DNA of 64,000 nt from NCBI RefSeq assembly GCF_000315625.1, contig NW_005434561.1:150294-214293 (forward strand). Direction: 5' to 3'. Below, piece by piece: positions 1 to 64,000 of this stretch; within the stretch, counting starts at the first letter, position 1, and each line of letters begins with the position of its first letter. This stretch comes from Guillardia theta CCMP2712 (taxonomy: Eukaryota; Protista; Cryptophyta). The translations under genes were made by a program, and so were the position numbers. Below the pieces are notes generated by a model, which worked only from the letters and a program-made list of their open reading frames with translations, was not told where the DNA came from and did not search any database.

Positions 1-38
1 GGGGGCGCGACCCCCGAGAGGAACTACAAGAGCAGCTT

Positions 39-365
39 GTGGCTGTTGAGGAGGTGGAAGAGACCCCACAAGATAGGGCACATAAAGAGGCCTTGAATCT
101 TGTCCAGGAACTTAAAGGGCAATACCCAGAAATACCCGAGACTCTGCTCTATACAGCCGCTATCGATTTCGTCCTCTATCCTGACAAAACCAAAGAGGAC
201 TTTGAGCGGGATTATGAGGCTGTCGAAAGGGCTAATGCCATGAAGGCTGAGGCAGACGCTGTGCCTACTACGTTCTACGGAGTCAAGGTTCTTGATGCCA
301 ATGATAACGAGGTCATTAAAAATATCTTACCAGAGGTTAAAGATGCCCAAACTGTTCAAGGTTAA
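39..365 (+). CDS. PLV hypothetical acidic protein (possibly 5'-partial)
   Basis: 108-aa ORF with non-ATG start, overlapping the start of the next gene as in compact viral genomes. Confidence 0.55.
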   Translation: MAVEEVEETPQDRAHKEALNLVQELKGQYPEIPETLLYTAAIDFVLYPDKTKEDFERDYEAVERANAMKAEADAVPTTFYGVKVLDANDNEVIKNILPEVKDAQTVQG

Positions 366-969
366 GAAGCTTTACCATATATTCCTCAATCTGGATGATA
401 GTGAAGAGGCTATCAAGGCTCAAGCTTATATTGATACTAATCCTAGCGACACTGAGCTTGTGAATTATTTCAAGAATATCAAAACGCTATCTTGGAAGCT
501 GACGAATATTGAGCCACAGCTGCTCTCAGAGAATGCTCGTATTGTCCTTGATTCCTACACGGTACGTCGAGTTCAAAGATTGTCAGATATGAACCTCTAC
601 ACAAGCGACCTTAACGTCGATGGTATGGCCTATGAATCGATGAACAACAATATGTATGGCACAATCCTGATGAGCCTAAGGAAGGATTACCTGGGGGTCA
701 ATGTAGCAGCTGACCCGACACAGACGGTCGATTTCATCTATAGCAACACTAACCATGAGTTCTCAAGCAATTGGAAGGCCAAGCCGAATATGCTCCAAAA
801 CAACCAATACTTCCGGCTTTATATCGATGGCGGAAACCTTGGGCATATCTCCGAGTTGAAGATAAAGCTTATCGTCTATGACGAGGTACTTAAGACCCAG
901 GAAGACACCGATATGTGGAGCGACGAGCAGGTCATAAGTGGTAAGACACCAGCTAATTTTTATAAATAG
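343..969 (+). CDS. PLV virion protein, possibly a second single jelly-roll/minor-capsid-like protein
   Basis: ATG at 343 (MPKLFKVKK); beta-strand pattern with N-terminal YHIFLNLDDS and C-terminal KIKLIVYD resembling the neighbouring penton-like ORF. Confidence 0.55.
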   Translation: MPKLFKVKKLYHIFLNLDDSEEAIKAQAYIDTNPSDTELVNYFKNIKTLSWKLTNIEPQLLSENARIVLDSYTVRRVQRLSDMNLYTSDLNVDGMAYESMNNNMYGTILMSLRKDYLGVNVAADPTQTVDFIYSNTNHEFSSNWKAKPNMLQNNQYFRLYIDGGNLGHISELKIKLIVYDEVLKTQEDTDMWSDEQVISGKTPANFYK

Positions 970-978
970 AAAACTTAA

Positions 979-1854
979 ATGACAGATAGGACACATATCT
1001 TTATAAACAGTAGGAACAGGCTTCCATATGAGAGCGCCAGCTCATACATCGTCAATCTCCCCAACGGGTTGATATATGGGGATGATAAGACACAGTATAG
1101 GCTAACCGTCAATTATTTCCAGGTGACTAATAGCTGGTACAACATACAAGATGGATATAACAACCAGTTCCAGATATCAACCGACAACTTCGTCGATAGT
1201 GTCATCGACTTCTCGATAGACATCGGCAATCCATCCGTCTATGACCTCGATAATGAGCTCCAAACCAAGCTAAAGGACTATTTCACAGTCGCATATAATA
1301 GGAGCCTTAACAAATTCGTGTTTAGCAATACAACAGGTTCCACATTATACCTAAAGGTTATGAACTGCGGGCAGTTCATCGGCTTCTACAATGACCAGAC
1401 ATTCGAGGTGTTGGCCGGTGAAACGCTTGAGAGTGAGAAACCGGTTAATATGTTAGGGGATGAGCTCATCATCATGAGGGTCCGGGGTGATATCAGCTTT
1501 GAGAACAGCACCATCGAGAACATGACAACCGCCGAGTTCTACCCCTCGGACATTTTATTCACATTCCCCGTGAATGTTCCCCCATATAGCCTCATTACGT
1601 GGGAGAACATAACTCAAACAAGATTTACCCATCTGATAAATAGCCAGTCGAAGAGCATCGACCAGTTCGTCCTTGAGGTTTGCAACGAAGATGGTCGAGT
1701 GATACCACAATTCAGCGATTATATGTTACATCTGATGGTCGAGAGGGTGGTCGATAATAATGAGTTCAAGACAAACATATTGTCAATCCTTAATCAGGTG
1801 CTTGACTATTTAAAGGAAATCTATATGCTTGTTGGCTCTTACTTCACACAATAA
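979..1854 (+). CDS. PLV minor capsid (penton, single jelly-roll) protein
   Basis: Motifs HIFINSRNR, QVTNSWYNI..YNN.F, ILFTFPVNVPPYSLI.W, IDQFVLEV.NEDGR.I...DY.LHL typical of PLV/virophage minor capsid proteins. Confidence 0.8.
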   Translation: MTDRTHIFINSRNRLPYESASSYIVNLPNGLIYGDDKTQYRLTVNYFQVTNSWYNIQDGYNNQFQISTDNFVDSVIDFSIDIGNPSVYDLDNELQTKLKDYFTVAYNRSLNKFVFSNTTGSTLYLKVMNCGQFIGFYNDQTFEVLAGETLESEKPVNMLGDELIIMRVRGDISFENSTIENMTTAEFYPSDILFTFPVNVPPYSLITWENITQTRFTHLINSQSKSIDQFVLEVCNEDGRVIPQFSDYMLHLMVERVVDNNEFKTNILSILNQVLDYLKEIYMLVGSYFTQ

Positions 1855-1878
1855 AAATATGTCTGGTATGATTAAAAG

Positions 1879-2112
1879 ATGATTTCAAAGCTTGGGAAGA
1901 TGCTCACATTCACCCGTAAGCTGGGGCAGGGCTTACAACAGGCCAGGATGATAGGGTCTTATGCCAATAAAGTGATGGGAGGACGGCTTATGGCGCATCC
2001 GCTAGGACAGCGTATCAATGATATCACAAAGGGAGCCCAGAGTGCGGTTGGAGTTGCTCAGGGAGCCCTTGAGAAGGCTCACTCTGTAGAACAGGGCATC
2101 CGAAGGCTCTAA
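1879..2112 (+). CDS. Small basic, Gly/Ala-rich amphipathic virion protein
   Basis: 77-aa ATG ORF directly after the penton gene; amphipathic helix pattern MISKLGKMLTFTRKLGQGL. Confidence 0.65.
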   Translation: MISKLGKMLTFTRKLGQGLQQARMIGSYANKVMGGRLMAHPLGQRINDITKGAQSAVGVAQGALEKAHSVEQGIRRL

Positions 2113-2293
2113 TTCTTTTTAAGCGTTATTCTTAGAATTGGAATGACTGAAAAAAAAATTGAAATTGTTAATATACATACAAAACAACAATTGGATGCCT
2201 TGACTCATAGCATCAGGTTCGTAATGTCAAATGGCCGGTACATCACGGCCGATGGAAGGATAGAGGGTTTTGGATATTCTTTTAATATAGTAA

Positions 2294-2863
2294 ATGGCGA
2301 TGCCAGATAGTAATAACAGCCATGAGCTGTTTGAGAAATACCGACAGATGAGCAAGGTGATGAGCATCCTATGTAATAGAACAGGAGGATGGTATAACCT
2401 GTGGAAGAACATTTTGGTTATACCAATCATACTTATATCATCAAGTTTGGCCATATTGAATGGCTCTTTTACAGATGGAGAAATAAGGTATGTAAATATT
2501 TTATGTAACAGCCTAGCGGCATGTTTAATGGCGATATCTTCACAGCTTAAAATAGCCGAGAAGGCTGTTATGTATTATGACCTCGGCAGCAAATTCAGCA
2601 AGCTTGAACACAGCATAGAACAAGCTATCAGTATGTCCGAGACTAGCTCAGACCGTCTCAATGGTTTCATTCAGTCTTATGATAGCACTATGGAAAGTAT
2701 AAATGGAATACCAGAGTTTATTAAACAAAATATGAGTGCTATCATAGATAGATATAGATATATTCCTTATATACTACAAGGGTACTCTATGAATCATAGC
2801 GACAGTCCTATTCAAGGCGTTTCAAGTGAAAGCGCCGGAGAAAGTGCTCAAATCCCTTGGTGA
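2294..2863 (+). CDS. SLATT-like two-TM membrane protein
   Basis: Two hydrophobic helices (ILVIPIILISSSLAIL; ILCNSLAACLMAISSQL) followed by KIAEKA.M..LGSKFSKLEHSIE, the pattern of viral SLATT-like proteins. Confidence 0.7.
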   Translation: MAMPDSNNSHELFEKYRQMSKVMSILCNRTGGWYNLWKNILVIPIILISSSLAILNGSFTDGEIRYVNILCNSLAACLMAISSQLKIAEKAVMYYDLGSKFSKLEHSIEQAISMSETSSDRLNGFIQSYDSTMESINGIPEFIKQNMSAIIDRYRYIPYILQGYSMNHSDSPIQGVSSESAGESAQIPW

Positions 2864-3122
2864 TGGATGGATGTTCCCACAGTATCCATCTAGCGGCTGA
2901 GGCAGCTGTATCTGGGACAGACCAGTTCTCGCGACCGTTATTGTGTCTTGCTATATAGTATTTTTTGAGCTTATCGTTGTGGGTCTGTGTGAAATCCTCA
3001 TAACGGTTGTCACCAAACTGAATTGTCTTTTGTTTTTGCTTATCTTTGTCATAGAGTACAAGCTGCCATTTCTTGTTCTTGGCTTGTGATGGTCTGAGAG
3101 AGGCATACTTATATACACCCAT
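2808..3122 (-). CDS. DUF5754-like viral protein
   Basis: PS..KNKKW..., KTIQFGD.RYEDFT..H...K..Y.ARH, A...ARWILW signature of a small family common in NCLDV/PLV genomes. Confidence 0.75.
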   Translation of the reverse strand: MGVYKYASLRPSQAKNKKWQLVLYDKDKQKQKTIQFGDNRYEDFTQTHNDKLKKYYIARHNNGRENWSVPDTAASAARWILWEHPSITKGFEHFLRRFHLKRLE

Positions 3123-3176
3123 TTATTATTTCAAAAGAAAAAGGATAAGCCCCCCCTTCTTTCTCTTCTTTTTTCT

Positions 3177-3310
3177 TAGTAGTGAATGAACTAAGGATAA
3201 GGGGGGGTGAAAGATAAGGGGGGTATTTGGTAAGTGTTTGGACCTTTTTGAAAGATTTGTATAATACTTTTCAAACCCCCCCCTTATCCTTCACCCCCCC
3301 TTATCCTTAG
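3177..3310. repeat. ~135-bp self-complementary hairpin repeat, copy 1
   Basis: Arms CTAAGGATAAG7TGAAAGATAAG6 (3191-) and C8TTATCCTTCAC7TTATCCTTAG (-3310); the whole unit recurs inverted at 8402-8535. Confidence 0.9.
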
Positions 3311-3408
3311 TTTTACTTATTCTAAAAAAGAAATATTATATTATCATTCTAGTCTTAAAAATATATAGTAACAACATAGTATAATATTAGGATAACCCCC
3401 CCCCCTCC

Positions 3409-4086
3409 CTAAGATTTCATCTTAATGCCACATAGGCACATCGCCTGGTTCCTGAAAGTGTTTTTTGCGTTCTTCTTGATGATATTATGGACGGTCTCGA
3501 AGTAGTCACACATCACATCGTATATCATAGCCTGTTCATTATTGGAGACCGGTTTATTGTATTCTGATAAGAACATACTATAGATATATTGGGTTGGTAT
3601 CCTGTTGTGGATGTCATCGACGTTCGTTATGTCGATAACTGGTAAGAACTTATGTTTAAGCCAATGCTGGAAGACTGCCACAATGTCATTGTCTTCCGTT
3701 TCGGTCTGGTTGTTCGAGGGTTCATCATCTTCCTCGTCGCTCTCCTCCTCCATCCTCATCTTACAATACAGGACATACTTCTCGTCTCTTGATATCACAT
3801 AAGCGTTTTGTTCGAGTTTCCTCTTGACGTCCTGACGCGTCACATTCACGCTTATGCTAGCGTTCGATTTCAACCACTTCATAAATCTTGAATACAGGTT
3901 ACTAATCAAGAGCTTGTTGTTTTTGTTAGAATCTTTCTTATCCAATGCTATCACCTCCTCGGTGAGGAACTGTCTAAATAGGTCGGTGTCCTTCTGGTAT
4001 TGGTTCGTGTTGTACTGGACAGATTCGGGCACATCGAACTCCAATTCTGGATAAATCTTTTGAATGTTGTGGATGATGAGACTCAT
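3409..4086 (-). CDS. C-terminal part (winged-helix region and acidic tail) of the D5-like helicase, separated by a frameshift
   Basis: VPESVQYNTNQYQKDTDLFRQFLTE..LYSRFMKW is the usual continuation of D5 helicases; this frame is open upstream through FFKKDPNIDKKL. Confidence 0.75.
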   Translation of the reverse strand: MSLIIHNIQKIYPELEFDVPESVQYNTNQYQKDTDLFRQFLTEEVIALDKKDSNKNNKLLISNLYSRFMKWLKSNASISVNVTRQDVKRKLEQNAYVISRDEKYVLYCKMRMEEESDEEDDEPSNNQTETEDNDIVAVFQHWLKHKFLPVIDITNVDDIHNRIPTQYIYSMFLSEYNKPVSNNEQAMIYDVMCDYFETVHNIIKKNAKNTFRNQAMCLCGIKMKS

Positions 4087-5432
4087 AAGATAGGCAGGGA
4101 ACTTTTCAAGCTTTTTATCGATGTTAGGGTCTTTCTTGAAAAAGTTTTGTTTCTGATGTTGGCCGGTGGTTTGTCGCCGCTGTGGAAATATGCCTTATGT
4201 TGAATGACCCTCATACGTCTCCACGTTCCGCCGTCATTGGCGGCGTTTAGAGGCACCTTAGGGAACTTATTACAACAGAGTATGAACTTGGCCATAAGCC
4301 GAAACTCAACCGGTGTCTTATACAACCCCCTCGCGGTTATCATATCATTGCCTGTGTATTCCTTTACAATGCCTACGTTGAAGACGTCGTCCTCGTCTGG
4401 TTCTGATGTTGTAACCAATCGCGCGCCCTTCAATCGTTCGACCTCAGCACAGGCGGCATTTGATGCTGCCCTTTTCTGTGTGAAGAGTGCCACCGGTAAC
4501 GTCTTGGCATAATCTCCAAATGCCTTTTGAAGCAAGCTCATAAATGTGCTCTTTCCATTCGCCCCTGAGTCACCCCAGAAGATGTTAAACTGTTCCATCT
4601 TGCCACAGCAGGCAGCCATCCCGAGGATGTTCATAACATACTCCTTGACGTCATCATCAGCATACACCTGTGATATATACCTCTCTAACTCTTTCTGGGT
4701 CTTGTCCTCTGGGTTGTACTCGATGTAATCATAGCGTGTTGAGAGGCTGATATAATCGGTAGGCTGTCCCTTCCTGAATACTCCTTTCTCGAAGTCATAG
4801 ACACCGTTCTTGAATCCTAAGAGGTGCTCCTTTGTGTCTAGTTTCTCGATAAAGTAGTTGTCGCATAGGAGATATTTAACTTCCTTGATATAGTTGTCCT
4901 TCTTGCCGCTCTGCTTCAACAGTGTAATGATATTATCACACTGTGCGGACATCTTGGTATATCGTTCCTTCATTAAATCATCCTTCTCGTTCCTCATCTT
5001 CGCAACATAGTGCTTCTTCCTGTTGCCGTAGAGACTAACAATGACGGTCGAGATGTTGTTTGAGAGGATGCTCTCGGTTGTCTCAATCCAACGATTGATG
5101 CTGTCCATATAGACATACCATATGCGATTCCCTACATACTTGATAAGGGTATTGTTCATCACAATATCAGGGTATGCCTTGTCCTTGTAATCGATGATGT
5201 CGAGGTTGTAGTAGGAGGCAATGAGCACGGCGATGTCGAAGTCTGTGGGTTGTAAGAGTGAAGCGTCGATGAAATAGTTGAGTTCATCCATCTTCTCACT
5301 TGAGTGCTTGATGTGTATGAGCGAGCTATCGAATGACCTATCCACCCGGCTCAGTCGTTGCTTCTTGTCATCTTCGGACTCAACAACGATGTCATCATAG
5401 ATATTATCACAGATTCTTTCCTGAGGTGCCAT
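4083..5432 (-). CDS. D5-like superfamily 3 helicase (D5_N + ATPase), frameshifted near 4150-4190
   Basis: LDTKEHLLGFKNGVYD (D5_N), Walker A GDSGANGKST, LKGARLVTTSEP, VKEYTGND.ITARGLY, CCNKFP, DGGTWRR. Confidence 0.92.
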   Translation of the reverse strand: MAPQERICDNIYDDIVVESEDDKKQRLSRVDRSFDSSLIHIKHSSEKMDELNYFIDASLLQPTDFDIAVLIASYYNLDIIDYKDKAYPDIVMNNTLIKYVGNRIWYVYMDSINRWIETTESILSNNISTVIVSLYGNRKKHYVAKMRNEKDDLMKERYTKMSAQCDNIITLLKQSGKKDNYIKEVKYLLCDNYFIEKLDTKEHLLGFKNGVYDFEKGVFRKGQPTDYISLSTRYDYIEYNPEDKTQKELERYISQVYADDDVKEYVMNILGMAACCGKMEQFNIFWGDSGANGKSTFMSLLQKAFGDYAKTLPVALFTQKRAASNAACAEVERLKGARLVTTSEPDEDDVFNVGIVKEYTGNDMITARGLYKTPVEFRLMAKFILCCNKFPKVPLNAANDGGTWRRMRVIQHKAYFHSGDKPPANIRNKTFSRKTLTSIKSLKSSLPIL

Positions 5433-5596
5433 TTATTTATAGCTGAGAAAATATTTTCCGGACCTTTACGAATATATACGCAACGTTTCCTTATATCCTT
5501 TTTCGGACATTCATTTTTTCTCCGGACTTTCATTTTTTTGTTCAAACGTAAAATAGAGCCAATAAAGGCCCTTTATACATTTCTAGAAAAATAACA

Positions 5597-5827
5597 TCAT
5601 ATGCTCACTTCTTGCTTATTTGCCTGCTCTGCTTTCTTCTTGTAATACCTCTCTCTTGCCCTTTTGAGCTCCTTCTGTCTATACTCTGGGTCGGTGTTGT
5701 ACTTGATGCTCTTGTATATCCTCAATCGCGCGCGCTCCTGTTCATAGAATTCTTTGTCATTAACAATCCTCTTTGCGTAATACTTGGATTGAGGACAAGA
5801 ATATTGGGGGATGTTGATATTCTCCAT
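5597..5827 (-). CDS. Small basic helical viral protein
   Basis: 76 aa, KYNTDPEYRQKELKRARERYYKKK motif common in large-DNA-virus/PLV small proteins. Confidence 0.7.
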   Translation of the reverse strand: MENINIPQYSCPQSKYYAKRIVNDKEFYEQERARLRIYKSIKYNTDPEYRQKELKRARERYYKKKAEQANKQEVSI

Positions 5828-5916
5828 TATTGGAACCTTTATTTTCAGTGTATATAATTATTCTCACCTTTATATCATTTTTTGAGCTTTTATGAAATAT
5901 TGGTATGTCATAGGGG

Positions 5917-7824
5917 TTAATCTAGTAGTTTAGATATCCATTGACCATTCACTCTTTCTAAGGCATACTTTTTTATTGTGCTTGCCCTAACCTTACCCTC
6001 TGGCAAGTCATTGACGCGTCTCACTGCCTTCTTTATGCTTATCTCCTTTTTGTTCTCTTCATAGTAATTATGTTGATACTTGTTATAGGCATCCTTACCT
6101 ATCTTCTGAATATAGCGTTGTTGTGCCTTATATGCCAGATTCCGCGGGTCCTTATATCCTTGGGCTGGTGCTCTTGGTTGTGGGATTACTGCTTGGCGCA
6201 TGTTTGCGGGGGTGTTTGCGGGGGTGTTTTCTTGTATTGTTATCGGTCCCTCGTTATCATCGCGTGGTTCCTGCTTGATTCGTATAATATCGGTCGGCAA
6301 TAGTGCCTTCTTGTAGTTCTTATATTGTGCTATTATGCTGTTTCTCATCTTCAAGCTGACATCAGTTAAAATGTTCGCCGATGCGTTGTTTGAGTGTAGC
6401 CAAGTAATAAAGGACGAACGGAACATATTAACGCCCAACCGATGGCCTTGAAACATAGCCGCAAGGTACTTTTCCATGTTGCTCTTAGCCGGTGCGTTCA
6501 TGTTATTGACCTGCGTTATGTAATACTCACGAGGATATAAGGCGATGCTCTCCCTTACAAAGTCGCTAAGCTTGTAAGCCAATGGGTTTATATCATTAGG
6601 GTTGTTGAACCAACCGACCTTATACCTGATTGGGGAATGCCCTTTATGTGCCTTATTGAATACGTACATAATAAGGCCATTCTCTGGGACATAGACATAG
6701 TTGGTCTTTTTGTCTAGGTTCTCGAGCGTGTGCGTTATCTTCATATTGTTCAATTCACTCCTCACGGGTGGTGTATAGAGATATGACATCATTATAATGG
6801 TGTATGTATGGAATTTATAGGCATCTGTTGAGTTATCACTGAATGCCTTTATGAATGTGTCGAGCATCTCCTCGGTCATGTCCAGTAGCATTCCAAAGGG
6901 AAGGAATGTTTGCTGCTCGTACTTGTTCAGTCTGTTGATACCTTCCTGTGATAGGATGATGCCCATATGAAAGTCGGTCGTTATCATACTCATCTTATAA
7001 TACAGTTCGTGCTCATCTCCTAGACATATCTTTATCAATCTTGTAATGGCCTTTAAGTCATTCCAAAATGTGCTTAGTGATTGGCTTTTATTGAACCTAT
7101 AAACGAGCATATCAAGGATTATCGCCCTGTGATTCTCAACCATCCACGTGAGATTCTCATCTATCCTATTCGATAGCGTCTTATCAATTATGGATTTGAG
7201 CACCTGATATGTGTTCTTGTCATTGCTTACCTTTCCGCCTACATACTTATTATCTTTTATCTCTTGGAGGGTGGGCTTGTGGATATAATTGAGGTTTTGG
7301 TATTGCTCCTTAGTCAAGTCATAGGCGTATATCTCGTTTGTCCAGCTATTGGGACCGTTTATGTTATTATCGATTCTCTCTTTCATCTGTTCCATTTTCT
7401 GGTAGATAGTGAAGGCATATCTATCATCATTGTAGAAGTCGAACTTGAAGGTTTTGATTGACTGCGTTATGTCCTTGCTAATATCATCTGAAACCTTCCT
7501 AAGCAGTTTATAGCTACTTGGAAGCCTGTATTTCTTGTTAAGAGGGTGTTTGATGGTCCTTAGTGGGTTGTCCTTTGGAACTGGTGTTCTTGGGTCTATT
7601 ATCTGAATGGCTGGCAACACTGCCGGAGGTTCTGTGGCCGGGATTGGTTGGATTAGTTGTCTTGGTTGTCTTGGTTTCTTCTCATTCTTGGCCTCAGTCG
7701 GTTTCAGGTAATTAACGGGCTTATATCTCTGCGTCGGTTTCCTCTCCCTAGCGGGGGTTGCGCCCCCCGACGGCGCTGTTCTTTTGCTCAAGCTTTTGCG
7801 CGAAGCGGAAAAGGTTGCGGCCAT
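5917..7824 (-). CDS. Tyrosine recombinase/integrase (PLV type)
   Basis: YTPPVRSE (Arg I), FNKAHK, LGVNMFRSSFIT (N-x-x-R in place of H-x-x-R), KMRNS...KNYKK (Tyr nucleophile); long basic N-terminal extension. Confidence 0.85.
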   Translation of the reverse strand: MAATFSASRKSLSKRTAPSGGATPARERKPTQRYKPVNYLKPTEAKNEKKPRQPRQLIQPIPATEPPAVLPAIQIIDPRTPVPKDNPLRTIKHPLNKKYRLPSSYKLLRKVSDDISKDITQSIKTFKFDFYNDDRYAFTIYQKMEQMKERIDNNINGPNSWTNEIYAYDLTKEQYQNLNYIHKPTLQEIKDNKYVGGKVSNDKNTYQVLKSIIDKTLSNRIDENLTWMVENHRAIILDMLVYRFNKSQSLSTFWNDLKAITRLIKICLGDEHELYYKMSMITTDFHMGIILSQEGINRLNKYEQQTFLPFGMLLDMTEEMLDTFIKAFSDNSTDAYKFHTYTIIMMSYLYTPPVRSELNNMKITHTLENLDKKTNYVYVPENGLIMYVFNKAHKGHSPIRYKVGWFNNPNDINPLAYKLSDFVRESIALYPREYYITQVNNMNAPAKSNMEKYLAAMFQGHRLGVNMFRSSFITWLHSNNASANILTDVSLKMRNSIIAQYKNYKKALLPTDIIRIKQEPRDDNEGPITIQENTPANTPANMRQAVIPQPRAPAQGYKDPRNLAYKAQQRYIQKIGKDAYNKYQHNYYEENKKEISIKKAVRRVNDLPEGKVRASTIKKYALERVNGQWISKLLD

Positions 7825-8046
7825 TTATTATTGACAAACAAATATTTACTAGTCATAGCACGCTTTATGTTAATAACCCGATAGACTATGAACCCTCTTT
7901 CATTAATTACTCTTTATGTAAATCATTTTTTACTCAATGTTGGCAATTCAGGCATTTTTACCTTTATCAGTGGGCCCGCCTCAGTACATCCATTTTGTTT
8001 TTTTTTTTTCCCAGGCGTACCGCCCGTGGGTGTTTTAATGATGTCC

Positions 8047-8119
8047 GGGCCCAGTGGCCCAGTGGCCCAGTGGTCCGGTGGCCCGGTGGTGGCCCGGTGG
8101 TGGCCCGGTGTGGCCGGTG
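8047..8119. repeat. GC-rich degenerate tandem repeats (GGCCCAGT / GGCCCGGTGGT)
   Basis: Directly visible GC-rich island in the AT-rich PLV non-coding end. Confidence 0.8.
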
Positions 8120-8401
8120 GATAGGTTGTTCCCGGCCTGTCGGCTTTGGGAATCGAACCCGCGTCGTTACAGTGGCTAGCGGCCCTATATCCCAAAAAGG
8201 CTAAATTGCCATACTAATGCCCAAGACATAGTTATATATATAGGGCTGTTGGGAGGGAGGAGGCAAGAGATAGAGTATGGTTCGTTGGATGAAGAGGAGG
8301 GAGATGATGCCTGAGGGAGATGATGCCTGAGGGAGATGATGCTATTATCCTCTATTGAATATGTTTTTTCCCTCTTGAAAAAAAAGATAGTAATAAAACA
8401 A

Positions 8402-8535
8402 CCAAGGATAAGGGGGGTGAAAGATAAGGGGGGGTTTTGAAAAGTATTTTACAAATCCATCACAAAAGGTCCAAACACTTACCAAATACCCCCCCTTATC
8501 CTTGACCCCCCTTATCCTTAGTTCATTCACTACTA
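8402..8535. repeat. ~135-bp self-complementary hairpin repeat, copy 2 (inverted relative to 3177-3310)
   Basis: Reverse complement of copy 1 with a few substitutions, including the loop AAAAGGTCCAAACACTTACCAAATA and the flank GTTCATTCACTACTA. Confidence 0.9.
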
Positions 8536-8808
8536 AACAATCAAACAATGTTGAAGAAATAAATGACTTAGTAGCTCAAAGGGGTATGTGTGAGCGTTAA
8601 AAGGTTAATCGGAAGTTTGCGTCAATCACTTAGTAGCTCAAAGGGGGTGGTCAATTGACCACCCAACTTAGTTGGGTGACTATTTAATAAAAACATCATA
8701 GGATGCTCACATGTTAGTAGTTGCGCCTCTTAGAAAGGCCCTTATATTGATTACATACGGTGTGTTATATTTTTTACCCCCTCACCCCACGTGTATATTG
8801 TGTTTTAT

Positions 8809-9383
8809 ACATTGCTTCTTCGGACATTTAGAGGGCTGACAAATAAGCCCCTATTTGTTCCTTTTGGTCACGAATGGTCACGACATTGCTTCTTCGGACA
8901 TTTAGAGGGCTGACAAATAAGCCCCTATTTGTTCCTTTTGGTCACGAATGGTCACGAAAGCATTTATTCAGACCATTGTAAGAGCTGACAAATAAGCCCC
9001 TATTTGTTCCTTTTGGTCACGAATGGTCACGACGACATCGCACAGCGCATTGTAAGAGCTGACAAATAAGCCCCTATTTGTTCCTTTTGGTCACGAATGG
9101 TCACGACGACATCGCACAGCGGCATGAGCTCTCCATCTCCCCGGGCCACATCTATTCATAGAGGTTCTACGGACATATAGCTAGATATTGGGGGAGGTCA
9201 TCATATGAATGATGTATTCCCGGTAGTGTGCTAGGCTCTGACAAATATGGGGTAAATTTGCTGAACAATTATGACAAATTTGTTCAAGTTGAGCTGTAAA
9301 ATTCTGAACTTTTACTGACAAATTGTTCAATATTTGTCAAATTGGTCATGAATGGTCACGAAGCAAATACTCTTAGAGCTGAC
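8809..9383 (+). repeat. Terminal array: 49-bp conserved unit x4 plus a diverged fifth copy, separated by 25-26-bp variable spacers (att-like)
   Basis: GCTGACAAATAAGCCCCTATTTGTTCCTTTTGGTCACGAATGGTCACGA at 8835, 8909, 8984, 9058; diverged copy 9315-9361; final GCTGAC at 9378. Confidence 0.9.
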
Positions 9384-10330
9384 GGAGCAGTGGAAGGAGC
9401 TGAAGCACAACTACGCTCGGTCGTTCTAGTAGGAGGCACCGATGGCATCTTTGTGAGAGGCCGCTTATGGCACCATACAAGACTTCTGGAGGGAAAGCCG
9501 ATGGAACGTGTTTGGTCTGTTTGTTTTCAATCCGCTGCCAATTCCTACTTTCGTTGCCTAGGTTCTATGCAGCTTTGTTTGAGCTTAGCTTTGCTTGAGC
9601 TTAGCTTTGCTTGAGCTTAGCTTTGCTTGAGCTTAGCTTTGATTTTTTTTCGATTGATCATTATTAAACCTTCTTTGCTTTTTGATTACAATCCGGCCAA
9701 TGTTTGTTTGCGTGAGTTTTCCTTGAGTGGATCAGGGGATGTTGGATCTTGGTTTACACGCCTCTTTCAAGAAATCCATCACCGTGACAGCAAGGGATCT
9801 CATGACTTCGGATGACTGCGAGAAGAAGCAGAGCATTCAATCGCTGCCAGTCCTCGGTGAGGGTATTCATTCATTCTTTCTCAATACCGTTCACTCGTTT
9901 AACACTGACTGAATAGCAAGGAGAGCGATGAAGCCCGCAGAACCGCCTCAGAGAGAGATCACCGATTGACATGGGTTTAATTCGTAACGTTGTCAGCAGG
10001 CGCAATTTCTATATCCGTTCTTAAGTCACAAGCCGGGCCTTGCGCCTGCATATCCTTGGCTAATCGAGTCTCCTTCATCGCAGACCCATCCGTGTTCCGC
10101 TTCTCTCGGATTGCTTTGCGCCTTCTTCCATCCGTTATCATGCTCCCAGAAAGCGCTACGGCTGAGCTACAGGCAGCTGATGAGCGCGCATCGGGCAACA
10201 GCTCATGACAGCTGCAGATCGGGCCACCGTACACCCTCGAGCCCCTCGAGCCCTCAGAGCCGGGCGCCCAGGACGAGGCTGACGGAGCAGTGGAAGGAGC
10301 TGAAGCACAACTACGCTCGGTCGTTCTAGT
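9378..10330 (+). repeat. 53-bp identical direct repeat (9378-9430 and 10278-10330), likely the 3' end of tandem host paralogs
   Basis: GCTGACGGAGCAGTGG...CGTTCTAGT occurs twice, 900 bp apart; encodes LTEQWKELKHNYARSF-stop. Confidence 0.85.
9575..9641. repeat. 16-bp tandem repeat (CTTGAGCTTAGCTTTG) x~4
   Basis: Directly visible. Confidence 0.9.
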
Positions 10331-10931
10331 TGCAGCGATGGTTGAATACATGAGTCAAGCCAACCGTTGCTTGGACAAAGTGAAAAGCGACGTAAGGAAA
10401 TAAATGAAGCATTCATTGCATCACTCTTAACTGATCTCGTTACATGGAGCTATTGATTTAACTTGTTACGTTGAGCTATTGACTCTTGCTTGGGATAATG
10501 TGACGGTAGCTTGGGCCGAGCAGGAGGGACTAGGTGAAGGGTGGGTTCTCGGGGCATGGGAGATCGACGAACCGGATTCCCACTTTACAGCCGAGGGCCG
10601 GCATGCTGTTTCACGGACTCTGAACGGTGCTGACAGCTGGAACAGTCATTTACCTGACGAAAAAGATCGATTTCAAGGACAGTAGGCACGAAACGTTGAG
10701 TTTTGAGATTGTCACGAGGACATTGTCAGCAGCCAGAAAGTTCGAGCTTTATCTTCGTTATCATAGCCTCTTGTGCGCCTCTTATTTCACCTCCTTCCAA
10801 CTTATTTGCCGCCCCTCGCCCTGCCCGCCCCCTTGTCGTTTCTTATCAACTCCTGCCCCTACAAGCCTGCCATCGAACTTCTTACCTATCCCCATTGTGC
10901 GCTCAGTCTGTCTGAACAAGCTACGGAAACA

Positions 10932-11267
10932 ATGCACGTCTCTCCTACTCCTGTCGACTCCTTCCTCTCCTTCTACGGCTTCTCCCCCTCGACTTCCGTG
11001 GTCTCCACTCCTGATAACCTCGTCACTGACTTCACCGATATACCCGACGAGCTCAAGGATGCTCTTTCCTGTGACTGCAACGATTGTGAATGTCCGGCGC
11101 TTCCATCCTGCCCTTCTCAGATCGCTCCCTGCAAGGACCACGGCAAGCCTTCCTATCGCGAGTACGTGCGGTCGAGAAGAGAGAGGTGCAGTCGACGCCA
11201 ATCAGCGACAGGGTCGTGGATGGAAAGCTGGAGGGTACGGTCGGACTTATTCCGGCGATCATTCTAG
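10932..11267 (+). CDS. Short hypothetical host protein ending W...RRSF
   Basis: ATG in ACAATG context; C-terminus resembles the W...ARSF-stop ends at 9429 and 10329, suggesting a local gene family. Confidence 0.45.
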   Translation: MHVSPTPVDSFLSFYGFSPSTSVVSTPDNLVTDFTDIPDELKDALSCDCNDCECPALPSCPSQIAPCKDHGKPSYREYVRSRRERCSRRQSATGSWMESWRVRSDLFRRSF

Positions 11268-11576
11268 CCAGACGAAGGGTCAGAAAGTGAAATAGGAGGC
11301 ACCTGTAGCGTTAGTGTAAAGTAAGTTGTTGTACACTATGTCTTTTGTGTCATTTGCCCGTTCTTACAAACTGATGATGGAAGGAAAGTAGGTGAAGCTT
11401 ATTCAATCAACAGAAGATCTTTTATGTGTTCTGACATTTACAACAACACTCCGCTCATCGCGGATCTGATCCGTTGAATTATTTCACAACATCAAACGTA
11501 GAACATCAAACGAAAGCATGTACAAGAGGTGCTAGTTCACGAGTTGAGATCGAGCAAACAAGTCACGAGCGAACAA

Positions 11577-14255
11577 CTACTCAGTGATGGAGTCGATGAA
11601 ACGGCAGAACCTGATCGCGTACTTGGCTGGTGGCTGGGAGGAGCATCCTCCTCCTTCGGAACCTTCGAAAGTCTGACAGCCAAGTCACTCGTACACGAGG
11701 CGAGGGATGAGAGTTGGAGAGGGACAAGCAGGAGGAGGAGCCTCACCGTCTTCCACATCCTCTCCAACTTCTTCCTGCGGGTGTAGAGCATGAGGATGTC
11801 GATTATGCCCATGAAGTATCGCTCGCCTACCAGCACATTAGGAAGCTCTCAACCTTGACCTCTCCCACGTTCCCCTACCGGTAAAACTGCCGTCCGCCAT
11901 GCACCCCTCGACTCCTCCCTGCGACACATTGCCATGAGATAGGGAAGAGATGATACAAATTTTTCCGGTCCTACCGCGTTGAATCTTCCAGGGTCCCCGA
12001 TGTCCTGCTGAGGAGAGAAGACAAGTCAGATACTGGAGGAGGAGGTTCGAGTGCTGACCATGGCCATGTTCTCGCTGTGCATGTCTTCGTGCGTCCTGTC
12101 GTCTTGATAGATCGACTGCGGCGCTGTCCCTCCCGGCAACCCGATCGTCGAGCTTCGCCCATATTGCTCCTGGTCTCTCTCATGGATGCCGAGAAGGAGA
12201 CTGTAGTCCATGATCTTCAAGCTCATCAGGAAGTGACAGTCCGATCTGATCTGATCCATGAAAGCTTTCTTCCTCTGAGGCCCGAGCTTGATCTTGACCC
12301 CCATCTCCTTGATGTCCAGGTCCTTGAGGATTGCTCGAGGACCCTTGGCCTTGTCAGCTTCAGAGGCTGCTCGTCCTAACGTGCTGCCCTTGAGGTCAAA
12401 CCGCCGATGGATCGCCAGGTTGGTAGCGTACACGTTGTTCATCACCACAAAGCGTACATTCCTCCCATACTCTGGTTTCCACCGATGCAGCCCGTAGAAG
12501 CGCGGCAGGTAAGTCCCCGGGTTCTGACGGACGTGTTGGAAGTAGTTGGGCAGGATCTCGAGCAGGAGCTTTGCCTCTCGTTTCGGGAGGGTCTTGACGA
12601 TGAACTTCATGTCATTGCTGAAGAAGAAGAGAGAGCCGCTCTTCCCGGGCGTCCCCATGATCCTCAACGCGTTACTACCATCCGCCTGCGTGTTGCACAG
12701 AGCCACCATGTAGTCAGCCGTGTCGATGTCGAAGATGGCGCGCAAGCTGCGGAAGACAGCAGGAGCGTAGTCCTTGAACTTGAACGCAGGGCCCTCGTGC
12801 GGAGGTGTTATGCTGCTCCCCCCCGTCGGAAACTTGAGCTTCACCTGTTCACATCATTTCACTGCGGCAGCTTGTGAAGGGGAGGCTGCTCAGCATCACC
12901 GTCTCGTGGAAGGCTTCGAACTCCGGCTCGTCCTCCTTCGAGATGCCATGGTTGTTCATCCCCACGTTCACCCGAATCCCCAGCTGAGGTAGAGCATCAG
13001 TTTTCACGTGACGAGGAGGAGGAGGGGGTTCAAAGGCTGCAAAAAGGGGGGGTTCACAAGCACAAACCTGCAGCCCGCAGGCCATCTCCCATGCGACATG
13101 CCCTTTCCTGTCGACTATCTGCAGGTGGGATCAGCAGGGGGATGGGGGTCGACCTACCCTACCTCTCCAACTTCGTTCAGTTTGTGAACTTTCATGTGCT
13201 TTCGCTCCCACAGCCCGCCTTGCCTGGGGAACATACATGTCAATTCGCCGCAGCCAGCATTCTTTGGCGGAAAAGTCTCATGTGACATGTTCACGCACTG
13301 TCACCTGCTCTTTGAAGATCTCTTCTCCCTGCTCCTCAAGTTGGTGCCACTGCCGACCCTGCGCTTGCCCTCGTATTCGCCGTCGCTCTTTGAGGTATAT
13401 CCACCGTCTTCATCATCCCCTGCTCTCGCCTTCAGCCGTCGCTTTCACTCCTCCTAACAGGATACGGACCTGAGTCTGACATGTGCCCTTTCCTCTCCTT
13501 GGAAGAGGAGGCTGTTCGTGAGAACTCTACATTTCCAGCAGGGAAATGATCTTTCTTGTAGTATCCTTGAGGACCGTCACGGGGTATCAAGGCAAACATT
13601 ATTCTTTCTCACCTGCTCTGCTGTGATTTCTTTCCCCACCACGAAAGTCTCTATCATCTGTTATCTCGTTCCCGACCTCCATAGGAGCAGGTCGAAGGTA
13701 GATCCGAGAATCGCCAAGCTGCGCGTGGCTGGTTCCCTTCTTGTAGTGGATGGGACCTTCTCCTCCCTCCTCTCCGTCCCAGTCACCCTTGCTCGGCGCA
13801 TGCGGCTTCAAGTACTGCTCTGTTTCGTTGGTCACGTACACGAAGGGCCTGTTCCGCTCGCTCGTCTTGGGAGGAGGCAGGTGAATGTCGCTGGGGTGAG
13901 GGGGGACAGCGGCTGTCGAGATGTGACTAGGGGCAAAAGAAAGGATTGATGTTTCCTCGTACCAGCAATCACCGTGGAGCCGTCAGAAGGCACGACTGGG
14001 TTGTGGTCTGCCAAGTTAGTCTTGAAGTCGACAGCCACTGAGCAAGCAAGAAAATGTCAGGAAGTACAACAAGTAACTCTTAGATCACCAGGGTGATGGG
14101 ACGGAGAGTGCGGCGGGACGAGGGTGTGGGAGGCTGACGAAGAGTTTTCTTGCGTGATCAGACTGTGGGAATTTTCATTCCCATCTTTACACAGACATGC
14201 AAACATACCGAAAACCTTCGCTGGGCCTCAAAACTCCGGACTTGTCATAGACCAT
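11577..14255 (-). CDS. Phosphatidylinositol-phosphate kinase (PIP5K family), multi-exon
   Basis: FKFKDYAPAVFRSLR, GKSGSLFFFS.D.KFIVKT, YLPRFYGL, RFDLKGST, LKDLD, IMDYSLLLGIH, YFMGIIDIL, P.KYAIRFCRFI; GT-AG introns; 5' boundary approximate. Confidence 0.92.
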
Positions 14256-15356
14256 GCTCTGTGCTATCGGGGTAGCAGGATGTAACTTGAATTCAATTTC
14301 AGGGGCAAGGCCAGTTTGAAATGAAATTAGACGTACGGCAGTGAAGGTGCTGATGCTTGAGGCGACGAGTCGAGCTCTCTGAATCGCCTCCTCCTACACA
14401 TCAGATTAGGAGCGAAGAAAGGAGCTCGCTTCCTCCAGTTCTACATCGGTCTCCACTCCTCAACTCTGATTCCTCCTCCATCCCTGGCCTCCCGTACTTC
14501 CCTCTCCACCTTATTCATCGTCCATTCCTTGCCATCTCACCTGCCGAGCCATCGCCTGCTCCCTGAGCCTCATCGCGTCCTCCTTCACCTCCGCCGCTGT
14601 ACGCGCGTCCGGCATTGTGGGGGAGTTTACTCTGAGTCCCACTGTTCCCACCCGTCGGTTTAAGACGGGTGGGGTACAAGTTAAAGAGAAATGACCGGGT
14701 AGATAACCTCAAATAAAGACTAAAATCAAGGGTTGGGGTGCTTTTTGTACCGGTAGTGTTTCCCTCCATACTCTTGCCGTGACGGGTGGAAGCATGTGCC
14801 TATATGAGAACTGGGGTGGCCAGCTCTAGGTAGTATTAAAAAAGAGGGTAGGGGGTGATACCTTTGAATGTACAATCACAGAGGTATCTAGTAATTGAAA
14901 ATATGTTATGACTATACTTAAATAATTTTCATGGAGGACTAGGAAGTCAGTTCACAAACTTTTGTTTTACAAGTTTGATGTGGGGGTGGATGTTAATTTT
15001 GGGAATTATGGGGTAGGGTGCCCTTTTCAGCACCGGTCCTCTAGAATCCACTTTGCAGAACGAACTTGGAGTGCTGCTGTAGGGGGTAGTCTATCATGGT
15101 ACCCGTACAGTCAGACACCCTGTTTTTGCAGTAAATCAGAGGGGTGGCTGGAGGGGTGGAGGTGGCTCAGATGAGAATGAGGGGGATGAGATAGTTGAAT
15201 GCGCGGGGATGAGGTTACCAAGAGGGTTTGGTGGGGGATGAGGGCCACTCCCAGACTGGCCGTTACAGTCTGGGATGTGTCAGGGAGAGGAGAAGGAGCA
15301 GGCGGAGAAGGAGGAGGAGTAGGAGGAGAAGAAGGAGAAGAAGCAGGAGGAGGAGA

Positions 15357-15424
15357 ATCAAGATCAAGATCAAGATCAAGATCAAGATCAAGATCAAGAT
15401 CAAGATCAAGATCAAGATCAAGAT
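15357..15424. repeat. (AAGATC)n microsatellite
   Basis: About 11 perfect units. Confidence 0.95.
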
Positions 15425-15611
15425 ATCACAACGAGGGGAGAAGAAGGAAAGGGAAGGATTGAGCGGTTGAGCAGTGAGGGAAGGAAATTTTCAAAAAAGG
15501 ACCGATGGGGGCAGCGAGCAAGGATAGTTGCTTCTAGACGAAAGCAGATCGGATTTATCGAAGAGCAACAACAGGCAGGTTGATCTCTCCGTAGCTCACT
15601 TCTCCAGAGCG

Positions 15612-17682
15612 ATGAGCGTCAACTGGGTGGGAAGCAAGGCGAGGGCGAGTGCTGGGATGCCTGACACCGAAAGAAAGCATCAGAATGATATGCTTTCCTC
15701 CAAGAGCAACGACGAGCTCAGATACGGAGACAGCATCGTGCTGCTGGCAGAGCGCATCTTTGGCTTCCTTCAGGCATCGCCGATGAAGAACGAGGAGAAC
15801 CAGCTGCTCATACGACCGATCGATGCTAGCCAGGGCCTGAGAACAAGCACCGTCGATCTTGAAACGTTTCAGGTACAAACGTGTCACGAGTACGAAGCAC
15901 AAGACAGGCTACAAGAATTCCTTGTTAAGCACGGCTTGCACCATCCCTCCGATGTTGCAAGGCTTGACGAGGACCAGAAGGCATTCCTCGAGGAGGTTCA
16001 AAATCTCGCTGAGGAGGAGATCAAGGGCAACGAAGAGCGCCAGCTGTTTCATCTCGGCCGGCCGATCAGATATGGAGACCCCTTTCAGCTTCTTCATGTC
16101 AAGGTGACCTGATCCTCCCCCTCCACCTGCTCTCTGACTGACATGATCGCGTGCTTACAGACCCGGCTCTTTGTCACGCTAGAGAATCACAGCATCAAGG
16201 TCTCCTTGTCCACCAAGTTCCCCAGCTCGTCGAGGAGCTCGTTCGCCTTCCATCTCACTGAGGGGCAGAAGGGAAGCCAGTTCATCTTCGACACTCCAGC
16301 TCGTCTAGAGCTGGGAGTCTCGCAGGAGGGGGTAGTTCGCCCAGGGGACGCGGTGGTCCTCGAGTCCATTGCGTATGAGGGTAAGAGGCTATCAGCGCTC
16401 AAGAGACAGGGAGAGAACGTCTGGTCCATCCACGCGTCCGACGACGACCCTTGCGAGCTCACCATACAAGTGCAGGCGCAGGCGAAACCAGCACTCAGCG
16501 GAAGCTCTCTCAAGTACAACTCGCTTTCACAGGCGACAGCGAGCGCAAAGAAGGAGCTCGAGGCGTCGCTGCACGTGGTAGAAGAGCGGAGACAAGGGAT
16601 CGCTCGTGAAATGGCCCTGCTGGACATGCGGCTGACGGACGTGAACAAAGGGTTTGACCAGATGGTTCTGCAGATGATGCTTCACTTCCAGGAGCTACAC
16701 CAGGCGCTTGAAGCGCGCGAGAACCAACTGCTCTCTGAGGCGAGGAAGAGGATTATGGAGAAAGTCACCTACCTCAAGGAGAGGAGGGAGGAGCTGTCCA
16801 AGGCCAATGATGAAGCCGACAACGGTATCCAGTTCGCCTCCAAGGTCCTGGCTATGGACAACGACGTGGAGATGCTGCAGATGCAGCCGCACGTGATGAG
16901 GAGGCTGAGCTCTGTCAAAGGAGCCGTACACACTTCCTCCCTCCCCACAGAGAACCTGACCTTCCGCTACACCTACAACGAAAGGCTGATCGACTCCATC
17001 GGCGAGCATGGAGAAATTTTCATTGGGAGTGCGCACGAGGAGCGAGCAGTTCCGTCGTCTAAGAGAGCCGCGCGTCCTTCCTCAGCGCATGCTGCTGCTC
17101 GATCGAGTGAGGCAGAACCTCCGAGGCCGTCCAGTGCCATCCATGATGGGGGCACTAAGAGCACAAGCAAGCAAAAGGAGAAGATCGGAAAGCAGCTGCA
17201 ATTCTGGCATGGCTCCGACCATCCGGCTCTTGGCGAGTGGCTCTCAGATCTGCGACAGAGCGGAGACAGCATCCGAAAGAGCAAGAGTGCCAACGACTCG
17301 TACAACAAGAAAACGGTGAGGAGCTTTTGCATGGCTGCTGCTGCCGCCACTGACCTGGTCCCTTCCACTTTAGCGCATCTCTGCTTCTTTCAGTGGGAAG
17401 ACAAGAGGATCCAAGTCAACGGACAGGAGAGGTTCATGATCGCTTGCTGACTCGCCTTTGTTGTTGACCCACCCCACAGAAACGTCGATGGATGGGAGGA
17501 GGAGAGCAGTAGACAGTTCAGCTGCTTTCGACGCGTCCATGGCCGACTTGTCGCTCGACTCCAAGAGCCATCGGCAAAGCTCGGACATCAAGAGGATGCA
17601 CGAGAGAATGACGCTTGCTTCAATGTCCAAGATCACCCCAAAGCGGACAAGTGCCCCTCTCCGAGATTACTACGAAGGATAA
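15612..17682 (+). CDS. Protein with IP3/ryanodine-receptor N-terminal (beta-trefoil) domain plus TRIM-like coiled coil, multi-exon
   Basis: LRYGDSIVL, FQV...EYEAQ, NEE....LGRPIRYGDPFQLLHVK, EGVVRPGDAVVLES; then LHQALEARENQLL...VEMLQ coiled coil; introns at ~16105-16160 and ~17317-17480. Confidence 0.7.
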
Positions 17683-17907
17683 GAAAAGAATAAGAAAAGA
17701 ATTATTCATTTGAGTAAATGACGCTATCGTCAGTAGACTCCGATTCTCACATCTAGAAGTCTTTCATAGAAAGGTTTGATAGTTACTCTGCAGGTCTTCC
17801 AGGCAGGGGCTACAGGAGACAGACCGTCTTTCGACGCTACCAGCGAATTCCAACGTTATTTCAAGGACTGGGGCTACACAAAAAAATTCATACTTTCGCG
17901 CGTTTCT

Positions 17908-18574
17908 TTAGTTCTTGCCCTGCACCGAAGGGTTACATGAAGGTCTGTTCAATCTTAGGCAAGCTCACAGAAGCTTTGCTTGCCTCAGCTGGCGTTCCCT
18001 TCCCCTTGTGCAGCACCGTTTGCTTCGTCTCAGCCTAACCCAATATCAGCGTCGGTGTCATCAAGTTGCGGAAGCAGGAAACCTTAGTCTCTGCCGTCGT
18101 CGGTTGAGCCTCCTTGTCATTATCTCCCTTAGCCAACAAGTCCTTTGCATCCTTCTGCTCCTCAGGTGTCTTAGCCGCAGACATCACTTTCTTCGCTGCC
18201 TCTTCCAAGAGATGCTTGGTATTGACTGGCGGCATGTAGTTCTTGGCGCACTCGAGCACTTTGTCTCTCACGTCAGGAGGGAGCTTTCTTGGCGTGTCGT
18301 CGCCTGTTATTTTCTTTGCGCACAACATGACTTGCTGTTTCTCTACCTCCTCAAGCTGCTGCTTCCCCTTCAGCGAAAACTTCTTTACCCCTTTCCCAGA
18401 TTTGGCCTGAAGTGCTTTCATCCTGTCCTTCACCACCTTACCATGCTGCGACGCCCCCCCACTTCGGTTCTCGAGCATCTCTGAAGTTTCACCGGCATGA
18501 TCGAGTGATACGAGGCAGATGCCGGCCACCAGCAGCATGGCACAGCCAACCACTGCTACCTGCCGCCACGCCAT
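17908..18574 (-). CDS. Hypothetical secreted/signal-anchored Lys-rich protein
   Basis: N-terminal hydrophobic MAWRQVAVVGCAMLLVAGICLVSL; long open frame; short terminal exon inferred. Confidence 0.6.
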
Positions 18575-19505
18575 GGCTATATCGGGCGCTAAGCGAAAGC
18601 TGGCTGACCAGATAGTCGGAGATCTCACTCTCAGTGCTCACGGCCGACGGGCCCCGGTCAGGACCCGGCGCGGGCTCACCCAAGAAAGCCAATGATCCAC
18701 GTTATCACCCCCACCCCCTCCTACCATCACCCCACCTCCTTCCCCAAAGTCTGGAGAGTGTGGTTTTATCACCCCCAAATATTCCTTTATTTTGAGACAT
18801 ATCAATAGGTAGGGGTAGTGACCCCCCCGGAAAGGAGCCTCATGGATTTTACCCCCCAGCTGGCACCAATGGCGTCTCCCCCCATGGCCTGACTTGTGTC
18901 ATGCCGCTGCCGCTGATGACACTTCTACTCCTCCAGCTCATCGTCTCCTGCTGCTCCTCGTCTCATGCTGCTCTTCGTCTCCTCGTGCTCCTCGTCTCCT
19001 CGTGCTCCTTGTCTCGTCCTCCTACTGCACTGACTCCTGCCCATTATCGTTCCTGAGCTCGTCGGCGGCTTGATGTCCTGTCTCCTTGTGCCCCATCGCC
19101 TCACGTGTGAAAATCTTTTGCTCCTGTCTTATAATCCATCAACACCATCGTATGCCCTCATTCCTTCCTTCTCTCCGCTTTTCTCTATCGCATCTCGTCC
19201 TTTCCCTGGTGATTTTCTGCATCACCTCCCCATTCCTCTCTGTCGAACTCTTGGTAACCACCTGCTCCTTCACGTTCTTCATCGCTCTTCATCCCTCCTC
19301 TTGCCTCACTCGTCGTCCTATCACACGAAGATAACATGATGACTCTCGCTTCGAGTTCGTGTCCTCAAACCTAACCCGTATCTTGATCTGATTGGTTTCG
19401 CATAGGTCGTGATGCTCGCATCACAGTTGCGCATCCTGTGACGACCATCTGCCGTTGACTTGGTTGCTGGATGAGCAGCAGCCGATAGCTGAGAGGAGAC
19501 ACACA

Positions 19506-22421
19506 ATGACGTCTACCGTCCCCTGGCACGATGTCGGAGCCGGGTGCATTGCCCTGATTGGAACTGTTGCGCTATGTATCTTAGCCTCGCTGAGGCTGGA
19601 CAACATGTCAAACATCCTCAAGAGCGGGAGTCTGAAGAAAGTGATCATCGAGTCAGAACAGAAGTTCGAACCACTCGGAAGATTTTGCAAGGACATCGTC
19701 CTCTTGTCACTGATCCTGCTGTTCACGTATCAGAGTGAGTACTACCCGGTCTTCCCTCACCTTGCCAAGGAGCATGACATGGATATGTTCTGGTTTGCGA
19801 CTCTGCTCTTCCTGGCATACTCCTTCACCCGTTGGCAGAAGTCCAGGACGGACGACCTGCTGGGGCGGGAGCAGACGGAGGAGTGGAAGGGGTGGATGCA
19901 ATTTATGTTCCTGCTGTACCATTACTGCGCTGCTTCAGAGGTCTACAACATCATCAGGGTGATGATCACGAGCTACCTGTGGATGACGGGGTTCGGGAAC
20001 TTTTCTTTCTTCTACATCAAGAAGGACTACGGGATCGTGAGGGTGCTGCAGATGATGTGGAGGCTGAACTTTTTTGTCTTCCTGCTCATGATTGTGCAGG
20101 GCAACACGTACATCCTCTACTACATCTGCCCCCTCCACACGTTCTTCTTCCTAGTGACATGGCTGACCATGCGGGTCTGCTCCAACCTCAACTACACGAA
20201 GTGGGGAGTGAGGATCAAACTGTCTGTGGTTGCAGTGGTCATCTTTGCGGTCTGGGATGGAGCTCCATGGCTCTTCGACCTTATCTTCGGCTCTTTCATG
20301 GGCCGGGCGCCATGCAAGGGAGCGACGTCTGGGTTCCTGTACGAGTGGTATTTCAGGACGACTTTGGATCACTGGAGCACGTTCCTGGGCATGATCTTTG
20401 CCCTCAACTACCCCTTCACCAACATGTGGTTCAAGGAGCTTGCAAAACTTCCTGCTGCCTCGCAAGGAAAAGTCACCTTGGTCGTTGCCGCTGTCTCTTT
20501 GACGCTCATGGTACTCTGGTTTTGCTTCATTTTTACCCTCCCGAAGCTCCAGTACAACAACACCAACGCCTTCCTGGCTCCGGTCCCCGTGCTCAGCTAC
20601 ATCCTCCTCAGGAACCTGACCCCCTACATGCGGACATGGTACTGCGACATCCTGCATGACTTCGGCAAGACGACTCTGGAGACTTACCTGCTGCAGCATC
20701 ATGTCTGGCTGACCTCCAACGCCAAGACTCTCCTGCAGCTGATCCCCGGCAGCCCCAAGTGCAACTTCTTCGTCTGCACCATCCTCTTCTTCGCCTTGTC
20801 CCGCGAGACGCACAGGCTGACCATGTCTTTGAGGGCGGTTGTGCTTCCAGACTCCAAGGTACCCTGCCTCAGGAACTCGTGCCTGTTCCTCGCGGCCCTC
20901 GGGGTCTCGTACGGCGTCTCCTTCCTGCTCGTTACTCAGGTTCAGGTCTTGTTCGTCCGGCTCTGCCTCCTTGTCCTGATCGCCATGGCCTGCACTGCTG
21001 GCGTCTTCCGCGTCCTCCAGCGGACCAGCTCGGAGGAGTACGGGAACGCGGTGAAAGACCTCAGCCTCCAGCTCTTCGAGAAGGCTCCAGTCATGGGCCT
21101 CATCTTCTTCCTCCTCATCATCTTCACCCTGCGAGTTTCCACCTCCTCCTCCAGCTACGTCCCTTCCCACCTCGACTGCCTCTCGGCCCTCAGCGCCGTC
21201 CCGGGCTCGTGGATCTCGACGCTCCCGCTGGCAGATAAGAAGGCCAGGAAGCTGAGGAGCGGAAACCACCTTGCCGTCTCTGAGGTCAGCTCCAGCTGGC
21301 ATTCGGACTCCATGACCGTGTCCAGCTGCCTCGGGGCTGGGAACGCCGCTAAGATGAACCAGGTGGCGTCTTGTGAGATGCGTGCGTTCCGCTTCGATGA
21401 TGGGCCGGGCTCTCGAGCTCTCGGCTGCAACTTCCGCTTCCTGTCCAAGGACGCTGCTCGGGCTCAGCTGGGGAAGGGGACGCGGGTGGTGATCTTCGGG
21501 GATAGCGAAGCTCGCAACCTCTACTACGCGATCCGACGGGCCGTCGGGCTCCCGGTCGTCAACGTGAAGGCCCATGAAGACTTGACGCCCATCGGCAACT
21601 CCAGCGCTGCCATGCCGGACGTCGCGTTCCTGTGGACCCCTAAAGTCTCCGACGTCGCTGCCAGGCTGGCTACCGTCCTCGCAGACAGCAAGCCGCATGT
21701 GCTGGTGATGAGCTTCGGGCTGTGGGACGCGTTGCATGTGCGGGACTTGAGCGCGTTCGAGCAGAGCCTGCAGGGGCTGAGCAGCAAGTTCCAGGAGTCG
21801 CTCCCCTCCCTCCCCGTCAAGCCGCTCACCGTCTGGATGCCCCCGCCCACCATCCGCGACCACCTGCTGACCTCCAAGGAGAAGAAGCAGTTCATGACGG
21901 AGGCGCTGGTTGCGGGCTACCGCCAGAAGGCCCAGCAGGTCCTCAGCTCCAGCGGCCTCCAGCAGTTCACTGTCAACTTTCCGCTGCTCACAGCTCTCGA
22001 CGCCGCACAGCTGGACTCGACGGACGGGGTGCACTACAGTCAGGTCTACTACGACACGGCAGCCCAGCTCTTTCTCAACAGCCTCGAACACGCACGGAAG
22101 GCGGGGAAGGTCCAAGTGAAGGAGGAGGCGGCCAAGGGGAAGGGGACAGGGGGCATGGCGGACGCCTTGGCCTCCCTGTGCATGCTCGTAGCGGTTGGCT
22201 TCATGCTCGTGGCGTGTGACGCGTACGGAGGTTTCCTCCCCCTCCTCGCTGTGACCTTCGGCAGCAGAGAGATGGTAAAGGCAATGGACCTCAAGTCCAA
22301 CCCCTGCCCCTGCCTGCGATCCGCCGGGTCACTCGAGCGAGAGCACGGGGAGGACGAGGACGAGGGGGAGAAGGACGTGGAGACAGGCGAGGAGAAAATC
22401 CTTGCCAGCACTGCGACCTGA
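19506..22421 (+). CDS. Cas1p/CASD1/RWA-family O-acetyltransferase with C-terminal SGNH domain
   Basis: LGREQTEEWKGWMQFMFLLYHY, IRV.ITSYLWMTGFGNFSFF, YYICPLHT, EWYFR..LDH, GKTTLETYLLQHHVWL; C-terminal IFGDS..RN, GLWD, DGVH. Confidence 0.92.
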   Translation: MTSTVPWHDVGAGCIALIGTVALCILASLRLDNMSNILKSGSLKKVIIESEQKFEPLGRFCKDIVLLSLILLFTYQSEYYPVFPHLAKEHDMDMFWFATLLFLAYSFTRWQKSRTDDLLGREQTEEWKGWMQFMFLLYHYCAASEVYNIIRVMITSYLWMTGFGNFSFFYIKKDYGIVRVLQMMWRLNFFVFLLMIVQGNTYILYYICPLHTFFFLVTWLTMRVCSNLNYTKWGVRIKLSVVAVVIFAVWDGAPWLFDLIFGSFMGRAPCKGATSGFLYEWYFRTTLDHWSTFLGMIFALNYPFTNMWFKELAKLPAASQGKVTLVVAAVSLTLMVLWFCFIFTLPKLQYNNTNAFLAPVPVLSYILLRNLTPYMRTWYCDILHDFGKTTLETYLLQHHVWLTSNAKTLLQLIPGSPKCNFFVCTILFFALSRETHRLTMSLRAVVLPDSKVPCLRNSCLFLAALGVSYGVSFLLVTQVQVLFVRLCLLVLIAMACTAGVFRVLQRTSSEEYGNAVKDLSLQLFEKAPVMGLIFFLLIIFTLRVSTSSSSYVPSHLDCLSALSAVPGSWISTLPLADKKARKLRSGNHLAVSEVSSSWHSDSMTVSSCLGAGNAAKMNQVASCEMRAFRFDDGPGSRALGCNFRFLSKDAARAQLGKGTRVVIFGDSEARNLYYAIRRAVGLPVVNVKAHEDLTPIGNSSAAMPDVAFLWTPKVSDVAARLATVLADSKPHVLVMSFGLWDALHVRDLSAFEQSLQGLSSKFQESLPSLPVKPLTVWMPPPTIRDHLLTSKEKKQFMTEALVAGYRQKAQQVLSSSGLQQFTVNFPLLTALDAAQLDSTDGVHYSQVYYDTAAQLFLNSLEHARKAGKVQVKEEAAKGKGTGGMADALASLCMLVAVGFMLVACDAYGGFLPLLAVTFGSREMVKAMDLKSNPCPCLRSAGSLEREHGEDEDEGEKDVETGEEKILASTAT

Positions 22422-23014
22422 GCAGGAAAAAATAAAGTTTACAGCAAGTCAAAACGCCCCCGCGCTGTTCACTCCCTCCTTCAACTCTGTGCCCTGTAAG
22501 ATGTTCCTGCGGAGAATATAGAACCTGCACAAACGATCACTCACAACCGATCACCTTCGTCCTCCTCCTCCCTTCTCCTCCTCCCTCCCTCGCTCCCTCC
22601 CTCCCTCCGTTCTCCTTCTGCTCCACTCTCCTCATCCCTCGCCTCCCCTTCCTCACTTTACAAATGTCGACCAGTAGCTCAAAATTCGCATCTCCCAGTC
22701 GGGGGGTCGACGAACCTGCAGCGATATCAAGGGGAGGAGCACAGGGGCAACAGGAGAGAGGGAAGGAAAAGAGGGAGAGGAAAGGAGTAGGGAGAACGGA
22801 GTGGACAGAGAGGAAGGAGGACGAGAGAGGAGAGCGGGAGGAGGGGATGGGGGGGGGGGAGGAGGGGTTGGGGAGAAAAGGGAGGGAGGAGGGAGGAGGG
22901 GATGATTCGACCGTCCTCTTCCTGGGATCTCTCTTGTGATATTTCTTTCGCGTTCCACATCCGTCGCCTCGTCCGTCGGAGATAACAAGTCGAACTCCTG
23001 TGACCCAACAACAT

Positions 23015-25000
23015 TCACCTCCTCCTCTTCCTCCTCTCATCCCTCCCGCCCTTTCTTCCGTTCCTCCTCCTGCCCTTCCTCGGCATCATCCTCCCCCTCA
23101 CAACCGTAACCTTAACCTCCTCACCGCCGCATCGCTCTCCCCAACTCCTCTTTCCACATCCCCGCCCATCGTCACCTCCTCCTCCCACTCTTCTTCCCCA
23201 CCGTCGTCTTCGTTCACCATTTCGCCTCTTCTCCTCTCCCTCACCGTCTCTGAGCTTGGCAAGGTCCTGAGCGAAGATCTCCGCTCCTTGCTTCCTCGGC
23301 TCTCCCTCCCCCTCCTCTCCTCGCAGCTCACAGTCCTCGTCGAGGAAGACGCATCTGCCGGGCCAGGCCCCGAAGTAGAGGAGGCGGTTGGCCTCGGAGA
23401 GCAGCCACGTCAGCAGCGACTGGTCGGAGATGTTGGACGGAAGCACGAGCTTCTTTCCCAGCGAGTCTCTTTGCGGGATGTTTCTGTTCACGTAGACGAC
23501 CTGCGCCCTCCTCGCCTGCGCCCTTCGCTCTCTCCGCCTGCTCTTCTCTGCTGGTGCTTCTGACGCTGACGCCACCGACCGTCTCGTGACCATCTCACGG
23601 TGGAGCGACAGGAAATCCTCGCAGGTGAAGCTCTCGACGAGTTTGTTGTCGGCGATGGCACGCGACTCGGATCGGAAGTGAGCAAAAGACGCGACTGTCT
23701 CTGCCATGCTCCCCATCCTCTCCTCCTCGTACCTTCTGTTCCTCAACAGCAACGGCTCTATCTCCTTTGCGGCCTCCTGACAACTGTTGTTCACAAGGAC
23801 CAGAGCAGTCAGACTGGTGTTGCCTCTCAGCACCTCCACAAGTCCGTCCATCTTCTCATCGCTGCTGATCTCGTTGCAAGACAAGTCCAGGCTCTTCATC
23901 GTCTCGTTGCACTTGAGCACGGGCATCAGCTTTCGCACCCCTGCCATGGCGATCCGGTTCTGACTCAAGTCAAGGTGTCGCAGCCGTCGGTTCCCCTTCA
24001 TCGCCTCCGCCATGTCCGTCAGCCCCACATCCCCTATCTTGTTGTCCCGGAGCCCCAGGCTAGTCAGCGAGCTGTTCCGCATCAGTGCCATGCGCATGAC
24101 AGCCCCCAGCTGGTTCCCGTCTGAGCTGCACATCCTGCCGCCCTCGCTGAGGGAGAGCGAGAGGAGGGAGACCTGGTTCTTGGCGAGGGCGAAGGCGATG
24201 GAGCGGAAGCAGGAGGAGCTAAGGCCGTTGCGAGAGAGGTTGACGTGCTTCATGCTCCCGCTCTCCTTCAGGGCTTCCAGCAGCAAAGCCAACCCTCGCG
24301 GTCCCAGCTGGTTGTCGGAGAGGTCCAGGGACCGCAGAGTTGAGTTGACCTTGAGGGAGGAAGCGAGAGCCTCGGCTCCCAGGCATGAGATGAAGTTGGA
24401 GGAGAGGTCGAGCGAGGAGATGGTCTGGTTGCTGCCCACAAGCCTCGCGATGTGCCTGCATCCTTCATCCTTGAGCGACGCGTGGGAAAGCGAGAGGGAG
24501 ACGAGGGAGAGGTTGGCTGGAGACTCGAGGATCGCCTTCACAATCCTCTCGCCTCCTCTCGGGAGCAGAGGAAGCCAGTTCACGTCCAGCTCAGTGAGGA
24601 TGCCGTCGTCCTCCCTCGACTCCCTAAGTTTCCACGCTTCCAGCTGCTGCTCAGCTGTCTGCTTGGAGGGCACGAGGATGGGAGCTTCGTGCGGGAAGTG
24701 ATGGGAGCTTTTGATGCGAGTAATCCGCTCCTCCAGCAGCTCCTCCAGGTCTCTTCCTCTTCCTCTGAATAGCTCCGCATGGCTGGCACGCCCATCTCGT
24801 AGACTTGCAATGAATCGTCGAGACGCTGCCTGCCATGTCGCTGTTGCTTCTTTGCGGAGATGCGAGTGGCGGTCTGAAGGGAGGTGGCGATGAGATGAAG
24901 GATGTTGAGAGGAGGGAGAGGGCTGAAGATGGAGAAGAGGAGAGGAGGAGGAGGAGGAGGAGGAGGAGGAGGAAACACATGCTGCGAACATGCGTATCAA
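23015..25000 (-). CDS. Leucine-rich repeat protein (RNase-inhibitor/NLRC3-like LRRs)
   Basis: Repeated L..LDLS.N.I...G...LA..L..N.TL; start approximate. Confidence 0.88.
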   Translation of the reverse strand: MIRMFAACVSSSSSSSSSSSPLLHLQPSPSSQHPSSHRHLPSDRHSHLRKEATATWQAASRRFIASLRDGRASHAELFRGRGRDLEELLEERITRIKSSHHFPHEAPILVPSKQTAEQQLEAWKLRESREDDGILTELDVNWLPLLPRGGERIVKAILESPANLSLVSLSLSHASLKDEGCRHIARLVGSNQTISSLDLSSNFISCLGAEALASSLKVNSTLRSLDLSDNQLGPRGLALLLEALKESGSMKHVNLSRNGLSSSCFRSIAFALAKNQVSLLSLSLSEGGRMCSSDGNQLGAVMRMALMRNSSLTSLGLRDNKIGDVGLTDMAEAMKGNRRLRHLDLSQNRIAMAGVRKLMPVLKCNETMKSLDLSCNEISSDEKMDGLVEVLRGNTSLTALVLVNNSCQEAAKEIEPLLLRNRRYEEERMGSMAETVASFAHFRSESRAIADNKLVESFTCEDFLSLHREMVTRRSVASASEAPAEKSRRRERRAQARRAQVVYVNRNIPQRDSLGKKLVLPSNISDQSLLTWLLSEANRLLYFGAWPGRCVFLDEDCELRGEEGEGEPRKQGAEIFAQDLAKLRDGEGEEKRRNGERRRRWGRRVGGGGDDGRGCGKRSWGERCGGEEVKVTVVRGRMMPRKGRRRNGRKGGRDERRKRRR

Positions 25001-25353
25001 CGGCCAAAGAGAATTAGCAGAATTATGGTTAATTTCATTTCAATATAACCAAATTGAACTTAAATTAGCACAGATCTTGGTGGAATGGAAAGGGGGCCAG
25101 TTGGACACTAGCGCCTCCTCCCCTACCCCTTCCTCCTCCTGCCCCCCCTCCTCCTCCCCTCCCCCTCCCCCTCCTCCTCCTCCTCCTCCTGCCCCTCGAT
25201 CCCTCTCCTCTTCTTCGTTGTCTTCTCTCTCTCTCCTCCCTCCACTCACCTCTTGGTCCTCGTCCTTCTCTCTGTCTGCTCGCCCTCCTCGTCCCTTGTC
25301 CTCTACTTTATCCGCCCGCCTCTGCTCGTCTCTTCCTCCTCTTGCCTTCTGCC

Positions 25354-26454
25354 ATGACGGGCCAGTGCCTTGCCGCCTCTTCTTTCCTTCCGCTTGCATT
25401 CCTCTTCTTCAATCACGTGGCAGCGTTCTTGTCCCCGTTGCCCGCATCGAAACCTCTGTGCTCAAGGACTCCTATCTGCATGCAAGACAAGCTGACAGAG
25501 GCCGAGCAAGTCGCGATCAAGTCAGGACTGCAGTTGGTCCCATCACAGAAACATTTCAGCAGGCTGAGCATGAGTAGCAAGCGGGGAAGGAAGAAGAAAA
25601 GTTCGTTCGATGCTGACTTCGACTCCATGGACAAGCTTGAGCGAGAGGCTCTGCTGGAGTCGGCGCAGCTCTCCTCCATCAATCCTTCTCATCTCCTTCG
25701 CGCCATCCATGTGCCTGATGGTGATCGAGTCAAGGCCGGCAAGGCGCTCATCAGGAAGTCGATGGGAGTAGCGAGTCTCCCGGCCTTCCTGCCAGCAGAC
25801 AAGTGCGCGAGGGTACGAGAGCACATCGGGAGGACAGTAAAGGGGGACACTATCGACTCGGTCGATCACTGCCCTGAGTTTCAAGTCTCCCTCTCTAGAG
25901 AACAGCTCTCCTCCCTCCTCGAACCGCATGTCGTAGCTGCTCTCTGGGCTCTACCCACAGTCTTCCTGGAAGAACAAGCCTCTGCTGCTGCGCTGGCAGA
26001 AGCTGTCTCGAGATTGACCGAGCGTGAGCTGGAGGAGCGGGGATGGAAGGGGAGGGTGAGGCGAGAGGCGCGGGAGAGCAAGCGTTCAAGTGTGTTGACA
26101 GGTTGGGATCTTCGGGAGGAAGTACGAGGATGGAGGACGGACGCACCTCGGCTTCCACATTGACACCAATCGAGTGACCATCAACATCAGCCTCTCACCC
26201 CAGTCCTCCCACCTGTGACTGCTCCTCCCCTCTCGCTTCTTGCCTGTAATGCCTTGCTCGCAGAGGAGGAAACCTGCTCTTCCTGTCCGGCCAGGCTCTT
26301 CAGCTAGTGCGGCGCGATGAGGGGGAGCTTTCGATTCACAGGGGAGATGTTGCGCACGCTGGTAAGTTATTGTTTGTTGTAGCACGTTTGACCTGCCGCA
26401 GTGACCAAGATGCAAGAAGGCGTTCGTTACTCTGTGATCCTTTTCTTCCATTGA
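25354..26454 (+). CDS. 2OG-Fe(II) oxygenase, probably plastid-targeted, multi-exon
   Basis: Signal peptide ending VAA-FL; exons give KY...RTHLGFHIDT..VTINISLS, GGNLLF, HRGDVAHA, GVRYSVILFF (HxD...H...R). Confidence 0.8.
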
Positions 26455-26623
26455 CCTCTCTTCTCAACTCCTTCCTTTCCCTTCTCGATCGTTCCCCGTC
26501 GTACCATCTGCACAGACAAGCTTCTTTGATGTCTTCATTACAAGAGCATGTACATGTTGTAGAATAATTACAAGGAAACACGCGGGGCCTGTCGTTGCCT
26601 CCTGCTACTCAGATTGACTTCTG

Positions 26624-29600
26624 TTAATTGTCCAGGTTCTGTATCTCCAGCTGTGACGGAGCTGGAGGCGCCTCTCGTCCTCTCTCAGGGTTCCACACTC
26701 GCACGAAGTCTGTTCCGATCTCGATCGCTGAGACCGACCCAGACCTTCGTCGCTGCACCTGCCCCGTTCGCAAGCTGCTGCTCGAGGACGCGCGGTTGAA
26801 GGCGAGCCGAAGGCCCCGCCCATCGAAAGGCTCCACCTGGTCGGAGCCGATCTGAATGATTGAGAGTCTGGGGCGCACTTTCTGCTTCTTCCTGCAGGAA
26901 CGCATCCAGCTGATGGCGTACGTCAGGATGCCACAGACCAAGACGCCGGCCAAGGCGTAGAGAGCGATGGTGGCCTGGAAAGGAAGGGAGAAAGAAGAGA
27001 CAGGGGATGAGGCCGCCAGGTTCGAGACAGTAGCGTCTGAGTTCTGCACTCCCAGCGGCAGTCCTCGCTTCTGAAACTCGTCGTTGAGGTTGTTCATCCT
27101 CAGCTTGCCCGCCACGCCTGCTGCGCTCTTCTCGTTGCTATCGTACACGCCAAACTTGACGTTGATGCCTGACCCGCCTCTTCGAGCTGCCTGCACGCTG
27201 TCGATCTGCACCAGCGACACGTCGACCGACGCCACTGTAGCCACAGAGATCCTGAAAGCCGTCCTCCTCGTCTCGTCGAACTGCGCGACAGAGAGGGGAA
27301 GACCGACCGACATCTCAACTTTGTAGTTGCCCAGGTTGGGGGATGGGGATGACGGTGAAGATCCAGTGGAAGAAGGCGATGCCGACGACGAGTTCCCTTG
27401 AGTCTAAAGAAGAAGAATCAAACTCGAATTCGCACAAGAAAATGCGGACAATTGAAGCATAGACAGACGCTGAACAACACCAATCAAAAAACTCACCCTC
27501 GTGTCGCATGGCAATGTTACGGTCCGATTCACGTAAATCGTGCGATTAACATAAACCGTCTGCGAGAATAAAAATTTCAGATAAATCTCCAAATGAATGA
27601 GATTTCGTATTGAAAGCTTATCTGACAAAAAAAAAGAAAAGAAAAAAGAAACAAACAATGCAAAATCAAACAACAACAAAAACGATGGTCACCTTGGTCT
27701 CGCAAGGCTCCATGATCGTCCTGTTGATGTACACCTCCTTGGGTACGTACACTGTGTTGTTGATGTACACCTCCACAGGCACCTCCACCGTCCGGTTGAT
27801 GTACACCTCTACAGGGACCTCCACCGTCCGGTTGATGTACACCTCGTACGGCTCTCGGATCGTCCGGTTGATGTACACTTCAACAGGAACAACCACCGTC
27901 CGGTTCACGTACACCAGCGTTGGCACCTCCACCGTCCGGTTGATGTACACTTCCGTCGGTACGTACACCGTGTTGTTGACATACACCGTCTGATCCGATC
28001 GTCCCCACCCAGTACAAAACACGCCCGTCACACACTCGTACTTGCAAAGCAACCCAAAGCCCCTTTCCTCCTCTGCCCTTCCCCTCTCCTTCCCTCCCTC
28101 TCTCAGCCCCAAGCCCCTTCCTCCCAGACAAGCCCGTCCTCTCTCTCCCTCTCTCACCTTGGTCTCGCAAGGCTTCATGATCGTCCTGTTGATGTACACC
28201 TCTACAGGCACCTCCACCGTCCGGTTGATGTACACCTCTACAGGGACCTCCACCGTCCGGTTGATGTACACCTCGTACGGCTCTCGGATCGTCCGGTTGA
28301 TGTACACTTCAACAGGAACAACCACCGTCCGGTTCACGTACACCAGCGTTGGCACCTCCACCGTCCGGTTGATGTACACTTCCGTCGGTACGTACACCGT
28401 GTTGTTGACATACACCGTCTGATCCGATCGTCCCCACCCAGTACAAAAACACGCCCGTCACACACTTCGTTGCGAGATCTCTCCCCAATACACTCACACT
28501 CGCACACACCCCTCCCTCCCTTCCTCCCNNNNNNNNNNNNNNNNNNNNNNNNNNNNNNNNNNNNNNNNNNNNNNNNNNNNNNNNNNNNNNNNNNNNNNNN
28601 NNNNNNNNNNNNNNNNNNNNNNNNNNNNNNNNNNNNNNNNNNNNNNNNNNNNNNNNNNNNNNNNNNNNNNNNNNNNNNNNNNNNNNNNNNNNNNNNNNNN
28701 NNCGGTACCTCCACCGTCTGGTTCACGTACACTACCTTGGTCACCTCCACCGTCCGGTTGATGTACACTTCCGTCGGCACGTAGATCGTGTTGTTCACGT
28801 ATACAACCTGCCCCCCACCCCAAGCCGTCAGTCTCTCCGCCCCGTGCTCGTGCCTCCCCGCCACCTCCTCTCCTCCCTCCGTACCTTGTCTACGCTGCGG
28901 TTCACGAATACCTCCTTCGGTACCTCCACCGTCCGGTTGATGTACACCACAACCTCCTTCTCCACCGTCCGGTTGATGTACACCTCGTACGGCTCTCGGA
29001 TCGTCCGGTTGACGTATACGACCGTCGGCACCTCCACCGTCCGGTTCACGTACACCAGCGTTGGCACCTCCACCGTCCGGTTGATGTACACTTCCGTCGG
29101 CACGTACACCGTGTTGTTGACATACACCGTCTGATCCGATCGTCCCCACCCAGTACAAAAACACGCCCGTCACACACTCGTACTTGTAAAGCAACCCAAA
29201 GCCCCTTTCCTCCTCTGCCCTTCCCCTCTCCTTCCCTCCCTCTCTCAGCCCCAAGCCCCTTCCTCCCAGACAAGCCCGTCCTCTCTCTCCCTCTCTCACC
29301 TTGGTCTCGCAAGGCTTCATGATCGTCCTGTTGATGTACACCTCCTTGGGTACGTACACTGTGTTGTTGATGTACACCTCCACAGGCACCTCCACCGTCC
29401 TGTTGATGTACACCTCCTTGGGTACGTACACTGTGTTGTTGATGTACACCTCCACAGGCACCTCCACCGTCCGGTTGATGTACACCTCTACAGGGACCTC
29501 CACCGTCCGGTTGATGTACACCTCGTACGGCTCTCGGATCGTCCGGTTGATGTACACTTCAACAGGAACAACCACCGTCCGGTTCACGTACACCAGCGTT

Positions 29601-32600
29601 GGCACCTCCACCGTCCGGTTGATGTACACTTCCGTCGGCACGTACACCGTGTTGTTGACATACACCGTCTGATCCGATCGTCCCCACCCAGTACAAAAAC
29701 ACGCCCGTCACACACTTCGTTGCGAGATCTCTCCCCAATACACTCTCGCACACACCCCTCCCCTCCCCTTCCTCCCTTTCTCGCCCCCTTGCCCCCCCCC
29801 CTCCCCCTCCAATACCCCCAACGTCCTCAAACGTGCCCCCAGCAATGCCCGCTCTCCCTCCCTCACCTTGGTCTCGCAAGGCTCCATGATCGTCCGGTTG
29901 ATGTACACCTCGTACGGCTCTCGGATCGTCCGGTTGACGTATACGACCGTCGGTACCTCCACCGTCTGGTTCACGTACACTACCTTGGTCACCTCCACCG
30001 TCCGGTTGATGTACACTTCCGTCGGCACGTAGATCGTGTTGTTCACGTATACAACCTGCCCCCCACCCCAAGCCGTCAGTCTCTCCGCCCCGTGCTCGTG
30101 CCTCCCCGCCACCTCCTCTCCTCCCTCCGTACCTTGTCTACGCTGCGGTTCACGAATACCTCCTTCGGTACCTCCACCGTCCGGTTGATGTACACCACAA
30201 CCTCCTTCTCCACCGTCCGGTTGATGTACACCTCGTACGGCTCTCGGATCGTCCGGTTGACGTATACGACCGTCGGCACCTCCACCGTCCGGTTCACGTA
30301 CACCAGCGTTGGCACCTCCACCGTCCGGTTGATGTACACATTTCTTGGAACATCAATTATTCGATCCTTGTAAATTGTATTGTTGACGTACACAACCTAG
30401 GTCGCCCTTTATTTTGATTGAATGAAATGAAATTCAGAATTCACCTTCTCGTTGCAAGGTAATTCGACTGTTCGGTTAATGTAGACCTCTTTTGTGATGT
30501 AAATGATTCGATCAACATAAACTGTGTTGTTAATCTTTGAATAGTCAGAATGAATTCAATGTTAGATTCAATTTGTGTCTGTGTACCTTTGTTTTGTTCC
30601 TCTCGTGCTTATTATCATCAATAGCATTCTCATCATCTATAGAATGTTCATCGGTGAATTTGTTCAATTGCAAGCTTTTCATACCATCCTCGTCATCTTC
30701 TTCATCTTCTTGATCGCCTCCATTTTCTTCATCTGAATGAAGCATTAATTTCGCGCAATCCATGGCACATGTGGCTGCATGAAATCCGGGGTTGTAAAAT
30801 TACCGTCAGCTTGTGAGTCTTCGCCATGTGATTTGTCGTCTTCGTTGTCATGATTTTCCTTGCTTTGATTCTTTTGATCCACTGGAGTTTTGTACACGTA
30901 CACAATTTTTTCAATAGGACGATCAATGTATACAATTTTTCCACCTGCAAATGAGTCATGGATACAAGAAACTTCAATCGCTGGAGTCTTACAATCACTG
31001 GCACTTCAACAGTGCGATTCAAATAAACTATCCGGTCCTCCCCATATTTCTTGCCACTTTCCTCATCCACATAGACTTTTTTCTGAACCTGCCAAAAATT
31101 GCTTCAGTCGCATCATAGCGGATATGAAATGCGTCCGCTACTCACCTCTATTGGCACTTGTTCTTTGACTTTAATGAACTTTGGCACTTCAACTGTCACA
31201 TTGAGGTACACAGATTTTTCCACAGTGTTGTTTCGCACAATCTGTATTTGTGTAAGAACATGCCCAAAAAAAAAACAAAAGTCTTCAAAAATGTTCACCA
31301 CTTTGCAGCATGAGCTCGACCCAACTTCAGACGCATATCCTTCTTGACATCTTGTACACACTGAAGAGTTCCCTTTGGAAAATGTCCCAGCTGGACAATC
31401 TACACAAGACGTGGATCCTTTTTCAGAGTATTGTCCAGCAGGACAAGGCATGCATGCAGAGCCCAACTGATAGAACCCAGCATTGCAAGTCCACGGACAA
31501 GAGTTCGTGCTCGAGCCTTTTATCTCCAAATATTCCGAGGAGTCTGGCTTGTTCGAGCACGGTATGCATTCCATAGAGTCAAATCCCACTTTAAATGTTC
31601 CCGGATTGCACGGCATACACGTTGACGACAGCTGTGACTTGAAATGTCCAGGCTCGCATACACAGTCTGCCCTATTCGGCCTTTCATTGCAAGAAGGAGG
31701 GGGACACTGGTGTGGGGAAACAATTAGTACTAATGTGAACACTTCACATCGACTTACTCTCTGTGTGTTCAATTGCATATAGTTTGCAAGATCAATGGTC
31801 AGAATAGGGTATTAAGGTATGAGGCAGGGATTGCGGACTTACAACCTGGAAAATTTCAAATCATTATCGGGATTCGATGAAACATTGTCTTACATTCTAT
31901 AAATAAATCAGAAGCGGAGGAATTCCAATTAAAATCAAAAGTTTCAGTACCAACAAACTAAACGAATGTGACTGATCTTACCGGGTTGTCCTGTACACAA
32001 AGTGAGCCAAGCACAATTTCAAGAAATGAAGCAGGTGGTACTTACGTAGAAGCACTGAATAGAAGAAAGTTGGAATCCACGGGAGGAAAGCGCAATTCAA
32101 GTAAATGCTTCAAATTTCATGAGAAGGCAATGTAGACTTACATACTGCAAAGAAGAGGAATTTCGAAAGATTAAATGATCAGATCACTGTTCAACAAGGA
32201 AAGGCAAGAATCTTACATTCTTCTTGAAGGATGAAGGCTGTTTGGTTTAACGAGAAACAATCCAGTCAGATTAAAAAATGTTTTCAAACAGGATGAGAAT
32301 TACCCCCTGGAGACGAAGGAGCAAAGAGAAGGAAAACCAAGGGTGCATTTCAGACCATAGGTGCAATCGTACAAAAGATCAAAATTAAAAGCTTACCGGC
32401 TGCAAAAACAAAGTCAGCACAATGCTAAGAATGGAAAAACTAATCCATAAGATCAAGTGATCAAAGGTTCAAGGGATCAAGGATCAAGGGATCAAATATG
32501 TCATGCACAAAAACTCTGACTCACCCCCTGTTGATGCGAAAATGAACAAAAAGTAGAAAAGAAGAAGATTCAGAAACTTGAAAGTATTCAAGAATAGAAA

Positions 32601-32779
32601 CTTACGCAGAAGTGCTTGAAAGGGCGACCTGTAGGTGATGCCACGTTGTTGCATCCAGCATATTCACAATCAAACGTGTAATTGCATGCAATTACGTTAG
32701 ACGCCATGGAAAAGGGAACCATGAAAGAAAAGAAGAATCCCAGAAGGGATAACGTCATGATTTTCTCACTGGCAGTCAT
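26624..32779 (-). CDS. Large type-I surface glycoprotein: signal peptide, microexon-encoded Cys segment, TNFR/GCC2-like Cys repeats, many VYINRTVEVP (articulin/alveolin-like) repeats, C-terminal domain and TM helix
   Basis: Hydrophobic N-terminus; C..C.PG.FK and C..CPAGQYS repeats; V/P-rich decapeptide repeats in duplicated exons; TM ATIALYALAGVLVCGILTYAI. Confidence 0.75.
27690..30400. repeat. Intragenic 30-bp-based tandem repeats and duplicated exon-intron blocks
   Basis: CACCTCCACCGTCCGGTTGATGTACA units; near-identical introns repeated (e.g. 27990-28160 vs 29130-29300; 28420-28500 vs 29670-29750). Confidence 0.92.
28529..28702. other. Assembly gap (N run) within the repeat region
   Basis: 174 Ns. 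Confidence 1.
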
Positions 32780-34489
32780 CGATGATATATCTATCAGAGG
32801 ATGTTCATGGTGAGATCTTGCATCTCATGAGCGAAGACTCTGCATCGCTCGGACCGTCTCCTTGCTCGGGACTGCCGTGCATGATAGGTGCAAACTTTCT
32901 AGTTAGAATGCCACCCATTGACCACCCCCTCATTTTACATGTTTTGGACGGGTGTGTGGGAAAATGTGCAAGGGTATTGCATTTCGGCTGACGGGGGGTT
33001 GTTTCTGAAATGGGTGAAATTGGGAAATGAGGGGGTACTATCATATAGCAAGGTCCTAGAGGAGGGTGGGTTGTCCTGGTAGGAGCAAACCCGACAAAGA
33101 AGAGCTTGTCGAAGAGTTCTCATGCGCCACCCCCCCCCTGTGACAGGACCCCTGGGATACAATGAGTACCCGTCCATCTCTGCTTGAAAGAACTGGAATA
33201 GGACCCCTTCGGCATGTCTGCACCCTTTCGAGGCACAGCCTCCCCACAGCCTTGTGGTAAGAGTATATCCCCCAGGCAAAAATTTGAAATGGTGGAGAGC
33301 AAGATATGTACTACCCACCAGATGTCGTGGAGTCAACATATGAAAGATGGGGTACTTGTAAATAAAAGAGGCTCCAGCCGTATCTTTTTTTGAATCTTCC
33401 AGTCAAACCGATAAAATGTAATACAATTATGTGATTTCAAAGTTTCTAGAAACCCCCGTACAGTTTGGAGCTACTTATAAAAAAAAACGCAGAAAGGCAT
33501 ATGACCCGTGACAAACATAAAATCTTATAAGTTTAAAAGGGCTTTGTAAAGTTGGGACGGCCGCAGCCCGGAATTCAGAATCCGGCCGAACTGGAAAATG
33601 GCCCAGGACTCACGGGTAGAGACAAGCCGCTCGTATTATTGATTTTTAAATTAACTTTGAGTAAAATTTTGACCCCCTAGCCCACTATGGAGGCCGGGTC
33701 ACAGTCCATGATTACGACTAAAGATTACAACTAGGCTGTGATACAGAAGATACACCGCACAGCCGCTGAATCATGTGATGCCCGGCGGTCGGAACGTGAC
33801 TCGTAACTCGAGTCGTGGCCCGGACTCAAAGTTAAGTGAAAGCCGGTACTGTACGGTATATGAGTAAAGTATATGACCGAAAGAGTTTGCTGCGCGGCGA
33901 CTCAGCGGGCGGCCTTGAAAGAGACTCGGCGGCTTGAAAACTGAAGTACCGTCAGTCAAGTTATACGGCCAGTGACCGACCTCTCATCCGATATGATCAG
34001 TGCCGCGCCGCGCACCCGGCCGGCCCTGAGCTCTGGTTTACTACGGCGGTACTGCTACCGGGTGACCCGGTCCGTTCAACTAGCCTGTAGTAGTACTATA
34101 AAAAGTACTAACTTAGTAAGTCATCCGATCCGATCATCTGGTGCTTCCGTCTCACGGCGTGGCACACTGTGACACGCAGCCTGACACTCCGCCGGACTCG
34201 GCCGCTCCGAGCTCGGCCCCGGCCGGGGATTCCGACCGACGTCGGCGTGCCGCGTGCAGGAAAGACAGTACTAAGAATCACCCCTGCCCATCCTGGCAGT
34301 GGGCCCACCGTCGGAGTCCGACGGTCGGCGGCCCGCCACTCCGGCAAACCGTTTTATTTGACCGCGTCGGTTGTGTAAATCATATCAGTCTTGACAAATG
34401 TTGGAGAATGTGTATGCGCGGAATTGCGACAAGAGAGGAAGAAATGCAGTAGAGAACTTTCAGCTGCGGATTGCAATGACGATGATGCA

Positions 34490-37350
<2,861 letters not shown>

Positions 37351-37425
37351 ATCATCTTGGGGTTTGATCACTTATCGCTACCTCACTGATACTTGACGGA
37401 TCACAAAATTTCAGCTGAGAGTCTC

Positions 37426-39221
37426 ATGGGAGATGAGACAGGACGTGTATGATATGAAGGTGAGTAATGACGAAGCATGAGATGCAAGTTGATTGCTCTT
37501 GGTGTTATCAGCACCTCAAGTTCTACCGATTTGAGCTCTCAAAACAAGACCCAAACGCACTGCTCTCCTTCCCTGCGGTGATGCTTTGCCTGCCGGTTCG
37601 AGTTTTCATCATCATATCAGGATGTGAGAGTCGCACATGAAGAGCTTGAGAGAAGAATGGAGAAGTGACGCGATCATGCTGCGACAACAATTCTCTGAAT
37701 GTTTGCAGGTTCCTCACAGATCTTGAAAGAGACATGAACCGCGACTGGTACACGACTTATCCAGTGAGTTGCTCTCGTTCAACTGCCTGCCGTCCTGATG
37801 TTGCTGGTCCCTGCAAAAGGCTGCAAGGTCAGCCGGAGCAAACATCTCTCATCCTCCCACCGTCTTTTGCTTCTCTTCCTTGGCACAAGTGAGAAGCTCG
37901 ACTGACGAGGAGGCGGATCGATGTCTGCGTTGGATGCAAGCCAATCTGGTCGCCAATGTTGGCAGCAAGGCGGGAAGGAAGGACCCTGACTTGACCCTGA
38001 TCGAACCCTCCTCTCCTTCCTCGCCCTCCTCTGCTTTCACACCGGTCGATTTCGAGCTGAAAAAGCAGCTGAGAAATCGAATCGTTGCTAACCGTCTCCC
38101 TTCGCTCACCTTCAGTGCAAGGTTTCTGCGCCTGAGCTGTACTCAGTTTTGACGTATGCGCGCAGTGAAGAGCTGGAGGACGCCAGGCCTGGACATGATG
38201 GAGGAATGGGTAGTGAGGCGGGAGCGGAAGCGTCAGGTAGCTTGGGGGAGCAATGCAGGAGCTCGTGGCAAAGGCGGCAAGTTGAAATCATGGCAGGAGA
38301 GCTCAGTGATCATGCGGCGAAGAGGAAGAACCGACAGGTTGTGCCGGTGAGCATGCAAGGGTGCGAGGGAATGGAAGACCTTAAGGCGCTTCTGCTCAAG
38401 GGAAAGAGAAGGAGCATGTTTGAGTACGAGCTGCGAGGTGATGTGGCTGCCTTCCTCGTCCCCTTCCTCCTCCTTCCTCTTCTCATCATCCTTGCAGTGA
38501 TCGACGTGGACAAGCTCTCGGAGCTCGGAAGACTGGAGGCGCCGCCTCATCCTCATCCTCCTCAAACGGTCAGAGACATTGCCCGCTAAGGACGTTGACG
38601 ATGAGGAGCAGGTGAAGAATGCGGTCCAATCCCCTCGGCATCTTGTCCGATTCAAAAGCGTAAGCGAGTGGATTGAGGGCAGGGCAAGCAAGAAAGGAGG
38701 AGGAGGGGGAGGGGGAGGAGGAGGAGGAGGAGGAGGAGGAGGAAGAGGAGGAAGAGGAGGAGGAGGAGGAGGAGGAGGAGGAGGAGGAGGAGGAGTAGAG
38801 TTTTTCTGAGACGCAAGATCAGGGTGAGAGACTTCCGCTGCCTTCCAGCTCCTTCAGGGACTTGAGGTCAATCGATCTTCTGCTTCAAACCCTCAGCTGA
38901 TTGCGTGCAGGCTGCTGAAAGAGCACTTGCTCGAGGATGAGAGTTTCATCCAGCAGGTTTGTTGCTTCATCCACATCTTACCATTTGATGGTTGACTGAG
39001 ACTTGCTCGCAACCTTTCCTCGTCTTTCTCTGCCTGTCGTTTCTCTTCTCTATCTGCTCCTGTTTTTGGTTGCTCACTTCTTGCGCATTTCTCTCCCCTA
39101 TCATTGTCTCCCAAGAAGTTGCAACCTACCGTTAGTTTCTTGTTGCTGTCAGATCGCTTGCGCAAGCTCTCATTGCATTTCAGGCTGCCATCACACGCCA
39201 GCAAAGCTTGAGGCGACATAG
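37426..39221 (+). CDS. Hypothetical multi-exon protein with poly-Glu tract
   Basis: Series of short coding-like segments bounded by GT-AG; (GGA)n at 38696-38793; no recognisable domain. Confidence 0.4.
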
Positions 39222-39665
39222 TCTCAACGGTGAGCATTGCGAGGTGAGGGAGAACCTGGAATGACGAGTCATAGACGTTGAGCGGGCCAAGCAACAGTGG
39301 AAAGACAAGATTGACAAGAGCTTGGGGTATCGACATTTCTGTATCATCCTCATCGCATCTCAACCCTGATTCGCTAGTCATCGCCTGATGACTTGTTTGT
39401 TTCTCCCTGTTGCAATGCCATGCTTAGAATCTGCTCATTCTTCTTCAACAGCTCCTCAAGCGCTCGCATGCCTCCTCTTCCAACGCTGAGATGACTAGAG
39501 AAAGAAGGAAGGTGAAGAAGCCTCGCCATTAGATACACAATAGGGTGCCAACGCGGCAAACTTGTTCGAGGAAGTGTATTACAATATTTCCATGTGATGT
39601 TCTAGATAAACGGGTCTGTACATTTACACCTTGACACAAACAGAAGCTCTGCTGTCATTCTGCCA

Positions 39666-42600
39666 TCACACCTTCATCTTTTTACCTGCTCGGTAGCGCC
39701 AGAGGCAGAGGATACAGAAGAGGAGGACCCCAGCAATGAGTCCAGCTGTACTCCAGGAGATCCACGGCCGAGAGAAGATGATGTCTCTTGCCTCCACCGA
39801 CAGGTCAGCAACGACGGGAATATTTCTCGCCAGCCGCAGCGAGCGAGTCGGCAGCCTCTGCCCGAGAGAAGCCTCAGTGTAGAGGCGACCCCCCGCGAAG
39901 AAGTCGGAGCCGAGGTTGTGGTCGCGGAGGTGCTGCTGGAGGACGAGCTTGCCTTGCGAGAGCACGCGCTCATCGATCAGGAAGTCCTTCACTATGTCGG
40001 AGAAGTTTCCGAGGTGGTAGAAGTCGAACGCGGTGACTTGCAGGTACATACCCAGCTCGTAGCTGGAGGCGAAGCTCCCGTCGTCCATGTACAGGCGGTA
40101 TCTGAACTTGTCCCGCTCTGCCTCCACGCGGCCTGTCGGGGCTGCAGCGCCAGCGGGACGAGGAAAGTCGTCAAACTTGCAGGCGATAGACAGGTTGAGC
40201 CAAAGGATCTCGTCGGCCTGGAGAATGAGGCAGGGAGGAGTGCCGTTGAGCTGCGCTAGATACCTCATCCTCCCGAAGCTTGACTCGCAAGGTTGCTCGT
40301 GGAAGACCGAGATGAGGCAGGAGGAGCTGCGGATATCTGCACAGTGACGTTCTCCTGCTACCTGCCTGTCCAACGGGCAAATACAAGAAGTCGAAAACAG
40401 CTGAGGAGCATCATTGTTATACTGCACAAGTTGTCTTCCCGCGATGCAGGGGATTGGGAGGAGAAAGCGCTGAGGGATGGAGTTGAAGGAGCACAAAGGT
40501 CCTTCACACGTGGAAGAAGCAGCTCTCCACATCAAGGTCGCCAAGAGATTCTGTTTAGACTCGAAGGCTGCGAAGTAAATCCTGACTTCAATCGCAACCG
40601 GCACATCCTTCTCCAGATAAACTTGTGCATTCAAAGTCTGCGGTGGAGAGAATCGATCATTCCTCCATATGACCAGGTTGTTGTCGATCCAGATCTCAAG
40701 GGATCCATCCCCGTTGAATGAAAACTCGTATTCCTGAGAGGAAGGAGGGAGCAGATATGCTCCAAACTCCGCAAAGACGCGGTTGTCGGTCAAGAAAGAG
40801 GAACCCGCGGTCTGAATGGAGGCGGGCGAGCTTGAATCAAAGGACATCATGGGTTGGATCATACTCTGATTGAAATTCGTCCTCATCGAGTAGAATGTCG
40901 AGAAGAATCCGCCAAGTCCTGTTGGAGAGAGAAGGTGTGTGGGAATCAACTGCGCTGGGAGATACTTACCCTCGGTATCCTTCTTGGCCAGCAGGAGGAA
41001 AGGTGACGGGACTGAAGTGTCGATTGGAGTTACCTGAGTCAGCTGAGCTCCATCTACTGATAGAGCAGACAGCAAGACAAGAGCATCCTGTCTCGCCATA
41101 GTGAAGACTGGTATGGAGATGGGGGGGGAGCCTGAGGATGGAGGGAGGAGGATCATCGGCTGCCGATAGTCGTCGCGATCGAAGAAGATGACTGCCAGCG
41201 CGCCAGCTTGTTGTGACGCCAAAGTCTTCTGCAAGAAAAAGCAGCCTCCTCGTTCGAGCAGAACAATGCTGTCCGTGATGTTGGACGAGAACCAGAAGTT
41301 TTGATTCGATGGCCCGCATCCCGCGGATTGAGAGCGGGACTGTTCAAGCGCAGCAAGGGGCACTGAAGCTTTCTGCGAGAGGCAACGAAAGAGGCTCGAG
41401 TTCTCATACTTCATCCCAAAGTAACTAGACGATCGCACTTTGAGATTCAACGAGGAGGAGTTGACCGAGAAAGAGAGAGAAGAAACATCCCCTGCTGGGT
41501 TTGGAGAAACAGGAGGTAGCAAAGGAACAAAGAAGGGCAACAGAAGCTCAACGTCGTAAACTTCCGCCACCTGATTATAAATCTCCACGTCCACTTGCAA
41601 AGGAGCTCCAGGCTCGAAGAGAATGTCAGAGCTGACGGCACGAGCGCGGGAGCATGTGACTGGAGATTCGATGTTTGCACAGAAGGAAGAGTCAGTGACT
41701 TGTTCTAGGTTGACCTCCCTCCGGTTAATCCAAAGGCGGGGAAGAAGGTAGGGATAACTCCGGTCTTGAGCTGACACTACAACAAGTCTCACAGTCGCCC
41801 GTTCTTGAGGGGCAAGACTGGCAGACAAGCGAGCGCTGTAGAGAGTCTCTTGCATGTTCGCCCCGGGGGACCACAGCACGTTTGGAGACGAGAACGTTGG
41901 TTGAATGATGGTGGAATAAGAAGAGGTTTCAAGTCCTCTCTCCCGTGATGTCACTGCACCGTAAAATGATGCATATATGCCCCCCCCCCCAAATCCACTT
42001 GTCATCAAGTTTTGTAACCATCCTGTGGGTATAGGAATGACCTCGTTGCTATTGTCACCCGTCATTGCTACCTGAAGCATACGAAATCTGTTATCCTCGA
42101 TGCTCAACGACTCTTCAGTGCTGTGAATTACAATCATCGTGTATCGCATCCCCCTTTTCAAAAGTGTTGATTTGCCTCCAATGAATCTTCTAGTGGCCGA
42201 TATCCCATCGAACAGGATGGGAGCCGAAGTGCTGCTGTCTACGTTCCATCCATCAACCACGATCTTGCTCTTTCCGCTCTCCTCGTTGAGGTACACGGCG
42301 ACAGGACCTCCGGCACGCGCAACGAACTTGATCCTGACGTCTGCGGGCACGACAAGCCTGGAGAGCATTCTGACGCTGAAGGCCTGCGGGGAGAAGCGCC
42401 AGCTGAAAGGCTCGGGCAGAGCTTGAAACCAATCGAAAGAGAGAGAGTCTCGGAGCTCCGACAAGACATGCCCTCCGAAGTTGACGGTGTCGTAGTAACT
42501 CACGGCGACGCTCCTCGTCGACCTCACATTGGGCTCAGGAGCTGCAGGTCTCTGAACGGCATCAAAGAGCGAAGCGATGGCGGCGTTAGACAAGAATGGC

Positions 42601-42764
42601 GAGTTCGTGTCCAGCCCAGCAAAGGCACCAGCTCCGTCCTGCTGCGTGAGATTTCGAAGCGTCAAAGGCAATTCCGGAATGGGAAGGACGGGAAATTGGG
42701 ATCGGGAGAGTGCAAACAAGTTTGTTATGACGACGATGAAACCAAGGCAACGTAATGCACCCAT
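39666..42764 (-). CDS. Type-I membrane protein with PA14-like and protease-associated (PA) domains
   Basis: Signal peptide MGALRCLGFIVVITNLFALS; PA motif IVLLERGGCFFLQK..ASQQAGALAVI...ISIPVFTM; PA14-like YEFSF.GDGSLEIWIDNNLVI; C-terminal TM. Confidence 0.8.
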   Translation of the reverse strand: MGALRCLGFIVVITNLFALSRSQFPVLPIPELPLTLRNLTQQDGAGAFAGLDTNSPFLSNAAIASLFDAVQRPAAPEPNVRSTRSVAVSYYDTVNFGGHVLSELRDSLSFDWFQALPEPFSWRFSPQAFSVRMLSRLVVPADVRIKFVARAGGPVAVYLNEESGKSKIVVDGWNVDSSTSAPILFDGISATRRFIGGKSTLLKRGMRYTMIVIHSTEESLSIEDNRFRMLQVAMTGDNSNEVIPIPTGWLQNLMTSGFGGGGIYASFYGAVTSRERGLETSSYSTIIQPTFSSPNVLWSPGANMQETLYSARLSASLAPQERATVRLVVVSAQDRSYPYLLPRLWINRREVNLEQVTDSSFCANIESPVTCSRARAVSSDILFEPGAPLQVDVEIYNQVAEVYDVELLLPFFVPLLPPVSPNPAGDVSSLSFSVNSSSLNLKVRSSSYFGMKYENSSLFRCLSQKASVPLAALEQSRSQSAGCGPSNQNFWFSSNITDSIVLLERGGCFFLQKTLASQQAGALAVIFFDRDDYRQPMILLPPSSGSPPISIPVFTMARQDALVLLSALSVDGAQLTQVTPIDTSVPSPFLLLAKKDTEGKYLPAQLIPTHLLSPTGLGGFFSTFYSMRTNFNQSMIQPMMSFDSSSPASIQTAGSSFLTDNRVFAEFGAYLLPPSSQEYEFSFNGDGSLEIWIDNNLVIWRNDRFSPPQTLNAQVYLEKDVPVAIEVRIYFAAFESKQNLLATLMWRAASSTCEGPLCSFNSIPQRFLLPIPCIAGRQLVQYNNDAPQLFSTSCICPLDRQVAGERHCADIRSSSCLISVFHEQPCESSFGRMRYLAQLNGTPPCLILQADEILWLNLSIACKFDDFPRPAGAAAPTGRVEAERDKFRYRLYMDDGSFASSYELGMYLQVTAFDFYHLGNFSDIVKDFLIDERVLSQGKLVLQQHLRDHNLGSDFFAGGRLYTEASLGQRLPTRSLRLARNIPVVADLSVEARDIIFSRPWISWSTAGLIAGVLLFCILCLWRYRAGKKMKV

Positions 42765-43116
42765 AATTAGGTTCTTCAGACAACTCGGTGATGTACTGGA
42801 AGAGCAGGTACCACAACAGGCTTTAACGCCATTATCTGTTCGAAAACAAGAGATCATTGTTCATGCATGCAGTTCAACATCTTGCAATCTGTCCCCCTTC
42901 TAAGACCCACCATGTGAAGACATTTTTCTATACCGTCTCATTCTTCACACCCATGAACAAAATCCGCTGCACCTTTAGTCCTCGTCCATCTATCTCGTTC
43001 CTTCCTGCACACATCTTCTGCGCCATGTAGCATTTTGAACGTTTCTCCTGTTCCCACCTTCAACCCTCCTCATCAATTTTATCTCCGCTCCCTATTCCCT
43101 CTCCCTCCAACTCGTA

Positions 43117-43235
43117 TCTCACATTCTTCTCGTCTGTTCACCTCCTTTCACATTCTTCTCGTCTGTTCACCTCCTCTCACATTCTTCTCGTCTGTTCACC
43201 TCCTCTCACATTCTTCTCGTCTGTTCACCTCCTCC
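43117..43235. repeat. 29-bp tandem repeat x~4
   Basis: TCTCACATTCTTCTCGTCTGTTCACCTCC repeated. Confidence 0.9.
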
Positions 43236-43708
43236 TTCTCCCTCGCCTGCTTGCTGCCTTATGATAGCACAAACTTTCCTCGCCATGCTGACACCAACAG
43301 ACCCTACCTCATCGAATAGCAAGGCAAATTACTAGCAAGGACGGGTGATACACATGGGGAATGAGGGATAGAGGGTAGGGTGAAGTGTTGGGTGGTCCCA
43401 CAGGGGGGTGGGTGGGGTCTTGGACCGAACTTTCCAGTATCGGCTCAGGCTGTTTGTCGCCCTGCAAGCATGAAGGTGAGCTTGAGGAAACGAGGAGAGG
43501 AAGGAGACGGAGGAGAGAGGGAGGGGAGAGGGGGGAGAGAGAGGGGAGAGAGGGAGGGGAGGAGGGGTGGGAGAAGTAGGGCTAGACATGTTGGGTCATG
43601 CAGAGATAGAGAGACGGGGCGAAAGAGTGAGAGGAGGAGGGGAAGGAGATTCTGATAGGCTGCAAGAACTCCTGGCTTGTCTGCTTTCGTCTCATGGGTG
43701 GTGGGAGG

Positions 43709-45373
43709 ATGGAAGTAGTTCAAGTGAATGTTAACAATGTGAACATAGGACGCGAAACAAGGCATGCACCCAGTGGTTGAAGCAGCGATGTATGGAAGGT
43801 TGAGATACAAGGTGGACCAATTCCCGAGGGTTTGTTAACAATGTTTCCATTCAAGGTACGATGAGATCAAACGGTTTGCTCTCGAAGACCCAAAGGTGAC
43901 TCTAGAAGTCATGCTCTACATATTGATCGCTGCCTTCAGTGCTTGAATGAGCGAGAGCAAGAAGGGTGGACAGTCGCGTATGTATCACCTTCATGAGTGA
44001 TGCTTGATTGACTGTTGCTCCAGGCATTGGGCAGCAAGAAGAGGATTCGAAAACATTCTGAGCTTTGTAGCGGATCGTGTATGGTATCTCCGGCAATCGT
44101 TCTATTCCTGATTCATTCTCAGGTTCCGGCTCTGCTTGCAGCACAGGAGATTCACGGCGCTACCCCTGCCCACTTTGCGGCAGCAAATGGCCATGAAGGA
44201 ATACTGTACTGCAGGAAGAAACAAGAAGAAAAGAATTGAGTTGCTCGCAGGAACATAATCGCAGAACGAGACCCATCAGCTTTGATGATCAACGACAACA
44301 ATGGGGATAGTGCAGCGCACGATGCCGTTAGAAACAACAGGTATACTTCATCCAATGTTTGCCAATACATCATGATTTGATGTCAGATTGTTGTCGCTCA
44401 AAATTCTCATCGACACCAGTCCATCACTGATCTACGTTGCCAACAAAAATGGAGAGTTGCCCAAGGATATGGCAACAAGGGATGAGATCCGGGATTTTTT
44501 GAAGGTTTGAACTCTTGCAATGACAAGACGAGCGTCTTGATTTCAATGGCGCAGGAGGCAGAGAAGACAAGCTTGGTTCCTGCTGTCCAGCTGCAAAATT
44601 TAGTGAGAGAATCAAGAATCTTGAACTCTCAGAATGCCATCCTTGCTCTGTACTGCAGGTGGTGGACTTGGTGGAGATTTGGTTCATCTTATCATGTATC
44701 ACAGGTTTCACTGGCGGAGTGAAGGTGCAAAACCTGAACTACAAAAGGCAAGGAGGAGGAAACAAGGCTGAGGGGCTGACGCATGTTGCAGTTGGCAGAA
44801 ACAAGCATAGAAAACAACCTGATAACGAGTGAGTTTATGCGAACAATGGCAAAGTTCAAGGTGGTGAAAGTTTACCGCTGCGAGAATCTTGTCTTGCATG
44901 AAAAGTTCATGGAGAAGAGAAACGACATAAAAAAAGAATTTGATTCAGGAAAGTTCAACGAAACAGAACATGAACGATGGCTTTTTTATTTGCAGCTTCC
45001 AGACGAGAGTATAGATAGAATCTGCAAAGGCAGCCATCCCTTCATGTTTCGTGACGGCAAAGACAACAAATACGGCAACGGAATTTATTTCTCCAAGGAA
45101 GCAACGTTTGTAGACGACCAGGTGGCTGCGGACAAGGATGGAATCAAGAGGCTGTTGCTGGCTCGGGTGGTTGTAGGAAGGATTGACGCTGGTCATTCCC
45201 AGCTCACGCCACCGATCATCAAACAGCAGAGCGGCAAGGGAGCAAAGACGATTCATTCTCTCGCTGACAGCGAAGAAGAACCAATCACTTTCGTCATTCC
45301 TGATGGCGCCTGCGCTTACCCTGCGTATTTGATCTACTATAAGCTGAAGAGCAGCTTAGCAGAAAAGCAATGA
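43709..45373 (+). CDS. Ankyrin-repeat plus PARP-catalytic-domain protein, multi-exon
   Basis: GATPAHFAAANGH and GDSAAHDAVRNN ankyrins; KVYRCEN..L..KF, ERWLFY, YGNGIYFS, LLLARVVVG, FVI.....AYPAYLIYY; start approximate. Confidence 0.85.
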
Positions 45374-45385
45374 AGATGAAACCTG

Positions 45386-48300
45386 AATCTGAGCACATTC
45401 GCCTTCACCCCTTGCTCTTGAGAAGAGGAGTATCAATCTCCATGTTTCCTTCCAGCTGCAAGGAGAATGTCAAGTGCTGTACGGCCTCTAGGACTAGAAA
45501 AGACTCACCATCTTCCTCCTCTCCATCTCTTTGTTTCTCATTCTGTCTTGATACATCTTCAAATTCGCCTTGTACTCTTCGATTGCCCCCCTTTGCCACG
45601 GCATCAACTGCAATGACGGTCATGCAGTGTCAAACAATGCAAGGCTCCTGGACCTTCTTGTCTTGGAGCTTCAAAAGCAACTTCATGGTGTCATCGGTGC
45701 GGATCTCCCTGAACAAGAAAAACAGTCACTTGCTTCGGATTGCTTGCTCGTCTCACCATGGCGTCGGGTCAAAGTTGGTGTCTTCCGCTTCAAAATCGTT
45801 GTCTTTGTGGAGGAGGGAGCAATTCCCTGCACGGATCCCAACAGCACAAGGTATTCATTCAGACACTGAGCAATTTGATGGCCGTGAGCATAAGACTGAT
45901 ACCCTTCCTAAACTCGTCAAGCCTTCTTCCTGGATGGCTTCTTTCCATGCATTCCGCTACTCACACCATAGTTATAAACCTGGTTGACACACAATGAAAC
46001 ATTGAAACACACGTTCACACTCAAGATCGCAGACTATACGGTTGCAGTCGCATTCGACGTGTCTCTGACGTCAATAATCAGAGGGTCAGGCTGCCTCAAA
46101 CCTTCCAACAAGATCATGCTCTCCACGAAGATGAACAGGTCGATCAGCCGTCCACCACAACCTTGCAGCTGTGGCACGAGGTCAGAAAGCACTTGTAGCT
46201 TGTGTTAGGAGATTTGTTCACAGTCGTCAACTTTGTTTCTGACAAGCGTCATGGAAGGAAGTCGCAGGCTCATGTCTGTCTCATCCCACCTGTTCTTCAT
46301 CAGTAGCAGGCCTTCAATCGTTTCACAAACGCTTCCTGACAAACTCAGGCTTGGCACCCAGCAGGTTCCCAACTCCGTACTCGGGCCTAGAGAGCGTCCC
46401 GTACCCAGAGGGACCTCCATCGACCGCATACTTGCTGACCTGTGAAGCAGACAGATGAGAGCGAGGAAGGTTTGCTCTCCTCTCACCATCACAGGGGGTG
46501 TCACAGTGCAGAAAACTGATTGCCTCTGATCCACAAATTTACAGTTCTCAACACGAGCTACAGCGCATTCAGCAATTGCCAGCGCCACTCCGTTTCGCTG
46601 CAGAAGACATGCGCTCATGTCGCACGAGGAGCTGTCATAGAGCATGACACCACTGTATGTGTCCTCCACACACGACTCATTCATTCGCACGATCGACAAG
46701 CGATCAACCTGCGACCAGTCTCAACAGGAAGCAAGCGACCAAGGGATAGGATCACGTGCAGACCCACGATACTCCTCGTCATGAACGAGTCCCCTTCGCC
46801 TCCTATTGCACAGAGCTTGAAGGAAACGTTGGATATTCGCGGGGGCTCGCGGAAATAGCAAGGGGGCCATTCGTCGAGATGTTTCCTTTTGTGTTGCAAT
46901 GCTAGGTCGGAAGGAAAGGAGTTGCCTCTAGTCTTGGCATTCTTCCATTCGATGGCATGAACCTGCTTTGGCAAGGAAAATCCATCTTCCTCCATGTCCA
47001 TCGGCGCTTCGCCTTCCTTCTCATCATTTTCTGCTGCATCTTCTTCGCTCAAGTGCAATGGCGGAACGAATTCGCTGTATTCTTCCTCGCTCGGTTCATC
47101 TTGAGCGCCGGAATATTCTCTGCAATGCCTGCATACTTTTCCGTGAATCGGAGGCATTCCAGGTGAGGTCGCAAAGAAAGCAACTCCTTTCACGCTGCGG
47201 ACGTCGCAACTCTGAAACTCCCAGGGCCCATCGCAGCAAATGAAGGTGTAAGGCTGGATGACGACCTCTTCGTCCACCTCCGTTTCATTTTTAATCTTCT
47301 CCACGTCTTTGTTACTTGACATGATCAAATCCATGAAGGTTCCATTGGTGAATTCATCAAGCCTCCACGCTCCTCTCAGAACAGGAACTTCTTGGCCGAT
47401 TCCTCTGCGCTCTACGAAAAGCAACTCAGGAGGCTGCAGTGCTCCATTGTACTTTCTCCGGTGCTCCCGAAGTTTTTCATTGTCCACATCTCCCTTGAAA
47501 GTTTGATTCCCACGTCCACTCTTCACCTTTGCCATAAGAACCACTCCTTCTGTCCACAAGCAGTTGGAAGGTTTGTCCCAATCCCAAATTCCCTTTCGCA
47601 CAAGCAAATTGCACCACCACGGTTCTCGCTTGAATTCACGAGAAAGATTATATTGCTTCTCTACCTTGTCGAAGACTTGCCTCCTCTTCCACCTAAAAAC
47701 ACAGCAATGCGTGAGAGGAAAACACAGCAATGCGTGAGAGGATTCATCCATACCCACGAGTGATTTCGTCATCCCAGAAAGTGCGTGAGAAGCTCCTCTC
47801 CATGAGCATGAGGAAATCGTTGTAATGGTCCGGGATCATTAAGAAGGAGCCATTCTTTGCAATGTCTCGGTTTCGCTTGCCAGTACTGATCTGCTCATCA
47901 GCATGGTATTCATCGTGACAGAGGTTGCAGAATGGTATCTTTGAATCAAGTTTGCAAGGTGTGACAAGGAATCCCTTGCTTCGCACGTAGTTTACAAGCT
48001 GACCGTCACTGATTCGATGCCCTTCTATCACCCTGTACGTGTGAGAATTGATTTCGTATTTCTTATCAAAATGGGAGTCCCAATCTTCATGTAAGCGTTG
48101 GACACTCCAGTAGTCTGTAAGCGTTGAGAATCATTTGAGTTTGATACAGGTTTGAGCATCACCCATTGATAGAAACATATGCCTCAAATTTGCCTCGGGG
48201 ATATCTTTGCTAACCTGGAAAGTTTGCATCAGGCGGCTATCAGCAGTAAAGCGAATGACCTTGCAATCTGCATCCTTGCAATAGTTGTTATGCGAGGAAG

Positions 48301-48997
48301 CCATAGCAAGCAACTCTTCGACAAGCTGATGCTTAGGTACATGCAAGAGGGAAAAAAAGGAGGGGATCATGCCTCCTTTTCCTTCCGCCCTTAGTCTCTG
48401 CACGAGAAACGTCACAAAACGAGAGGATCTCCATGGGGTCAGCCACCGTCTTGTCTTCATCCGTGAGTGTCTCTTCGATCCAAGCTTTGCGCACTTCCTG
48501 TGTTGACGTGAACTGGTTAACCAGGACATAGGGCAAGAAGGGCAATTCACCCTCGCTTCGGCCAATCCTGCAAATTCATCAGGGATGACACCATGTGGCA
48601 GCATCTTGCTGAGGTTTTGTGCGTCTCTTGGGTCATAATCTCTTTCAACCTCTTCGACAAGGCGATCGATTTCCTTGAGATCAATGTTTCTTTCCACGCA
48701 AAATTCTTCGAACGGAACAAGTTTGGGCTTCCTACCTGCCGCAATGTCGACACGATTGGACTCTTCCATGTGGTTTCTAATTGCTTGTTGTAGCCCTTCC
48801 AGCTTTAGTTGAAGGTCTTCCGGACGAAGGACTCCTCCTCTGAGAAACAAGTTCGAGCCGCTTCCAGTGATTGCGCTTGGACATTGATCACCGAATCCTT
48901 GATTTAATGTTGCAGTGCAGAACAAAGATAGGACAAGAACGGAAGTACAGCATGCACGATGAAAGCTCGCCATCGAATCACTTGCCCATCGCATCAT
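45386..48997 (-). CDS. Hypothetical secreted multi-exon protein with right-handed beta-helix repeats (may be more than one gene)
   Basis: Signal-like N-terminus; SGVMLYDSSSCDMSACLLQRNGVALAIAECAVARVENCKF beta-helix pattern; many short introns. Confidence 0.55.
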
Positions 48998-49258
48998 ATT
49001 GTTGCTGAGTAAAATTGTGATTGCCCAGTTATTGCTTGGTTACCAACCATCACAGGTCGCAATGAAATTTTCTGCTGCCGCGCCCGCCTCACTTGCACGC
49101 CGTGGGCCTCGCCTCATCCGGCCATCCGACGGCGCACTGACTTATTTTACTACTTACTCGGTGTAGGGGGGCAGCAGTCACACTGTCTCGGCAGGATGGG
49201 GTTTGGTTCTCGCTGTCTTTTCTACAGATTCATCAGCCTGGTCAAGCCTCCTCTGCTC

Positions 49259-51747
49259 TCCTAATTGTCCTTGTACTGATTTTTAACTTAACTTTGGCCG
49301 CCGGCTACAGTAGTACTAAACTGAAGTTACTTTGATTGGTCTCTTTGCTCAAAGTTAAGTTAAAGATCTATTAACTTTGAGTAAAGAGCAGTAGTAAAGG
49401 AAGCACAGTGGTATTGATCGGACGGTTTGGCTTCATGCTTCAGTTTGAATCAATGTAACTGTTTCTCGCAAAATGTGTACCGCAGTAGGCTACTGCCCAG
49501 CGCAAGTTCCGTAACTTGAGTAATTTCTTAAAACGTTATAATTTTGGTACATCGGGTCATTTTATCAGAGGCCCTTAGCCACAAACTTCCGTGGGGTGGT
49601 GGTACATTTTGAAACCTTGGTGGGCAGGACTTCGTTTGCTCAATTTTGTCAAACAAAATTAGGAAGAAATATGAAATGTATATCTCAATTTTCAACATTT
49701 AGTTAAATATTTGAGATTTATATTTTGGTGACCGCGTGTTGTGACCACCATCAGTCACAAATTCAGAGCGCGCAGACTACCCAACCTAGTGGTGGTATGG
49801 GACCCCGAACAATTTTTTGTCACTGAGCACGAAGAGCGGAAGCTCAGGGGCATGGCGTTATGACAGGGGGTGGGGGGGAGGGTAGTCAATCAAAGTCCCC
49901 AAACTTGCCAGGATGTCTGGCGGGTTGAGAACATGTGGTCGATATGGTGGGGTAGTTATACAAGGGGGTGGGTAGTGGACAAGAGGGATACTTGAATGGC
50001 GTAGGAGCCGGAGCAGTGATACACGTTCGTTGATGATAGGTTTTTGAGATGATTGTGTGAGGAGGGAAAGGGTTGGAAGGTTCGGAGTTGGGAAGGACAA
50101 ATTTAGGAAAACAAGAGAAGCAAGAAATGGATCGAAGGACGAATGATGGTGATAAAAGGAGCAAGGTATTCACAAACTAAAAGATGATGCAAAGAAAATT
50201 CTGCACTGATCATCACTATGCGGTATTGATTCTGACTTTGGTATGCAGGTTTTGCCAAAAACCTAGTTTTCTGCTTCAAAGATGCCCTACAAGAGCAAAT
50301 CAGGGGAAACAGTACCAGACTGCAAGCCGTGCGGGGATGACTTTCCCATTTTCATGGCTCCAAGATATGTGCACGGAGAATTTGCAAAGTGCCCCTGCTT
50401 TGCTTGTTGCAAGTGCATGTGTGGATGTACACCATGCAAGTGTGATTGCACTCTTTGCGATAAGATTTGTGCAAATTGCAGGGGTCCTTGCAAGCCAGTT
50501 TGTGAAATCTGTCAGAAGTGTGACCAGATCTGTGAGATGGGCCCGGAGATCCCGTGCAAGGCAGTTGGTTGTGAGCTTACACTTGGAGTCCCAGCCCTGG
50601 AGAAGATTTTCGGGACTTGGCATGTTGCTTTCGACGCTTTTCCCATGCAGCTGCCTGCGGTTTTGTACCCGTGCATTTGTTGCTTACCTGCTGCACTCAC
50701 GCCCCCTTGCCCTGGAGGTAAAGATGAGGTCAAGAACGGAGATACCTTTGAGGTTGGGGCTGCAACTGAGACACAGCGAGTCAAAATACTTTCTTTCCTG
50801 TGCAAAGCATGCTCACCATATTCCGCACTCAAGCAATCGATTTGGGGACTGGCCATGGATCCCATTTTTGGAGGAGATACACCGCCTTTCTGGTATGGCA
50901 CGAAGTTTGAACCTCCCAAGATTGTGATGTCTGCCAAAAATTTTGGTTCTGTCCATCCAGAGGATGTCATTGAGCCTTTGAAGATGTAAGGAGGGCCCGG
51001 GGAACGGAAGTTGTCTTTGCCGCAGGCGACCGACGGCTCAGCTCATGCTGCCGCTGCCGGCTGGAACTGGAACGGACTCGCTCATTATCGCGGCTCGTTC
51101 ATGATCGCGGCGGCAATGCCAAGTCCGAAGTTTTCATTACAGTTGTCACTCAGTGTTGAACTCTGAGTGTCAGGATACTACTAGTACTACCAGGCTATTG
51201 TAACGAGCCTGAGGCAGCGGCCGCCCGGCCTAATACCGGCGCCGTGGCACGGTACCGATCATCGGATCGGCTGCAGTGCCAGGCCGCTCACAGAGTCAGC
51301 GGCTATGCACGGCCCGGCGGCCCGACCGTGCCGCCGCATAGCGTTATCCGATGATGGTGCGCCGGGTCCCCGCGGCCGCCGTGCTGACTCCCGAGTCCGG
51401 GGGGGCCGGACGGCGGCCACCGTGAGTGGCCGGGCCCCTGACATAGTAAACTGTTCAACGGTGAGACCGTGCGGCCAGCCGGTGGTGTGGGGCCGCATGC
51501 TGTCCCGCGACCCGGAGTGCCGCCGCGCGCTACCGTACTAGGCTATGATCACTGAGTCAGGCCGAGGCCAGTGGGTGCCAGTGACACGGGCCGCCCGGCT
51601 GACGGTCACTGAGTGGCCGCCGGGCCCCGGGCCCCGGTCAGCCGCGGCGTGGCCGGCAGTGCCACGGTGTCAGACTTTACTCAAAGCTAAGTTCAAGACG
51701 ATCTTTACTCAAAGTTAAGTTAAAAATCAGTACGAGGACAATCAGGA
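49259..51747. repeat. 38-bp dispersed repeat in inverted pair (49259-49296 and 51710-51747), transposon-end-like; more copies at ~33628-33666 and ~56256-56297
   Basis: TCCTAATTGTCCTTGTACTGATTTTTAACTTAACTTTG vs CAAAGTTAAGTTAAAAATCAGTACGAGGACAATCAGGA (2 mismatches). Confidence 0.75.
50282..50989 (+). CDS. Cysteine-rich hypothetical protein
   Basis: 235-aa ORF with dense CxxC/CxC tract; upstream AG acceptor at ~50247 suggests a further 5' exon. Confidence 0.7.
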   Translation: MPYKSKSGETVPDCKPCGDDFPIFMAPRYVHGEFAKCPCFACCKCMCGCTPCKCDCTLCDKICANCRGPCKPVCEICQKCDQICEMGPEIPCKAVGCELTLGVPALEKIFGTWHVAFDAFPMQLPAVLYPCICCLPAALTPPCPGGKDEVKNGDTFEVGAATETQRVKILSFLCKACSPYSALKQSIWGLAMDPIFGGDTPPFWYGTKFEPPKIVMSAKNFGSVHPEDVIEPLKM

Positions 51748-51908
51748 CGGTGTGTCCGAATACCTGGTTTCTTAAGTAAAAGTAATACTCAATCATGATA
51801 GAATCTTAGATGAATCATTTACCCTTGCTCTAATCATTTAGTTTAGTCAACTTAAAAGTAACTGATTTTGGGTTAGTAAAATCGTGCTTGGTGTCTATTC
51901 CCGTCATC

Positions 51909-52380
51909 ATGGTGCAGTACGGCAGCTTCGCACCGGAGCGAGCAGGTAAGACTATGAAGACACAGCGAGTGCGAACCAACCATGAACAACGTCCGCAATA
52001 GGAAAGAAGAAAAAGTTAGGATACGGTAGCATGGTGGAAAACAAGGGAGAAACGATAAGCTTGAGTAGGGAGCGAGTTGAAATCGGCTAAGAGATGTTTA
52101 GCTCAGGATGATTTATGTTGGTGGCTCTGATGCAGAGACAGGACCTGTTGCTCCCGAAGACACCTGGGCAGAGATGAAAGACTCAACAGATGAAATTAAG
52201 GTGTGAACGCTCTCGTGGAAATGTGAACCGTGAAAACTCGGGCAGGGGAAAGGCTCAAGCAAGCTCAGAGTCTACCTCGGGATGGGCGCCGTAGCCATTG
52301 CCATCATCATATACGCTTGCGTGCAGCTGACGGGATCTCCACATGACGCAGATGCGCATACACAACAGGCAAGCACCTAG
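51909..52380 (+). CDS. Small single-TM protein, three exons
   Basis: Spliced reading MVQYGSFAPERA-ETGPVAPEDTWAEMKDSTDEIK-GKGSSKLRVYLGMGAVAIAIIIYACVQL with canonical GT-AG introns. Confidence 0.55.
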
Positions 52381-52443
52381 ACCCTGCTTCTGCTACTTCA
52401 CTAATCATCATACAGCTACATCAACCTGTTTCTGCTTCCGAAT

Positions 52444-53480
52444 CTACTGTGCAAGCGGGACAAGTGTCAAGTCTCTTTGACTGCTTTTGTTTCTGAAACT
52501 GCGAGAAAGGTTCGGGCAGCTCATCAACGGCTGCACTTGAAAAACATCATGACGCAGCCTGCGATCCACTGGGCCCAGAACTATCTGATTGAGCAAGGTA
52601 AACGTTGAATCGAAGTCTCGCACTCCTGCTGTGACTTGTAGTATTTCAGTGGCCAAGTGGGCAAGAACGCATCCTACGAAACCGGGTCATGATGGCATGA
52701 TGCTCATCCTGAAAGTTCGTGTTCTCCTTGTTGCATCCTACCTCTCACCCGGTTATTGTCCTTCGCTGGCAGACTGATCCTGAAAAATATAAGCCCGTCG
52801 TACAGAACTTGGTAAGCATCACTGACAGACGCAGTTGCTTCAGTGATGGTAGTATAGGTCATGAGAAAGCTGGTGCACGTCCGCACCTGTGATGTGCACA
52901 ATGTATGCGAGGCAAACCCGGTAATGCTTGAATGCTTGTCTTGTGCTATCTGAGGTATTCATCAACAGGTTGCGGAGGAGATTCGTGCCAAGGTTTGTCC
53001 ACGGGGTTCTCCTTGCCCAAAAGATATTCTTTCCCGTATAGAGGACACAGCGTCGGTGCGTGCATGAGATTCTTTGCTTGGTGTGGCTCAAGGTTTGGCA
53101 GTGGGCTGCTAAGATAGCTACGGATGGTGCCTTCCATGGTCTCTTGCAAGAAATGCAGGTAAATTGCGAGGTCACTCTGTTTCTAATCTTGGTGACTTTC
53201 TTCAAGCATCCTCCTCCAGCTCCGCTCAAGAACTTCGGGCCAAGAGGCAACGAAGGAGCTCCTCCTAGTCGTGCAGCCTCTGTCCCTCCCCCCGGAGGAG
53301 CCTGGCAGACTCCAGGAGCCAATAACGCATGGTGAGGTGATGCAGCAGGCATAACCAGTGGTTGATAAAAGATAACGAGGGAATTCGAACCTCTCAATCA
53401 TGAGGCGTGGATGAAGATGATTTAATATAAGCTTTTCAAGCATTCAATCCCGAAAAAAACACTGAAAACTGATGGAATGA
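52444..53480 (-). CDS. Hypothetical multi-exon protein, possible C2H2-like zinc finger
   Basis: FTCISC...LAAHCQTLSH motif; short GT-AG introns; boundaries uncertain. Confidence 0.35.
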
Positions 53481-53519
53481 TCGTGGTAAAACTCAAACAA
53501 CTCGACGATCCTCATGCCT

Positions 53520-55407
53520 CTTTTTGGTTACCGCCGCATATTCGCCGGGCCCAACGGTCTTGATCTCACCAGACTGGTTAACATGTGTAAGAGGTTGTTA
53601 TTGCAAGGGTTAACTTGACCTTCTCCAACTCATGTGAGAAATAATGGATTGTTCTCCTTAGACCTTCCTTCACCGAGGTCTTGGGCTGTGCAAGAGCTCA
53701 ACGTGACTTGCTACATGACTCATCATTTACCCTCCATGCCAGTTCTCGTGAAGCGACGGTAATGTCTGGTCTACGCTGCTGCGGATCATCTTGGGTTGAA
53801 GGTTTATGCACAATCGAGCTTTCCTCATGTCAGAAATGCTATCAACAAACTCAATCTACCTGTTGGTCTTGGTCAATTTCTGGATGAGCTCAGCAAATTG
53901 ACTGTCAAACAAAACGTTAAATAGCCTCACATCAAATTCTGGTTTTTCACCGTATCGTGTACTCATCAGGATTTCCGATATTAACAGGTCGATCGTACGA
54001 GCCTGTCAACAAATATTCATGCATTGCTGTTGCGTCTTCGAGCGATTTCACCTTCCATGAGTGCCATTAACCCAGCAACCAAATCATCAACATACTGGAA
54101 GCTCCTCGTCGCTTTTCCATCTCCATAGACAGTCAAGTCTCGGCCCTGGTTTGTATCGTCACATCGTACTCCACGACAGACTCCTATCTCCGATAACCTG
54201 GAGAGCCTGAACGATGAAGTTTGAAACTACTCGACCATCCGAAGGGTTCATCCTCGGTCCAAATGTGTTAAAAATCCTTGCAACACGCACGTCTACTCCA
54301 GCCTATTCGCAGAAAGCATGTCACGTAACCGGCACTGAGATCGGAACATTCACCTGGTCTCTGTAAGCGTACATCATGGTTTCTCCCACTCGCTTCCCCT
54401 CATCATAGCATGCGCGCGGCCCGATGGGATTGACATGCCCCCAGTATGTTTCTTTCTGGGGATGCTCAGTAGGATCGCCATAAACCTGGCTCTCAATCTC
54501 AGGATGGCTGCTATATTTACATCCCTTTCTATCAACCTCGGAGGTAGACGTAAAGAGGATTCGAGCCCTCACACGTTTTGCCAGCCCCAGCATGTTAATT
54601 GTCCCCATAACACTTGTCTTGATTGTTTTGATCGGATTGTACATGTAATGAGGTGGGGAACTGGAGCACCAAAGATTAATTTGGAGGAAATCAATGTGTG
54701 CACCTTACGCTGGGCAGGCCAGATGAAAAATGCGATCGACTTCTAAGTGGATAGGATCTGAGGGACAAAATCAGGTTGACTCAGATTGACGTGCTCATCC
54801 TGCAATTGCTCAAGCAACACTTACCTGTGACATCGTGATTGATGAGATTGAAATTGGGATGAGAAATCCAATGTCTTAAAGCGGGGGTTAACTACATCGT
54901 GGAGGTGAAACGACATGATCTCACTGGATGTTGCTCTTTGATCCAGTGAACATGTTGTCAAGAACAGTAACCTCATGCCCCTAGCCGCAAATCAATTGCA
55001 CATAAGCTATGTGACATGTTCACCTGCTCCATCAAGCGATCAACCAAATTCGAGCCTACAAAACCAGCTCCTCCAGTGACGAGTATCCTCAAGCGTTTGA
55101 GCGGCGAAAGGGTTGTAACGGGAAAGTGAAAGACGGATTCAGATTTGATGTTTGAGTTGGTTGCTTCTTTCATCTGATACAACTGATGGGGATTGATTAG
55201 CAGCATCTTTCCTTGAAGTCTAGCAAGAACCTTTTCAGCAAGTCGACGATTAACTTCACGTTCGACTGCTTCATTGATGAGGTCCGAGATCTGAAGGTCA
55301 GACTTGGATCTCAGGCCAGCAGATTCCATGAGGGTGCTCGAAGACCAGAAGGCCACAACAACAAGAATGCATGGCAGAAGAAGTCTGATGTCGATCTTGT
55401 ATTGCAT
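53520..55407 (-). CDS. UXS1: UDP-glucuronate decarboxylase (UDP-xylose synthase), membrane-anchored, multi-exon; further 5' exons to ~56050 possible
   Basis: [88 protein letters not shown]. Confidence 0.93.
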
Positions 55408-56428
55408 TCTTTTAGACCTCCTGCAGGACAAAAGCGTCAAGTGTGAAATCTTGGAGTCATGAGTTGTACACCACTTCTGGGTCTTGCTGGGCTTTTCTTC
55501 TGCCTTTTGCGTCGTGTTTCGACGGTGAGATTCAAAATTCGCAAAATATCGAATTGCGAGGTTTTCTCTGCTCGATACCATTCAGCCGATAAAAGACATC
55601 GTTTGATTAAGAAAAATACAATCATTCAATTTTCTCACTTCTGCTCGTATCCTATCTATCGTTGTGAGATATCGGGACTTTCTCAGGCTTTGATAGGAGC
55701 CTCGGGGTGTGAGAAGGATTATTCGCGATACCCTTCGCTTTTGCCCTTATCTGACCTCTACTGGACAGATGTCCCTGCTTCACTTCTAACACAAGGTCAT
55801 GATTGCTTTTGTTTCTGTTGTTCTCATGTTCTTGCATCTTCGAACTGGCGCTTGCATCCATTCCTCTGGTTCTGACATGGCCCTTGGTCTATCCCAATTC
55901 TCCTGTACTACCCTACACCATCTCCTGACCCAACTGCTCAAAAGCACCTGTTGGAAATGTGTACTTTCGTACCACTTCTGTTGCGAGACATTAGAGCGAT
56001 GAGTCAGATCTCCTGCTGCTTGTTTTTCTTCCTTGTGTTCGTTCTCTCATTCCATCAAGTTTGGAAACCTCTCCCTTTTCCTACTTGCCATTAGCACGCA
56101 TTGTAAATGGCGACTGTTTAAAATCTCAACTTGTAAAAAATGAACCACAGTTTTTACTCATCTTGCACGGGACTGCAGCATTTCCGGCACTGAGCGGGTT
56201 TACTTTTAAAATTAGTCAAACTTTCAGCGCAGGGATTACCGACGGTACCAGACCGTTTACTCAAAGTTAAGTTTAAAAATCAGTACGAGGACAATCTGGC
56301 CGCGAGAACCGGCCGGCGTGAGAGGCCTTCACTGACGGTTCAAGATGTTGGTGGTTCTTGGGGTGACTCAGCCTCAAAAGAATCTGGTCAGTGAGGTGGA
56401 GAGTGATTCGATTACCGTTGAAAGCGAT

Positions 56429-57835
56429 GATGGAACGTATGCCAGCCGTGCCAGTCAGATAGCGCCGAGTTAACAAAAACTCTCCTGTAAACCAAGACGA
56501 CTTACGTGGCGAGGCGGCATGTAGTACGTGGGATGAAGAGGGGACTTTCCTAGCCGTCTTGCTAAGGTCCTCTCATGTCTGGATGCTTGGGTTTCACATC
56601 CTAGCATACAGTCTATCTCTCATGTGCTCCTCAATGCTGGTTTTTGTGTGCATTAAACTTGAAACTCGGTCTTGAGCAAAAACTGTCTTGTTACAACTAA
56701 GGTCGATGTGACGTCTGCGTGACTTTGGACTAGTACAAGTCTAACAAACTTGTATTCCGTCGGTTATGGGCCCCGATTACATGCTCAATCATGTTGATCT
56801 TATATTTGGTTAGTTGAATTGTTTACTGGAGTTTTTTTCTTTCTTGGTATTGTTTTCCCGTTGCTGTTGAAAATTCATGCAAATTCTATCAAGCTTTACA
56901 CATTCGGATGACTCCTCTCTTCAATCAGGCTCTCTTTCTAGCCGCAAGTTGTTTAGGCCTCTCATCTCAGCCTCAATTTGTTTGATTGATCTTCGAATAG
57001 GAAAAACAAGCCTTTCCCCAGCCAGATTGGTCGGTCGAATATCTGCTTAACCGTGTGGAAACGCACTTGAAGCTGATTCGATTCTTATTTTTCTTGATCT
57101 TTGAGTAGGATCAAATGGAACTACCAGGAGATCTGGCGGAAGTTTTCATGTCATGGAGCTAGGCTGTGGCATGCATAACTGGAGCTACTTCTGGATCGGC
57201 GAACAAGGTACAACTGCACAACAATCTTCGAATGCCTTGAAACGGATGTTCCATCTCGCGGCAGCAATCTCTGGTCACAAGTTCTTTACGGTTCAAAATT
57301 TATCTTTTGGTCTTCAAATGCCGGCGGGCACGCTCTCTCTCTCTCTCTCTCTCTGTTATCTGAACTCCGAAGTTCTCTCCTCAGACTCTCTTATCTTATC
57401 CTCCTTCTCTCGTCATCAAGTTGCATCAGCTCGCCAGGCATCTCCCTTATCTCTGCACTGCACATCTAATAGCCCTGCATGAAAATCTTCTTCAGAATGG
57501 ACAATCCTTGAATGGTTATTGCCCACTCAGCATGACTGTGAACTTGACGTTGTATCATCGTATCTTGACTTGGATCTGCTGACATTCTTGTTTGTGTGAC
57601 TTTCTGACGTCCGATGTAACGTACTATTTCAGAAACTCGGGGGGAGGATGGAACGTATGCCAGCCGTGCCAGTCAGATAGCGCCGAGTTAACAAAAACTC
57701 TCCTGTAAACCAAGACGACTTACGTGGCGAGGCGGCATGTAGTACGTGGGATGAAGAGGGGACTTTCCTAGCCGTCTTGCTAAGGTCCGGCTCTCATGTC
57801 TGGATGCTTGGGTTTCACATCCTAGCATACAGTCT
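56429..57835. repeat. ~187-bp direct repeat (56429-56614 and 57647-57835)
   Basis: Identical apart from a 3-nt insertion in the second copy. Confidence 0.92.
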
Positions 57836-58243
57836 GGCCGGCTGCTCTTACTACGGGCCGGCTGCTCTTACTAAGGGCCGGCTGCTCTTACTAAGGGCCG
57901 GCTGCTCTTCAGGCTTACCGTGCCCGCACCGTCTAAGGGCCGGCTGCTGAAGAGTCTTACTAAGGGCCGGCTCAGTGCTCTTACTAAGGGCCGGCTCTGC
58001 TCTTACTAAGGGCCGGCTGCTCTTACTAAGGGCCGGCTCCTAAACCCTAAACCCTCTCTGAGCTCCATTCGCTCAGAGAGTCAAACAGGTCGCGTCTCGC
58101 TTGACGGAATACAAGTTTGTTAGACTTGTACTAGTCCAAAGTCACGCAGACGTCACATCGACCTTAGTTGTAACAAGACAGTTTTTGCTCAAGACCGAGT
58201 TTAATGCACACGGAAAACCAGCATTGAGGAGCACATGAGAGAT
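56615..58243. repeat. ~145-bp inverted repeat (56615-56761 and 58103-58243), apparently a hAT-transposase coding fragment
   Basis: Reverse-complement match with small indels; conceptual translation TSPKSRRRH...EEHMRDAASKFKSLGIATGVLYNTRWASALR contains hAT-like SPK and TRWxS motifs. Confidence 0.7.
57836..58038. repeat. 20-bp tandem repeat (GGCCGGCTGCTCTTACTAAG) x8 with short internal insertions
   Basis: Directly visible. Confidence 0.9.
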
Positions 58244-58617
58244 GCTGCGAGCAAGTTCAAGAGTCTTGGTATAGCAACCGGAGTGCTGTACAATACACGC
58301 TGGGCGAGCGCTCTTAGGACGGTTTAGGGTTTAGGGTTTAGGGGCAGGAAGGAAGAAGGGGGACCGGGATTGGAATTGGAACGGGCCCGGAGGACAGCGT
58401 TACTGAAAACAGCTAATACGGAAGCAACCAGGCCCAAGGGGCCTATAGGCCCACAATGGGCCAACCTCCCAAGGTTGGGAACCCCTTTAGACGGATCATT
58501 AGGCGAGAGATGAGCGAAGAGCAATAGTTCTTAGCTATGAAACTCTTGACTAAGAGTCTAATAAACTCAAATGATGATAATAATAATAATAATTACTGAG
58601 GGTTTAGGGTTTAGGAG
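58037..58617. mobile_element. Small insert bracketed by inverted telomere repeats (perfect 20-bp CTCCTAAACCCTAAACCCTC), with an internal TTTAGGG tract
   Basis: 58037-58056 is the reverse complement of 58598-58617; internal (GGTTTAG)3 at 58321-58344. Confidence 0.7.
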
Positions 58618-58830
58618 GCCGCCCCCATATCGGTCGGGGCATTGCTTCTTGACATTGTTGTCGAAGGGGGGTTATTAGTGTATCATGGGGTGGTTTTGGG
58701 TTTCGAATTTTTATATTGAGAAAAGTTAGTTATCAGGACTTGGTCTATTCATATATGTTGTTTTCACTGGATTTTACATGTTTTTAGTTTTTGATTATGG
58801 TACTAAATCGCTCTTTTTCCTTTTGTATCC

Positions 58831-60130
58831 ATGACCCGTATTGTGGGTTGGGGTACCAGGGGCATCATCTCTCCTCTTGCTTCTCTCTCCTCTTCACGCA
58901 TACTCCATAAGTCTGTCGCTGATCGCGGCTGTAACAGACTTGACAGTGAGATGCGTTCTCCAAGTCTGTTACGACACCCAGCATTAAAAGGACGAGAGAG
59001 AATCAGAATTTCTTGTAGCGTCGCCCAACCAGACGACGTGGACGACGAACATGGCAATGGTGTACCCCAGACTCTCAAGCTACCATTCTTCTTTCAAAGG
59101 ATGTTCGTTAACAATAGGCCACAGAAATCTAATCCCGGTGTGTTTTACGACGAAACAAGCCATTTGAGTTTTGCCTTGCAGCCATCCATGCCAGGGGAAT
59201 CTCCTTCTTGGACGTAAACAAGCAAAATCGGTACGGTTTGATCAAAGAGGTTTCAAATGATTTTGTATCAGTTTACATTCTGTACACCAAGGATGTTTTG
59301 CACGAAGTTCAACAGAATATCAAATCTCCAACAAGGTTGATTCAGATCAGAGATCGCATGGATGATTTCCACTGCTTGCAAAGCAGTTACATGGATGAGG
59401 TTCCAATGCAAGACATTCAAGGAATAGTGTCCATCAATTGTGCGCAAGTTTCTCTTAAAGGAATCTCGATGAAAAGCTTCAAGGCTCATTGTCGGGTGGT
59501 TGTATTTTGGCGTATCTGAACGCAAAAGTCAGGAATGTCAAGTTTCTTTCTTCAAGTCTTTCAAACTAACGGCGGATCATCTGCCAGAATTATTTTAACG
59601 TTTTGAACCGACATGTCCATATCGTTGATTCATTGTATTGGGAATTGTCCAAAGTCAGGCACAGTCTGCATAAATGGTTGCAGCTCAGAGGAAAACCCAA
59701 GGTTCGAAGTTTGGAAGCAGCAAAAGAAGCTCCCTTACGGTTCAATGTCGAACTTGCGGATGTGAACGCAATCTTGTTTTTATTGAAGCTTTGTCAAGCA
59801 GAAAATCAACAGGCCAGTGAGATCCAATGTTCGTATGTAAGCTACAGTACACTCGTCACATGCTCTTGGATCATACCTGAGACATCTTTGAAGTCATCCA
59901 TCGTGCAACGGTATTTGAATATACCATTTAAGGAGTGCCCTCTCGAGCTTGCAAACTCTTCAGGATCGCTTTACGTAGAGGGGCCGTTAACGATTAGCCT
60001 AAAGCGCTACACATGGATGGAATGGCAAAGAGATTTGGAGGTTCCCACCAATTACACAGAACGTATGAAATTTGCAGATTACGGCTCCGGAAGTTTCCGC
60101 CTTTGCGAAATCTTAAACTTTAACATTTAA
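58831..60130 (+). pseudogene. Broken or spliced AT-rich ORF set with a BAH-like domain, convergent with the transposase
   Basis: Three consecutive + ORFs; RYGLIKEV...VSVYILYT...HCLQSSYMDEVPMQDIQGIVSI resembles the BAH consensus. Confidence 0.4.
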
Positions 60131-60211
60131 TTTATTACATACCGCCTAAACCTCCCTCTAAAAATCTTTTGTACTCAATTCCCTTTTTCTCTAAATTGTG
60201 CCAACTGTTCA

Positions 60212-61343
60212 TCAATAACAAAGAAATGGCATAATACGACCACGCTGCCTCGAATGTGCAATGCGACGCTTTCCGCTCATGAAAGCATTGATTTCTGTTA
60301 AGGCTTGAGCAAATGAAGGTCTACCTTGCCAGCGATGTCTGTTTTCAACGTTCGACATATTCAACAATCCTAAAGGAATTCCACATTCTTCCATGATGCT
60401 TTCGAACTGATCACCGATATGGCCGACGCACAAGCTATGGAAGTAAAATGACTGTAACATCTTCACGTCCCCAACGACGTCTATATATTTCACACACCAA
60501 CTTCGAATCCTGGCTGGGATTTGCTTTGCTACTTCAAGATCAATTTTGTCTCGATGCTGTGTCATGAGTACGCTACTCAAAAAGGACCATTCTTCAACGA
60601 CTTCATGCCATTTTTGTCTCTTCTCTGAATCAGTCTCATACAAGTAGTCAATAATCATTGGAGAATTCTTCAAAAATCTGGTACATTGCTCTCCATTCAA
60701 TTGCCTGCGACCAGATTTGTCGTTAAACTGAACTGAAACACCGCGAGATTGTAATTCATCGTTGATGAAGGCGAGCTTCCTCAATTGTACAGCTCTTTCC
60801 TGCAACGCACATATCATCGAGTTCACTATCCTTCCATGCATGTGCATCGTGCAGTGAATAAAAAACAATGGATTCATGCCTTGAATATTCTGTCTGCAAA
60901 TGGGAACACGGCGCAGCATAGGAAACTTTGTACCTGGGGGAATAACTTTGCTTGGGTCCATCAAAGATTCCATGACTCTTGCTTGATTCTGGGTATCCAT
61001 CATTTCTTGGAATTCAGCGTAATCCGTCTCGTGAAAGGACTTGAAACAGGCTGGTTTTTTTTCAACATCTCTCATTCCACCAATATCGAAAATGTACCAG
61101 TGACCTTGCATGTCTGATCTCATTATGAACAGAACACTGATCACTTTGTCTGGATGTCTACCTTCGCGGCGCTTCTGCATCCCACCAGCAGCCTTGCCAT
61201 CGAAAATTTGAATCCCATAAGTTTGCAGCTCCCGCAGTGCTGGTCCAAAGGGTACCCAAAAGCTTCGCTTAAAAACCTCAGGGCTATCAGGATGAGGCAT
61301 GTAAGCAATTGTAAGCAAACAAGAAGCCTTGATTCGCGAGCAA
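60212..61343 (-). pseudogene. RAG1/Transib/Chapaev-like DDE transposase, catalytic C-terminal part; interrupted by an insertion, frame resumes at 63980-64000
   Basis: MRSDMQG (second Asp), IHCTMHM.GRI, QLNGEQC.RFL, FYFHSLCVGHI (cf. RAG1 NYFHKTLAHV), LGLLNMSNVENRH (catalytic Glu). Confidence 0.78.
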
Positions 61344-61439
61344 CCCTAAACCCTAAACCCCGGTTATTTCAGGCACCATGGCTGCACGCGTTGTGTAGGG
61401 GAAGCTGCCAGGGCGCCAAGGAAGCTGCAAGCGAGAGGT

Positions 61440-63614
61440 TTGTATACTTCAAATAGCTTTCTAAGTATGGTTCTTCAGTATGATGAAAATGTTCGCAACA
61501 TGCTGTATCGGAGATCATGCCAATACACGCAGAGCGGACTTGTGGATGCCTCTGTCCTCGAAGCTGATCTCGTCGAGAGGGTGAAGAGCTTCGCGAAGCG
61601 TTATCCGAACAGCAGGACAGCCCAGGCTTGCAAGGCTGTGGAGGGATGTACCCCCGACGCTATCGCAGAAGCCATCCGCTCGACATGTCAGCAGGCACGA
61701 CGTGAGCTTCTACAAGAAGCAATGACTGGATGGAGTGACGCATCCAGAGAGTGGTTTATGCAGCAGATTGAAGAAGCCAAGAAGGAGAAGGTCGAGACAT
61801 ACACCGCCTCAGCAGGCAACGAGGTGACTTCCTTCATCTCCATGACTCTCCTGGGCATCTCCTCGGTGTATGTCAACCATGAAGAAAAGCTGAAGAAGAA
61901 ATTCGAAGAGATCGGACTGATCGTAGACTCAGTGCAAGAGAGTAAAGCAATCATGTGGAAGGCTCCGTATAGACCCGAGATAGCGAGTGCTGAGGAGATC
62001 CCGGTGACTGTTTCCTTCCTCCGCAATGCACAAGCGGAGAAGCTCTGGCAGGGAAGAGAGGACTTCGCGATCGATGGTCGCAAGTTCACAGCTGTACATG
62101 TGAGCATCGTGCACGATCGATCTTTCAAGATTCGAGCCAAGAGAGGACCCTGGGGCAAAGGGGGCAGCTTGGCAGAGCTGACCCATCTGTTAACCTTGGG
62201 CGGCATGACAACGGCTGAGATAGCTGCCGTCTATCGCTATCAGCTGCTGCGCCAGTCCCTTGCAGCGGTCCAACTCCAGCCGCTGGCAGGCATGCTGGTC
62301 GCTGGGGCGCCAGGCCAGCAAGTCCACAAAGGCTTAGGTCAGAAAGGCTTCGTCGCTGTAGGGGCCAACGTCATCTGGAGACAGAGGGAGGTGGAGTGGA
62401 TCGTCTCCTCGAGCTGCCCAGAGGCGAATGATACAGCATTTCGAGCTTTCCGAGAGAGCGAAGCGATGGAGGGAGTACACCTGACTCTGTTCAGCGAGGA
62501 CCCGAAGATCAGAGAGGCGCTCGCAGTCGAGTTGACAGCTGATCGCTTTGTGTCCAGAAATAAGTTGAAGAAGGCATCAAGGATGCAGAAGAAGGCAGGC
62601 GGCAAGGACGGCAAGGAGATCAAGATCATCATCAAGTCGACGGCGGCATCTGGTCGCTTCACGAGGAAGGAGATGGAGGGGCTGTGCAACGGCGGCAACA
62701 CGTCTATCGCAAGAGTCAAGAGAGTCTTGTTGGAGATCGCTAACAGGCTCGAGATCAAAGTTGAAGGCATCGACATGGAGGAGGATTTGAACACCAAGTC
62801 CTGGAACGGGTCCAAGCTATGCATCCTCCTCGGCTCCACGGAGGATGCTCGACGCATGATGAAGGAGCTGCCCTTCTATCTCGAAGGCGCAGCAACCAAG
62901 CTCGAAGCAGTCGGCTTCGACAAGGAGCCTGACTCTGAGGCGGCTGGTCAGCGGGGCACCAGCGACGCAGCGCAGCGACAGGAGGAAAGCGAGGGAGAGT
63001 GGCTGGAGTTTACAGACCTGGAGAGGATCACAATGGAGGCAGCATCTCCGTCAAGCCAAGAGGACATGCAGCTTGTCAGCGAGCTGTCAGCAGTCATCGA
63101 AGATGCAGCTTCTTTGAACGAGGCGGGGACGAGCGAGCCGATCAAGCTGGTCCTGGACAAGGCCGTTGGCAACCTCCACGACACCTTCTACTCTCCGGGG
63201 AGCCTGGAGTTCATGTCGCTGGGAGAGTGGGCGAAGACGCCAGAGGAGCAGGGAGTGGGACGCAACGTTCTCAAGGAGAAGCTGGGGAAGTGGCTGCAGA
63301 GCAAGCGCTGGACTCGCGTGCAAGGAGAGAGCAAGAAGGCAAGGAGGGGCAGCGCGTTCTCGCCACGGGCAACGGCAGCTGCTGAGCTTGAGCAGGAGGC
63401 GGAGAGCGACGACATAGAGCGTCGATCTCTTAGCTTCCTGTTTATAGCACTGAGTAAATTCGCAGAGATGCATGTGCTGGCCTGCTCGCTGAAGGTGGAC
63501 AAGAAGGACCGACTGCGGGTGGAGATGAGGGAAGATGACGAAGAAGAGGAAGACATGGAGGAAGAGCAAGGCGAGGGCGAGGAAGAAGACGGGGCGAGCC
63601 CGTACCGAGCTTGA
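61440..63614 (+). CDS. ~720-aa protein of unknown function with RRM-like segments and an acidic tail (retroelement ORF1-like?)
   Basis: Uninterrupted ORF; VTVSFLRNAQAEKL...IDGRKFTAV and CILLGSTEDARRMM resemble RRM beta3-alpha2; no RT or nuclease motifs seen. Confidence 0.75.
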   Translation: MYTSNSFLSMVLQYDENVRNMLYRRSCQYTQSGLVDASVLEADLVERVKSFAKRYPNSRTAQACKAVEGCTPDAIAEAIRSTCQQARRELLQEAMTGWSDASREWFMQQIEEAKKEKVETYTASAGNEVTSFISMTLLGISSVYVNHEEKLKKKFEEIGLIVDSVQESKAIMWKAPYRPEIASAEEIPVTVSFLRNAQAEKLWQGREDFAIDGRKFTAVHVSIVHDRSFKIRAKRGPWGKGGSLAELTHLLTLGGMTTAEIAAVYRYQLLRQSLAAVQLQPLAGMLVAGAPGQQVHKGLGQKGFVAVGANVIWRQREVEWIVSSSCPEANDTAFRAFRESEAMEGVHLTLFSEDPKIREALAVELTADRFVSRNKLKKASRMQKKAGGKDGKEIKIIIKSTAASGRFTRKEMEGLCNGGNTSIARVKRVLLEIANRLEIKVEGIDMEEDLNTKSWNGSKLCILLGSTEDARRMMKELPFYLEGAATKLEAVGFDKEPDSEAAGQRGTSDAAQRQEESEGEWLEFTDLERITMEAASPSSQEDMQLVSELSAVIEDAASLNEAGTSEPIKLVLDKAVGNLHDTFYSPGSLEFMSLGEWAKTPEEQGVGRNVLKEKLGKWLQSKRWTRVQGESKKARRGSAFSPRATAAAELEQEAESDDIERRSLSFLFIALSKFAEMHVLACSLKVDKKDRLRVEMREDDEEEEDMEEEQGEGEEEDGASPYRA

Positions 63615-63639
63615 GCTGAGCTCAAGGTAAGGAGAGAAG

Positions 63640-63822
63640 GTAGGAGGCGACCGAAGGCCAAGGTGAGGAGAGGCAACTCTCCTGACTGAGGCTGAGGAAG
63701 CTGAATGGAGGAGGAGTAGGTGGCGACCGAAGGCCAAGGTGAGGAGAGGCAACTCTCCTGACTGAGGCTGAGGAAGCTAAATGGAGGAGGAGTAGGTGGC
63801 GACCGAAGGCCAAGGTGAGGAG
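63640..63822. repeat. 76-bp tandem repeat x2.4 adjoining the telomere tract
   Basis: Units start 63640, 63716, 63792; each full unit contains the hairpin AGGAGAG-GCAA-CTCTCCT. Confidence 0.9.
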
Positions 63823-63976
63823 GGTTTAGGGTTTAGGGTTTAGGGTTTAGGGTTTAGGGTTTAGGGTTTAGGGTTTAGGGTTTAGGGTTTAGGGTTTAGG
63901 GTTTAGGGTTTAGGGTTTAGGGTTTAGGGTTTAGGGTTTAGGGTTTAGGGTTTAGGGTTTAGGGTTTAGGGTTTAG
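63821..63976 (+). repeat. Interstitial telomeric repeat (TTTAGGG)~22
   Basis: Perfect heptamer array followed by 24 bp of non-telomeric sequence. Confidence 0.97.
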
Positions 63977-64000
63977 CAAAGTAGGGTGCTATTTACCATC

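What the first reader, a model, noticed from the sequence alone, without database searches (positions are those of the whole stretch)
8809..9430. Repeat-spacer array of att-like sites at the end of a tyrosine-recombinase PLV, ending exactly at the integration core
Seen: four identical 49-bp units and a diverged fifth share the layout CTGACAAAT-N8-ATTTGT (inverted half-sites around 8 bp; N8 is AAGCCCCT in units 1-4, TGTTCAAT in unit 5), followed by the direct repeat TGGTCACGAA-TGGTCACGA. Units are separated by variable spacers (CATTGCTTCTTCGGACATTTAGAGG x2, AAGCATTTATTCAGACCATTGTAAGA, CGACATCGCACAGCGCATTGTAAGA, AGCAAATACTCTTAGA). A sixth unit starts with GCTGAC at 9378 and then switches to host sequence. 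Established: tyrosine recombinases use inverted core sites around 6-8 bp plus direct-repeat arm sites. Inference: each unit is an attP-like site, so the virus carries a tandem cassette of attachment sites. The variable spacers next to the crossover could tune target choice or record past integration/excision events, in an integron- or CRISPR-like way. I do not know a described equivalent in PLVs.
Basis: partly seen in the sequence, partly recalled or inferred. Interest (0 to 1): 0.88.

Follow-up and report, generated by a model that had tools for sequence, protein, structure and literature searches.

The report
Repeat array inside a virus terminal repeat
The "repeat-spacer array" is real, but it is the repeat-rich outer part of the terminal inverted repeat of an already known virus-like element in the alga Guillardia theta: probably a row of protein-binding sites multiplied by ordinary unit duplication, not a record of past events.

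Summary
The sequence facts are confirmed: four identical 49-bp modules at 74/75-bp spacing (window 8835-9106), and a diverged fifth at 9315-9361. The window is the telomeric end of Guillardia theta scaffold JH993077.1. The element is one of the polinton-like viruses (PLVs) described there in 2015.

- **Location.** The array lies inside a ~1.1-kb terminal inverted repeat (window 8261 to ~9380). The other end of the ~23-kb element carries the same modules and linkers, inverted.
- **Array dynamics.** The two arms differ only by which whole unit is duplicated. Right arm: S1,S1,S3,S4. Left arm: S1,S3,S3, then unread.
- **"Spacers".** There are three types, related to each other. They have no meaningful match elsewhere.
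- **Evidence for function.** The 49-bp module is identical in all copies while the linkers have drifted. The terminal module (palindrome plus a 10-bp-phased doublet) is conserved in position in a metagenomic relative.
- **Recombinase.** The adjacent 635-aa protein has a Cre/XerA-like fold and invariant R, R and Y.
- **Junction.** It falls in GCTGAC, about 40 bp outside the nearest palindrome. The same GCTGAC opens a 53-bp host repeat 900 bp away.

Best reading: end-recognition binding sites amplified like a minisatellite. The integron- or CRISPR-like reading is not supported. The left junction could not be fetched.

The parts
8261..9383 (.). Right arm of the terminal inverted repeat (TIR) of the integrated PLV. 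The outer limit is uncertain, between 9379 and 9383.
   Evidence: L005 1-747 is the reverse complement of window 9022-8261. The arms are identical apart from repeat copy number, linker type and one substitution. The outer limit comes from the end of homology with L002.
8809..9106 (+). Tandem array of four 74/75-bp units. Each unit is a ~25-nt linker (S1, S1, S3, S4) plus an invariant 49-bp module.
8835..8883 (+). 49-bp module, copy 1: palindrome TGACAAAT-N8-ATTTGTTC, a 6-nt link, then two 9-nt direct repeats 10 bp apart. Identical copies lie at 8909-8957, 8984-9032 and 9058-9106.
   Evidence: 4 exact matches, 0 expected
9107..9313 (+). Decayed stretch between the array and the terminal module. 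It starts with a 15-nt copy of the start of linker S4, holds an S1-like 16-mer (9165-9180), and two degenerate palindrome-like sites (about 9238-9260 and 9262-9287).
   Evidence: families D4, D5, D6, D9; inverted pairs I13, I15-18
9315..9361 (+). Terminal module: perfect palindrome TGACAAAT-N8-ATTTGTCA (9316-9339), AAAT, then the doublet TGGTCATGA-A-TGGTCACGA (9343-9361). It is orthologous to the terminal module of relative L002.
9362..9383 (+). Tip of the element: a 16-nt linker-like stretch ending in the near-palindrome CTCTTAGAG, then GCTGAC. This is the element/host junction.
9378..9430 (+). 53-bp stretch beginning with the junction GCTGAC. It is repeated exactly at 10278-10330.
   Evidence: 53/53 identical
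10278..10330 (+). Second copy of the 53-bp stretch, in host-like DNA 900 bp from the junction. It is either an unoccupied paralogous target or the template of a filler copy.
8297..8342 (+). 16-bp tandem repeat in the inner TIR. The right arm has 2.9 copies; the left arm has one fewer.
8400..8523 (.). 39-nt-arm inverted repeat (AAGGATAAGGGGGG motifs) inside the TIR. The same motif type recurs upstream of the recombinase gene in L002.
   Evidence: (I1); only sub-threshold hairpin hits in Rfam
5917..7824 (-). Tyrosine recombinase, 635 aa, intact ORF. Its start codon lies 437 bp inside the TIR's inner edge.
3409..5432 (-). D5-like primase/superfamily-3 helicase. It is read in two ORFs here (one change of frame), where homologues have one protein.

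Best explanation
**What it is (shown).** The feature is the repeat-rich outer part of the right terminal inverted repeat of a ~23-kb polinton-like virus. The virus is integrated about 54 kb from a telomere of Guillardia theta scaffold JH993077.1. The same array sits, inverted, at the other end. Each 74/75-bp unit joins a 49-bp module that is identical in all four right-arm copies to a ~25-nt linker that has drifted. The module is an 8+8-bp palindrome around 8 bp, followed by two 9-nt direct repeats one helical turn apart. A diverged copy of the module lies 18 bp from the tip. That terminal copy is conserved, in both motifs and in its distance from the tip, in a relative.

**How it most likely works (inferred).**
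- The modules are binding sites for the element's own end-recognising protein or proteins. The most likely one is the Cre-like tyrosine recombinase encoded just inside the repeat.
- The terminal module is the working site that positions the reaction at the tip.
- The four inner modules are a lineage-specific amplification. They arose by unequal exchange or replication slippage of whole units.
- They add binding sites, as subterminal transposase sites or lambda arm sites do. They store no information.
- The unit spacing of about 7 helical turns would put bound proteins on one face of the DNA.
For: - **TIR.** The left arm (L005 1-747) is the reverse complement of window 9022-8261. TGGTCACGA and CTGACAAAT occur in the element only in the two arms.
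- **Unit duplication.** The arms read S1,S1,S3,S4 (right) against S1,S3,S3, then unread (left). A 16-bp repeat differs by one copy. The remaining ~550 bp are identical.
- **Related linkers.** Observed alignment scores were reached by only 76, 65 and 3 of 5000 shuffles for S1/S3, S1/S4 and S3/S4.
- **Constraint on the module.** There are 0 differences in 4 x 49 bp, while linkers differ at roughly 40% of positions.
- **Conservation in a relative.** Window 9315-9379 aligns with the reverse complement of L002 2786-2852. Half-sites, the AAAT link, both doublet repeats and the TACTCT(T/A)AGAGC tip are kept; N8/N9 is free. After the tip, GC rises and homology ends. L002 has three such palindromes and further doublets in a different arrangement.
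- **Recombinase.** The model has pLDDT 82. All top 50 PDB matches are tyrosine recombinases: Cre, XerA, TelA/TelK, Tn1549 Int and lambda Int. R355, R469 and Y504 are invariant in 60 relatives. A profile hit to XerA aligns the R and Y motifs.
- **More distant relatives.** These also carry palindrome-bearing tandem repeats next to the recombinase gene or near a contig end.
- **Literature.** In the G. theta elements the recombinase genes lie close to the extremities (PMC4642659). PgVV terminal repeats are made of repeated units (bioRxiv 10.1101/2022.07.28.501842).
Against: - No binding data exist. Nothing in the sequence assigns the modules to the recombinase rather than to the primase-helicase or another protein.
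- The junction is not inside a palindrome, so the palindromes are not crossover cores in this insertion.
- Only one close relative (L002) was available, and its contig lacks the replication genes. Covariation of the motifs with the recombinase could therefore not be tested.
- The outer ~360 bp of the left arm and the left junction could not be read.
- Identity of the 49-bp module could also be kept by recent duplication or gene conversion. Units 1 and 2 are identical throughout.
Confidence: 0.6

Rival explanations
1. Replication-origin iterons. The modules are repeated binding sites in the terminal repeat for the element's replication initiator (the D5-like primase/superfamily-3 helicase or a partner). 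They mark the genome ends as origins.
For: The modules are present at both ends of a linear-type genome. They are direct repeats in helical phase and include a palindrome, as in many viral and plasmid origins (established knowledge). The element encodes a primase-helicase.
Against: D5-type proteins have no known sequence-specific origin-binding domain (own knowledge). The relative L003 has a different primase-helicase architecture and also lacks the motifs, but its recombinase is diverged too (42%), so this does not discriminate. There is no direct evidence.
Confidence: 0.2
2. Neutral subterminal minisatellite. The array is a by-product of slippage or unequal exchange in a repeat-prone terminal region and does nothing. 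Only the terminal module, or nothing at all, is functional.
For: Copy-number differences between the arms occur in this array and in the 16-bp repeat. Units 1 and 2 are identical throughout. Relatives have arrays of unrelated sequence and period at similar places.
Against: Divergence is confined to the linker, with 0 of 49 positions differing in four copies. Both motifs of the module are conserved in L002.
Confidence: 0.1
3. Each unit is an alternative attP site, and the variable spacers tune target choice or record past integration or excision, in an integron- or CRISPR-like way.
For: The palindrome with an 8-bp centre has the geometry of a tyrosine-recombinase core site. The junction falls in a GCTGAC identical to the first six bases of every module, and a host-like sequence 900 bp away starts with the same six bases.
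Against: The same linkers occur in both arms. There are only three types and they are related to each other. They have no foreign match apart from one chance 20-mer in a GC-rich phage coding region. The junction is outside the palindrome centre. L002's junction reads differently. The linkers carry no ORF, and no leader-like polarity is seen.
Confidence: 0.05
4. Packaging signals. The modules are repeated recognition sites near the genome ends for the packaging ATPase machinery, as the A-repeats near the left end of adenovirus genomes are (own knowledge).
For: The motifs are repeated, phased and close to the termini. The element belongs to the capsid/ATPase lineage related to adenoviruses (PMC4642659).
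Against: Being present at both ends gives no polarity. There is no evidence of any kind here.
Confidence: 0.05

Closest known systems
Terminal inverted repeats built of repeated units in PLVs and large DNA viruses (PgVV-14T/16T; poxvirus, chlorovirus and asfarvirus termini)
   Same: The same sequence lies inverted at both genome ends, with tandem or iterated units inside it and copy number differing between ends or isolates. PgVV: bioRxiv 10.1101/2022.07.28.501842, Extended Data Fig. 1. The others are from my own knowledge.
   Different: Here the unit has a sharply two-part conservation pattern: a 49-bp invariant module and a free linker. The module is a palindrome plus a phased doublet that is shared with a relative.
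Lambda-type attP (core sites plus arm sites)
   Same: A tyrosine recombinase is encoded next to the site. There are inverted half-sites around 8 bp and nearby direct repeats that could serve as accessory sites.
   Different: The crossover is not between the inverted half-sites. The sites lie in a terminal inverted repeat at both ends, not at a single attP. The modules are multiplied in tandem. Binding is untested.
Subterminal transposase-binding repeats (Mu, Tn7, CACTA/En-Spm ends)
   Same: Several copies of a short binding motif sit inside both inverted ends, with the outermost copy at a fixed distance from the tip (own knowledge).
   Different: Those elements use DDE transposases. Here the only recognisable integration enzyme is a tyrosine recombinase.
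Yeast 2-micron FRT sites in 599-bp inverted repeats
   Same: A tyrosine-recombinase target (inverted 13-bp elements around 8 bp, plus a third direct copy) is embedded in a long inverted repeat (own knowledge).
   Different: That system has one site per repeat on a circular plasmid, and its function is inversion for copy-number amplification. Nothing here shows inversion.
Integron attC arrays and CRISPR arrays
   Same: The superficial repeat-spacer look. For integrons, a tyrosine recombinase is also involved.
   Different: The linkers are ~25 nt, hold no ORF, are mutually related and are duplicated in both arms. They have no foreign protospacers, no leader polarity and no acquisition genes.
Crypton-type eukaryotic tyrosine-recombinase elements
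   Same: A eukaryotic DNA element with a tyrosine recombinase. Integration is thought to use a short identity of a few bases with the target (own knowledge), which is comparable to the 6-bp GCTGAC here.
   Different: Cryptons have no terminal inverted repeats and no capsid genes. The overlap here is not confirmed, because the left junction is missing.

Membership tests
Viral/PLV terminal inverted repeat with internal tandem repeats | The same sequence is present in inverted orientation at both ends of the element | tested here: met
   L005 1-747 is the reverse complement of window 9022-8261. The outermost ~360 bp of the left arm were not fetched.
Viral/PLV terminal inverted repeat with internal tandem repeats | The repeat reaches the element/host boundary | tested here: inconclusive
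   Right end: homology with L002's terminus stops at 9379, and host-like sequence follows. The left boundary is out of reach.
Viral/PLV terminal inverted repeat with internal tandem repeats | Head-to-tail units inside the repeat, with copy number variable between arms | tested here: met
Tyrosine recombinase superfamily (the 635-aa protein) | Two-domain Cre-like fold | tested here: met
   The model has pLDDT 82 and pTM 0.69. All top 50 PDB matches are tyrosine recombinases, with TM-score (target-normalised) up to 0.57 and best E 3.5e-4. Viral matches include annotated integrases and VLF-1.
Tyrosine recombinase superfamily (the 635-aa protein) | Catalytic Arg...Arg...Tyr at family-typical spacing | tested here: met
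   R355, R469 and Y504 are invariant in 60 sequences. R469 and Y504 align with the box II Arg and the nucleophile Tyr of XerA (E 0.025). The two His positions are not conserved as His.
Tyrosine recombinase superfamily (the 635-aa protein) | Match to a curated family model | tested here: not met
   No Pfam or PHROG hit for the protein or for any of 60 relatives.
attP-type attachment site of a tyrosine recombinase | Strand exchange within the 6-8 bp between inverted core half-sites | tested here: not met
   The junction (9378-9383) lies about 40 bp outside the nearest palindrome (9316-9339).
attP-type attachment site of a tyrosine recombinase | A short identical overlap with the target, left as a direct repeat at both junctions | tested here: inconclusive
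   GCTGAC is shared by the tip and by the host-like copy at 10278. The left junction was not available.
attP-type attachment site of a tyrosine recombinase | The recombinase binds the sites | not testable with these tools
   No binding data. The tools offer no protein-DNA co-folding.
CRISPR-like or integron-like array | Unique spacers or cassettes of foreign origin between identical repeats | tested here: not met
   Three linker types, related to each other, the same in both arms. IMG/VR 20-mer scans gave 0, 0 and 1 hit, the last a chance hit. The linkers hold no ORF.
CRISPR-like or integron-like array | Associated acquisition machinery and polar growth | tested here: not met
   No such genes are among the element's ORFs. 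The arms differ by internal unit duplications.
Neutral minisatellite | Divergence spread evenly along the unit | tested here: not met
   0 of 49 module positions differ in four copies, against about 40% of linker positions.
Replication-origin iterons | Bound by the element's initiator; replication starts there | not testable with these tools
   Only geometry (phased direct repeats in both ends) is available.

The most novel reading that the evidence does not exclude
The modules are true recombinase sites, and strand exchange happens at the GCTGAC that opens each module. Every module would then be a potential crossover point. Recombinase-driven exchange between modules, rather than slippage, would make the arms differ. 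The 53-bp copy at 10278 would be an unoccupied paralogous target. This would give a PLV a multi-site, self-reshuffling attachment region inside its terminal repeats.
Probability: 0.1. Interest if true: 0.6.

Novelty: new member of a known kind. Interest (0 to 1): 0.3.

Why it matters
How tyrosine-recombinase PLVs with terminal inverted repeats enter and leave host genomes is unsettled. The 2025 cryptophyte survey (PMC12220804) notes only that they lack normal target-site duplications. A conserved terminal module at a fixed distance from the tip, next to the recombinase gene, is a concrete candidate for the end-recognition site. The GCTGAC overlap with a nearby host copy gives a testable hint about the joining step. 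Beyond that, the finding is an ordinary property of viral terminal repeats and of an element already described in 2015.

Tried and rejected
- **Recombinase, single sequence.** Pfam, PHROGs and PDB sequence searches gave nothing. A 9-sequence alignment gave a poor model (pLDDT 57) and non-significant fold matches. A 60-sequence alignment from the representative search solved this.
- **Relatives by protein pattern.** None found in IMG/VR or JGI metagenomes.
- **Relatives by DNA motif.** The doublet pattern hit only unrelated phage contigs with 10-bp TGACTGGTCA repeats. The palindrome-plus-doublet pattern hit nothing.
- **Spacer 20-mers against IMG/VR.** The three scans gave 0, 0 and 1 hit. The single hit lies in a 64% GC phage coding region with no other similarity, so I take it as chance.
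- **Shared CTGACA hexamer.** It occurs in the repeats of distant relatives L025 and L027. I rejected it as evidence. With about 88 hexamers in the module, a shared one is expected roughly half the time, and the counts are inflated by the repeats themselves.
- **Host flanks of the window and L002.** No homology, so there is no evidence for a conserved target gene.
- **Rfam.** Nothing in the array. There are only sub-threshold hairpin hits at 8400-8523.
- **Second G. theta PLV (L006).** No homologue of this recombinase and none of the motifs.
- **Short contigs** for P0023 and others were useless for flanks.
- **Left junction.** L005 starts about 360 bp inside the left arm. No annotated gene lies within reach of the fetch tool.
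- **Protelomerase-like reading of the recombinase.** TelA and TelK appear among the fold matches but below Cre and XerA, so there is no basis to prefer it.

Full report
**Where we are.** The 635-aa ORF at window 5917-7824 (minus strand) is 100% identical to a Guillardia theta CCMP2712 protein. The window is the last 64 kb of scaffold JH993077.1 and ends in (AGGGTTT)n telomere repeats. Positions 1 to about 9380 are the right part of an integrated polinton-like virus (PLV). Its identified genes are:
- a major capsid protein, identified by its relatives;
- a DUF5754 protein;
- a D5-like primase-helicase.

It is one of the three G. theta elements of Yutin et al. 2015 (PMC4642659). That paper already noted a distinct tyrosine recombinase close to the extremities of these elements.

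**The observation.** It is correct.
- The 49-bp module occurs four times without a mismatch at 74/75-bp spacing.
- The 10-bp-phased doublet occurs five times.
- The linkers are as quoted.
- Chance expectation is zero.
- Unit 5 (9315-9361) is separated from unit 4 by 207 bp of decayed repeat. This stretch holds two more degenerate palindromes.

**The key new fact: the array is part of a terminal inverted repeat.**
- Fetching the scaffold to the left (L005; window coordinate = L005 coordinate - 13227) shows TGGTCACGA and CTGACAAAT on the opposite strand at L005 1-188.
- L005 1-747 aligns with the reverse complement of window 9022-8261.
- The terminal repeat therefore spans window 8261 to about 9380, roughly 1.1 kb. 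The element is about 23 kb long.
- About 550 bp of the two arms are identical. One unit of a 16-bp repeat is missing on the left.
- In the array, read from the inside outwards, the right arm has linkers S1, S1, S3, S4. The left arm has S1, S3, S3, and then the fetched DNA ends. One left module carries a single substitution, in the link between the palindrome and the doublet.
- The arms therefore differ by duplication of whole units built from the same small set of linkers.

**The linkers are not independent sequences.**
- S3 and S4 share their last 10 bases.
- S1 aligns with both S3 and S4 better than nearly all shuffles do. Only 76, 65 and 3 of 5000 shuffles reach the observed scores for S1/S3, S1/S4 and S3/S4.
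- Exact 20-mers of the three linkers found nothing in IMG/VR, apart from one hit in a GC-rich phage coding region with no further similarity.

**Evidence for function.**
- Divergence is confined to the linker. None of the 49 module positions differs among four copies, against about 40% of linker positions.
- A metagenomic relative, L002, has a recombinase 57% identical to this one. It has a homologous terminus.
  - Window 9315-9379 aligns with the reverse complement of L002 2786-2852.
  - Kept between the two: the half-sites TGACAAAT and ATTTG(T/G)CA, the AAAT link, both doublet repeats, and the tip TACTCT(T/A)AGAGC.
  - The centre of the palindrome is free (N8 here, N9 in L002).
- Beyond the tip, L002 turns GC-richer and is unrelated to the window's flank.
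- L002 carries three such palindromes and further doublets, but in another arrangement: inverted pairs inside a 155-bp repeat.
- So the two motifs and the terminal module are conserved, while the four-unit array is lineage-specific.
- More distant relatives also have tandem repeats with palindromes next to the recombinase gene or near a contig end. Their sequence and period are unrelated to these.

**The recombinase.**
- Curated models do not recognise it.
- With 60 relatives from the representative search, the model reaches pLDDT 82.
- All its top 50 PDB matches are tyrosine recombinases: Cre, XerA, TelA/TelK, Tn1549 Int and lambda Int.
- Viral matches include an uncharacterised protein of Virus NIOZ-UU159 (E 1.5e-27), several algal giant-virus proteins, annotated integrases and VLF-1.
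- R355, R469 and Y504 are invariant. R469 and Y504 align with the XerA catalytic motifs.

**The junction.**
- The element's tip reads ...CTCTTAGA-GCTGAC, followed by host-like DNA.
- Window 9378-9430, which begins with that GCTGAC, is repeated exactly at 10278-10330. There it is preceded by unrelated GC-rich sequence.
- Two readings fit.
  - The host had two copies of a target, and the element sits in one of them with a 6-bp overlap.
  - The 53 bp are a filler copied from 900 bp away during end-joining, primed on the 6-bp microhomology.
- Either way the join is about 40 bp outside the nearest palindrome, not in its 8-bp centre.
- L002's junction reads GCAGAT at the same place.
- The left junction would decide between the two readings, but it was out of reach.

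**Verdict.** The structure is a terminal-repeat array of a known element. Its units are most likely iterated protein-binding modules, amplified by ordinary repeat dynamics. The attachment-site-cassette and memory idea is not supported. What is modestly new is the conserved terminal module and the junction overlap.

**A note on my own handling.** In one search I wrote a scratch file that joins two adjacent fetched stretches of the same scaffold record. The sequence was unaltered and lacked the left tip, and I used it only as a BLAST subject. I flag it in case it counts as assembling the element; nothing was deleted.

Noticed in passing
window 9378-9430 and 10278-10330: An exact 53-bp direct repeat whose first six bases are the junction GCTGAC. 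It is either an unoccupied paralogous target or templated filler DNA.
   Followed up: partly
window 63821-63976, 58039-58615, 61342-61360, 63640-63822: The window ends in (AGGGTTT)n telomere repeats, preceded by a 76-bp x 2.4 repeat. Short interstitial telomere-like runs occur in both orientations 2-6 kb inside. The PLV lies about 54 kb from the chromosome end.
   Followed up: no
window 8400-8523; L002 3484-3496, 3712-3741, 3795-3826: A long hairpin-forming inverted repeat of AAGGATAAGGGGGG-type motifs in the inner TIR, between the array and the recombinase gene. The same motif type is present in relative L002, and L003 has analogous C-rich/G-rich runs. Rfam gives only sub-threshold miRNA-like hits.
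   Followed up: partly
L005 1098-8921 (left of the window, same element): An uninterrupted 2607-aa ORF with no gene model in the NCBI annotation. It has a weak collagen-repeat hit and is probably the fibre or attachment protein of the PLV.
   Followed up: partly
window 3409-5432: The D5-like primase-helicase is read in two ORFs (one change of frame), where phage and PLV homologues have a single protein. The NCBI model bridges it with an intron.
   Followed up: no
L004 (scaffold JH993521.1, 3845 bp): A small separate scaffold that duplicates part of the same PLV (capsid region) at 99.6-100% identity, with an N gap. It is either assembly redundancy or a second copy.
   Followed up: partly
L006 (scaffold JH993048.1): A second G. 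theta PLV (capsid protein 56% identical). It has no detectable homologue of this recombinase and none of the motifs. It has 74%-identical inverted repeats at 4916-5129 and 19389-19603.
   Followed up: partly
window 27717-30339: Several blocks of 36/72/108-bp tandem repeats (CGTCCGGTTGATGTACACC... type) in GC-rich host DNA. It is probably a repetitive coding region on the minus strand.
   Followed up: no
window 36923-37044, 38695-38795, 43117-43234: A perfect (GAGCAG)x20, an (AGG)x34 and a 29-bp x 4.1 repeat in host DNA.
   Followed up: no
window 5597-7824 versus the NCBI gene model: The annotated 708-aa protein (EKX36252.1) fuses the 635-aa recombinase ORF to the next small ORF through a predicted intron. 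The metagenomic relatives end where the 635-aa ORF ends.
   Followed up: partly
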